Below, one piece after another: positions 1-64,000 of a DNA stretch of 64,000 nt. A model generated the notes under the pieces. It was not told where the DNA came from. It did not search any database and worked only from the letters and a program-made list of their open reading frames with translations. Source of the DNA: Octopus sinensis (Eukaryota); NCBI RefSeq assembly GCF_006345805.1, contig NC_043011.1, positions 51,162,464 to 51,226,463 on the forward strand, written 5' to 3'. The position numbers and the translations under genes are program-made. The first letter of the stretch is position 1, and each line of letters opens with the position of its first letter.

Positions 1-146
1 CTTTTTTGTTTTTTGTGTTCTTTTTTCCCTTTTACGATCCTTTTGATCGAAAACCTACGCCACCTTTTTTTTTCTCCCCAAAAAGAAAAGCTCTACCTTG
101 TAACTTGTCCCATCTGTGTGCAGCCCTGTGTGGCCAATAAAGAAAC

Positions 147-149
<3 letters not shown>

Positions 150-212
<63 letters not shown>

Positions 213-240
213 CTCCATCTATTTATCCATCTATCAATCA

Positions 241-302
<62 letters not shown>

Positions 303-340
303 TTATCCATCTATCTATCTATCTATCAATCAATCAATCA

Positions 341-403
<63 letters not shown>

Positions 404-404
404 C

Positions 405-460
<56 letters not shown>

Positions 461-640
461 ATCTTTCTAGCTATCTATCTCACCGCTCTCTCCTCCACTC
501 TCCGTCCCCCTCTCTTCCTCTCCCACTTCTGTATATATTACATATGCATACATGCATACAAACATGCTTACATACGTACATACATACATACATACATACA
601 TACATACATACATACATACATACATACATAATATATATAT
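150..640. repeat. (TATC)n then (TACA)n microsatellites
   Basis: Tetranucleotide repeats visible directly; they explain the 13..687 and 116..631 pseudo-ORFs. Confidence 0.95.
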
Positions 641-1650
641 TTAAAATATGTCAATGGGTTATTGAATTATCCTTTGTTTACCGTTAACATGGAAAATTCA
701 ATAGACGGTTACCAGGGTAGCAAAATTCACGCAAGTAACAAGGATGTAGCGCGACCTATTTAAAGGTAGAAACTCCGGGTTAATGTGCAGTAATTTGTGT
801 AGTATAAGTAAATAAATGGAGTTGAACGCAGATGCTATTCAAATTCTTTTACTTTCGACATGTGTTTTGAAGACAACAAAGGTTTTATTCCAAAGGAATA
901 AACGGTGTAAAATGCAATCTTCTCATCAAGAAAGAAAGTGAACCTATCTCAACAACAAGACATTATAACAATTTTGATGACTGCATAAATGATAAACAGA
1001 ACGCTATTAAGTATTTTAAAAGAAAACGTTAGTAGATTCGACGTCAAAGGCAGACATTAGGAAGAGAACGGGTAAAGAAATAATAAGTAGAGAACAAATA
1101 AAGAGGGATATATTGGTTGAAAAAAATGTTCAAAGGCTTGGAAGTAGATTTCTCTATTGAAGTAAAGTGCAAGTTGAACTAAATGTTCAAACTATAAAGA
1201 CTGGTAAAATCACTTATATGAGCTAAAGGTATGTTTCTGCCAGTGCTTACATTTGTAAGATCGCTCTATAAGTGTGTTAACAAGGTAATTCTTAGAGAAG
1301 AGAATATGGAAGAGTTCAGAGTTGCAAATGTTACAGATTCCTTTGCCCTTAATTATAAGGGAAAGCTATGGACAGGATGAACCAATCTAACTTAAAATCC
1401 TTATTGTTGTCTTTAAGATACTAAACCAATTTACTTGGCCCTGTGCTATGACGTTTACTGCTATCCCTAAATGAAGAATAATGATTGGATATTCTCTTAA
1501 ATAACTGGGAAGAGGATGCGCCAATGTAGAAGTAGACATTGGCACTGTAAGAAATTTTACATTGGTATATAGAATTCTTGATCTTAGAATTATTAAATAT
1601 AAATTTAATTCTGTTGAGGTTGTCCTCAGAGACCAAAACTATGTTTTTAT
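640..1650 (-). mobile_element. Penelope-like element, 3' part (GIY-YIG endonuclease remnant and terminal repeat)
   Basis: ORF 1421..1636 (IYQCKI...YFYIGASSSQLFKRISNHYSSFR) resembles a PLE GIY-YIG domain. The segment around 655-830 recurs at 25987-26070 and 26712-26890. Confidence 0.7.
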
Positions 1651-1651
1651 T

Positions 1652-1653
1652 GC

Positions 1654-1724
<71 letters not shown>

Positions 1725-1727
1725 GTA

Positions 1728-1790
<63 letters not shown>
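1652..1790. repeat. (ATT)n microsatellite
   Basis: Direct; flanks the 3' end of the R4/Dong insertion. Confidence 0.95.
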
Positions 1791-1791
<1 letters not shown>

Positions 1792-3290
1792 CTTTTTTTT
1801 TCTTCTTTCAAATTTGCTTCCATTTCTTGCCTAGTGTCTTCCCGACTCCTAGGGCAAATAAACTCATAGTATACATTGGTAGGCCATTAAACTAAACTCA
1901 CTAGTTCGTTCATTTTTTTTTTAAAGTTAAATTAAAATACATGGGTAGTAATAGTTCTCACATCGACAATGCTCTTCTCAATACGTGTGATGTACCAGTT
2001 AAGACAATCTTTTGCACTTCTTGCAGGGATGGTAAGTCAGGGATCATTCTCATATAATTTTCGGTTCCCTTCTTGATCATTCCTAGTGCTCCTACGATCA
2101 CTGGTATTGTAACCGCCTTGAGATGCCACATTTTCTCAATTTCAATGAGCAGGTCTTTATATTTTCTGAGCTTGTCAAATTCTTTCGCCGAGATATTATG
2201 ATCACAGGGGATGCTCATGTCGATCAATAAGCAAACTTTATTGTTTTGGTCTTTCACAACAATATCCGGTTTATTGGCTTTGATGGTTCGGTCTGTATGT
2301 ACTGGAAAGACCCACAGAATCGTTACATTTTCTCCTTCAGTTACAGCTTCAGGGTGGTGATTATACCACTTATCGGCAGTTTTGATATTGTAATGCCGAC
2401 TTATTAGCCAGTGTAGATATTGGCCAACTCTGTCATGTCTTAATTTATACTCCACTGGTGCTAAGACTTTACATCCAGAGATTAGGTGGTCCACTGTTTC
2501 AATCATGTCGTTGCAGAATCGGCATTTTGGGTCTGCTCCATTTTTCATCACATTGGCCTGGTAGTTTCGGGTTAATAGGCTTTGATCTTGAGCAGCCAGG
2601 ATGAAACCTTCGCTCTCTGCTTTTAGCCCTGAGCTCCGTAGCCACTGATGGGTTTGCTTCTGGTCAACATCAGCTTGTTTGCTACGGGCCACATATTTGC
2701 CGCGCAGAGGTTTCTCCTCCCACCTATTAGCCAATTACTTGTGCGCTTTTTTCGTTGCCATTATTTTCACCTTCTTTGCAACAATAGTTGCCGTACTTCC
2801 CTCGGGTTGTTCAGCTTGGGTATCCTGCACGAGATCAATAGCAAATTTTTTGCTTTCCTTTATGATAGAATGAAGCTTCTTTCGTCTCTCGTAAATTTCC
2901 ACGAGCTTTAGCATCCAGTCATTCGTTATTTCAAGATATTTGGCCAGTCCAATTGTGGTTGTTTAGTAAGCTAGTTCAAATTGGATCAGGCCTCGACCTC
3001 CTTGGGCTCTGGGGAGGTAAAGGCGATCTACGTCTGTCTTTGGGTGGTGCATCTTATTACAACTCAGCAGCTTGCGTATTTTCCTATCTATTTTCTTTAC
3101 TTCACTCATATTCCAATTCAACACATTGTAACTATATGTAACAACTGGAATTGCTAAGGAATTTATAGCTAACACCTTGTTACGTACATTTAGTTCAGAT
3201 TTCAGGACTGCTCGAACTCTCCTATAAAATTCCTTCCTGATCTTCTCTTTCATGCTTGCATGCTGAATACCAGAGCCTAAATATTTGTAG
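1791..3290 (-). mobile_element. R4/Dong-clade non-LTR retrotransposon, 5'-truncated (end of RT, CCHC finger, restriction-like endonuclease)
   Basis: ORFs 2963..3385 (YKYLG...HHPKTDVDRLYLPRAQGGRGL) and 1958..2734 (CRFC..ETVDHLISGC, RHD, KPDIVV..D, KLRKYKDL, PVIVGALG); (ATT)n on both sides. Confidence 0.9.
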
Positions 3291-3294
3291 GTTG

Positions 3295-3363
<69 letters not shown>
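3291..3363. repeat. (ATT)n microsatellite
   Basis: Direct; flanks the 5' junction of the R4/Dong insertion. Confidence 0.95.
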
Positions 3364-3364
<1 letters not shown>

Positions 3365-4471
3365 GTGAGGGGCTGGAATTAACAAAATTAATGTTGGAAC
3401 TCCCAGAAAATGAACTTTTATTTAGCAGACTAGTATTATGAGAAGATATAATTTGTGAAAGATTCTTTGTGTTGGAGAAGGCAACTCTAACTATATGAGA
3501 ATTAACAATTAAATAATATCTAGAATTTTTTGGAAAGATCTTACCAACCACTTCACGGAACTGCAAAGGAAAATTAGATTTAATTTGTTTTCCGTACGGA
3601 ATAACAAACCAGACAGTTTTCCTAGTAATAGTCAAATTGTGAATGGTACTATCTTTAATGAACGGTGAAATACCCCCAGAGTGAAAAAATGGGCTTAAAT
3701 AACGCTCGCCTCCCTTACCCCGTAAAGGAATTTTATGTTTTGTGTTGTTTACAATATTAGAATTAAAATCACTCTTCTTATTACAACTAGATTTCTAGTC
3801 TTGAACAGTAGATGAAGGATGAGATTGAGCAGAATCAATGTGTGTAACTTTTTCTTTATACCCTGCCTTAACTAAGGCAGAGTTATAAAATTCTGCCTTG
3901 TCGTTAAAAATGTCAACATTGGCGGATAGTTTAGACAATCTAACTGAAATGTTTTTAACTAAATTCTTAGTAATTGCCCTAGCGTGATTACTGGAAGGAC
4001 TAATATACTTGAGATTGGTGGAAGGTTTGTGGTATGGGAAGTATGAGTTATTTTGCAAATTAAGAGTAATATCTAAGAAGTTAGCTTTAGTTAATTCATC
4101 GTCAAAAACGATGTGAAAGCCCGTTCTATGAAAGACCTAACTAATCTATTCTTAATCTTCTGTATTTTTTGATTTGAAATGTTTTGGAAGTAAATCAAAC
4201 AATCATCACGATATAGACCTCCACAGATGTCTGGGAACTGGTGGGCCATGTCATAAAGTATATATGTACCGACTAAATCAGCAATTTGTGCTGAATCTGA
4301 ACTTCCCATTGGGAGTATCCCTCCGGACCCACAACTTGTTATCGAACTTAATGATTGATTTTCTAACAGCCAGTACCACATTAATTTCCTCTCACAATAA
4401 AGAGAGACCTGGTGTATTGTGTAAAAAGAATTTGAATAGCATCTGCGTTCAACTCCATTTATTTACTTATA
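3364..4471 (-). mobile_element. Penelope-like element, RT/linker part
   Basis: ORF 4091..4381 has LPMGSSDSAQIADL...GGLYRDD (PLE RT motifs). ORFs 3795..4058 (YHKPSTNLKYISPSSNH) and 3222..3635 (VWFVIPY...IISSHN) match the PLE post-RT region. Confidence 0.8.
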
Positions 4472-5599
4472 TATATATGTATATATATATAAGTATGTAT
4501 ATATAATTCCTCAACATGCTACTAGTGTCTCTTATCTAAGTACAGCATTCTTACGTTTCAGAGGCAGGATTTAATGCCTCTTTCCTATCAAGTTTTAGCA
4601 TAAAATCTCCATGAAACCATATTCTGCTGTGTTTAAAATCAGAACCTCCCAATGAAACCAGTCTTTACTATCATCCAGAATGTTTCCCATTCATATTAGT
4701 GTAACCGTGAAATGACCAAGAAGATAGCATTAAGCTATGTACTCGTGTGTCACAGATTCGCGGCTGCAATTTGCGATTCGTTTTTTTCTCTCTGGACAGG
4801 GCACTGGTTTCTACACTGTATGAATTTCACCTTTACCCACCTGTACAACGTAGTTCCTAAATAATAAGGCAATGTTACCTGTGATAAACAGGTGGAGTAT
4901 TTATCTTACAACCGCTTTCGGTAGCGAATTGGCACAGACGTTAGCGCTATCACGTGGTTGTTCGGTGTAGGCCCTCCTTCGTCGAGTCATCATTATGCGA
5001 GGTGGAGTTAGCGTAAGAAGGGCTGATGTAGTAGATTCATAAATTAAATGTGAGATCAGGATGGTTGCATATATTTGACTAGGGAAACAGAGCACGAATC
5101 TCAAGAACATTCGAAATGCTGTTCATGGCATACCTTCAAGTTGACTGGTCGATTTTTAGGTTGTTCGCGTGAAACTTTTTTGATAATTTCACAGTTGGGG
5201 TTTAAATCCCTAAAGTACATTGGACGAAATATCCTGCAGTATTTGTTCCACCTCTCTTCACTCTGAGTTCAACTGCCGAAGTCAACTGTACCTTTTATTC
5301 TTTCGGGGTCAATAAAATAAAACATTAGTTTAAGGAATGAATTGATAGAATCATTAATGATATCCATTACGGCTTCTATTCCGGTATTTTGCGTCCCGAG
5401 TTATTGATTGGCTGTATTAATTCCTCGCTTGGTTTAACACCACCATCTGGCCCTTAGGTTTTTTTTTAGTAGAGTTCTCTATGCTACACGCATTCGGGTT
5501 AAGTGGAGACCCAAATAGTCTCGAAAGTCACCCAAAAAATAGAGTCTAGAATACCTGACAAAATGCCAAAACGCTTGGTGGTGTAAGGACCGTGCGAAG

Positions 5600-8500
5600 C
5601 GAGGTGATGAGAATGGCTCCTTAGTACATCACAGTCCTTGCAATAAATATATAATTTGAATAGTACATGTAAGTGCCAGAGGGGAAAGGAGGCACAACCG
5701 CGTAGAATGATTAAGAGAAGATTTATTGAAATGTTAATATCTGTGTCTGTGTGTGAGTCATGTATACAGAATAATAGATATGCCGTGGTGGCGAGGCACA
5801 AAGAAGCCAGCGCCATTTTGAAACAGCGAGATCTCAGAAACCACATCTACACCAAACACAGACAAATATACAACTTCACCCCCAACTACCTCAAAAAAGC
5901 AAAACACACAGAGGAACAGTATTATCAAACTGACACACAAACACATCAGTAAAACATACCCACTCCAAACTCTGTGCTGACAATGAGCGCTAATAAAAAA
6001 AAAGCCCCAAACTAATGTCCTTCGTCGAAAAAAGGAAAACATTGAAACAGAGTGAAAGGTCTTCAGGACCAGCACTTTCAAGGTGCCAAAAATGTTACAG
6101 TATTATGGTTACGGTTGAATTTGGAGACAAAATATTGAGGGAGAATTTTCCTAATCATGTGAGAAGTCTAAGCTCAAGGGCCAGCAGTAAGCTCCAAAAA
6201 GACTTTCCAAAGGAAACTCAAAGTCCCTATTGTGACTGTGTCACTCGGTCTTCGAGACCACCAAGTAGGTAAATAGCTCGTTTGTTTTACTCCTCTTTCT
6301 CTTTCTACCAATATAACAACTTTGAGAGAGGGGTATATAATGTGGTCACAGTGGAAGTAGGGTCGCCTGCTTAATGACCTTAGGTTGCTAGATTTTGGTG
6401 TGACAGCTATCGACGAAACCTGGATTTCCGACACACGTACCTTAGCACCTATCTTTGGCGATTTTGAGATCTTCGCATGTCTTACTCTGTAAGAACTAGT
6501 GGTGGAGTGGCGGTAGTTTTGGAAAGGCCTGGGTCTCATGATTTAGTCGATCTTCTTTGATCCAAATGGTAAGTTGGTGATCCTACGCATCAACAGAAGC
6601 GAACGTCATGATTTAGACTAGTCCTTGTGTATGTCTCGACTGGGACAGGGACACCTACATTTCATTAGGCGTCTGGAGATTTTCTGGAAACATCCCGCTT
6701 TTTAGTGCTAGTAGGCGATTAGAACACCGTTTTGGATGCATGACTAGATTGTATGAGGCTAGCTGATAGGAGAGGGAGGTGTAAAAGTTTCGCAAACTGT
6801 TCAGTCGTTTCCAGCTGACTGACAGGTACCGACTGGGTTTTCCGAATGTGCCAATGTGGACATGGGGAAACAGCCCCAGATCATCCAGAAGATTTTTAGG
6901 TAGAAGCCAATAGATAGGGGTAGCATAGGTTACTTTCTCTTTACTCTTTACCCTTTTACTCTTTTACTTGTTTCAGTCATTTGACTGCGGCTATGCTGGA
7001 GCACCGCCTTTAGTCGAGCAAATCGACTCCGGGACTTATTCTTTGTAAGCCCAGTACTTATTCTATCGGTCTCTTTTGCCGAACCGCTAAGTAACGGAGA
7101 CGTAAACACACCAGCATCGGTTGTCAAGCAATGCTAGGGGGACAAACACAGACACACAAACATACACATACATATACATATATATACATATATACGACAG
7201 GCTTCTTTCAGTTTCCGTCTACCAAATCCACTCACAAGGCTTTGGTCGGCCCGAGGCTATAGTAGAAGACACTTACCAAGGTGCCACGCAGTGGGACTGA
7301 ACCGGAACCATGCGGTTGGTAAACAGCTACTTACCACACAGCCACTCCTGCGCCATGTTCACATTTCAAAGTTGTTGGCTACAAAGATAGCAAATGTGTG
7401 ATCTGTACGGTTGATAGTGAGGCTGCATAGACAGAGGCCCTGGAAACAAAATTTGTTTTTTTCCCAACGCGCCAAGTTTACGGAGACCGGGTAGGAGAAT
7501 TATTTATGAGGAAGTTGACAGGGACAATCGTCAACAGCCGATGGTGTCTAGTCCTGAAAATGGCTAGTAGATTTGAATCGATTAGGTTTGTTAGAAAATA
7601 GAGAATGAGATTTCCAGAGTAGAGGGAGAGCTAATTAGTAATCTAGAAGAGGTACTTAGTAAAGGCATTGCGACCGAAGCCTGCCGGCGAGATTGGCTCT
7701 TGAATGATTCTTCAACGTTAAGCACAAAGGTTGCCTTGTTGGAGCTAGGGTGCGTGCCCTAAGACATGAGGAAACAAAAGCTGTTCGATGGGCTTTGGCA
7801 GTAGAGGTACAACGAAGCAACAAATCACAATTCGGTCTTTGACAGATCGGCAGGGGTACGTGCTGCTCGATTTTAAGCAGATATGTGGGCTTTTCAGAGG
7901 CACTTTGCTCAACTATTTGTTGGTGGACCGAAGCCCCGGGTGGATTTTATTGCCCACCTCGACGGCCGGCAGCAGTTCTCGTCTAGGGACGCGGAATCCT
8001 GTAAAGGGTTGATAACAGCTAACGAAATACAGGAAGCGATGAGTGGCTGCACGAGAGCGAAGTCGCCGGGAGTGGTTTTTCTGCCCTACGAACTTATCTT
8101 CATATGCCAGACTTGTGCGGGAGCACCTTGGCATATGTCTAGTGCAACTGGCAACAGAATGCTAGTCTTGTGAAAAGAGGTGTGGTGGTGGCGGTGCTGA
8201 GTAAGGACCAAAACAAGGGGATAATTTTTAACAAGTCTACATCTGTAACTCTGTTAAATGTAGAGTTTAAAATTTTGGAACAGTGCTAACTGAGAGGTTA
8301 ACGCTTATCTATACTCTGTACTATACTATGCAGATCAATCCACAACCTCAACCTCATGTGATACTTTATAGAAATAGTAGGTAAAGAACCTAGCATGGAT
8401 GGAATCATGATCAGTTTAGTTAAGTTGAAAGATTTCGATAGGGTCAACTATCTTTACTTAGCAGCTGTTCTGGAGGAGGCTGGTTTTGTGTCCGTCTTCT

Positions 8501-9070
8501 ATTGTTGGATCGCTGCAACATACGACAACATTTGTTTGGTGATCAGAGTAAAGGCCACCAGTCGGAACCTTCAGTATTATGCGTTCGGTGTGTCAAGGTG
8601 ACCCTTAATCCTCTTCTGTACGTACTAACTCTAGAGCCGTTGCTGTAGTAGATGGTGGTTTTTGAGGGGCATCCTGCGAGAGGTAGAATGCAGAAGATCC
8701 ATGTTCGCATATGCGGAAGATATCACTGTAACAGTGTCGGACAACAAATACATCAAGGTGATTGACATTACTCTAGGGCAATACGAGGTGTGAGAAGAGT
8801 AACAATTATTCAGAAGTCGTTGGGCCTGCCGCTCGGTACAAGGAGAGCCAGGTCCTTACTATCCAACAGCGTTGTGAGGTATTGGACAGACGAACGGTTA
8901 CATTGCTCAAGATACGGTTTGGTCCAGACCTCCATGTGGACAAAATGTGGAGAGAAGTGACGAGTAAGGTTGCTAATTTCACCCAGAAATGAGACGAATA
9001 AAAACTATCCCTGAAGGATCGAGTGGAGGTAGTAAATACCTACACCGAATCTATCATCTTCTGCTGCCCA
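5600..9070 (+). mobile_element. Heavily decayed Tx1/L1-clade LINE (APE endonuclease and RT remnants)
   Basis: Remnant motifs: TAIDETW (~6400), GGVAVV (~6500), LVLVGD*N (~6700), AKSPG..LPYEL (~8060), DFDRVNYLYLAAVLEEAGF (ORF 8395..8601), FAYAEDIT (~8705). Many stops and frameshifts. Confidence 0.75.
6945..7334 (-). mobile_element. tRNA-derived SINE inserted in the Tx1 element
   Basis: Reverse complement starts GGCGCAGGAGTGGCTGTGTGGTAAG...GGTTCAGTCCC (A/B-box-like head) and has an internal CA/TA repeat; same family as 14500-14910. Confidence 0.8.
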
Positions 9071-9089
9071 TCGGAACCGTTCAATAGCT

Positions 9090-10590
9090 TGTGTTGTGTC
9101 CGTCAAGGATGCTCCTTTTCTTCCCTTCTTTGAGTTACTACTGCAAAAGGTGGAATTTTTTATCTTACCTTGTTTCATAGGTGACTGGAATGGAGCGCTT
9201 TTTGTGGAGGGGACGTGTTTTGCCGCTCAGACGGTCCATTTGCTGTCAACATCCACTGCATGGACTGAGCGTGCTGTGGATAATGATGTCCAGACATGTG
9301 CTGAGGCTACGATATCTCCAGAATTTCGTTGATGGTGAGCAGGTGTTGTAGTCGTTTGTTAGACGCGACTTCCGCAGCTTGCCTCCTTGATAAGACTGTT
9401 GTTCTGGATCAAACGCAGTCCGAGGCAGAGTACGTGGCACTTTTTTGTGTCTTTCCTGTTCCAGAGTGTGAGCGAGTGTTGCAACACCATGTCATGGCGT
9501 AATTTGTATCTTCTTGGGTAAGTGCTCTTTTGTACCCCGCCAGGATATATGCCAGGGTGTCTCGTTCTCTACAAATCCTACACAGTTGGTTAACTTTCAT
9601 AGCCCATCTGTGCAGGTTTACTGGCGCTGGAAGTGCATCATACACCGCCCGCGGCAAGAAGGAGATGTGGAAAGGCTCTAGTCTCTACGGGTCTGTCCAC
9701 GTGATCTTCCTTTTAAGGAGTTTCCTTTGAATCCAGGCTTTCTGGTGGAGTACATCTGCCTGGAACATAGTCCTCCTTTCCTTGGTATCTGCCTTCTTCC
9801 ATTGTTGGAAACGGGAAAACTCGAAATCCTGTCGTTCTGTGCATGTAATTCCAACGGCGTTGCATACCTTCTGCATGTTTTCAGCCTGTGCGACGGAAGT
9901 GATGACTAATCACTTGCACCCTGAACTCGAGTGCTTGGAAGCAGTTCGTGTTGGTAGAACAATGCCCTGAATTTTCCTGGAAGTCCCGGTCTTTCAATCT
10001 TTCTCAGTCACTCCTCTGTCTACTTTTCAGAATTATTGACTTTGCTTGTCATAGAATGAATTGTTAAACCGATTCCCAAGGCATTTGATCACATTTTCTT
10101 CAATTGACGGAATAGCCTCTCCTTGTACTTGCAGCTTGATCTCGTTCGTTCATTTACCATTTCATATCGCCTTACTTCTAGATTTCTGAGGCTAAGACTT
10201 CATTCTAGCCCAGGTTACTATGTGTTGAAGTGAGCGAGTATTGCAACACCTTATCATGGCGTAATTTATATCTCCTTTGGGTAAGTGCTCTTTTGTACCT
10301 TGCCAGGATATATGCCAGGGTGTCCCGTTCTCTACAAAGCCTACACAGTTGATTCACTTTCATACCCCATCTGTGCAGGTTTGTTGGCGTTGGAAATGCA
10401 TCATGCACCGCCTCCATATGGGCTGTGATCATCACTGTAAGATCGTCCGTCCGTCAAAATCCTTAGTGGATGTGGTTGACTGCCTGACTCCATTGTTGAT
10501 CTTTGGACTTCTTTATCTGCAGCTGTTTTTAGGAGGTTCATTCTGCAATAAAAAGAACGGGGAGAAATTGTGAAGCCAGTTACAATTCCC
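9090..10590 (-). mobile_element. Decayed RLE-type LINE (HERO/NeSL-like) 3' region, CCHC/RHD segment present twice
   Basis: ORFs 9409..9657 and 10205..10435 both encode AV[YH]DA[LF]P.P.NLHRW.MK.NQLCR.C.ERDTLAYILA; the second continues RYKLRHDKVL. Confidence 0.65.
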
Positions 10591-11524
10591 GGATCTAGTC
10601 TTCCTCATCTGCAAAATGAACAGGTCAGACGCCAAACTCTAAATTTCATAGGGTACAACCTTAAAGTCGACACCATTCCGCTAAATGCAGAAAATTTGTC
10701 TCGCTATTGGCTAAAAATACAATTTTTTTCGATTTTTAAACCTCTGTAACATTTTTCTCCATTTTTTTCCCCCACAACATCCTACATTCAAAGCAATGAG
10801 ACTAGAAGGCTACCAATTTTCAGATTTTTCATTGTCTTTTAAAAAATGTATATTTTGCAAATGAAAAAAGCTAGATCCCAATTCTCTTCTCCAAGTCTTG
10901 CCACCAAGTCGTAAAGTGGGCCATTTTGAAGCACAACTAGATTCCTCCAAAGTAGCTGGTGATTGTTCCTTTGATGTGCAGATGGATATGGTAGTGACCT
11001 AGGGCTGCATATATGAAGGCATGAGAAACTGATTCATACACATTTTCCCAATCTACCCAGACCACTGTCAAGTCACCTTTACTGTTTTTAGTCTCCCGGA
11101 TCATTTGACTGAAGGCTCCAGTGTCTTTTTCAGTTTTCTGGCTAGAGATATTTACATAAGAAAAATTATTATTTTATTTATTTCATAAAAAATATTGTTT
11201 AATTCTATTTGCTTATTTATTTAACTATTATCATTAACCTGAAGATTGACTATAATTTTAGTTCGAATTTATTTCAATTGAATTTAAACTTAATTGTAAT
11301 TTGAATTTAATTATAGCCATGAGACATACATAGTGTTTTTACTTATTATATTATATTTATCATTCTTTTTATACTTTTTGGTTAAAAAAATTTTAAATCT
11401 TATACATTATATATATTAGATATTATATTAATTATATTTATATTATTTGTTATTTATGTATTGGTTTATGTCTATCACTGCTTGAGTTGCCTAATAGTGG
11501 TTTTGTCTCTAATTATTATATATA

Positions 11525-11556
<32 letters not shown>

Positions 11557-11668
11557 GATAGCATTAACAATATTGTGAATTCTTTATTACTTACAATATC
11601 ATCATCTGCTTAAGTAATATTGTTTTCTTTTCCTTTCTTCTCTTTTTTTCTAATGTCAACCATAACAG

Positions 11669-11855
11669 CAGCTTATCGGCGCATTTGCTACTTCACCAAC
11701 TGGGCCCAATACAGACCTGGACAAGGCAGTTTCAAACCAAGTAATATTGACCCATCATTCTGCTCCCACATCCACTATGCTTTTGCAAAATTGACTGGTA
11801 ATTCATTGGCTCCAACGGAGACCAGTGATCTTTCTATAAATGGTGGAGAAGGAAT
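11669..11855 (+). CDS. GH18 chitinase, first identified coding exon (YRRICYFTNWAQYRP...GGEGM)
   Basis: Classic GH18 N-terminus CYFTNWAQYR and IDPSFCSHIHYAFA. Pyrimidine tract plus acag acceptor (tandem cag at 11669-71); donor AT|GTGAGT at 11856; phase 1 in, phase 2 out. Confidence 0.95.
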
Positions 11856-12096
11856 GTGAGTATGATTGTGTATTTTTTTTTCTTTTTAAACAATATGAAA
11901 GTAAGCCTCCTATTGTAAGTCTCCTTGGAACTGTCTAGTAACCATGGCTTGTATTCAGTTTGAACTTTTTACTCTTTATTTCAAAAATCCTCTTATCAAC
12001 AGTGTGATGTGTGATATGTAAAATATAAATTTGAAGTTAACAATCAATTAGTAATTTCAATTAGTAATTTTGGTGAAAAGTTGGGCATAAGAAGCA

Positions 12097-12925
12097 TCAA
12101 ATGTGGTGTGCAAGAGAGACGACTGCACTGGTATGGTCATATGCTACGTATGGATGAGGACAGCTGTGTGAGGAAGTCTCACTCCCTAACTGTGGAAGGA
12201 ACCCGTTGAAGAGACAGACCCGGTAAGACATAGGATGAGGTGGTGAAGCATGACCTTCAAACATTGAGCCTGACAGAGGCAATGAAAGGAGACCAAAATC
12301 TTTGGAGGTATGCTGTGATTGAGAAGACCCGGCAACTAAAGTGAGATTGTAGCTACACATGTGCAGCCCAGTTAAAAGTATCCCTGATGCATTGTGTGAT
12401 ATGATATGCTTGAGAAGACCTGTTGAGTCAAGCAAAACCAATATCATAGCTGTGGCCAATACTCCCTGACTGGCTCCCATACTGGTGGCACATAAAAAGT
12501 ACCATCGAATGCGGTCAGTGCCAGGTCTGCCTGACTTGCTACTATGCTGGTGGCACATCAAAAGCACCATCTGAACGTGGCCAATGCCAGTACCCCCTGA
12601 CTGGCTCTCATGCTGGTGGCATGTAGAAAAGCACCAACCGAACATGGCCAATGCCAGTACTCCCTGGCTGGCTCCTGGGCTGGTGGCATGTAAAAAGCAT
12701 TATCTGAACATAATCAATACCAGGCCTGCCTGACTAGGTTTTCTGCTGGTGGCACATAAAAAGCACCCTCTACACTCTCGGAGTGGTTGGCGTTAGGAAG
12801 GTCATCCAGCTGTTGAAACATTGCCAGATCAGATTGGAGCCTGGTGCAGCTGCTGGCTCTCCAGACCTTAGTCAAACTGTCCAGCCTATGCCAGCATGGA
12901 AAACGGATGCTAAATGATGATGATG
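12097..12925 (+). mobile_element. RTE-clade LINE 3' fragment with tandem-repeat 3' UTR and (TGA)n tail
   Basis: Translates RRLHWYGHMLRMDEDSCVRK...DEVVKHDLQTL; homologous to 40875-41690. Confidence 0.8.
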
Positions 12926-13189
12926 AATTACAGAGTATATGAGTAGAAAAATTATAGTCATAGGACACTTTATTCACTTACACATATTTCAAATGATCAG
13001 GCATTGCTCCTTCTGATTATCATTTTTCTGCAGTCTTCAAAATCATTTGGACAGAAAAAATATGAATTCTATATATTTTAATACCATTTATATTAAATGA
13101 TATTTATCTCTCAATGACTGGAACACTGTTTTCGTTCATCTTACCTTAATGGAACAGTAAACTATACAATATATATATATACACACACA

Positions 13190-14145
13190 CACATACTAAA
13201 CCACAGAAGAAATGTCGCTCACATACTAAATAGAAACTGGTTTATTAACAGACTGCCATAGCATTGATTGAAGAATGCTATTTAAGGAACCGTTCTTTCC
13301 TAATGATAAAACGTCATTTCCTGGTCCAAGTTTCTGCTTGAGTGCAGTCCCGCCCCATATCATGATGCTCTGTCCTCCCCATGAGCCTCTCTCCACTACA
13401 AATCTATTGGCATGATGTTCACCCTCTTCTTCTCCAAACCCTAGCTCTGTCATATGCCACAGAAATGCAATATCTGAGAAGACAGCAGTCCTCCACTGCT
13501 GATATTGCCAGTTCTGACGTTTTTGAGCCCAATACAGATGTGCCCGTCAATGACACTCTGTGAGGATGGAGCTTCTAGTAGGATGTTGACAAGACAGATT
13601 GGAAGATCTTAGCTGGTGGCAAACTGTCTCCACACAAATGGGTCTATGGTTAGTCCCTGTGGTCTGCCTACGTTTGTTGCTTTCCAAAATTGGTCCTGCA
13701 AGTGCTGTCAGTGCAGGTGGTAATCTTGATTGATATGCTGTTATAACCCTCAGTCAACCACTGCATGGATAATCATCCATGCTGTCTGTGGCATTGTATT
13801 GTTCCCTCAGCTGCTCAATTGTCTGAATGCTGAAGTTCCAGTCATTAGCAATGACCCATGGATGTTGACCAGCATGGAGACATCCGATTCCTTGCCCTCT
13901 CTGATTTCATGTCAATCTTGGCAGGCTTGCTGCGTTCGGGAAACAAATGACAGGCTGGCAAATTTGGGTGCCTTTCATATCCCAGAGAGTTAACATTTTG
14001 CATGTGCATCATGCTTTTCACAAAGATGTGTTTGTGAGCATTATTATGCACATGAAAAGTGAGCAAGTTCAAACACTACATGCAAACCTTGTGTTTTCAA
14101 AAGAGAGTGGTGTCATGGGTCAGTGACATCTTCCTGATGTCAAAT
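13190..14145 (-). mobile_element. Decayed Tc1-like transposon
   Basis: Minus-strand remnants WRTAVFSD (~13480) and ERGSWGGQSIMIWGG (ORF 13226..13453) resemble a Tc1 transposase; boundaries approximate. Confidence 0.6.
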
Positions 14146-14408
14146 TATATACATATATATATATATAGTCAACAGATGAGATCCAGAGATTCTCAGTATA
14201 AAAGACACTTAGTAATGCTCAAATGATTCGAACTTAGACTCCAATGTTTTACGAGAGACCAATTCTGTGGAGTAAAGAGTGGCTCTAATAGGACTAAAGG
14301 TGAGCAGATATGGAGGCAATTATGCAGATAAACAAATTAAATATATTTTGTATATCAAACACAAGCTGTTATATTTAACTTGTTTATCTGCACAATTGCC
14401 TCTCTCTG

Positions 14409-14487
<79 letters not shown>

Positions 14488-14499
14488 TCTTTCTCTTTC

Positions 14500-14699
14500 T
14501 CTTTTACTTGTTTCAGTCATTTGACTGCGGCCATGCTGGAGCACCGCCTTTAGTCGATCAAATCGACCCCGGAACTTATTCTTTGTAAGCCCAGTACTTA
14601 TTCTATCGGTCTCTTTTGCCGAACCGCTAAGTGGCAGGGACGCAGACACACCAGCATCGGTTGTCAAGCAATGCTAGGGGGACAAACACAGACACACAA

Positions 14700-14744
<45 letters not shown>

Positions 14745-14910
14745 TACGACAGGCTTCTTTCAGTTTCCGTCTACCAAATCCACTCACAAGGCATTGGTCG
14801 GCCCGGGGCTATAGCAGAAGACACTTGCCCAAGATGCCACGCAGTGGGACTGAACCTGCAACCATGTGGTTGGTTAGCAAGCTACTTACCACACAGCCAC
14901 TCCTGCGCCT
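14500..14910 (-). mobile_element. tRNA-derived SINE
   Basis: Near-identical to 6945-7334; flanked by (TC)n/(TA)n. Confidence 0.8.
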
Positions 14911-14927
14911 ATATATATATATGTGTG

Positions 14928-15000
<73 letters not shown>

Positions 15001-15009
15001 ATATATATA

Positions 15010-15062
<53 letters not shown>

Positions 15063-15161
15063 ATATATATGTAGGTCCCGGGTTGATTCGGGGTTAACCA
15101 CAGTAAATAAGATTTCTCTTGAATGAAACAGTTCTAGTCCTGTAGAAGCTCCTTCTATATA

Positions 15162-15223
<62 letters not shown>

Positions 15224-15388
15224 TATATTTTATATATTTATATTGGGAAATTCGATTTAATACTAAATTGAATTTTTCCCAGTAAGTTTGGAGTTATACT
15301 CCCAAATATTATATATATATATGTATATATATATAAGTGCTTTTGTGTTTTTATTTAATCTTTATAATGTTTTTTTTTTTCTTCTCAG

Positions 15389-15626
15389 GTACCAACAAGT
15401 GATTAATTTCAAGAAAACTAACCCTGGTTTAAAGGTTATTCTAACTGTAGGTGGATATAATGTGGGTACTTCGCCTTTTTCTGCCATAGCTTCTGCACCA
15501 GGAAACAGAAAGGCTTTTATTTCACAGGCGATCACTTATCTCAGAAAACATAAATTCGATGGATTGGATATTGACTGGGAATATCCACAGTCAAATGACA
15601 AAGCTAATTTTGCTGAGTGGGTAAAG
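15389..15626 (+). CDS. GH18 chitinase exon carrying the catalytic motif
   Basis: T-rich tract plus cag acceptor; AT+G restores Met. Encodes LKVILTVGGYN...RKHKFDGLDIDWEYP (DxxDxDxE). Donor AAG|GTAAGT; phase 2 to 0. Confidence 0.97.
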
Positions 15627-15764
15627 GTAAGTATAATATTTTAACTTTAGGATTGGATACTAAAAATATGACAATAATGACCATGAAGATTTTTATAATG
15701 AAATTGACTTACCCGCTTCTCGAAATTCCTGGGCAGATGCCAAAATTTGAAATCCTTATTACTG

Positions 15765-17030
15765 AGCAAGAGAGCAGTGCATACCATCAAAGTCATGGTG
15801 GGGTAAAATATATGAAGCTCATCATGACTACCTGTCTGATAAGGGTACACCAGGTGCATGCATCGCAATCATATGTGCGTGACATGGTGATCTCTTATCA
15901 AGATTAACAGTACATGACCTATCAGGTGGGCCCCAGTTAGAATTTTCTTCAGGTTGAGTAGCCCATTCTACTCAAAAGGTCCCTGAATTAAGGTTGTTTA
16001 AGGATGATGAACAAAGCACCCATGTTACTAAAGGTGAGTTATCCAAACTCCAATTTCGTTTTACATCTCAGAACGCTTCGTCTTGTTTGTTCTGCTAGTT
16101 TCTGTGAGAGCGGACAGCAACCCACTGTCAGAAGTCTCACAGGGTCTCGTTTTGCACTTTAGAAGCTTTGATACTTGGTTAATTATTGTTGGAGGCATTC
16201 AACATCCAAGTACCAATCTCAAAATCCTAGCTTTTCCCCAGCAGAGCATGTTTTTGGGCTTGCTCTGCTCTCATGTCAATTCTGATTTCTTTGACATATT
16301 TCTCGAACTTGGTTGTTAGTGCTCTGACAACAACAACAACATCATCATCATCATTGAGTGAGAGAGCAATGCATGCCATAAAAGTGAGGTACAAACATAC
16401 AAAGCCCAAAGTACCCATCATGACTACCCATCTGATGAGGGTACACCAGGCACATGCATTACAACCACATGTGATAACATGATGATCTTATGTCAAGATA
16501 AACAGTGCATGACCTTGCAAGTGGAGTCCAGTTAGAATTTTCTTCAGGTTGAGTAGCCCATCATGCTCAGGAGGTCCCTGAATAAGGTTTAAGGATGATG
16601 AATGAAACTTTCATGTTTCCAGCGGTGAATTATTCAAACCCCAACCAAAATTCCTCTCAACACATGGCTATGATGCTTCCCCACTATTCTTGATCATGAT
16701 TAGAGATGTACATATCATCAGCCACTAAGGGACATGTTCAGCTGGTGAAGGTCAAGCAACTGACTGACAAGCAAATCTGTGGTATTGAGCAGAATATTTG
16801 CTGTAGCCCATCTTTTATACCAAGACAAAGCAATGTACATGATAACACTTCCAATCAGTTAAGATGAGAAGCCATGAAAGCCATTGCCTGGTACTGCATC
16901 AGGGCATTTATTATTATTATTATTATTGAGTGAGAGAGCAGTGCCAGCCATCAAAGTGACTCTGGGGCAAAATATACGAATCCCAGTATACCCATCAGTA
17001 TTTCCATTATACCCACCAGTATACCTGTTA
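15765..17030. repeat. Three partial tandem copies of an unclassified interspersed repeat separated by (TTA/TCA)n
   Basis: GAGAGCAGTGCAT..CCATCAAAGT..CTGATAAGGGTACAC motif at ~15770, ~16345 and ~16930; same family at 36020-36530. Confidence 0.7.
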
Positions 17031-17087
<57 letters not shown>

Positions 17088-17093
17088 TATTAC

Positions 17094-17154
<61 letters not shown>

Positions 17155-17156
17155 GA

Positions 17157-17845
17157 TTGCAATCCTGGATTAGGTGTAGACTGAGGAGGGGTGATTGGCA
17201 CCTGAAGTGCCATCAAGCACTGACATCTCTCCACCAGGTGAGCAATGCGGTCGGTGGTAGTTCCACTCTAGCGTTCTATAGAGGGCTAGTGGAGGGAAAG
17301 TGCAATGATGTTTTTGGAGAAACTCTGGGGGTTGACAAGGATCAATTAACTAGTCTGTTTTGGAGAACTTTCAGGCCTGGACCTTTGGATAACTTCCAGA
17401 AATCCCTTGCCTAGCAGCGCTACCGAAAGGTGCTACCTGTTTTGGGATAAACTCTACAGGCACAGAAGTGCTATCAGACAGGCCTGCCTGAAGTCTGTGC
17501 AGAGTGATGAAACTATTCTGCATGCCCTCATCCAGTGCCCAAGTATTGCTGACCTGTGGGGTTTATGTCAAATGCCTGCTGTTGTGTGTAGGATGGATCC
17601 AGCTATCAGCTGAATCCATAGCAAAGATTGCCCCACTGCTCTCCTTTGACTGGGAGGGGCAGGCAGTTTTTATTTGTCCGGTGGATGTAGCAAAAGAGGT
17701 AGTATGGTGGACTTGTCTGAAAGGGCTAAAGTCAGACACTTTCCTCTTTTGCCAATCCCTCATCAATTTTTTCAAGTTTCACTTAAAAAGGAAGTTGAGG
17801 CTGGAGAGAGACGTGTTGTTTTCTGCTCTCGTCTTCCAGTTTAAC
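17157..17845 (+). mobile_element. Tx1-like LINE 3' fragment (CCHC region)
   Basis: ETLGVDKDQL..DNFQKSLA and ACLKSVQSDETILHALIQCP; homologous to 34842-35630. Confidence 0.65.
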
Positions 17846-17846
17846 T

Positions 17847-17936
<90 letters not shown>

Positions 17937-19023
17937 TTGTACATAATCAGCAAGAGGTTCTTTCTGCTGCTTCACCCATCCTGCACACAGCCTCTCTTTG
18001 CGCTTTTACCTCTCGATCTAATAGCTCTTTAGACAAAGAGTTTACCCTTATGCAGACAATGGGAGTGATTCAGACAAACTATTGAAAGTGATGAAGAAAG
18101 TAGCAATTCTGGTGAACAAATTTGGTAGTTGAGATATAGGACTATTATTGTTATTCTCCTGAATTCTTTTGTGATTCTGTCCATTAGTTTGCCTGCAATT
18201 ATTACTCTGGAACTGTGTATGCAACTATTTTTTTGCTCAGAAACCTAGATGGAGGATAAAGTTAGACACAGGGGCCCAGTTCTAAGAGGGTTAAATATAT
18301 GAAAGATTCTAGGCATTAAAAGCTGTAAAGCAGTATGGCATTATGAATCATCTTTAGAATCTTTGATTTCTTTTTCTTCTTTTACTATTCTAAATATATC
18401 ATTATATGCAGTATCAGCGGGCCAGTGGATTGGCAGAATCATTAGGGGTGTTGGACACTGTATTTTTTTGGTTCTTTATGTTCTGGGTTCAAATTCCACT
18501 TATGTCAATTTTACCTTTCATATTTCTTGGGCTGATAAAACAATGTACCACTCAGTATTGTGATCAATTTAATTGACTGTCAATTTGTGCCAACAAGCAA
18601 TATACTAATATGGAGTAGTAGAGTCCAAATTCCTGCATGTCCATGGAACTCTGATGTCAGGTGAAGCAATGTTCTGATTGGAGTACATATCAATATTAGT
18701 TATCTAAAGCATCCCATATTTTTTATTCATACAACATACACACTTACATACAGACATCCTAGCATTTACCAATACTTGTATATGCATTCTCTGTTTCTTT
18801 AAAAGCCAACTATTAAACACCATTATCCTTTAACATCTGTTAGACAATACTGGCATCAGTTGGGCGATGCAAAAAGAAAATTTGAAGAATGCATGAAAAA
18901 TCAGTGGTGCTTATACAGAACATAACCTATGATCTTGCAGGGAAATAAAAATATCATTTGACTGAAAGCTATTTGCAATTTATGTCTAATAATTTGTCTT
19001 CCAATATTTTCTTTAATAAACAG

Positions 19024-19148
19024 GAATTACGAGCAGCATTTGACAAAGAAGCAACAGAAACAGGGCAGACACCACTCATTCTGACATGTGCAGTAGCTGC
19101 TGGAAAATCAAAAATTGATGCTGGATATGATGTCCCAACTCTTGCTAA
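19024..19148 (+). CDS. GH18 chitinase exon (ELRAAFDKEA...GYDVPTLAK)
   Basis: aacag acceptor; typical GH18 ELRxAF..LILTCAVAAG..IDAGYDV; donor AA|GTAAGC; phase 0 to 2. Confidence 0.95.
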
Positions 19149-20803
19149 GTAAGCTTACTTATCTATCTGTCTGTCTGTCTGCCTGTCTAATGGCTTGTCT
19201 ATTTATTTGTCTATCTCCTGTACACACACACACAAACACACACACACACACACACACCACACACACACACACACACACAACACACACACACACATGTATG
19301 TACACATGCATGCTGTTTGTTCTTGGATAAGGTTCAGCTAGTGAAAGCACTCAATTTATAAGAGTTATAAGTATTATTTTTATATATAGCAACTTAATTG
19401 GTATTAGTAGCAACTCAGCTTTATGTTTGGGGGAAACATCATAATTTGTTTGAGGTAAATGAAACTAAATCACCTTATTCATTAATCAAGCTGCATACTG
19501 CAAAACATGACTCCTGGTAATATACAAATCACTAGAAAATATGACTGACAAACCCAACTAAGTCAGAGAGAGACCTTAGAAGCAAAAAATTACAAAAGCA
19601 TATAAAAAAGTTTAGAAAGATAAGTGATGAGTTCCAACAATGGCCTGGTATTAAAACAATTATTAACTTGTTCAAAGACACTAGGGATAAATCTAGAGCT
19701 AAATTCGTACAGTTCAATATTGTGAACTCCTACCCCTCAAAGTTGGGATCCTTACTTGACAAGGCCCGAGAATTTGTAAATAATATAAATAAAATAATAA
19801 AATAATAATAAAAAAGATAAATGTATTGAATTGTTCTAAAGAGGCAACGAGGGAACCATCACTCTGAAAACAGCATCAAAGTCTTCCTCATATGGTCTCT
19901 ACAGACCAGAGGTTGAACACCAACAATCAGTTCAACCTCTGGAGAACCAGTTAAGGATCAGAAATTAATATCAAGCACATTCAACCTTAGAAAATCTGCC
20001 TCAACAAATTCTGTTTGACCCATGCATGCATAGTGGACATTAAAATAACAATGACGATGATAACAATGACAATGGCACTATATGATATCCAGAGCTCAAA
20101 TTCTTAAATCACAACAACCAAGTAAGTGTCACAAAGTTAGAATTAGAAACACTGCAAAACTGATGACTGATTCAATAGTTTAGTGAAAGTTATTAATGAT
20201 AGACCAGCTCTGTATTCAGAAGCTTGATCTGGTAGAATGTTGAGATTATTCACAAAAGGGAACTGATTGTTGGTGTTCAATCTCTGGTCTGTAGGGACCA
20301 TATGAGAAAGACTTTGATGCTATTTTCAAAGTGGTGGTTCCCTCATTGCCTCTTTGGAACGATTCAATAAATTTAACTTTTTTATTAAGGATACACTCGA
20401 CAACAGCAGATTCTTATGAGTTCACAGTATGAGATATATTCAAAATGCCTCAGTCGGCCTAACTGCCAAGAGTTGATATCAGATTATATAAGAATATTTA
20501 CTGAAATAATCTGGCAACAAAACTAGATGATATTAAATATTCATCCACTTTAAACCAAACATAAACACACACACATGCACACACAAAATGGTAAGCATCA
20601 GTCCATATAATTTCCTGAGATCTCTGGCATATTCATACTTACAGTTAAACACTTTGTTTTCTTTCCTTTGTGAATATGAAATCTTGAGACTACAGGAAAC
20701 AAAATATGTTCTATTTTTGTTGTATGGCTACAAAAATGTGTCTGTTATGATGGCTGTTGTCAACATTATGGTTTCTTGTTTCTTTTCCTCTTTTAAAATC
20801 TAG

Positions 20804-20927
20804 AAACATGGATTATATAACAATCATGTCGTATGATTTACATGGTTATTGGGACCACAAAGCTGGACAGAATGCACCACTGTATGCAGCTTCATATGCA
20901 ACAGGAAATGGCCGTCAACTAAATGTG
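20804..20927 (+). CDS. GH18 chitinase exon (NMDYITIMSYDLHGYWD...QLNV)
   Basis: tctag acceptor; MSYDLHG motif; donor GTG|GTATGT; phase 2 to 0. Confidence 0.95.
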
Positions 20928-21477
20928 GTATGTAGAACAGTATAGTCTGGAAGTGGTCTTCAGTAATAAAAATTATATTCTAAAGTTTTCCATTCTGAAG
21001 AAGTTTGTATTCTCTGAAGAAAAAGGTGATACTGATATTTTGGGATTCTTTGTCTAAGAGAGAAACTATATTTTTTTTTCCCTCTCAGACAAAGGATCAA
21101 TCTCAAAATGTCAGTATCTTCTTCTCTACATTGCTGACTAACTTATTCAAAATCACAAATATGTATATGGTAAGGGTTTGTCATTGACAGTTTCTTACAT
21201 ACTACCATGTTTTTAGCTTCATTTGTAGAGCTTTTTCGTGAATTGGGGCTGAACAATAATTAATAGGAACCAATGGCTTTCATTGTTAATGAAAGAAACG
21301 ACTTTCCTGTCTCTAGGACAACATAACATGACCCCCATACACACAGGTCCATCTGTACTGGGTAAATCAATGTACTGGGACCTATAATATGTATTTATTT
21401 ATAGCAAGCCACAGCATACATAGATTAGAATTGGGCTCCTAGATGTCTGAGGTCCCTGGGCAATATGGTTGAGGATA

Positions 21478-21700
21478 AGGTGGTGAGCTGCTAGAATCCT
21501 TAGCACACTGGGCAAAATGCTTAGCAGTATTTCGCCTGTCTTTAAATTCTGAGTTTAAATTCTGCTGAGGTCGACTTTGCCTTTCATCCTTTCAGGGTCG
21601 ATAAAATAAGTACCAGTTGTTCACTGGGGTTGATGTAATCAACTTACTCTGCCTCCCATCCCCATTCCAATAACTGGTCTTCTGCCAAAATTTGAAACCA
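21478..21700 (+). mobile_element. tRNA-derived SINE (second family)
   Basis: GGTGAGCTG..GAATC.TTAGCA...GAG(T)TCAAATTC...GGGTCGATAAAATAAGTACCAG; same family at 33938-34150 (+) and 47576-47792, ~50930-51140, 63091-63304 (-). Confidence 0.75.
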
Positions 21701-22352
21701 ATATAATTGTTGAGGATGTTTAATGTCTGTGGTTGAAATATTATGAGTTCTGAGTTCAAAACTAGTCAAGAGAAATTTTTATAGACTGGTTGGAATTGTG
21801 CACCTGAAAACAATTGATAGGTGTACTGAGTAAAATGTAATGTAAAGCTAAAAATATATAAAATTTTTAAGCTAATCATCCAGACGTTTTTAAAGTTAAA
21901 ATATATTTATTGATTCCTTTTGAATGGGTACCTTTACCAATATTTTTTGGAAATATTAAAATGGAGTGTTGTAAATTTCCTGTTTTTTAAAGTATTAAAT
22001 GTAAGAATTTGGATTCAAACCAGCTTTGAACCAGATAGCAGAACTAATCTACCAGTAACTTGTCTCGTAATATTAGGATCTCACCAATAAAATGTGATAC
22101 TACTGTTGTGAATATGACTTCAACGAGATTGTGTGATGTTCATGCCCTGTTAGTAACATAATTAATTGTAAAATAGTTATAATCAAGAACTGAAAATTTT
22201 TTTGCAGACTTGAAAACTCTTTTCTGCTCTGGAAAATCATATTTATTACAATAATCTCACTTACCTTCTTAGTTCAGTATATATAAGTATATATATTTTA
22301 TACTTTTTTTTTTACCTATGTTTTTTTATTCATTTTTGTACCTCTTGCATAG

Positions 22353-22538
22353 GAATGGGTCATGGACTACTATGTTTCAGAAGGAGCACCAAAGGAAAAA
22401 TTAAATGTGGGTTTGGCCACATATGGAAGAGGTTTCACTTTATCCGATGCTACAAATTCTAAACCTGGAGCTCCATCAAGTGGACCATCACCTCCTGGCA
22501 AATATACTGGAGAGGATGGATTTTTGGCTTATTATGAA
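22353..22538 (+). CDS. GH18 chitinase exon (EWVMDYYVSEGAPKEKLNVGLATYGRGF...FLAYYE)
   Basis: gcatag acceptor; GAPKEKL..G..TYGR and GxYTGEDGFLAYYE motifs; donor GAA|GTAAGA; phase 0/0. Confidence 0.96.
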
Positions 22539-22748
22539 GTAAGAAATGTTCTCTTATCTATCTTTGATCTCATTAGTATCAACATAATTCTACGCCCTAT
22601 ATGATTCTCTCTTTCTTCTGATGAAGAACTAAACGTTGAGACACTTTCTTTTTTCCTTAAATACCTTATTAGTCAAACTTTGTTTTTTTTTGGTTGTTCT
22701 TTTTAATGTTTATTGTATTTAAACTATACATACATAAATGCATATGTA

Positions 22749-24018
22749 CGAGTGGCGTTCAATAAGTAATGCTCCTGACCCACTTCCCATAGCAGTAGAG
22801 CAACGACACTTGGCACAGTTATTAGTCTTTTCCTACATAGGAACTACCCAGAGTTATGCATTTCTCCCATCGTTTGATACAGCTCTGGAGACCGTTTTTG
22901 TAGAAGACCCCAGCTTGGTCCTCCAACCACGATGTGACTTCAGGAATCAAGGCTGCATCATCTGGGAAACGCTTTCCTTTCAAAATCAACTTCATGGCTG
23001 GGAAGAGGTGAAAATCAGAGGGTGCAAGGGGAGGAGTTCATAGCTGCACGCCTGTGCTTCTGATCTGGTGACACGCGAGTTGTGGACCGGAGCGTTGTCC
23101 TGCAGGAGGAGGATGCCTTTGCTGATCTTGCCCCGCCTCTTGATTTTGATAGCTTCTCTTAATTTCCTCAAAAGTGAAGCATAATAGGCTCCTGTAATTG
23201 TGGTGCCTTTTGCCAGGAAATCTGTCATCACTACTCCGTCCTGGTCCCAGAAGACTGTGAGCATAACCTTGTCAGCGGAGGGCTGCACCCTTGCCTTCTT
23301 TGGAGGAGGTGAGTCACGGTGCTTTCACTGCATTGACTGGGCTTTGGTCTATGGATCATAGTGATGGACCCAGGTTTTATCCTGTGTGATCAGTCTTTTG
23401 AAAAATTTTGACTCATCTTCTTGGCACATCTCCAAATTCATCCTCGAGCACTCAACGCGTTCTTGCTTCTGGAAAGGTGTGAGCAACCTGGAAATCCATC
23501 TGGCAGACACCTTTTGCATATGCAAATGGTCATGAATGATAGTTTCCACAGACCCGGTACTAATATTGACCTTATGGGCTATTTGGCGAATAGTTATGCG
23601 TTGACCTTCCAAAATGGCAGCCTCAACTTGACGGACAGACGTCTCATCAATGGCAGAAGGGGGCAACCAGATCTGGGAGCTGTTTCCACAGAGTTCCGAC
23701 TATGTTTGAATTCACAATGCCAGCGTTTTACAAGGTCATATGATGGGGCATCATCACCATAAGTTACTTTCATTTCATCAAAAGTCTCCCGTGGTGTGCG
23801 TCCTTTCAAATACAAAAACCAGATCACTGCTCGACACTCAACAGGCTCCATTTCACACTTGACTCAGTTCAAACACCTGTAAATCAGAAACCACAATTAG
23901 TTCAGAGCTGTAATTCACCACTTAATCTATAGAGGTATAAATAAGTGCACATGCAAAATTTCAGCTAGATCAAACAACTGTAAGTGGGTCAGGGGCATTA
24001 CTTATTGAACGCCCCTCG
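22749..24018 (-). mobile_element. Full-length (1270 bp) defective mariner transposon
   Basis: TIRs CGAGTGGCGTTCAATAAGTAATGCTCCTGACCCACTT and its near-perfect inverse, TA on both sides. Transposase in three frames: MEPVECRAVI, QDKTWVHHYDP, LLQDNAPVH. Confidence 0.93.
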
Positions 24019-24370
24019 TACACACATATGTACATACATTCATACATACATACATGCATACATATACACGTACACACATTCATACATATATACACTCACA
24101 CACACACATATGTATGTATGTATATATACATACACACACACAAATATATATATACACACACACACACACAAATGCAAATCTGCATATGTATTTAAATCTG
24201 TCTGTCTGTCTGTGTACTTGTTTTTACATCTACCAATAAGAGAACAAGGGGCTAAACACAGAGGGGCCAAACAAGGACAGACATAGGTATTAAGTCGATT
24301 ACATCGACCCCAGCGCGAGCTACATATATGTTACATGTTATCATGTGGCATTTCATGGCTATATTTTCAG

Positions 24371-24487
24371 ATTTGTACAATGAAGACAGAAAGCGACTAT
24401 CACTGGATGGATCAAGCTAAAGTACCCTACATCGTCAAAGGCGGAACTTGGGTTGGTTATGACAATGTCGAGAGTTTGAAACTAAAG
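24371..24487 (+). CDS. GH18 chitinase exon (ICTMK...WVGYDNVESLKLK)
   Basis: ttttcag acceptor; completes YYE|IC; VPY...WVGYD motif; donor AAG|GTAAGA; phase 0/0. Confidence 0.96.
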
Positions 24488-25679
24488 GTAAGACAGGCAG
24501 CTATGCATTTTATATGTACATACATAAATATACTGGGAAAAGGCACTGCGAAGCATGACGTGTAACCAAAGATCTGGTTCAGTAGTGAGTTCCACACTCC
24601 AGTATTCAATGTAGTACAACACAGGGCATTGTAATAGGTTTGTGTATGGAGCAGGAGCCAATTAATAGAAATAATAAAAATATATAGAAAACAGGTGTGG
24701 TATTCTATGTTTAATAGAACATACAAATCATCTCAACAAAATGCTGTGATAATTACATAGCATGGCCTCCACAATGGACGAAGAGAGGAGTCATTGAAAA
24801 GGTTGCAAATAGCAACAAAAAAGCTTTGATGAATAATGCAAAAGCAAAACAAATGCCTGACTTTTTAAACCAACAAGTTAAACAAAGGATCGATTAGCTG
24901 TTTGGATAGATATTTAACCAACTGATTAATAATAAGGAAGTGGAATTGAACCAGTGCATGTGTTATTGATATTGGCATTATGACTCTCCCTAGACACAAC
25001 AAAATTTGTTTCGACACACAAATTCACTTCAAAGAGTCTTGCAAACCAAATACAAAGATGACATTGTAGAAACATGATGTAATTTAAACTTCTGTTGATT
25101 CATATACATTTGCCAATATTTTAAGTATATGAACACAGTACATATTATTGCTTCCACTGTACACCAAACACCAGAAACAGCTGTAAAGACTTACTCATAT
25201 TCTCCACTCTCTTATTTGTGAGGTTTGAGTAGCAATTCCTATGATTTTTACCTACTTGTCCAAAATCAAATCAAAATGAAGGACTACTTGAATTCTCCTC
25301 TATTTCATCAGTGATGTTATAGTATGAACTCTGGTGCTTTTCTATGAGGATTCACTATTAACATTTGCTCTCCTGATGATCAGGTTTTTCTGTTAAATTT
25401 ATATAGTTTTATATTCATCTCTGTATCTGTATAACTATGTTATAAATGATTTGATATCTTTGCAACTACCTGTTCAACTTTAATTTTATTATACTTTCAT
25501 TAACCCAACCAGTGTATTACCTTTAGGCAACCTTTGTTTGCTCTGGCTCTGTATCCCTTCATTCAACACTGAACTTTAGGCACTTGGTCCAGTCTGAACG
25601 AGCACTTATTGTCTTACATACCATTTTTGATGTCTTTCTACCTCATATATGTATATACATATACATACATACATACATA

Positions 25680-25732
<53 letters not shown>

Positions 25733-25758
25733 GTATATATATACATACATACATATAT

Positions 25759-25808
<50 letters not shown>

Positions 25809-25841
25809 TATCTATCTATCTATATATATATATATACATAC

Positions 25842-25987
<146 letters not shown>

Positions 25988-26099
25988 TCCTTGTTACTTG
26001 CGTGAATTTTGCTACCCTGGTTTATTGAATTTTCCATGTTAACGGTAAACAAAGGATAATTCATCCATTTGTACAAATCAAAATAGATGAACATCAATG

Positions 26100-26705
26100 G
26101 AATTTGTATCTTTGTGGTACCAGTGCCGGTGGCACGTGGCACATAAGAAAACCATCCGAACGTGGCCGTAGCCAGTACCGCATCGACTGGCCTCCGTGCT
26201 GTGGGCACGTAACAAGCACCATCCGATCGTGGCCGTTTGCCAGCCTCATCTGGCACCTGTGTCGGTGGCACATAAAAACACCATCCGAGCGTGGCCGTCT
26301 GCCAGCCTCGTCTGGCACCTGTGTCGGTGGCACATAAAAACACCATCCGAGCGTGGCCGTCTGCCAGCCTCGTCTGGCACCTGTGTCGGTGGCACATAAA
26401 AAACACCATCCGAGCGTGGCCGTCTGCCAGCCTCGTCTGGCACCTGTGTCGGTGGCACATAAAAAACACCATCTGAGCGTGGCCGTTTGCCAGCCTCGTC
26501 TGGCACCTGTGTCGGTGGCACATAAAATCACCCACTACACTCTCGGAGTGGTTGGCGTTAGGAAGGGCATCCAGCTGTAGAAACACTGCCAGATCTGACT
26601 GGACTGGTGCAGCTTTCGGGCTCCCCAGACCCCAGTTGAACCGTCCAACCCATGCTAGCATGGAAAGCGGACGTTAAATGATGATGATGATGATGATGAT
26701 GATAT
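26100..26705 (+). mobile_element. RTE-family 3' tail with a 62-63 bp tandem array and (GAT)n tail
   Basis: Unit GGTGGCACATAAAAACACCATCCGAGCGTGGCCGTCTGCCAGCCTCGTCTGGCACCTGTGTC starts at 26264, 26326, 26388 and 26451, with a partial copy at 26514. The conserved tail shared with 12760-12925 and 41510-41690 follows. Confidence 0.85.
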
Positions 26706-26952
26706 ATATATAAATGGATGAATGAATTATCCTTTGTTTACTGTCAACATGGAAAATTCAATAAACAGTTACCAGGTTAGCAAAATTCACGCAAGTAACT
26801 AGGATGTAGCGACCTATTAAATGGTAGAAACTCCGGGTTAATGTGCAGTAATTTGTGTAGTATAAGTGAATAAATGGAGCTGAACGCAGAATAGCATCTG
26901 CTTTCAACTCCATCTATTTATTTATATATATATATCAATAATTTAGGTTACA

Positions 26953-27340
26953 AGCAAACTGACCAAACCACAAGTTATCACTAAACATAAAGGTGAAATC
27001 AGGTAAATGAATAAAGACCCTAAGAACCCCATCCCAATAATGAGAAAAATCGAAAATTGAAAGTCAGACATACCCAAATCACCTTTGATTTTGAACTGTT
27101 AGTTCTAATCGATGACCATCAATGACCCATCACTGACACATGGTTATAGGATTTATTCGTTTCAACGAATGTGTACAATGACAGCTTTGAATGCAAATCT
27201 GATAAAAAGCGATCGAAGTGAAGAAAAATGATTTAAATATGTATGAAGATATATAAGATGGAGTTCTTAGGTTCTTTATCCATTTGCCTGATTTCACCTT
27301 TCTGTTTCGTGATAACTTGTAGTTTGGCCAGTTTAACTGC
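26953..27340. mobile_element. Putative MITE with ~80 bp imperfect TIRs
   Basis: 26953-27035 is approximately the reverse complement of 27257-27340. Confidence 0.55.
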
Positions 27341-27459
27341 TATGTCAGCATGCTGCTTGCTATTACCCTTAATAATTAATTGATATTTTATACCATTATA
27401 GTTTTTTTTTCATGCATGCTAAACCACTGATATTATTATAAATAATATCTTCATATATA

Positions 27460-27549
<90 letters not shown>

Positions 27550-27699
27550 GATACTATTTATATATATATATATTATATATATATATATTATATATATATA
27601 TATTTGTTTATGCATACATATATAAGCAAATGTACATATAATATTGTATTTTGTTAATAATGATATATATACTCCATTAACCAATATAAGAGTTAAACA

Positions 27700-27756
<57 letters not shown>

Positions 27757-27791
27757 GATGATTGATGATGATGATGATGATGATTGATCAT

Positions 27792-27831
<40 letters not shown>

Positions 27832-28385
27832 AGCCTGTTTTTTACTGACTAATGAATTTTTAGACAACCACATGCATGTATGCATGTACACACACACACA
27901 CACACACACACGATGGACTCTCCCGTCCTTAGACAATGAAAGAGGTTTCTGCAATCTCTTGCTGAGCAACCACACATGATTTGTTTATGTTGATCAAATG
28001 ATTGTTGTGTTCATGTAAGCTCCCTCCCTCCATCAAATCAACATTGCCTGTACAAGCGCACAAGTGTGTCACAGTGTCACATGTCAGATGTCAAAATGAT
28101 TGCAGAGCAAGATGAAAGACATAACACATTGCCTGGTCTGGGAATCGAAACCATGACCTTATAATCATTAGTGCAACACCCTAACCATATATATGTTATA
28201 TATTATACAAGAGAATCAAGGCTCAATTTAAACCAGTGAGTCCACACTTATTTTTCTCATTCAAATTATTGTTTTCACTTAAACATTCTTTTGATATATC
28301 TACAGGTATTGACTGTATTTTCAAATAATAATGATAAATAATGATAATAATATAACTTCTAGTGATGTCTTGTTCAATATTACAG

Positions 28386-28510
28386 GTAGAATGGCTGAAA
28401 ACCAAAGGATTTGGTGGATTAGCTGTTTGGACCATCTGCTTGGATGATTTCAACAATATTTGTCAAGGCGGAAAATATCCTCTCATGAAAGCAATTAATC
28501 AAGAACTTGG
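28386..28510 (+). CDS. GH18 chitinase, last catalytic-domain exon (VEWLKTKGFGGLAVWTICLDDF...NQELG)
   Basis: ttacag acceptor; GxGG..VW..LDDF..C..GKYPL motif; donor GG|GTATGT; phase 0 to 2. Not in the ORF track. Confidence 0.95.
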
Positions 28511-28652
28511 GTATGTTTGATGGTTTCTAACTTCTTCTTCTTCTTTTTCTTCTTCTTCTTGCTATTATTATTATTATCATTATTATTATTGTTGTTGTTG
28601 TTGTTGTTATTATTATTATTATTATTATCATTATTATTATTATTATTATTAT

Positions 28653-31600
28653 TCAGTAGTTTTATTTTTATAGCGTGCTTTCACTTCACTGCCGAGCGCA
28701 GCTCTGTGTGCCTTGGGTATGTGCTGTGATTTGTTGTGATGCTCTGATGGTTATTGTATGGAAAGTGTTCTGCGTAGGATGTGTGCAGTGCCTAGTAGTG
28801 CAATTTTCTGTATGTTATATGTGTTTGTAAGTCCTGGTGTTTTTGTTATGTATTTGTCTGAATATTTTTTTATCATGCCTAATGCACCTACTATGATAGG
28901 AATTGTTTCTGTTTTCAGGTTCCACATTCTAGTTATCTCTATTTCCAGGTCTTTGTATTTTGAGAGTTTCTCCATTTCTTTTAGAGACACGTTGTCATCT
29001 GCCGGTATTGATACATCAATTAGAAAGCATTTTTTTTCTTCATGATCTCTGACAACTATATCTGGTCTGTTGGCCTTAATTTCTCTATATGTGTGTATCG
29101 GCATATCCCAGAGTATGGTTGCTTTCTCGTTTTCTGTGACCTTTTCTGGTGTGTGCCTATACCATCTTTTTTCTGTTGCTATTCCATAATGTTGGCATAG
29201 CTTCCAATGTATGTAGGTTCCAACTCTGTCATGTCTGTGAATATATTCCTTCTTAGCCAGGACTGGGCAGCTAGAGATAATATGATTTATTGTTTCTTGT
29301 CCATCTCCACATATTCTGCAGTTACTTGTAATATTTCTTTTCATTACATGTTTTTGGTAATTTCTGGTGGGGAGGCTTTGGTCTTGTGCTGCAATTAAAA
29401 ATCCCTCTGTTTCTGCTTTGAGTCCTGAGCTTCTCAACCATTGCTGGGATTTTTCTTTGTCTATTTCTTTTGCGTTTAGTTTAGTGCAGTATTTACCATG
29501 AAGGGGCTTTTCTTGCCATCGTTTTATCATGGCTCGTTGCTGTTCTATTTTTAGTTTGGATTTCATTGTTTTATAGCTTTTGTTGTTTCTTCATCATCTT
29601 CTTCTTCTTCTTCTTTGTGTTTATTAGGTGGTATGATTTCTTGTTTGTATTTGTCAGCTTCCTTAAATACTGAGAACAGTTTTTTGTTTTGCTCGTGTTT
29701 TGCTGCTATCTGGATCAGTTTTCCTTCCTTCTGAAGTAGGTATTTTTGCAGTCCTATGGTGGTTATTTTATAGTAGTTTTCCAGCTGTATAAGGCCTCTA
29801 CCACCTTCTATACGTTGTATATATAGTCTTTCTATGTCAGATTTTGGGTGATGCATCCTAGATCCTGTCAGTATTTTTCTTGTTTTCCTATCTATTTTGG
29901 ACAGTTAAGGATATTGTAGCTGTAACTTATAACTGGGACAGCTAAAGTGTTGATACCTATTATCTTGTTTTTAGCATTGAGCTCTGTTTTTAGTATTGAT
30001 CTAACTCGTCTATAATATTCTTTTTTTATTTTCTCTTTCATTTGTGTGTGTTGTGTCTTATCTAGTTCATGGATTCCTAAGTATTTGTAAGTTTGGCTTT
30101 GGTCTAATTCTTTTATTTCATTGGTTTTATCTAGTGTGATGTTGTTACTCTTAACTAGTTTTCCTCTTTTCATGGTTACTTTGGCGCATTTTTCTAATCC
30201 AAATTTCATATCTATTTCTTTGGTAAATCCATGAACTGTCTTTAATAGTGTTTCCAGCTGTTTGTCATTTGCAGCGTATAGTTTTAGGTCATCCATATAT
30301 AAAAGGTGGCTGATCGTTTTGCCGTAACATTTATATCCGCATCCAGTTCTATTTAGCATATCAGATAGAGGTGACAGTGCGAAGCAGAAAAGGAGTGGAG
30401 AGAGCGTGTCTCCCTGGAATATTCCTCTTCTAATGGGGATGTCTTTGGTTTTCATGAGTCCCTCTTTTGTTTGGAGGTGTAGGACTGTTTGCCATTTATT
30501 CATAGAGTGCTCTATGAATTTTATGATTGTTGGTGCTACTTTGTTAATGGCTAGTGTTTCGAGGATCCATGTGTGGGGTATGCTATCAAACGCCTTTTTG
30601 TAGTCAATCCAGGCCATACTGAGGCCTTTCTTCTTTCTGTGGCTGTCTTCAGTTACGGCTTTATTAATCATTAGTTGATCTTTACAGCCATATGAGCCCT
30701 TGCGGCATCCTTTCTGCTCTTCTGGGAACAGTTTGTTTTCGTCCAGGTGCTTGTTCAGCCTTTGCGATATCACTGCAGTAAATGCCTTGAACATAGTAGG
30801 GAGGCAGGTTATTGGTCTGTAGTTTTCTGTTTTGTTGTTTCATTTGATTTGGGAATTAAGATGGTTTTCCCCTTCGTGAGCCATTCAGGCATTGTCTCTG
30901 GCTCTGCTAGTATGCTGTTAAAGTTTTCAGCCAGCTTTTTGTGCATTCCTGTTAGATATTTCAACCAGAAGTTGGGGATCTTGTCATGCCCAGGTGCCTT
31001 CCAGTTGCTTAGTTTTTGCAGTGCCTGGGTGACCTCTTCAGTTGTTATGGGGGTCCAAAGTTGTTCAGATGCCGAGTTTGTTATTTTCATACTCCTTTTT
31101 TTTGGCTGTTCGTTCGCCGATCATATTTCTCTCCAGAATTCTTCCAATTCTTCTGCCGTTGGTGCTGCAGTGACTTCTATTTTATTTTTGCCCAGTTCTT
31201 GGTAGAACTTTTTGGGGTCGGAGTTGAACTTTTTGTTCTGTTCAAAGAAGCATTGGCGTTTCTCTTGAGCTTTGGCAAGGATATCTTGCTTCAGCTTTTC
31301 TTTTATCTCCGGCAAATCTTTTTCTGTGATGTTATATTTGCGGAGCATTTTTGTTCTCTTTTTGTTGCTTAGTAGCGTTGCTTGTTTGCTGATTTCATTA
31401 AGAATCGACAGGTCTTTTCTAATTTTTTTTATTTTGTTTTGGATGTTATTTATCCACAGGGTTTGTTTGGGTGGTGGTACTCCTGTTTGGGCGGGTTTGG
31501 GTGAGTATCCAGCTTCTTTTGTGGCTGCAGTGGCTGCTGCGTATATCAAGTCATTTATACAGTGATATCACTTTTTTTTGTTTCAGTGGCTAGTTCAGTG

Positions 31601-32602
31601 ACGGCTAGGTTTATGTTGTTTATAATTGGTGTTGTTATTGCGTTTATTTTTATTCTTGGGAGGTATGGTCGGTGGTCCATTTTGGGCTCTGTGGTTTTCA
31701 GTTCTTTGATTATTTTATTTTTTATATTATCATAATCATTAGGCTCCCCTTCGTTGTTTACATCGTGTTTGTTGGGAATGTTGCGTTTGTCTTCGTGTTT
31801 TACAGTTTCAGTGTTTATATTATTGAGCATTGTTGTGTGGCTTCTATCTACATTTTCCTGGTGTATTTTTTCTTTTAAATGTTCTATTTCTATTTCTGAT
31901 ATTTTTTTGGCTTTGAGAATGTATCTTCGTACGTTAGCTAATTTATTAGGGTTCATTGCTGTATCCAAGTCTATATCTCTATTATTTTCCTTCCATATTT
32001 TATATGTATGTGTTGTTGTATTTTCATTTTGTGGGTAGAGCATTGCTGTGAAGTATGCGTGTAAGATAGAAATGTATTCCTCACGTGTCCATTTACGTCT
32101 TTTGGGTTTTAATTGCGGGACATGAGGTACAACGTCCGGCCCATTATTTTGACGGTCGTCATTTTCGTAGGGTACCGGTCCGTTTATTTCTGTTGTCACA
32201 TTATTTCGCACGTGTAGTTTTTCGTACATTTTTTGTTGTAGGTTTAATGTACGTACCGCTCGATTGTTATTCTTGGGTTGAATAGTATCGGTGGCATTTA
32301 ATTTCTTCGTAGTTCCTTTGTACATGGTGTTTGAGGTCGGGGATGATCGTGTTGTTCCATGCAAGTTTACATGTGTTGTGTTAGAAGTGGAGATAATATC
32401 GAGTCAAAATACATCATTTCGTTTCGAAAATAGTAATAAATTTCAATTCGTATTACTTACTCGGATATAGTCCAATTCTTTGTTAGTAAATCTTTGGCTC
32501 CATAGGGTGTCCTTCTTTTCGATGTTTGTGGATAGATTTCGGAGCTCTGTATTTTCCTTCTTACATCTTAAACGTCCCCGGTGTCTCTTCTTAAACGTCC
32601 CC
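28653..32602 (-). mobile_element. Near-full-length decayed R4/Dong retrotransposon in a chitinase intron
   Basis: Fragmented ORF 32364 to 28751: KRRKWTREE (Myb-like), KAPGHDKI, IDYKKAFDS, GIFQGDTLSPLLF, LLYMDDLKL, CRIC..HIISSC, RHD, RPDIVVRD. (TAA)n tracts at both ends. Confidence 0.93.
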
Positions 32603-32603
32603 C

Positions 32604-32662
<59 letters not shown>

Positions 32663-32714
32663 CTATTACATTTTACTTTAGTTAGCAGGGATATATTTTT
32701 TTTTTATATTTTGA

Positions 32715-33113
32715 CTAGCAGTATCGCCCCGCGTTGCTCGGGTTTGTAAGGGAAATAACTATATAAGCATTTTTAGAGAGTTATAGCCAAAAAATAGCAA
32801 AAAAATGCATTAAAAGTGGAAAAAAAATTATGGTAAATTTTTTTAAAAAACGTTGACTCATCGTAGACATTTTTAGAGAGTTACTTCCCTTAGCGAAAAA
32901 AATGCATTAAAATGGAAAAAATGATGGTAAATTATTTTTAAAATCGTAGACTCATCGTAGACGCGCGCTAATATCCAGAAGGGCTCGATATGAATAACGA
33001 CTATAAGATACCCGCTTTTGGTTACACTGCACCGCAAAATGTGGGAGTAGTTAGGAATCTAAATCGGAGGAGACAGAGTCTCACATACACAACTTCAATT
33101 TTATATATAAAGA
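32715..33113 (-). mobile_element. Non-autonomous Helitron (399 bp)
   Basis: Minus strand A|TCTTTATATAT...CCCGAGCAACGCGGGGCGATACTGCTAG|T: 5' TC, subterminal hairpin, 3' CTAG, AT target. Confidence 0.85.
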
Positions 33114-33224
33114 TGACAGCAAGTCTCCTCAGATCTCAAGAATAATTTTTAAGACTTCACAGGAGAAAGGGTGACACTTTCCTACAGGTTGACTGTGCAG
33201 GACTCAATTCCAATATACTTCACT

Positions 33225-33345
33225 TTCTGAGATAGCAGTTAAGGTGTTGTGTCAGTATGCCAACTACCACAGGAACAATTGTCACCTTTGTTGTCCACAG
33301 CTTCTTCGTCTCTCTGGCTAGGTCTTGATATTTTAAAATTTTTGT
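33225..33345 (-). mobile_element. R4/Dong-like 3' fragment
   Basis: KILKYQDLARETKKLWTTKVTIVPVVVG next to a trinucleotide repeat. Confidence 0.6.
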
Positions 33346-33351
33346 GGTGGT

Positions 33352-33415
<64 letters not shown>

Positions 33416-33482
33416 GCTGCTGCTGCTACTGCTACTACTACTAATACTACTAGTGCTGCTGCTGCTGCTGCCACTACTACTA

Positions 33483-33563
<81 letters not shown>

Positions 33564-33629
33564 TTACTGCGGCTGCTGCTGCTGCTGCTGCTGCTACTAC
33601 TACTACTTACTACTACTACTACTACTACT

Positions 33630-33673
<44 letters not shown>

Positions 33674-33742
33674 TTACTGCTGCTACTGTTACTGCTGCTG
33701 CTGCTGCTACTACTACTACTACTAGTGCTGCTGCTGCTGCTG

Positions 33743-33813
<71 letters not shown>

Positions 33814-33867
33814 CTACTACTACTACTACTACTACTTCTACTACTACTACTGTTACTGCTGCTGCTG

Positions 33868-33938
<71 letters not shown>
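33345..33938. repeat. ~600 bp compound (CTA)n/(CTG)n microsatellite
   Basis: Direct. Confidence 0.95.
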
Positions 33939-34288
33939 GGAGTGGTGAGCTGGCAGAATTATTAGCATGCCGGGCAAAATGTTTTGCAGCATTTTGTCCG
34001 TTTTTACATTCCAAGTTGAAATTCCGTTGAGGTTGACTTTGCCTTTCATCCTTTCAGAGTTGATAAAATAAGTACTAACTGAGTGCTGAGGTCAATGTAA
34101 TCAACTCATCCCCTCCCCTTAAATTGCTGGCCTTGTGCCAAAGTTTGAAATCATTATTATTATTCTGTTGTGTCTGGGGAGAGTCATTCTCTTTTAGTGC
34201 CTTATAATTTAACACACTCATCGGTGAAATTTCCACTTATTTCTTTTTTATTTTTCTAAACTTTTCATTGCGTCTTGCAACCTTTTCA

Positions 34289-34319
<31 letters not shown>

Positions 34320-34322
<3 letters not shown>

Positions 34323-34757
34323 TATGTTTGACTTTTGCTTTATGTCTGTACAAGTTGGCTCCAAGTCTCACCCAGAGACCTCAAGAGACAACAGGTTAGA
34401 AGTTCTGTGCCGTATATTTTGTTTTTTTTGATATTTTACTAGTGAATGTCTAATACATAAAAATAAAAAAATAAACAAAAAAAAAAAAACTAAAAAAAAT
34501 AAAAAAAAAGTTTGTTTTAAACCTTGGGATTACATAGAGAGTATTTTGCGTAGGATATGAGCAGTTCCCATGAGCACTATCTTTTGAATTTCTGCCATTT
34601 TGGGGTTTCCTGGTATCTGAGTTAGGTAGCAATCAGTCCCTTTCGCTATCATTCCCAGGGCACCTATGACAACAGGTATTGTTTTGGTCTTCAGCTTCCA
34701 CATTTTGCTGATTTCTATTTCAAGATCTTTATATTTGCTCAGTTTTTGGTAGGTCTT
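34320..34757 (-). mobile_element. R4/Dong 3' fragment
   Basis: YQKLSKYKDLEIEISKMWKLKTKTIPVVIGALG...ILRKILSM; (ATT/GTT)n on both sides. Confidence 0.8.
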
Positions 34758-34841
34758 ATTATTATTATTATTATTGTTATTATTATTGTTATTATTATTG
34801 TTGTTGTTGTTGTTGTTGTTGTTATTATATTTATTGTTCAC

Positions 34842-35630
34842 TGAAACTCTAGGTGTTGACAAGGATGAACTAGCTGGTCTATTTCAGAGGACTTTTGAGC
34901 TGGGTGCTACTATGGATAATTTCCAGAAATCCCTGGTCTGGCAGTGTTACCCAAGAAGCACTGTGAGTTAGAGATAAACTCTACAAGCATGGAAGTACTG
35001 TCAGAGAGGACTCTCTGAGATATGCTCAGCACAATGAGACTGTTCTGCATTCACTCATGCAGTATCCGCCGAGTATTGCTGGCTTATGGAGTTATGACAA
35101 ACAGCTGTTAACTCATGTGGGATGAGTCCAACTATCTGCTGAGTCCATTGTGAGAATTACCCTGTCACCCACCTTTGATAAGGCAGGGTGGGTAGTGGAG
35201 GTTGAAAAGATTGAGGAAAGACACCTTCCTCTTTGGTCAAGCACTCATTGACCTTTTCAAGTTCCACTCGGAAAGGAAAGTGAGGGTGGAGAGGGAAGTG
35301 CTACCTCCCAGTGACTTTGTGAAAAGATGGGTGGCAGTGGCAAAAATGTTTAGAGTGAGTGGCTCTGCTCTAAGTATGTGCGTGTTGATGGGGAAAACAT
35401 GAGAAAGGGTTCATGCTTTGGGGGTCAGAGTAATCCTGGGTCTATGAGGTTCTCTGATTGGCCCTAGCTGGAGTTCATGTTATCACATACTTTGTATACT
35501 ATGTATACTTTTATCACATTTCACTATCTTTTCCGTGTCTTTCTCTTCATCCTTTATGTAAATCCCTACATAAATTGCTGTTTGTCCTTGTGTTGTCCAC
35601 CTCATCTATGATCCTGTGGCTTAGAAAAGA
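34842..35630 (+). mobile_element. Tx1-like LINE 3' fragment
   Basis: Homologous to 17157-17845 (ETLGVDKDELAGLFQRTF..DNFQKSL). Confidence 0.6.
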
Positions 35631-35654
35631 AATTATTACCATCATCATCATCAT

Positions 35655-36005
35655 CTTCTTTCAATTTTATTTCCATTTCTTGCCGAGTGTCTTCCTGACA
35701 CCTAGGGCAAAGAAACTCACTGTAGACATTGGTAGGCTATTAAAATAATGACACCAAATTGAAAGACAGAAAGAAAGGAAGACAGAGAGAAAAAGGAAAG
35801 AAGACGAAAAAAAAGAAAACAATGAAAATAAAAATAAAGGGGAAAAAAAAAGAAAATTCATAGCGACAATGCTCTTCTCAATACATGTGACGTACCAATT
35901 AAGACAATCTTTTACACTTCCTGCATGGATGGCAAGCCAGGGATTATCCTCAAATTATTTCCAGTTCCTTTTTTGATCATTTCAAGTGTCCCTACAATCA
36001 CTGGC
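35655..36005 (-). mobile_element. R4/Dong 3' fragment
   Basis: Matches the 3' end and UTR of the 1791-3290 element (CCATTTCTTGCC.AGTGTCTTCC..CTAGGGCAAA; GACAATGCTCTTCTCAATAC). Confidence 0.75.
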
Positions 36006-36268
36006 ATTTATTATTATTATTGAGTGAGAGAGCAGTGTATGCCATCAAAGTGACTCTGGGGTAAAATATACAAAGCCCAGTATACCCATCATTACTACCC
36101 ATCAGATAAGGGTACACTAGACACATGCATTACAACAATATGTGCTCGACATGGTGATCTCATATCAAGATTAACAGCACATGACCTTGAAGGTAGGGCC
36201 CAATTAGAATTTTCTTCAGCTTGAGTAGCCTATCCCACTCAAAAGTTCCCTGAACAAGAGTTGTTTAA

Positions 36269-36489
36269 CCCTTTCGTTACTAACCCAGCCAAAACCGGCT
36301 CTGGCTCTGTAGTACAAATGTCTTGTTTTCATAAGTTTTGCATCAAAATATACCACCAAACCTTAGTTGCAATTTATATTCCTAACACTAGCTTAATGAT
36401 AGCTAAGTTATTTTACTAAATTCTTTGTTATATTTAAAATAATTGAAAGCAACTCAGAGCATCTCAAAATAAATACGGTAACGAAAGGG
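36269..36489. mobile_element. piggyBac-type MITE (221 bp)
   Basis: TTAA|CCCTTTCGTTAC ... GTAACGAAAGGG|TTAA. The empty site GTTGTTTAAGGATG is present in the paralogous repeat at ~15993-16006. Confidence 0.9.
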
Positions 36490-36779
36490 TTAAGGATGTT
36501 GAATGAAACACCCATGTTCATAGATACATAGACACAGCAAATACTGGGCAAGGCTGGCCCCTTTGAATTACAGCTACAACTTGAGACATATATATATATA
36601 TATATATATATATGAATGTATTTGTGTATGTGTGTGTATAGTATAGGCTAGTTAAAACATGATTGCAATAATAAGTGTCGCGTAGTGGAAATAAACGCAA
36701 TTATCAAACTTTCATTCATAAATCCATTTATTATTTTGTTCTTTTGCTTTTCAATTTGTACATTTGTACCCAGAAATTT

Positions 36780-37460
36780 TCAACAACTGCATGCCAGAAA
36801 AAATGGAAAAACGAGTAATTTTATCTCCTAAAAATTCTGTCTTGCAATAAATGAAAAAGTTCTTAATATTATACCAGAGGCACTTAAAACGTACTTAAGC
36901 ACGGATTCAGTGTCCTGCAATAATGAAGAGGAGGTTCAGAGCTATCCATTTGAATTCATAAACTCACTCACTCCATCTGGTATGCCTCCTCATCACCTCA
37001 ACTTAAAAGTAGGGTCTATTGTAAGGCTGCTAAGAAATCTTTCAATCAGTCAAGGATTATGTAATGGAACTCGCATGAAAGTGCAAAAACTTCATGAACA
37101 TTGTGTAGAGGCATCATTGGTAACAGGCTCTAACAGAGGTCGTACAGTTCTAATTCCTAGAATTAAACTTAGCCCAAGAGATGCAAATATTCCATTCACA
37201 CTAAACAGACTTCTGTTTCCACTTCGACTTGCATATTCAATGACAATTAATTAGGCTCAAGGGCAAACATTTGAAAAAGTTGGAATACATTTGCCTCAAC
37301 TGGTATTTTCTCATGGCCAATTATATGTCGCAGTTTCAAGAGCATGAGCTATGAACAATATCAAAGTAAGAGTTATGACATTCAATTGGGACAACAGACA
37401 AGGCCAAAAACGTTATGTAACATACACACAAAATATAGTCTACCATGAAGTACTGTGAGT
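36780..37460 (+). mobile_element. Helitron Pif1-helicase C-terminal fragment (pseudogenised)
   Basis: YPFEFINSLTPSGMPPHHLNLKVG...GLCNGTR...FPLRLAYSMTIN*AQGQT...FSHGQLYVAVSRA...TQNIVYHEVL*. Confidence 0.9.
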
Positions 37461-37661
37461 AAGACCACTGCACCAGCTAGCATCACCACCACACCATCCA
37501 CTCCATCATTGCACATCCACATTATACCTTTAAGAACGGGGAACCACTAAGGGTCCCACTGGATCTCTCTTAGCATACCAGGAAACCACAAAATCGAACC
37601 AGCCAGCGTCACCACTACCTCCAAGCCTGTCATATATATATATTATATATATATAGATATA

Positions 37662-37875
37662 TTGTTGAATTTAGGAATGGTCATTTTGCCAGTTTAGCCA
37701 ATAAAAACACATGCACGATATATTTGGTGTTACTTTGCTTCAGCGTTATTTATTTTTTACATTAATCTTAATCTTATTTCGGCCAGAGTTCTTTCGTCAC
37801 ACTCCTGTGACCGCATCAGTGGTCCTTTGCTTTCTCCTTTCTTATTTGTGTGTCTCTCCTTACTAACCATCAGCC
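37662..37875. repeat. ~210 bp dispersed repeat next to (TA)n; second copy at 42292-42500
   Basis: The two copies are highly similar and carry a hammerhead-like motif on the minus strand. Confidence 0.8.
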
Positions 37876-38069
37876 ATTTTGTATTTCTATTGTATGTGTC
37901 TTCATTTGTGCATGCGTATATCTCTATGTGCGTCTGTGTTTAGTTAGTGTGCATGTGTGTGTGTGTGGGGGGGGAATGCCTGTAATATTTGTATCTTCTG
38001 TTTATATACGTTCATGTAATTTGTTTTTGTTTTTGTTTATTCTTATTTTGTTCATGTGTTTACACCCAC

Positions 38070-38115
<46 letters not shown>

Positions 38116-38531
38116 GTATGCATGTATGTATGTATAACAACAATAATAGTAATAATAATAAAAATAAAATAAATGATTAAATAAAAAAATAAAAATAAAA
38201 ATAAAAAAAATGTATATAGTTATTTACTTCCATTTGTGTATTTTATTTTATTATGTTTTCAGTTTTGTTTATATTGTAACCAGTTTATGGGGATCCTCTT
38301 CTGTCATATGTTGCCACCATTACCACTATCATTACCACCACTACTACTATTATTACTATTACCACCACAACTATCACTAGTACTATCATTACTACTTCTA
38401 CTGTTACCACCACCACTTCCACCACCACTACTACTACCATTATTGCTATTACTGTTATTCCTACCACTGCCATTATTGCTATCATTCTGATATATATTAT
38501 TTGTATATATATATGTATGTATATATGTATG

Positions 38532-38565
<34 letters not shown>

Positions 38566-38962
38566 TGTATGTATGTATGTATGTATGTATGTATGAGTCT
38601 GTGTTTGTGTCTGTTTTTGTCTCATCACCACTATCGCTTGACAACTGATGTTGGTGTGTTTGTGTCCCTGTAACTTAGCTGTTCAGCAGAAGAGAGTGAT
38701 AGATAGAATAAGCACCAGGCTTATAGGGAATAAGTCCAGGGGTCAGTTTCTTCCACTAAATTGTGGTGCTCCTGCATGGCCACCATCAAATTTAGTACAT
38801 ATATTATTTTTGGCATTTAGTTTTGCTTTAAGTTTTAATCTAATACATACATCCAGAATATTTCATTCTAAGATTTTCTTTCATTTATATGTTCATAAGT
38901 TCTAAGTAGTTATAATTTTGTGCTTGTTCTAATTCTCTTACCCTTGTTTCTTTTATCTAATA

Positions 38963-39267
38963 CTAGCAGTATCGCCCGGCGTTGCTTGGGTTTGTAAGGG
39001 AAATAACTATATAAGCATTTTTAGAGAGTTACTTCCCTTATATAACCCGAGCAAAAATCATTAAAAATGCAGAAAAATGATGGTAAATTTTTTTAAATCG
39101 TAGACTCATCGTAGACGCGTGCTAATACCCAGAAGGGTTCGATATGAATAACGACTATAAGATACCCGCTTTTGGTTAAACTGCACCGCAAAATGTGGGA
39201 GTAGTTAGGAATCTAAATCGGAGGAGACAGAGTCTCACACACACAACTTCAATTTTATATATAAAGA
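38963..39267 (-). mobile_element. Non-autonomous Helitron (305 bp), same family as 32715-33113
   Basis: Same 5' TCTTTATATAT and 3' hairpin-CTAG termini in an AT target. Confidence 0.85.
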
Positions 39268-39864
39268 TTATATATTACAATATTTCAATCATTTAAAAAA
39301 AATTATTTTCCCTCTCTTTCGTGTTGTTAAAGCACATTTTTCTAAACCTACTTTAATGTCAATCACCCGACACAATCCATATGTTGTCTGTAACAGTGTT
39401 TATTGTTCATTTTCATACACATATGCCATTTGATTGTCATTCCATGGAATTTGCTTCAGAATTTCATTTAGTCTAGCATATCATAAAATATGTTAGCACC
39501 AAATAGAACAGAAGAGAAGAAAGGAAGTTTATTGGAGTATTTCTCTTTTAATATGAACAGGGTTAGTTTTGATAATTTCTTTCTTTAGGCATAGGTGTGA
39601 TTGTGTGGTAAGAAGTTTGGTTCCTAATGGCATGGTTCCATGTTCAGTCCCGCTGTGTGGCACCTTGGGTGCAAATGTCTTTTGTTATAGCACCAGGCCG
39701 ACAAAGCCTCGTGAATGGATTTGGTGGTTGGGAGCTGAGGAGGCTCATCATGTGTGTGTGTGTGTGCATGTGTGCGCGTATGTGTGTGTATGTGTGTGTA
39801 TGCATGCGTGTGTGTGTGTGAGAGAGTGTGTATTGTGTGTGTGTGTGCATATATATATATATTT

Positions 39865-41690
39865 GTGGTAAGACAGCTGCAGGAGAAATACCTAGCCAAA
39901 GATAAGCCCCTGTACCTGGCTTTCATTGACATGGAGAAAGCCTTTGACAGGGTCCCCCGATCCCTTATCTGGTGGTCAATGAGGAAACTAGGGATAGATG
40001 AATGGTTAGTGAAAGCTGTGCAAGCCATGTACAGGGATTCTATCTGCAAGGTGAGGGTTGGCAACGAGTACACTGAAGAATTTAGGGTAGATGTAGGGGT
40101 CCACCAAAGTTCAGTCCTCAGCTCCCTTGTATTTAACATAGTCGGCCAGGCAATAATGGAGGAATTCAAGATAGGATCCCCCTGGGAGCTCCTCTATGCT
40201 GATGACTTTGCTCTAATTGCTGAGTCACTATCAGAACTAGAGGAGAAGTTTCAAGTGTGGAAACAAGGATTAGAATTGAAGGGCCTTAGAATCAACCTAG
40301 CTAAAACTAAAGTCCTAATAAGTAGGAAGGCAGGCAAACCACAAATCCCTTCAGGTAGATGGCCCTGCTCAATCTGTAGTAGAGGCGTAGGTAGAAACTC
40401 TATAAGATGTACCCAGTGTAAGCTATGGACACATAAGAGGTGCAGTAATATCAAAGGAAGACTTACTGGGAAGATAGTTTTTGTATGTGGTAGATGCTCG
40501 GGAGCAATAAACACTGAAAATGTGCAGAGAACAACTTCCGCCACATTCCAGGGAGAAAAACTAGAAATAGTTGAAAGCTTCCGTTACATAGGTGACCAAG
40601 TCAGTAGCGGGGAGGGTGCGCTGAAAGTGTAGCTGCTAGAATAAGAATAGCTTGGGCAAAGTTCAGAGAGCTCTTACCTCTGCTGGTGATAAAGGGCCTC
40701 TTGCTCAGAGTAAAAAGTAGACTGTATGACGCATGTGTGCGAACAGCCATGCTACATGGCAGTGAAGCATGGGCTGTGACTGCTGAGGACATGCGTAAGC
40801 TCACAAGGAATGAAGCCAGTATGATCTGATGGATGTGTAATGTCAGTGCGCATACTTGACAGAGGGTAAGTACCTTGAGAGAAAAGTTGGACCTAAGAAG
40901 CATCAGATGTGGTGTGCAAGAGAGACAACTGCACTGGTATGGCCATGTGGTGAGAATGGATGAGGATAGCTGTGTGAAAAAGAGCCACACCCTAGTGGTT
41001 GAGGGAACCTGTGGAAGAGGTAGATCCAGGAAGACCTGGGATGAAGTGGTGAAGCACGATCTTCGAACATTAGGCCTCACCGAGGCAATGACTAGTGACC
41101 AAGACTTTTGGAAATATGCTGTGCTTGAGAAGACCCGGCAAGCCAAATGAGACCATAACCCGTGGCCTATGCCAGGAGCGTAACCAGCCCACTAATGCGT
41201 ACCTTTTCCTTTTTTGGACACTAAACTCTGCTTGCGAAGACCTGTTGAGGCAAGTGAAATCAAAATCAAATTTGATGACTGGCATCCATGCTAGCGGGGT
41301 GCAAAGAGCACTATACGAATGGGATCGTTGACAGAGTGGCTAACCGACTTCTGTGCCAGTGGCATATAAAAGGCACCGTTCGAGTGATCATTTCCAGCGT
41401 CACCTTACTGGCACTTGTGCCCATGTTAGTAGGGTGCCAAGAGCACCATCTGAGCGTGATCGTTGCCAGAGTGGCTAACTGGCTTCTATGCCGGTGGCAT
41501 GTAAAAAGAACCCACTACACTCTCGGAGTGGTTAGTGTTAGGAAGGGCATCCAGCTGTAGAACCTCTGCCAGATCAAGACTGGAGTCTGGTGCAGCCATC
41601 TGGTTCACCAGCCCTCAGTCAAAATCGTCCAACCCATGCTAGCATGGAAAGCGGACGTTAAACGATGATGATGATGATGATGATATATAT
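39865..41690 (+). mobile_element. 5'-truncated RTE-clade LINE (RT, Cys-rich insert, C-terminus, tandem-repeat 3' UTR, (GAT)n tail)
   Basis: ORF 39754..40632: AFIDMEKAFDRVP, GVHQSSVLS, LLYADD, FRYIGD. ORF 40875..41150: QLHWYGHVVRM. Confidence 0.9.
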
Positions 41691-41903
41691 ATATATATAT
41701 ATATAGTTACTCCAAACATGAACATAGAGAAAATACAACAACGCAAGGATGTGGAACAAGTATAGTGTTATTGGACGCTCAGGAAAAGAAAGAAAGAAGG
41801 AGGATTTAACGTTTCGAGCGGAGCTCTTTGTCAGAAATATAGAAAAAGGAAAGGTCCAAGGAAGGGCAAGAAAATCGCCAACGATACACACCCGGTTACA
41901 TTT

Positions 41904-42004
<101 letters not shown>

Positions 42005-42231
42005 TTGCCAAATTTTTCCAGAGAATTTAAAGGGAAAATTTATTAGCACCCAAATTTCCAAGTTTTTGCATAGATAAAAAGTGTTATTATTTCATGTGTT
42101 GTAATAACAACAATTTTTGCAATTGTTAGGTTACTGATCTGTAGAAGACATCATTATGGACAAAAATGATTTTCTTTTTTTTTACAACTTTTGTGGCACT
42201 TTCTTTGTTGTTCACACCCCTCCCCATTAAA

Positions 42232-42293
<62 letters not shown>

Positions 42294-42525
42294 GAATGGT
42301 CATATTGCCAGTTTAGCCAATAAAAACACACGCACTATATATTTGGTGTTATTTTGCTTCAGTGTTATTTATTTTTTACATTAATCTTAATCTTATTTCG
42401 GCCAGAGTTCTTTCGTCACACTCCTGTGACCGCGTCAGTGCTCCTTTGTTTTCTTCTTTCTTATTTGTGTCTCTCCTTACTAACCGTCAGCCATTTTGTA
42501 CAACAAATATTTAAACGTACTATAT

Positions 42526-42591
<66 letters not shown>

Positions 42592-43226
42592 ATAATGAAC
42601 TTATTGTATACAGTGCTCAGGTGCATTACAACTCATCAGGAAACGTAACCTACACAAACAGTACATAGAATATATACTGTTCATATACTGCTGATATTCT
42701 ATTGATTTCTGTTTTGTTTTTTACCAAGTTCTTGATAAAAACGTTTTCTGTTGGAGTCAAACTGTTTGTTTTGCATGAAGAATCACTGTCCCTTTTCATA
42801 AAAACAGATTCTTTGAGATTTAACGACGATCTTTTCTGCAACGTGCTCTTTGATATTGTTTGCTTCTTATTTCTTTTAAACTGCATTTCTATAGTATTTG
42901 TCTGCATTCCTGATTCACTATATCTGTTTTTTCTTTCTACTTTATTTTTCTTTCTACATTATGGATCTTGTGGTATTTTTTATTTCTAAGTCTCTTTGCA
43001 TGTATGTGTCAAATAATATACGCTGGGGTTTATTGTAGAATCATTAGCACAAAAGAAAAAAATACTTCATTGTATTTTTTCTGACTCTTTATGTTCTGAG
43101 TTCAAATCCTGCTAAAGCCAACTGTATGGAGGCCTTGTGCTAATAATAGAAAGGATTGTTATCATCATCATCATCATTATTATTATTATTATTGCATAAA
43201 CGTATTTCTTTTCTTCATTTATGCAG

Positions 43227-43243
43227 GTCATCTTCATCAACAG
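43227..43243 (+). CDS. 17-nt chitinase micro-exon (G-SSSST-G junction)
   Basis: tatttcttttcttcatttatgcAG|GTCATCTTCATCAACAG|GTGAGA. Phase 2 in and phase 1 out, which bridges exon 28386-28510 to the linker exons. Confidence 0.8.
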
Positions 43244-43493
43244 GTGAGAGCTAACATCCTTTTAAAATCATCATCTCCATCATCATCATCATCACCATTG
43301 TTGATATCATCATCATGATCATCGCCACTGCCACTGTCACCACCACCACCATCATGATGCACCTTCTCCTCCTCTACATCCTCTCCACACCATGACACAG
43401 TTGAGGTTTGTATTGGGGTTGCAACAGAATGGAATACGGTATTTATGCTGTTGAAGAATTTATGTCAAGAACGAACAGCATAATGTCACAGTC

Positions 43494-43575
<82 letters not shown>

Positions 43576-44110
43576 ATGTATGTATGTATGTATGTATGTA
43601 TGTATGTATGTATGTATAGGTGCATGTCTAGAAGTGTGGTTAAAAAGCTTCATCTCAGGCTCAGTCCCACTGTGCTGCACCTTGGGCAAGTGTCTTTTAC
43701 TATGGACTTGGCCTTGGGCTTACCAAAGCCTTGTGAGTGGATTTGGTCAACATAAACTGCAAAAAAGACCGTTGTCTTTCTTTTTCTCTCTCTCAATGTC
43801 ATACACACACACACACGTGTGTGTGTGTGTGTAATAGGGATTCCAAGAGTCAAACAGAGCTCACATTAAGCTCTTTGGGTAACAAGAATGACTATGGTTA
43901 AGGTTGGGATAAGCCTTAGCATCATTCTGAAAATAGAGGAATTACAATGGTGGAGAGTATGTATATGAATAAGTGAAAGAATAAATGGTTATTCCATTCA
44001 TTTACAGCTAATTCATAATCTCGTTAGTTATTTGATAAATATTACATCAAGATTAACACATATATGAAATATACTTATAAATATATATGTACATCAATAT
44101 ATATATATAT

Positions 44111-44195
44111 ATTACATTTTATAAAGGGCTTAGTAAAATAAATTACTTTGCCACATACTGAACTTTATTTTACTAAGCCCTTTATAAAATGTAAT
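44111..44195. repeat. Perfect 32-bp inverted repeat with 21-nt spacer
   Basis: 44111-44142 is the exact reverse complement of 44164-44195. Confidence 0.85.
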
Positions 44196-44287
44196 ATTTT
44201 GAATTCGCCTTAAATGGTCCCTTTACATACTGAATACTTGGTGAAATTGATTAATAATTAATTAATTTTACCCTCAATTGTTGAAAT

Positions 44288-44357
<70 letters not shown>

Positions 44358-44375
44358 ATATAATATATATATATA

Positions 44376-45021
<646 letters not shown>

Positions 45022-45027
<6 letters not shown>

Positions 45028-45242
45028 AAGTATAATAGCCATCTCAATATGGCTAACCACAAAGTGGGGTGTTAGTGTAGCTTTTTAGCCCCAGGAGATC
45101 ATTGTCTCTTTTGCAAATACCATAAGGGCACAGATAGTGTGCCTAAAGCCAGCTGGAGACGATGATCTCCTGGGGCTAAAAAGCTACAGTAACACCCCAC
45201 TTTGTGGTTAGCCATATTGAGATGGCTATTATACTTTACATA
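45022..45242. mobile_element. Foldback MITE with 87-bp arms
   Basis: 45022-45108 vs reverse complement of 45156-45242: 85/87 identical; 47-nt loop. Confidence 0.85.
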
Positions 45243-46001
45243 GTCGAGTGATTACTGTTTACATCTCGTTCTGAGATTTAATAATGCTATATATAGTTTT
45301 CCAATAAGTTTTCACCAGTCAAAAAATACATTTCAATCACTCATGCCCAATGATTGACAATTTACATTTCTGCACTTGAAAGGTTCTTCAGCATGAAACT
45401 GTTTTGTAACATGAATTGGCTGTTATGAGACTTAATTATCTATCTATCTATCTGTCTGTCTGTCTATACATGTGTGTGTGTGTGTGTGTGTGTGTGCATA
45501 TGTATATATATATTCCAGATAGGGTTAAAATCCAAAGTGTGTTCTCTTGCAGCTCATCTGCTTATTCTGTTACTCATATTTGCTTGAGGTGAGGTATGCA
45601 TGGAGTATATTTTTTTGCAGTTGACGTTGCCGACGCCCGCCTAAGGTCGGCCGGAGAAACGCCGGCGGCACGGCCAAGACGGACGACGCGCGAGCGCGCC
45701 GCCGCCTCGACCGCACGCCGAGTACCCCGACGCGACTGGGGGCGCAGCGGTTCGGCAAAAGAGACCGATAGAATAAGTACTGGGCTTACAAAAGAATAAG
45801 TCCCGGGGTCGAGTTGCTCGACTAAAGGCGGTGCTCCAGCATGGCCGCAGTCAAATGACTGAAACAAGTAAAAGTAAAAGTAAAAGTAAAAGTAAAAGTA
45901 TATCAAAACAAGAGATTGGAAAATAGTTTTGCTATTAATTATTCACATATTTCATTTGCTAATAGGAGTAACAAGAGAATACATGCAGGAGAAACATGTA
46001 C

Positions 46002-46053
<52 letters not shown>

Positions 46054-46361
46054 ACACAAACACAGACACACACAGACACAGACACACACAGACACACACA
46101 CACACACACACACACAGACACACACAGACACAGACACACGCACACACACACACACACAGACACAGACACACACACACACACACACACACACACTCAAGAA
46201 CAATGCTCAATGCACAAAAGCATACATTATAAATATAAAAACATAAATTATAAAGATTTCTTTTATTCAAATAAAAATTTAGAAATTTAGAAATTCCTAT
46301 GGAGTTGCCGTGTTGTGTCCTTCATGGGGAGAAAATTAACTTGATATACATTTCATTTCAG

Positions 46362-46424
46362 GTGCGCCGGATGTCGTAACCTCTGAACCTCCAGCTCAGA
46401 CACAGACACCAACACCAGGAGACG
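46362..46424 (+). CDS. Linker exon L1 (GAPDVVTSEPPAQTQTPTPGD)
   Basis: tttcatttcAG acceptor, G|GTAAGA donor, 63 nt, phase 1/1, Pro/Thr-rich. Confidence 0.88.
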
Positions 46425-47141
46425 GTAAGACTGGAACTTGCAGATCTTTTATGAACGACATTGTTTTAATTCATGTATTCATTTAGTTTATATTGCAATT
46501 TATTGTTTCCAGTTTAGGTATAAGGCTAGCACTTTAGACACAAACGAACTAGTTAATTACATTGGCCCTATTACTAAACTGTGTTTTATTTTATTGACCC
46601 TGGTGTCGGAGGGAAAACAAAGTTGACCTTAGTTTTTGCACTGACATCTGATGACTCTCATCTGACCTTTAGTCTAGATACTCCCACTTACCCATATATA
46701 AATGCAGGGCAGCTGTGTATCTTGTCTACGACAAGACACCTGCTTCTCCCTGGCATAAAAATCTCATCTCCTCCTTCTCAAACATCACCACCACTCAGTC
46801 AAGAAGGCCTTTCGCTTCTCTCCTGTTTTTCTATCTTTTTTTGTCCTTTCCTGTCTTTCAAGTTACTGGGTAACCCCACTAGTGCTGGTGGAATGAAAAC
46901 AAACATCAGGTGTACACGGTAAAGTGGTTGATATTATGAAGGGTATCCGGTTGTAAAAATCATGCTAAAGCTGACATAGAATGCGATGCAATTCTGTGGC
47001 TCACTGGATCCGACCAAACCACCCAACTCATATCTCTGTTAGTGATATATGTACATACATACATACGTATGTACATATATACATATGTGTGTACACTCAC
47101 ACACTCACATATACACATGTATTCTTTCTTTCACTATTTAG

Positions 47142-47323
47142 GGGCGTCGTCTAGTACCAGTTGTGTGGGTAAGGCACCAGGAAGCTATGCAATCCCAGGA
47201 GACTGCAAAAACTATATGGTATGCTCCAATGGAAATAAACAAATACTTCCCTGTCCTCCTGGAACGTCTTTCAGCACAGCCATTAAAAACTGTGACTTCT
47301 CTACAGAAGTGCCCGGATGTTGA
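47142..47323 (+). CDS. Terminal exon C1: CBM14 / peritrophin-A chitin-binding domain
   Basis: tttAG acceptor, phase 1. CVGKAPGSYAIPGDCKNYMVCSNGNKQILPCPPGTSFSTAIKNCDFSTEVPGC* has six Cys in CBM14 spacing. The path from exon 11669 through L1 is 1364 nt + 1 = 455 codons including the stop. Confidence 0.93.
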
Positions 47324-47388
47324 AGTTTCTTTGCTATTAAGATACTAAATGAAAAGAAAAAAATTACCGAAACTGAATTTAATTGAAA

Positions 47389-47414
47389 AATAAAGAAAAT
47401 TGCTAAGAAATAAA
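47389..47414 (+). terminator. Poly(A) signals for C1
   Basis: AATAAA at 47389 and 47409 followed by a T/GT-rich tract. Confidence 0.65.
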
Positions 47415-47575
47415 ATGTCTTTTTTTTTGTTGTTTTTCAATCTTTATTATTTATTTATTTATTTTGTGAAAGGACCATTTTAAATATTCCAGTATGGTTC
47501 AAGCAAGACTCATGATAGTGTACTCTTCGGTTCTATAAGATCTTGCTGCTGTTGTGACACCACTTCTGAAATATT

Positions 47576-47792
47576 GATTTCAAATTTAGGCACAAGGTCA
47601 GCAATTTTGGAAGAGGGGGTATGTTGATTATATCAACCCTCAAAACCCAACTGGTGCTTCTTTATTGACCCCCACAAAAGGATGAAAAGCAAAGTCGACT
47701 TCAGCGGAATTTGAACTCAGAGTGTGAAGAAGAATGAAATGCCACTAAGAATTTTGCCCAACATGCTAATAATTCTGCCAGCTTGCCACCTT
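47576..47792 (-). mobile_element. SINE with 16-bp target-site duplication CCACTTCTGAAATATT
   Basis: TSD at 47560-47575 and 47793-47808; also present after C2 and C4, absent after C3. Confidence 0.8.
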
Positions 47793-48767
47793 CCACTTCT
47801 GAAATATTAATTTATAATATGGGCATATGGCCACATATTTGATATATATTACCTTTTCTACCACTACTACAACAGTCTCTGTTCTTTACCTCTAGCTTCT
47901 TCCTCCACCTCCATCTCCTCTCTCTATCTTTTCCCTCTTACAGTTTGACCACTTCTACGATAGTCACTGTTTCTCACATCTACTCAATTTACACACCACC
48001 TCCATTTCATCTCTCTCTGTCTCCTCACTCCTACTATTTGTGTCACTACTAGAACAGTCTCCATTGCTCACATCTACCCAGTTAGATACCACCTCCATCT
48101 CATACCTCTTTCCTTTCACTGTTATATTTTCTACCCTTCTACAATGGTTGCTGTTGCTCAAATCTACCTTTTTACATACCACCTCCACCTCATCCCTCTG
48201 TATCCTTTTCTAAACATTTTGGTCAGTTCTGCTCTAGGGCTATAGCCCTTCTGAAATTCTCTCTCATGCCAAATTCTGCTAATATCTCAGTGAAGTAGAA
48301 GAGTTGTTTGAGCATCAAATAAAATGCTTTGTAACATTCATTCCAGCATCTTACACTTTGTGTTTGAACCCCACCAAGATCAGGCATGGCCTTAATTTTT
48401 CCAGAGTCGATAAACATAATATCAGTTTAAGGCAGTGAACTGGTAAAAGAAATGTCAGAATGGGACTTGGTGTGTAGTTGTGTCTTGTGATATTTGTTCA
48501 GACCTGCTCTGAGTTCAAATTGCTTGTTGGTCTACCTTGGCAGTAGACTAAATCTATCATACGACTGTACAATCTATGGTATTGGTATATAAACATCATA
48601 TATATATATAGTATTCCAATAGGTTTTCACCAGTCAAAAAATACATTTCAATCAATCATGCCCAATGATTGACAATTTACATTTCTGCAGTTGAAAGGTT
48701 CTTCAGCATAAAACTGTTTTGTAACATGAATTGGCTGTTATGAGACTTAATTATCTCTCTCTCTATA

Positions 48768-48904
<137 letters not shown>

Positions 48905-48917
48905 GTCTGTCTGTCTA

Positions 48918-48966
<49 letters not shown>

Positions 48967-49234
48967 ATATGTATATATATATTGCAGATAAGGTTATAAT
49001 CCAAAGTGTGTTCTCTTGAAGCTCATCTGCTTATTCAGTTGCTCATATTTGTTTGAGGTGGGGTATGCATGGAGTATATTTTATTGCAGAATAATTACAT
49101 ATCAAAACAAGAGATTGGAAAAGAGTTTTGGTATTAATTATTCACATATTTCATTTGCTAATAGGAGTTACAAGATTATACATGCAGGAGAAACATGTAC
49201 ACACACACACACACACCCTCAAACACACACACAG

Positions 49235-49266
<32 letters not shown>

Positions 49267-49303
49267 GAACAATGCTCAATGCACAAAAGCATACATTATA
49301 AAT

Positions 49304-49582
49304 CATCATCATCATTGTTTAACATCCGCTTTCCATGCTAGCATGGGTTGGACGGTTCAACTGGGGTCTGGGAAGCCAGTCAGATCTGGCAGTGTTTCTA
49401 CAGCTGGATGCCCTTCCTAAAGCCAACCACTCCGTGAGTGTAGTGGGTGCTTTTTATGTACCACTGACACAGGTGCCAGACGAGGCTGGCGAACGGTCAC
49501 GCTCAGATGGTGTTTTTTTGTGCCCGCGACACAGGTGCCAGACGAGGCTGGCGAACGGTCACGCTCGGGTGGTGTTTTTTAC
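49304..49582 (-). mobile_element. RTE 3' tail inserted only in the second repeat unit
   Basis: Reverse complement of the RTE tail seen at 26400-26700; it interrupts CATTATAAATATAAAAAC, which is intact in the other units. Confidence 0.8.
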
Positions 49583-49715
49583 ATATAAATATAAAAACAT
49601 AAATTATAAAGTTTCTTTTGTTCCAAAAAAAATTATAAATTTAACGATTCCTTTAGAGTTTCCGTGTTGTGTCCTTCATGGGGAGAAAATTAACTTGATA
49701 TACTTTTCATTTCAG

Positions 49716-49778
49716 GTGTGCCGGATGTCGTAACCTCTGAACCTCCAGCTCAGACACAGACACCAACACCAGGAGACG
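49716..49778 (+). CDS. Linker exon L2 (GVPDVVTSEPPAQTQTPTPGD)
   Basis: Same splice sites as L1; one Ala-to-Val change. Confidence 0.8.
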
Positions 49779-50493
49779 GTAAGACTGGAACTTGCAGATC
49801 TTTTATGAACGACATTGTTTTAATTCATGTATTCATTTAGTTTATATTGCAATTTATTGTTTCCAGTTTAGGTATAAGGCTAACACTTTAGACACAAACG
49901 AACTAGTTAATTACATTGGCCCTAATAGTAAACTGTGTTTTATTTTATTGACCCTTGTGTGGGAGGGAAAAGAAAGTTGACCTCAGTTTTTGCCCTGGCA
50001 TCTGATCACTCTCTCCTGACCTTTAGTCTAGATACTCCCACATATCCATATATAAATGCAGGGCAGCTGTGTATCTTGTCTACGACAAGACACCTGCTTC
50101 TCCCTGGCATAAAAATCTCATCTCCTCCTTCTCAAACATCACCACCACTCAGTCAAGAAGGCCTTTCGCTTCTCTCCTGTTTTTCTATCTTTTTTTGTCC
50201 TTTCCTGTCTTTCAAGTTACTGGGTAACCCCACTAGTGCTGGTGGAATGAAAACAAACATCAGGTGTACACGGTAAAGTGGTTGATATTATGAAGGGTAT
50301 CCGGTTGTAAAAATCATGCTAAAGCTGACATAGAATGCGATGCAATTCTGTGGCTCACTGGATCCGACCAAACCACCCAACTCATATCTCTGTTAGTGAT
50401 ATATGTACATACATACGTATGTATATATATATACATATGTGTGTACACTCACACACTCACATATACACATGTATTCTTTCTTTCACTATTTAG

Positions 50494-50675
50494 GGGCGTC
50501 GTCTAGTACCAGTTGTGTGGGTAAGGCACCAGGAAGCTATGCAATCCCAGGAGACTGCAAAAACTATATGGTATGCTCCAATGGAAATAAACAAATACTT
50601 CCCTGTCCTCCTGGAACGTCTTTCAGCACAGCCATTAAAGACTGTGACTTCTCTACAGAAGTGCCCGGATGTTGA
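50494..50675 (+). CDS. Terminal exon C2: CBM14
   Basis: Intact acceptor, six Cys, TGA. Differs from C1 by one nt (AAC>GAC, N>D). AATAAA at 50741 and 50761. Confidence 0.82.
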
Positions 50676-51944
50676 AGTTTCTTTGCTATTAAGATACTAA
50701 ATGAAAAGAAAAAAATTACCGAAACTGAATTTAATTGAAAAATAAAGAAAATTGCTAAGAAATAAAATGTCTTTTTTTTTGTTGTTTTTCAATCTTTATT
50801 ATTTATTTATTTATTTTGTGAAAGGACCTTTTAAATATTCCAGTATGGTTCAAGCAAGACTCATGATAGTGTACTCTTCGGTTCTATAAGATCTTGCTGC
50901 TGTTGTGACACCACTTCTGAAATATTGATTTCAAATTTAGGCACAAGGTCAGCAATTTTGGAAGAGGGGGTATGTTGATTATATCAACCCTCAAAACCCA
51001 ACTGGTGCTTCTTTATTGACCCCCCACAAAAGGATGAAAAGCAAAGTCGACTTCAGCGGAATTTGAACTCAGAGTGTGAAGAAGAATGAAATGCCACTAA
51101 GAATTTTGCCCAACATGCTAATAATTCTGCCAGCTTGCCACCTTCCACTTCTGAAATATTAATTTATAATATGGGCATATGGCCACATATTTGATATATA
51201 TTACCTTTTCTACCACTACTACAACAGTCTCTGTTCTTTACCTCTAGCTTCTTCCTCCACCTCCATCTCCTCTCTCTATCTTTTCCCTCTTACAGTTTGA
51301 CCACTTCTACGATAGTCACTGTTTCTCACATCTACTCAATTTACACACCACCTCCATTTCATCTCTCTCTGTCTCCTCACTCCTACTATTTGTGTTACTA
51401 CTAGAACAGTCTCCATTGCTCACATCTACCCAGTTAGATACCACCTCCATCTCATACCTCTTTCCTTTCACTGTTATATTTTCTACCCTTCTACAATGGT
51501 TGCTGTTGCTCAAAGCTACCTTTTTACATACCACCTCCACCTCATCCCTCTGTATCCTTTTCTAAACATTTTGGTCAGTTCTGCTCTAGGGCTATAGCCC
51601 TTCTGAAATTCTCTCTCATGCCAATTCTGCTAATATCTCAGTGAAGTAGAAGAGTTGTTTGAGCATCAAATAAAATGCTTTGTAACATTCATTCCAGCAT
51701 CTTACACTTTGTGTTTGAACCCCACCAAGATCAGGCATGGCCTTAATTTTTCCAGAGTCGATAAACATAATATCAGTTTAAGGCAGTGAACTGGTAAAAG
51801 AAATGTCAGAATGGGACTTGGTGTGTAGTTGTGTCTTGTGATATTTGTTCAAACCTGCTCTGAGTTCAAATTGCTTGTTGGTCTACCTTGGCAGTAGACT
51901 AAATCTATCATAAAACTGTACAATCTATGGTATTGGTATTTAAA

Positions 51945-52030
<86 letters not shown>

Positions 52031-52036
52031 CATATA

Positions 52037-52073
<37 letters not shown>

Positions 52074-52170
52074 TTTCCAATATGTTTTCACCATTCAAAA
52101 GATACCTTTCCATCAATCATGCCCAATGATTGACAATTAACATTTCTGCAATTGGCAGTTATGAGACTTA

Positions 52171-52345
<175 letters not shown>

Positions 52346-52661
52346 GTCTGTCTGTCTGTCTATACATGTGTGTGTGTGCATATGTATATATATATATATA
52401 TATATGTGTATATAAATATATATATTGCAGATAAGGTTATAATCCAAAGTGTGTTCTCTTGAAGCACATCTGCTTATTCTGGTACTCATATTTGTTTGAG
52501 GTGAGGTATGCATGGAGTATATTTTATTGCAGAATAATTACATATCAAAACAAGAGATTGGAAAATAGTTTTGGTATTAATTATTCACATATTTCATTTG
52601 CTAATAGGAGTAACAAGAGAATACATGCAGGAGAAACATGTACACACACACACACACACAC

Positions 52662-52733
<72 letters not shown>

Positions 52734-52892
52734 AAGACCAATGCTCAATGCACAAAAGCATACATTATAAATATAAAAACATAAATTATAAAGTTTCTTG
52801 TATTCAAATAAAGATTATAAATTTAACGATTAGAGTTGCTGTGTTGTGTCCTTCATGCGGAGAAAATTAACTTGATATACTTTTCATTTCAG

Positions 52893-52955
52893 GTGCGCCG
52901 GATGTCGTAACCCCTGAACCTCCAGCTCAGACACAGTCACCGACACCAGGAGACG
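52893..52955 (+). CDS. Linker exon L3 (GAPDVVTPEPPAQTQSPTPGD)
   Basis: tttcatttcAG...G|GTAAGA, 63 nt, open frame. Confidence 0.8.
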
Positions 52956-53789
52956 GTAAGACATATACATATAATTTGCTGGCTTGAAAATGCTTTGTGT
53001 ACAGACATGCACTCATACACACATATGCATGAACCCGTACATGCATACATGCACACACACACACACATGCACACAGTTGACTACTTACTGTAGGCACTAA
53101 TGTATGTATGTATGTATGTTTATGTGTGTGTGTCTGTGTGTATGTGTGTCTATGTGTGCCTGTGCATGGACATGTGTGCGTGTATATATTTGTCTTTGTG
53201 AGTTATGTTTCCTTTGCAAATTTCAAGCCAGTCACTTATAGAAGGCAAGGCTCTTTTGTTTAAGTCAAGACAGCTTTTGGAGATTTTATTTACCTGAACT
53301 GGTTGATATATACATATATCTGTATGTTTATGTATGTGTATATATTGTGCGTATGCGTGTGTACAGATATTAAACGGTCATGCATCTCACATTAGCATGC
53401 AGATGGGCATGTTTTGTAACTGCTTATATGTCTGCATCCATTTGTATTTGATAAATATATGAGATTGTGAGCATATGCATGCATGAAATTGTATGTGTGT
53501 GTGTATATATATATATATAAAAACCAGCTTAGAGAAGAAGAAGAAACGAAACGAAACCAAACGAATCGAATCGAATCAACGCGAAGGCGTTCACTCATAC
53601 AATAGTGTAATAAATAAAATATATGCATACATACAAACATATATGTGCGTACCTACATCTACATGTATATATACATGCCTATATAAATATATATATATGT
53701 GTGTACAGGACACCACAAATAGACGTACACACACACACACACACACATATATGTATAATGTATTTATTTACATGCAAATTTATATACGT

Positions 53790-54030
53790 AGAGGCACATG
53801 GCTTAGTGGCTAGGGTGTCAGCATCATGATCGTAAGATTGTGGTTTTGATTCCTAGACTGGGCGACACGTTGTGTTCTTGAGCAAAACACTTCATTTCAC
53901 ATTGCTTCAATCCACTCAGCTGGCAAAAATGAGTAATGCTGCGATGGACTGGCGTCCCGTCCAGCTGAGGAATACATACGCCATTGAAACTGGGAAACCA
54001 GGCCCATGAGCCTGGCTAGGCTTTAGAAAG
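53790..54030 (+). mobile_element. tRNA-derived SINE (third family); duplicate at ~60350-60590
   Basis: GGCACATGGCTTAGTGGCTAGGG...GGTTT[T/C]GATTCC head resembling A and B boxes. Confidence 0.7.
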
Positions 54031-54128
54031 TGAAAATACTTTCACACTTCCAATTTCAACCATTATGTTGCATTATGAGAATGATGATGTTTCAATAACG
54101 AAAGTAATGTTTCGCCGAATTAGTCATA

Positions 54129-55810
54129 TCTATACTATAATAAAGAAAGCTGCTTATCATCTGTAATGTGATAATGTTATAATATTGTTTCACTTTCATT
54201 CTTTCACTTTTAGTTCTAATGTGATAACATTAAGATCATCTTATTTCTATTATATTTGAAATGAATGAATAATTTACATCTTAATGTGAAGAACATTACA
54301 CATCAGCAACTTTCTTTCTTTATGGCCCCACAGTAGAGTGGTGTGTCAGTGTATGTGTTGACTGACATAACGAATGGCTGCAGGTGAAACTCTTGACAAA
54401 AAGCAATGAGGTGGCCGGTGTAAGGTATATAAAAATACACATTTACCATTCAGCTACCAGTTAATAATTATCGCAGCAGTTGCAGGGTTTCAACTTAATT
54501 ACATTTACATATTTACCCTTAAATTAGCATTTAATACATGTGCTTAATATATATATATATATATTAAGAAATTTATCTATAATTATTATTGTGGCATTTA
54601 CCGTTAAATTAGCAGTTCATAAATGTGCTTCTATTTGGTTAAAATATACTGCATACAAAAATAAAAATATACTACATACATACAACTGCTTACAAAAATA
54701 TGGATTAATGTATAGTTTTTTTTCTATGTTCATAATTCTTTGTTTACAATTTTGAAAAAAATATGCCACCAAAGAAAAGACATAATCTCTCCAGAAACAA
54801 GTATAAAGCAAAGAGGATCGTAGAAAACCAAAGACGAGAGTCTGAAGAGAGAAACAAGAGGAGATTTTCTCAAGATCAGCAAACGCATACTGCAGCATGT
54901 CAGACAGAGTCTCAGGAGAAAAGGGAGATAAGACTTTCCCAATATCAGCAAATGCATGCTGCAGCACTTAATGCTGGATCATTAAATCAATGTTTTAATG
55001 ATTAGACAGAGGTCCAATAGAATAGCTCTCAGAAACAAACTATTTTGGAATTTGTTCTTCACAACTCCTGAAGCTGCTTTCATATATGATCCATCCCATT
55101 CTTATAAAATCGATAACTCTGCTCTGTCCAAATTGGTGTGCTAAACACCAATCATCGTTTCTGTAGAGCTTTAAAATTTTTTCAAATGAAATAAATGACA
55201 TGTGCTGCTCAGGTGGCCAGGTAAGATTGCCAGGACTATCAGTTCCTTCTCAACCTCTTATGGATCTTCTAAAAGGCACTTCCATCCAGTCAAAGGATTT
55301 TCTGATCAATATCAGACAATACAACTCTGCATTTCAAATTACAAATTACATACTGTTTACTGCATCTAAGAAGATAGTTAAACATGAATTTACGCCAACA
55401 TCCAAGTTCAAGGGCAAGTCTATCACCTCATTGGCTCCCTGTTACCCACAAATGAACAACCACAGTTGCTCCAAATTTGCTTAATGAGTGATGTAGGACA
55501 ACAAACTTGAAGGTGTGAAAATTAGACACAACGCCGACTGCTGCAAAAGAGAGTATATTCACTGACAGATTTTAGGTGTGTTCAAAAATCACATAACCTC
55601 CACCCCCAATTTTCCATGACAAGTCAGGGCCCGAAATATTCTAAACGGATGCATAGCATGTTGCTTAGTCGAATTAGCCCATCATTTACTCCACAAATGT
55701 TTTGTTGTCAATGCTGCACTTTCCCATATCGCCTGTTTCAATGTAACTGTAATATATTATATACAAACTATGCCATTTTAATCACAAGCAACGCCAGGTA
55801 TCTCTATTAG
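54129..55810 (+). mobile_element. Internally deleted Helitron in the L3-C3 intron
   Basis: 5' A|TCTATACTA. Rep N-terminal remnant MCCSGGQVRLP..P..L.DLL.G...SKDFLINIRQYNSAFQ. The 3' end CAAGCAACGCCAGGTATCTCTATTAG aligns with the termini at 32715 and 38963. Confidence 0.8.
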
Positions 55811-55873
55811 CGATATATGTATGTACACTCACACACTCACATATACACATGTATTCTTTCTTTCACCATTTAG

Positions 55874-56055
55874 GGGCGTCGTCTAGTGCCAGTTGTGTGG
55901 GTAAGGCACCAGGAGGCCATGCAATCCCAGGAGACTGCAAAAACTATATAGTATGCTCTAATGGAATAATACATATACTTCCCTGTCCTCCGGGAACTTC
56001 TTTCAGCGAGGCCATTAAAGTCTGTGACTACTCTTCGAAAGTGCCCGGATGTTGA
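55874..56055 (+). CDS. Terminal exon C3: CBM14 variant
   Basis: CVGKAPGGHAIPGDCKNYIVCSNGIIHILPCPPGTSFSEAIKVCDYSSKVPGC*; intact acceptor and six Cys; AATAAA at 56353 and 56373. Confidence 0.85.
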
Positions 56056-56120
56056 AGTTTGTTTGCTATTAAGATACTAAATGAAAAGAAAAAATTAACG
56101 AAACTGAATGTAACTGAATT

Positions 56121-56340
56121 GTTGGAGCACTGCACCCTTCAAAACTTCCATGCTTCCTGAGATTTGCCAACACTACACCTGATTTTCCCCCCTCCATACA
56201 CACGCAAGCATGGATCTGACTCAAACACTGTTCGCTTTCCAGACATTTGTACATCACTGCATATGCTTTATACACACTTTTGACAAGTTGTGGTGCACCT
56301 GAGCACTGTATACAATAATTTCATTATTATTATTATATTA
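56121..56340 (+). mobile_element. Retroposed 3' fragment with (TTA)n tail in the C3 3' UTR; duplicate at ~62669-62893
   Basis: Ends GCACCTGAGCACTGTATACAATAA-TTTCATTATT, matching the minus-strand repeat end at ~42590-42625; absent after C1 and C2. Confidence 0.7.
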
Positions 56341-57483
56341 TTGTAATTGAAAAATAAACAAAATTGTTAAGAAATAAAATGTCTTTTTTTTGTTGTTTTT
56401 CAATCTTTATTTATTTTGTGAGAGGACCTTTTAAATATTCCAGTATGGTTCAAGCAAGACTCATGATAGTGTACTCTTCAGTTCTATAAGATCTTGCTGC
56501 TGCTGTGACACCACTTCTGAAATATTGATTTATAATATGGGCATATGGCCACATATTTGATATATATTACCTTTTCTACCACTACCACAACAGTCTCTGT
56601 TCTTTACCTCTAGCTTCTTCCTCCACCTCCATCTCTTCTCTCTATCTTTTCCCTCTTACAGTTTGACCACTTCTACGATAGTCACTGTTTCTCACATCTA
56701 CTCAATTTACACACCACCTCCATTTCATCTCTCTCTGTCTCCTCACTCCTACTATTTGTGTCACTACTAGAACGGTCTCCATAGCTCACATCTACCCAGT
56801 TAGATACCACCTCCATCTCATACCTCTTTCTTTTCACTGTTATATTTTTTACCTTTCTACAATGGCTGCTGTTGCTCAAATCTACCTATTTACATACCAC
56901 CTCCACCTCATCCCTCTGTATCCTTTTCTAAACATTTTGGTCAGTTCTGCTCTAGGGCTATAGCCCTTCTGAAATTCTCTCTCATCCCAAATCCTGCTAA
57001 TATCTCAGTGAAGAAGAAGAGTTGTTTGGGCATCAAATAAAATGCTTTGTAACATTCATTCCAGCATCTTACACTTTGTGTTTGAACCCCACCAAGATCA
57101 GGCATGACCTTAATTTTTCCAGAGTCGATAAACATAATATCAGTTGAAGGCAGTGAACTGGTAAAAGAAATGTCAGAATGGGACTTGGTGTGTAGTTGTG
57201 TCTTGTGATATTTGTTCAAACCTGCTCTGAGTTCAATTTGCTTGTTGGTCTACCTTGGCAGTAGACTAAATCTATCATATGACTGTACAATCTATGGTAT
57301 TGGTATATAAACATCATATATATATATATATAGTATTCCAATAGGTTCTCACCAGTCAAAAAATACATTTCAATCAATCATGCCCAATGATTGACAATTT
57401 ACATTTCTGCACTTAAAAGGTTCTTCAGCATGAAACTGTTTTGTAAGATAAGTTGGCTGTTATGAGACTTAATTATCTCTCTC

Positions 57484-57518
<35 letters not shown>

Positions 57519-57524
57519 ATCTAT

Positions 57525-57610
<86 letters not shown>

Positions 57611-57623
57611 GTCTGTCTGTCTA

Positions 57624-57670
<47 letters not shown>

Positions 57671-58087
57671 ATATGTATATATATATATATATTGCAGATA
57701 AGGTTATAATCCAAAGTGTGTTCTCTTGAAGCTCATCTGCTTATTCAGTTGCTCATATTTGTTTGAGGTGGGGTCTGCGTGGAGTATATTTTATTGCAGA
57801 ATAATAATTACATATCAAAACAAGAGATTGGAAAAGAGTTTTGGTATTAATTATTCACATATTTCATTTGCTAATATGGGATGCAATATTATACATGCAG
57901 GAGAAACATGTACACACACACACAAAAACAATGCTCAATACACAAAAGCATACATTATAAATATAATAACATAAATTATAAAGTTTCTTGTATTCAAATA
58001 AAAATTATAAATTTAACGATTCCTTTAGAGTTGCCATGTTGTGTCTTTCATGGGGAGAAAATTACCTTGATATACTCTTCATTTCAG

Positions 58088-58150
58088 GTGCGCCGGATGT
58101 TGTAACCCCTGAATCTCCAGCTCAGACAGAGACACAGAAACCAGGAGACG
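58088..58150 (+). CDS. Linker exon L4 (GAPDVVTPESPAQTETQKPGD), no CBM exon before L5
   Basis: atttcAG...G|GTAAGA, 63 nt, open frame; the most diverged linker copy. Confidence 0.78.
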
Positions 58151-58958
58151 GTAAGACTGGAACATGCAGATCGTTTATGAATGACATTGTTTTAAATCAT
58201 GTATTCATTCAGTTTATATTGCAATTTATTGTTTCCAGTTTAGGTATAAGGCTAGCACTTTAGACACAAACGAACTAGTTAATTACATTGGCCCTATTAC
58301 TAAACTGTGTTTTATTTTATTGACCCTGATGTCGGAGGGAAAAGAAAGTAGACCTCAGTTTTTGCACTGGCATCTGATCACTCTCATCTGACCTTTAGTC
58401 TAGATACTCTCACTTACCCATATATAAGTGCAGGGCAGCTGGGTATCTTGTTTATGACAAGACACCTGCTTCTCCCTGACATAAAAATGGCATCTCCTCC
58501 TTCTCAAATACCACCACTACTCAGTCAAGAAGGCCTTTGTCTTTTCTGCTATTTTTTTTGTCTTTTCTTGTCCTTTCCTGTTTTTCAAGTTACTGGGTAA
58601 CCCCACTAGTGCTGGTGGAATGAAAACAAGCATCCAGTGTACACTGTAAAGTGGTTGACATTAGGAAGGGCATCCAGCTGTAAAAATTATGCTAAAGCTG
58701 ACATAGAATGCGATGCAATTCTGTGGCTCACCGGATCCTACCAAACCACCCAACTCATGCCAGCTTGGAAAAGAGATGCTTAATGATGATGGTGATTATG
58801 ATGATGATGAATGTTAAAAGTCAGCAAAAATACCTCAAGTAATTTTTCCATTACACATAGGATTTCGTGGATTTGTTACTTTCAGTTTATATAATGCAAT
58901 TTATAAGCAACAGAGTGGTTGGTTCCAAGATTCCAAAAGAGTTCAGCAGTTCAGTGTG

Positions 58959-59006
<48 letters not shown>

Positions 59007-59243
59007 CTGATTGGGTTATAATCCAAAGTGTGTTCTCTTGAAGCACATCTGCTTATACTTGTACACATATTTGTTTGAGGTGAGGTATGCATGGAGTATA
59101 TTTTATTGCAGAATAATAATTACATATCAAAACAAGAGATTGGAAAATAGTTTTGGTATTAATTATTCACATATTTCATTTGCTAATAGGAGTAACAAGA
59201 GAATACATGCAGGAGAAACATGTACACACACACACACACACAC

Positions 59244-59299
<56 letters not shown>

Positions 59300-59456
59300 A
59301 AGACCAATGCTCAATGCACAAAAGCATACATTATAAATAAAAACATAAATTATAAAGTTTCTTGTATTCAAATAAAAATTATAAATTTAACGATTAGATT
59401 TGCCGTGTTGTGACTTTCATGCGGAGAAAATTAACTTGATATACTCTTCATTTCAG

Positions 59457-59519
59457 GTGCGCCGGATGTCGTAACCCCTGAACCTCCAGCTCAGACACAG
59501 TCACCGACACCAGGAGACG
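59457..59519 (+). CDS. Linker exon L5 (identical to L3)
   Basis: Same 63-nt sequence and splice sites as L3. Confidence 0.8.
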
Positions 59520-60688
59520 GTAAGACATATAAATATAATTTGCTGGCTTGAAAATGCTTTGTGTACAGACATGCACTCATACACACATATGCATGAACCC
59601 GTACATGCATACATGCACACACACACACACATGCACACAGTTGACTACTTACTGTAGGCACTAATGTATGTATGTATGTATGTTTATGTGTGTGTGTCTG
59701 TGTGTATGTGTGTCTATGTGTGCCTGTGCATGGACATGTGTGCATGTATATATTTGTCTTTGTGAGTTATGTTTCCTTTGCAAATTTCAAGCCAGTCACT
59801 TATAGAAGGCAAGGCTCTTTTGTTTAAGTCAAGACAGCTTTTGGAGATTTTATTTACCTGAACTGGTTGATATATACATATATCTGTATGTTTATGTATG
59901 TGTATATATTGTGCGTATGCGTGTGTACAGATATTAAACGGTCATGCATCTCACATTAGCATGCAGATGGGCATGTTTTGTAACTGCTTATATGTCTGCA
60001 TCCATTTGTATTTGATAAATATATGAGATTGTGAGAATATGTATGCATGAAATTGTATGTGTGTGTGTATATATATATATATAAAAACCAGCTTAGAGAA
60101 GAAGAAGAAACGAAACGAAACCAAACGAATTGAATCGAATCGACGCGAAGGCGTTCACTCATACAATAGTGTAATAAATAAAATATATGCATACATACAA
60201 ACATATATGTGCGTACCTACATCTACATGTATATATACATGCCTATATAAATATATATACGTGTGTACAGGACACCACAAATAGACGTACACACACACAC
60301 ACACACATATATGTATAATGTATTTATTTACATGCAAATTTATATGCGTAGAGGCACGTGGCTTAGTGGCTAGGGTGTTAGCATCATGATCGTAAGATTG
60401 TGGTTTCGATTCCTAGACTGGGCGACACGTTGTGTTCTTGAGCAAAACACTTCATTTCACATTGCTCCAATCCACTCAGCTGGCAAAAATGAGTAATGCT
60501 GCGATGGACTGGCGTCCCGTCCAGCTGAGGAATACATATGCCATTGAAACTGGGAAACCAGGCCCATGAGCCTGGCTAGGCTTTAGAAAGTGAAAATACT
60601 TTCACACTTCCAATTTCAACCATTATGTTGCATTATGAGAATGATGATGTTTCAATAACGAAAGTAATGTTTCGCCGAATTAGTCATA

Positions 60689-62358
60689 TCTATACTATAA
60701 TAAAGAAAGCTGCTTATCATCTGTAATGTGATAATGTTATAATATTGTTTCACTTTCATTCTTTCACTTTTAGTTCTAATGTGATAACATTAAGATCATC
60801 TTATTTCTATTATATTTGAAATGAATGAATAATTTACATCTTAATGTGAAGAACATTACACATCAGCAACTTTCTTTCTTTATGGCCCCACAGTAGAGTG
60901 GTGTGTCAGTGTATGTGTGACTGACATAACGAATGGCTGCAGGTGAAACTCTTGACAAAAAGCAATGAGGTGGCCGGTGTAAGGTATATAAAAATACACA
61001 TTTACCATTCAGCTACCAGTTAATAATTATCGCAGCAGCAGTTGCAGGGTTTCAACTTAATTACATTTACATATTTACCCTTAAATTAGCATTTAATACA
61101 TGTGCTTAATATATATATATATATATATATTAAGAAATTATCTATAATTATTATTGTGGCATTTACCGTTAAATTAGCAGTTCATAAATGTGCTTCTATT
61201 TGGTTAAAATATACTGCATACAAAAATAAAAATATTACATACATACAACTGCTTACAAAAATATGGATTAATGTATAGTTTTTTTTCTATGTTCATAATT
61301 CTTTGTTTACAATTTTGAAAAAAATATGCCACCAAAGAAAAGACATAATCTCTCCAGAAACAAGTATAAAGCAAAGAGGATCGTAGAAAACCAAAGGCGA
61401 GAGTCTGAAGAGAGAAACAAGAGGAGATTTTCTCAAGATCAGCAAACGCATACTGCAGCCTGTCAGACAGAGTCTCAGGAGAAAAGGGAGATAAGACTTT
61501 CCCAATATCAGCAAATGCATGCTGCAGCACTTAATGCTGGATCATTAAATCAATGTTTTAATGATTAGACAGAGGTCCAATAGAATAGCTCTCAGAAACA
61601 AACTATTTTGGAATTCGTTCTTCACAACTCCTGAAGCTGCTTTCATATATGATCCATCCCATTCTTATAAAATCGATAACTCTGTCCAAATTGGTGTGCT
61701 AAACACCAATCATCGTTTCTGTAGAGCTTTAAAATTTTTTCAAATGAAATAAATGACATGTGCTGCTCAGGTGGCCAGGTAAGATTGCCAGGACTATCAG
61801 TTCCTTCTCAACCTCTTATGGATCTTCTAAAAGGCACTTCCATCCAGTCAAAGGATTTTCTGATCAATATCAGACAATACAACTCTGCATTTCAAATTAC
61901 ATCGTTTACTGCATCTAAGAAGATAGTTAAACATGAATTTACGCCAACATCCAAGTTCAAGGGCAAGTCTATCACCTCATTGGCTCCCTGTTACCCACAA
62001 ATGAACAACCACAGTTGCTCCAAATTTGCTTTATGAGTGATGTAGGACAACAAACCTGAAGGTGTGAAAATTAGACACAACGCCGACTGCTGCAAAAGAG
62101 AGTATATTCACTGACAGATTTTAGGTGTGTTCAAAAATCACATAACCTCCACCCCCAATTTTCCATGACAAGTCAGGGCCCGAAATATTCTAAACGGATG
62201 CATAGCATGTTGCTTAGTCGAATTAGCCCATCATTACTCCACAAATGTTTTGTTGTCAATGTTGCACTTTCCCATATCGCCTGTTTCAATGTAACTGTAA
62301 TATATTATATACAAACTATGCCATTTTAATCACAAGCAACGCCAGGTATCTCTGTTAG
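60689..62358 (+). mobile_element. Second copy of the intronic Helitron (L5-C4 intron)
   Basis: Duplicate of 54129-55810 (offset 6560); ends CAAGCAACGCCAGGTATCTCTGTTAG. Confidence 0.8.
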
Positions 62359-62421
62359 CGATATATGTATGTACACTCACACACTCACATATACACATGT
62401 ATTCTTTCTTTCACCATTTAG

Positions 62422-62603
62422 GGGCGTCGTCTAGTGCCAGTTGTGTGGGTAAGGCACCAGGAGGCCATGCAATCCCAGGAGACTGCAAAAACTATATGGT
62501 ATGCTCTAATGGAATAAAATTTATATTTCCCTGTCCTCCGGGAACTTCTTTCAACGAGGCCATTAAAGTCTGTGACTACTCTTCGAAAGTGCCCGGATGT
62601 TGA
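62422..62603 (+). CDS. Terminal exon C4: CBM14 variant
   Basis: CVGKAPGGHAIPGDCKNYMVCSNGIKFIFPCPPGTSFNEAIKVCDYSSKVPGC*; intact acceptor and six Cys; AATAAA at 62906 and 62926. Confidence 0.85.
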
Positions 62604-64000
62604 AGTTTGTTTGCTATTAAGATACTAAATGAAAAGAAAAAATTAACGAAACTGAATGTAACTGAATTGTTGGAGCACTGCACTGCACCCTTCAAAACTT
62701 CCATGCTTCCTGAGATTTGCCAACACTACACCTGATTTTCCCCCCTCCATACACACGCAAGCATGGATCTGACTCAAACACTGTTCGCTTTCCAGACATT
62801 TGTACATCACTGCATATGCTTTATACGCACTTTTGACAAGTTGTGGTGCACCTGAGCACTGTATACAATAATTTCATTATTATTATTATATTATTGTAAT
62901 TGAAAAATAAACAAAATTGTTAAGAAATAAAATGTGTTTTTTTTGTTGTTTTTCAATCTTTATTATTTATTTATTTATTTTGTGAAAGGACCTTTTAAAT
63001 ATTCCAGTTTGGTTCAAGCAAGACTCATGATAGTGTACTCTTTGGTTCTATAAGATCTTGCTGCTGTTGTGACACCACTTCTGAAATATTGATTTCAAAT
63101 TTAGGCACAAGGCCAGCAATTTTGTAAGAGGGGGTATGTTGATTATATCAACCCTCAAAAGCCATCTGGTGCTTACTTTATTGACCCCAAAAGATGAAAA
63201 GCAAAGTCGACTTCAGCAGAATTTGAACTCAGAGTGTGAAGATGGATGAAATGCCACTAAGAAGTTTGCCCAACATGCTAATAATTCTGCCAGCTTGCCA
63301 CCTTCCACTTCTGAAATATTAATTTATAATATGGGCATATGGCCACATATTTGATATATATTACCTTTTCTACCACTACCACAACAGTCTCTGTTCTTTA
63401 CCTCTAGCTTCTTCCTCCACCTCCATCTCCTCTCTCTATCTTTTCCCTCTTACAGTTTGACCACTTCTACGATAGTCACTGTTTCTCACATCTACTCAAT
63501 TTACACACCACCTCCATTTCATCTCTCTCTGTCTCCTCACTCCTACTATTTGTGTCACTACTAGAACAGTCTCCATAGCTCACATCTACCCAGTTAGATA
63601 CCACCTCCATCTCATACCTCTTTCCTTTCACTTTTATATTTTCTACCCTTCTACAATGGTTGCTGTTGCTCACATCTACCTATTTACATACCACCTCCAC
63701 CTCATCCCTCTGTATCCTTTTCTAAACATCTTGGTCAGTTCTGCTCTAGGGCTATAGCCCTTCTGAAATTCTCTCTCATCCCAAGTCTTGCTAATATCTC
63801 AGTGAAGTAGAAGAGTTGTTTGAGCATCAAATAAAATGCTTTGTAACATTCATTCCAGCATCTTACACTTTGTGTTTGAACCCCACCAAGATCAGGCATG
63901 GCCTTAATTTTTCCAGAGTCGATAAACATAATATCAGTTGAAGGCAGTGAACTGGTAAAAGAAATGTTAGAATGGGACTTGGTGTGTAGTTGTGTCTTGT

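What the first reader, a model, noticed from the sequence alone, without database searches (positions are those of the whole stretch)
46362..64000. One GH18 catalytic domain followed by a cassette array of interchangeable linker exons and alternative CBM14 terminal exons
Seen: only the last two exons of the chitinase are tandemly multiplied (L1-C1-L2-C2-L3-C3-L4-L5-C4, repeat still running at the window end); the catalytic exons are single-copy within the window. Every L is 63 nt, phase 1/1, with AG and GTAAGA sites intact. Every C has an intact acceptor, six Cys, its own TGA and two AATAAA. The micro-exon ends in phase 1, so any subset of upstream L exons can join any C in frame: 2+4+8+32=46 possible exon paths, fewer distinct proteins because L3=L5. 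Established: GH18-linker-CBM14 is the standard animal chitinase layout. Inference: alternative last-exon choice plus cassette linkers could tune both chitin-binding specificity and tether length from one gene, a Dscam-like modular design that I do not recognise for chitinases.
Basis: partly seen in the sequence, partly recalled or inferred. Interest (0 to 1): 0.9.

Follow-up and report, generated by a model that had tools for sequence, protein, structure and literature searches.

The report
Octopus chitinase gene, repeated tail exons
In Octopus sinensis the last two exons of a saliva-type chitinase gene (a linker and a chitin-binding domain) have been copied in tandem several times, so one gene could make enzymes with different tails; the array is real, but NCBI already annotates seven such isoforms, and whether the extra tails are used is still unproven.

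Summary
The window is Octopus sinensis chr C15. It holds one GH18 chitinase gene (7 catalytic exons and a 17-nt micro-exon) followed by L1-C1-L2-C2-L3-C3-L4-L5-C4. All 5 L exons are 63 nt, phase 1/1, with identical splice sites. All 4 C exons are CBM14 domains with six Cys, a TGA and two AATAAA. All 46 exon paths are in frame and give 42 distinct proteins.

The array stops at C4 and does not run on. A convergent GH18 gene follows about 4 kb downstream.

It is not an assembly artefact. An independent O. vulgaris assembly and an O. sinensis haplotig carry the same tandem layout with shared position-specific variants. O. bimaculoides has one L and one C.

The units evolve by unequal crossover and gene conversion, with signs of birth and death: a truncated unit, a mosaic C2 allele, and a stop codon in the O. 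vulgaris C3 orthologue.

RefSeq already lists seven isoforms (X1-X7) that match seven of the 46 paths exactly. The only cloned cDNA is L-C1. I could reach no transcript reads.

Best reading: a young, duplication-born set of alternative last exons plus cassette linker exons (lola-like rather than Dscam-like), with the proximal path dominant. Functional tuning is unproven.

The parts
11672..11855 (+). GH18 coding exon A (second coding exon; NAGNAG acceptor at 11669/11672). The signal-peptide exon lies about 0.9 kb upstream of the window.
   Evidence: tblastn and splice-site reading. Matches RefSeq isoforms 100%. Exon 1 is in L020 at 9089-9142.
15389..15626 (+). GH18 exon B with the catalytic motif FDGLDIDWEYP
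19024..19148 (+). GH18 exon C
20804..20927 (+). GH18 exon D
22353..22538 (+). GH18 exon E
24371..24487 (+). GH18 exon F
28386..28510 (+). GH18 exon G (last catalytic exon, ends in phase 2)
43227..43243 (+). Constitutive 17-nt micro-exon (encodes SSSST; enters in phase 2, leaves in phase 1)
   Evidence: Pattern search. Conserved in O. vulgaris and O. bimaculoides. Present in all RefSeq isoforms and in the cDNA.
46362..46424 (+). L1, 63-nt Pro/Thr-rich linker exon, phase 1/1
47142..47323 (+). C1, CBM14 terminal exon coding part including TGA. AATAAA at 47389 and 47409.
   Evidence: The AF2 model matches the CHIT1 CBM14. Its amino-acid sequence equals the C-terminus of cDNA BAX02570.
49716..49778 (+). 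L2 (1 nt different from L1: Ala to Val)
50494..50675 (+). C2 (1 nt different from C1: Asn to Asp). AATAAA at 50741 and 50761.
52893..52955 (+). L3 (identical to L5)
55874..56055 (+). C3, diverged CBM14 (80% amino-acid identity to C1). AATAAA at 56353 and 56373.
58088..58150 (+). L4, the most diverged L, in a truncated unit (57912-58758) that has no C exon
59457..59519 (+). L5
62422..62603 (+). C4, the last CBM14 terminal exon (6 non-synonymous and 0 synonymous differences from C3). AATAAA at 62906 and 62926.
46223..51964 (+). Type-A units U1 and U2 (98.1% identical; L-to-C intron about 0.72 kb)
52383..64000 (+). Type-B units U3 and U5 (97.1% identical; L-to-C intron about 2.9 kb, with the flanks that resemble the single O. 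bimaculoides unit), and truncated U4 between them. Homology ends 72 nt past the window.
43494..43571 (+). (TG)n tract about 250 nt downstream of the micro-exon. Complementary to the (CA)n tracts upstream of L1 (45998-46198), L2 (49193-49267), L3 (52636-52736) and L5 (59218-59302). Role unknown.

Best explanation
This is the 3' end of the Octopus sinensis saliva-type chitinase gene (RefSeq 'acidic mammalian chitinase': GH18 catalytic domain, Pro/Thr-rich linker, CBM14).

Origin (shown by comparison). In the O. vulgaris/O. sinensis lineage, after the split from O. bimaculoides, the ancestral unit was tandemly amplified by unequal crossing-over. That unit is a 63-nt linker exon, an intron, a CBM14 terminal exon, a 3'UTR and poly(A) signals. 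The result here is five linker exons and four terminal exons. The units keep exchanging sequence by gene conversion and differ between haplotypes.

Consequence of the sequence (shown). Every copy kept the same splice sites, the same phase (1/1), an open frame and its poly(A) signals. The gene therefore offers alternative last exons plus additive cassette linker exons.

Expected usage (inferred). Most transcripts should take the proximal path micro-exon, L1, C1 and end at the C1 poly(A) site, because that acceptor and cleavage site are transcribed first and are as strong as the later ones. When the C1 acceptor and poly(A) site are skipped, L exons concatenate, giving 21 extra residues each, and a downstream CBM14 is used. 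These would be minority isoforms with longer tethers and variant chitin-binding modules.

Biological value (unproven). The sequence evolution fits a young, largely neutral birth-and-death array better than a maintained specificity switch.
For: Anatomy: searches give the exons, phases, splice sites, stops and poly(A) signals. All 46 paths are in frame.

Domains: GH18 (317 bits) and CBM_14 (46.6-50.8 bits against a cut-off of 22.1) for tails with C1, C2, C3 and C4. The catalytic motif DGLDIDWE is present. The AF2 model of C1 (pLDDT 84) superposes on the human CHIT1 CBM14 (TM 0.72-0.73, rmsd 0.9-1.0 A).

Identity of the locus: G000 has 13,516 contigs and 2.719 Gb, which equals ASM634580v1 (PMC10700109). 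RefSeq O. sinensis isoforms X1-X7 equal seven conceptual paths exactly.

The duplication is real:
- The O. vulgaris Nanopore-read assembly shows L-C-L-C-L-L-C in the same place.
- Nine variant columns just upstream of the L exon are shared by position (Os_U2 = Hap_U2 = Ov_Ub, against U1 and Ua).
- Haplotig C1182 carries U1 and U2 in tandem.

Lineage-specific: O. bimaculoides has one L and one C with no assembly gap, then the same convergent GH18 neighbour.

Gene conversion and mosaicism: column patterns. The haplotig C2' has a 5' half like C3 and a 3' half like C2. The 3' flanks are 96-98% alike between unit types, while the C exons differ by 11%.

Proximal path: the cloned cDNA BAX02570 has one L followed by a tail identical to C1.

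Context: an enzyme of this kind was purified from octopus posterior salivary gland, and chitinases are regular saliva components (PMC4728518; PMC7693380).
Against: I could reach no transcript reads. A search of the 5.8-billion-protein collection with the C-terminal 101 aa found no transcriptome-derived fragments. None of the six protein accessions searched (five RefSeq isoforms and the cDNA) appears in the paper library. Use of C2, C3, C4 and of L-to-L junctions therefore rests only on RefSeq predicted models, whose evidence I cannot inspect.

Reads from the mosaic C2' allele would map best to C3 (1 mismatch against 4 in the first 60 nt). That could create the L1/L2-to-C3 models artificially.

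Signs that the downstream copies are dispensable:
- The O. vulgaris C3 orthologue has TCG changed to TAG six codons before the end, and a 57-nt partial duplicate upstream.
- U4 has lost its C exon.
- dN/dS between C types is 0.71-0.78, against 0.28-0.33 for the O. sinensis C exons (0.28-0.38 for all copies) compared with the O. bimaculoides orthologue.

The near-identity of U3 and U5 (97.1%) is not confirmed by a second assembly. The O. vulgaris locus I could fetch ends before that point.
Confidence: 0.65

Rival explanations
1. The downstream units (from L2 or C2 onward) are transcriptionally silent partial gene duplicates. The gene makes only micro-exon, L1, C1. The extra RefSeq isoforms are artefacts of mapping short reads, or reads from other alleles, onto near-identical repeats.
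For: The only cloned cDNA is a single L plus C1. The C1 acceptor and poly(A) signals come first and are as good as the later ones. The mosaic C2' allele could mimic L2-to-C3 junctions. There is a stop codon in O. vulgaris Cc and a truncated U4, and dN/dS is about 0.75 between C types. No transcript fragments were found.
Against: RefSeq models include L|L junctions and a micro-exon|L3/5 junction (X1, X2, X4, X5). Reads from a single-L transcript cannot produce these. All five L and four C copies in O. sinensis, and all L copies in O. vulgaris, keep their splice sites, frame and Cys codons. With about 20 substitutions between C1 and C3 or C4, I estimate roughly a 6% chance of this under neutrality. 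The O. vulgaris gene model ends inside the second L exon and not the first.
Confidence: 0.25
2. The array, or its near-identical pairs C1/C2 and C3/C4, is an assembly artefact in which two haplotypes were laid side by side.
For: U1 and U2 are 98.1% alike and U3 and U5 are 97.1% alike. An unplaced haplotig (C1182) exists and is itself oddly joined.
Against: The independent O. vulgaris assembly has L-C-L-C-L-L-C. Position-specific variants are shared across species. The haplotig itself contains U1 and U2 in tandem. Only the U3/U5 pair lacks independent confirmation.
Confidence: 0.03
3. The array is a regulated selector system. The (UG)n tract just downstream of the constitutive micro-exon base-pairs with one of the (CA)n tracts that precede the L exons (or these tracts recruit CA-repeat-binding proteins). 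This brings a chosen L acceptor next to the micro-exon donor and so chooses tether length and CBM14 in a tissue-specific way, formally like the Dscam exon-6 docking site and selectors.
For: A (TG)n tract lies at 43494-43571. (CA)n tracts lie 155-165 nt before L1, L3 and L5 and about 450 nt before L2. O. vulgaris has the same layout, and O. bimaculoides has a CA tract before its single L. Such tracts are sparse outside the array: 4 TG and 10 CA in 62.5 kb. RefSeq X5 joins the micro-exon directly to L3 or L5.
Against: This was noticed post hoc in a microsatellite-rich genome. The CA tract is simply part of the duplicated unit. Each spacer also has its own local (TG)n that could pair instead. L4 lacks a CA tract. 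There is no covariation to test and no expression data.
Confidence: 0.05
4. The C exons are internal exons. A donor just before the stop (GGAT|GTTGAA) splices C to the next L and restores the sixth Cys (T+GT). The product would be one long protein with several CBM14 domains.
For: The phase fits. T|GT... joined to an L exon gives TGT (Cys) and keeps the frame (read from the sequence).
Against: GTTGAA matches the donor consensus only at GT. No RefSeq isoform or cDNA uses it. Each C is followed by paired AATAAA signals.
Confidence: 0.02

Closest known systems
Arrays of alternative 3'-terminal exons behind constant 5' exons (Drosophila lola, mod(mdg4), Broad-Complex); from my own knowledge
   Same: Shared N-terminal exons encode a constant domain. 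They are followed by a tandem series of alternative terminal exons, each encoding a variant of one small binding domain with its own stop and poly(A) site. The series arose by tandem duplication.
   Different: Here there are only four terminal exons. They are very young (98% to about 89% alike), lineage-specific and polymorphic. The variable module is an extracellular carbohydrate-binding domain, not a zinc finger. Extra in-frame linker cassettes sit between the terminal exons. Use of the alternatives is not yet demonstrated.
Dscam1-type clusters of mutually exclusive cassette exons; from my own knowledge
   Same: Tandemly duplicated exons of equal length and phase sit in one gene. Complementary (UG)n and (CA)n tracts lie in positions that recall a docking site and selectors.
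   Different: The C exons are terminal, not internal. The L exons are additive in the RefSeq models (up to five in a row), not mutually exclusive. No conserved docking or selector pairing is shown.
Alternative splicing of animal chitinases that alters the chitin-binding domain, for example Lutzomyia longipalpis LlChit1 A/B/C (PMC5722264)
   Same: One GH18 gene yields products that differ at the C-terminal chitin-binding part.
   Different: In LlChit1 the variants interrupt translation of the chitin-binding domain with stop codons. Here the alternatives would swap one intact CBM14 for another and lengthen the linker.
Orthologous single-unit gene of Octopus bimaculoides (XP_014781237, GH18, micro-exon, one L, one C) and the cloned O. 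'vulgaris' (Japan) chitinase cDNA BAX02570
   Same: Same gene and same exon structure, micro-exon, linker motif and CBM14. Same convergent GH18-only neighbour.
   Different: O. bimaculoides has only one L and one C. The cDNA has a 23-residue L allele not present in this assembly.
Exon duplication as a source of alternative splicing in general (Kondrashov and Koonin 2001; Letunic et al. 2002; from my own knowledge)
   Same: Tandem duplicates keep length, phase and splice sites, and so become substitutable or additive exons.
   Different: Most catalogued cases are internal exons. Here the duplicated block contains the terminal exon with its poly(A) site.

Membership tests
GH18 chitinase (catalytically competent, animal type) | Pfam Glyco_hydro_18 domain above the gathering score | tested here: met
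   317 bits against a cut-off of 29.6, residues 23-365, for every isoform tested
GH18 chitinase (catalytically competent, animal type) | Catalytic DxxDxDxE motif | tested here: met
   FDGLDIDWEYP encoded in exon B (motif hit begins at 15555)
GH18 chitinase (catalytically competent, animal type) | Chitinolytic activity of the product | not testable with these tools
   A chitinase was purified from octopus posterior salivary gland (Ogino et al. 2014, cited in PMC4728518). Its identity with this gene product is not shown here.
CBM14 (peritrophin-A chitin-binding module) | Pfam CBM_14 above the gathering score, with six conserved Cys | tested here: met
   46.6-50.8 bits against a cut-off of 22.1 for tails with C1, C2, C3 and C4. 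Six Cys in every copy.
CBM14 (peritrophin-A chitin-binding module) | CBM14 fold | tested here: met
   The AF2 model of C1 (pLDDT 84.3) matches CHIT1 5hbf (TMq 0.72-0.73, rmsd 0.9-1.0 A), 6so0 and tachycitin 1dqc. Only C1 was modelled.
Alternative-last-exon gene (lola or mod(mdg4)-like layout) | Several terminal exons downstream of shared exons, each with an acceptor, an in-frame stop and poly(A) signals | tested here: met
Alternative-last-exon gene (lola or mod(mdg4)-like layout) | Mature transcripts that end in different terminal exons | tested here: inconclusive
   Seven RefSeq predicted isoforms use C1, C2, C3 and C4, but their read support is not visible to me. The cDNA covers C1 only. No transcript fragments were found.
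Dscam-like mutually exclusive exon cluster | Exactly one exon of the cluster is included per transcript | tested here: not met
   RefSeq models concatenate 2, 4 or 5 L exons (X1-X4). The C exons exclude one another only because each ends the transcript.
Dscam-like mutually exclusive exon cluster | Docking site and selector RNA pairing | tested here: inconclusive
   Complementary (TG)n and (CA)n microsatellites lie in suggestive positions. No covariation or functional evidence.

The most novel reading that the evidence does not exclude
The array is a working, regulated selector. Pairing between the single (UG)n tract after the constitutive micro-exon and the (CA)n tracts before the individual L exons, or proteins bound to those tracts, decides which linker and CBM14 unit is spliced in. 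Different tissues (posterior salivary gland, digestive gland, skin) would then secrete chitinases with different tether lengths and chitin-binding modules from one gene. This would be a lineage-specific, microsatellite-based analogue of docking-site and selector splicing, less than a few million years old.
Probability: 0.06. Interest if true: 0.7.

Novelty: new member of a known kind. Interest (0 to 1): 0.35.

Why it matters
If the downstream units are used, this is a very young and still polymorphic example of how tandem duplication of a gene's 3' end creates alternative last exons and a linker of variable length in a secreted enzyme. The ancestral single-unit state is preserved in O. bimaculoides. 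An intermediate state is preserved in O. vulgaris and in a second O. sinensis haplotype. That makes the birth of alternative splicing by duplication directly observable.

It would also give a natural series for testing how tether length and CBM14 variants affect attack on crystalline chitin: GH18 with 1 to 5 linkers and 3 to 4 CBM14 variants.

If the downstream units are silent, it is simply a recent partial duplication, plus a caution about isoform models in tandem repeats.

There are practical annotation points. The O. vulgaris models miss the 17-nt micro-exon and therefore carry a frameshifted tail with no CBM14. The RefSeq cross-unit isoforms may also reflect allelic mosaics.

Tried and rejected
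1. Transcript evidence from public assemblies. The first full-length search returned only genome-derived or cDNA-derived proteins for this gene. A 101-aa C-terminal query returned nothing. Result: no transcript evidence reachable.
2. Search of the paper library for six of the protein accessions (five RefSeq isoforms and the cDNA): none found. Searches on chitinase, alternative splicing, CBM14 and exon duplication found no description of this locus.
3. Extending the O. vulgaris locus downstream through the neighbouring gene. No O. vulgaris orthologue of that gene is in the protein collection. The O. vulgaris array is therefore seen only up to the C3 orthologue.
It was then found by tblastn about 0.9 kb upstream of the window.
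5. C exons as internal exons via a T|GTTGAA donor: considered and rejected because the donor is weak, no model uses it and poly(A) signals follow.
6. Homogeneous 3' flanks explained by a dispersed transposable element: rejected. Only about 220 bp (about 47570-47793) is a dispersed repeat. The rest is unique to this locus and its haplotig.
7. A selection test on the C exons: too few sites to decide. dN/dS is 0.7-0.8 between types. C3 against C4 has 6 non-synonymous and 0 synonymous differences. Orthologous O. sinensis and O. vulgaris pairs show only non-synonymous changes. The catalytic exons of the same gene also give 12 non-synonymous to 2 synonymous differences, so the C exons are not special.
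It served only to locate exons. All exon calls were then checked against RefSeq proteins.

Full report
WHAT IS THERE. The window is Octopus sinensis, contig C15:51162464-51226463. The genome has 13,516 contigs and 2.719 Gb, the figures given for ASM634580v1 in PMC10700109. A tblastn probe and splice-site reading give seven GH18 coding exons on the + strand between 11672 and 28510, including the catalytic FDGLDIDWE motif. A 17-nt micro-exon lies at 43227-43243. The signal-peptide exon lies about 0.9 kb upstream of the window. Downstream lie exactly five copies of a 63-nt linker exon (L1-L5) and four copies of a CBM14 exon (C1-C4), in the order L1-C1-L2-C2-L3-C3-L4-L5-C4.

CHECK OF THE OBSERVATION. 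Every L exon is flanked by ttcatttcag| and |gtaaga. L3 and L5 are identical. Every C exon has its acceptor, six Cys, a TGA right after the last Cys and two AATAAA downstream. The micro-exon ends in phase 1, the L exons are phase 1/1 and the C exons start in phase 1. I spliced all 46 paths in silico. All are open with one terminal stop, and they give 42 distinct proteins. Tails with C1, C2, C3 and C4 all pass the Pfam CBM_14 threshold, next to a 317-bit GH18 domain. An AlphaFold model of C1 (pLDDT 84) superposes on the CBM14 of human chitotriosidase.

Two corrections are needed. First, the array ends with C4. Homology stops 72 nt beyond the window and no L or C copy occurs in the next 20 kb. 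A second, GH18-only chitinase gene lies there on the opposite strand, its 3' end about 4.2 kb from C4. Second, the genome holds no other copies except on the unplaced 36.9-kb contig C1182.

REPEAT ANATOMY. There are two unit types.
- Type A: U1 (46223-48614) and U2 (49580-51964), 98.1% alike, with an L-to-C intron of about 0.72 kb.
- Type B: U3 (52383-56558) and U5 (58960-63122), 97.1% alike, with an L-to-C intron of about 2.9 kb.
- U4 (57912-58758) is a truncated type-A unit that kept L4 but has no C exon.

The sequences flanking the type-B C exons resemble those of the single O. bimaculoides unit. The 3' flanks are 96-98% alike even between types, while the C exons differ by about 11%. Only about 220 bp of the flank is a dispersed repeat, and the rest is unique to this locus. 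The pattern is therefore a mosaic made by exchange between units, not by a transposable element.

IS IT AN ASSEMBLY ARTEFACT? No, at least not for U1 and U2.
- The O. vulgaris genome was assembled independently using Nanopore reads (PMC10700109). It has L-C-L-C-L-L-C at the same place, without gaps.
- In an alignment of the type-A units, nine variable columns just upstream of the L exon follow position and not species: U2 of O. sinensis, U2 of the haplotig and the second O. vulgaris unit agree against the first units. Further 3', the patterns switch, which is the signature of gene conversion.
- Contig C1182 aligns at 98.8% to window 32200-51525 and itself contains L1-C1-L2-C2.
- Its C2 is a mosaic, with a 5' half like C3 and a 3' half like C2, and it resembles the second O. 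vulgaris C.
- After C2, C1182 carries a 57-nt L like the third O. vulgaris L. It then jumps to the 5' part of the gene, a join I could not resolve.
- The U3/U5 pair has no independent confirmation.

AGE. O. bimaculoides has one micro-exon, one L and one C, with no assembly gap between L and the convergent neighbour gene. That is a short-read-based assembly, so a collapse of near-identical copies cannot be excluded, but diverged copies would show. The amplification therefore arose after the split from O. bimaculoides. It arose before the O. sinensis/O. vulgaris split, put at about 2.5 Mya in PMC10700109.

IS THE ARRAY USED? The RefSeq gene 'acidic mammalian chitinase' of O. sinensis has isoforms X1-X7, which equal seven paths exactly:
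- X1: L1-L2-L3-L4-L5-C4
- X2: L1-L3-L4-L5-C4
- X3: L1-L2-C3
- X4: L1-L2-C2
- X5: L3 or L5, then C4
- X6: L1-C1
- X7: L1-C3

These are predicted models and I cannot see their read support. The only cloned cDNA is BAX02570, labelled O. vulgaris and apparently from the Japanese laboratory that purified the salivary-gland chitinase (my inference). PMC10700109 argues that Japanese 'O. vulgaris' is likely O. sinensis. This cDNA has one L, a 23-residue allele, followed by a tail identical to C1. Searches for transcript-derived protein fragments and for the accessions in papers found nothing.

One caution applies. Reads from the mosaic C2' allele match C3 better than the reference C2 near the acceptor (1 mismatch against 4 in 60 nt). 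The models joining L1 or L2 to C3 (X3, X7) could therefore be allelic mapping artefacts. L|L junctions and the micro-exon|L3/5 junction cannot arise that way.

The O. vulgaris gene models miss the micro-exon, which is present with intact splice sites. They therefore end in a frameshifted GCAGCRNL inside the second L exon. That is weak evidence that the second unit is spliced there.

SELECTION.
- C1 against the O. bimaculoides C gives dN/dS 0.28.
- C1 or C2 against C3 or C4 gives 0.71-0.78.
- C3 against C4 shows 6 non-synonymous and 0 synonymous changes.
- Orthologous O. sinensis and O. vulgaris C pairs differ only non-synonymously.
- The catalytic exons show the same trend, with 12 non-synonymous against 2 synonymous changes between the two species. 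The whole gene is evolving fast and the tails are not special.
- The O. vulgaris orthologue of C3 has a stop six codons before the end, which removes the sixth Cys, and a 57-nt partial duplicate upstream.

Together with truncated U4, this looks like birth-and-death turnover. On the other side, all O. sinensis copies keep splice sites, frame and Cys codons. By my rough estimate that has only about a 6% chance over about 20 substitutions if the copies were unconstrained.

MECHANISM, AS FAR AS IT CAN BE INFERRED. All L acceptors and donors are alike, and all C acceptors are nearly alike. The first acceptor and the first poly(A) site transcribed (C1) should therefore win most of the time. Downstream tails need read-through of the C1 poly(A) site and skipping of the C1 acceptor. 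L exons then join head to tail, each adding 21 Pro/Thr-rich residues. This step is inference. The substitutions between C types lie mainly in strand 1 (S15G, Y16H), in the strand-3 hairpin (N32I, K33I, Q34H/F, L36F) and near the C-terminus (N50V, F53Y, E56K), mapped on the model's secondary structure. Position 53 aligns with Trp465 of CHIT1. From memory, that residue is important for chitin binding. Whether any of this changes binding is unknown.

COMPARISON WITH KNOWN SYSTEMS. GH18-linker-CBM14 is the standard animal chitinase layout. Chitinases are regular octopus saliva components (PMC7693380; PMC4728518). Alternative splicing that removes the chitin-binding domain is known in an insect chitinase (PMC5722264). 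Constant 5' exons followed by tandem alternative terminal exons encoding variants of a binding module is the lola or mod(mdg4) design (my own knowledge). It is not the Dscam design: mutual exclusivity is not met for the L exons, and it is trivial for the C exons. I found no paper describing this locus. I rate it a new member of a known kind, already visible in RefSeq.

A LEAD NOTICED ON THE WAY. A (TG)n tract lies 250 nt after the micro-exon, and (CA)n tracts lie 155-165 nt before L1, L3 and L5 and about 450 nt before L2. O. vulgaris has the same layout, and O. bimaculoides has a CA tract before its single L. Such tracts are sparse in the rest of the 84 kb examined. This could in principle act as docking and selector pairing or as CA-repeat splicing elements. 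It is post hoc and untested, and I give it about 6%.

VERDICT. The array is a real, young, polymorphic tandem amplification of the gene's 3' end that creates the potential for alternative tails, which is already annotated. Actual use and function are unproven. Interest 0.35.

Noticed in passing
window 43494-43571; 45998-46198; 49193-49267; 52636-52736; 59218-59302: A (TG)n tract lies about 250 nt downstream of the constitutive micro-exon. Complementary (CA)n tracts lie shortly upstream of L1, L2, L3 and L5 (not L4). O. vulgaris has the same layout, and O. bimaculoides has a CA tract before its single L. This could form long-range RNA pairing or bind CA-repeat factors.
   Followed up: partly
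L019 (O. vulgaris OX597831.1) about 62830 and 68626-68690: The O. vulgaris gene models CAI9735677 and CAI9735678 skip the conserved 17-nt micro-exon (GTTATCTTCATCAACAG, splice sites intact). They therefore end in a frameshifted GCAGCRNL inside the second L exon and lack the CBM14. This is probably an annotation error.
   Followed up: partly
L019 76262-76318 and 76465-76647: The O. vulgaris orthologue of C3 has TCG changed to TAG six codons before the end, which loses the sixth Cys, and a Pro-to-Ser change. It is preceded by a 57-nt partial duplicate of the exon start. This copy seems to be decaying.
   Followed up: partly
G000 contig C1182 (L012-L015), whole 36.9 kb: The haplotig aligns to window 4586-20114 (99.5%) and to 32200-51525 (98.8%), but in an order that does not fit the chromosome. 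The segment ending in L1-C1-L2-C2'-L' (window 32200-51525) is followed by the 5' part of the gene. This is either a mis-join or a haplotype with a further partial gene copy. Its U1 is 100% identical to the main assembly, while its U2 is only 96%. Its L2 acceptor region has a 1-nt shift (cag|GTTGTGCC) that would break the frame, possibly a long-read error.
   Followed up: partly
20 kb downstream of the window (L016, L017; extended coordinates 66818-83098, minus strand): A second GH18 chitinase gene without CBM14 (RefSeq XP_036365601/2, orthologue of O. bimaculoides XP_014781231) lies tail to tail with the array gene. O. bimaculoides has the same arrangement.
   Followed up: partly
window 11672-28510 compared with L019: The catalytic exons differ between O. 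sinensis and O. vulgaris by 12 non-synonymous and 2 synonymous substitutions (dN/dS about 1.7 by Nei-Gojobori). The protein has evolved fast or under little constraint over about 2.5 My.
   Followed up: partly
window 28751-32403 (-), 39739-40632 (+), 36832-37254 (+), 22992-23324 (-), 1958-2734 (-): Transposable-element remains lie in the introns and upstream: two reverse-transcriptase ORFs (RVT_1), a Pif1 2B helicase fragment (possibly Helitron-derived, my inference), a mariner-type transposase fragment and a weak (sub-threshold) zf-RVT match. The 14.7-kb intron before the micro-exon is mostly such material.
   Followed up: partly
window about 47570-47793 and the matching place in each unit: A dispersed repeat of about 220 bp (SINE-like, about 80% identical to many copies on other chromosomes) sits in the 3' flank of each C exon.
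   Followed up: partly
window 11653-11672: An in-frame ATG (MSTITAAYRR...) lies just upstream of the exon A acceptor. RefSeq used it as the start of the partial model XP_029653829 on the haplotig, which gives a protein without a signal peptide. The acceptor itself is a NAGNAG (cag|cag).
   Followed up: no
L exons in window, C1182 and L019: L exons occur in lengths of 57, 63 and 69 nt, and the cDNA has a 69-nt allele. The length changes come from slippage of the CAGACA/ACACCA hexamer repeat and always stay in frame.
   Followed up: partly
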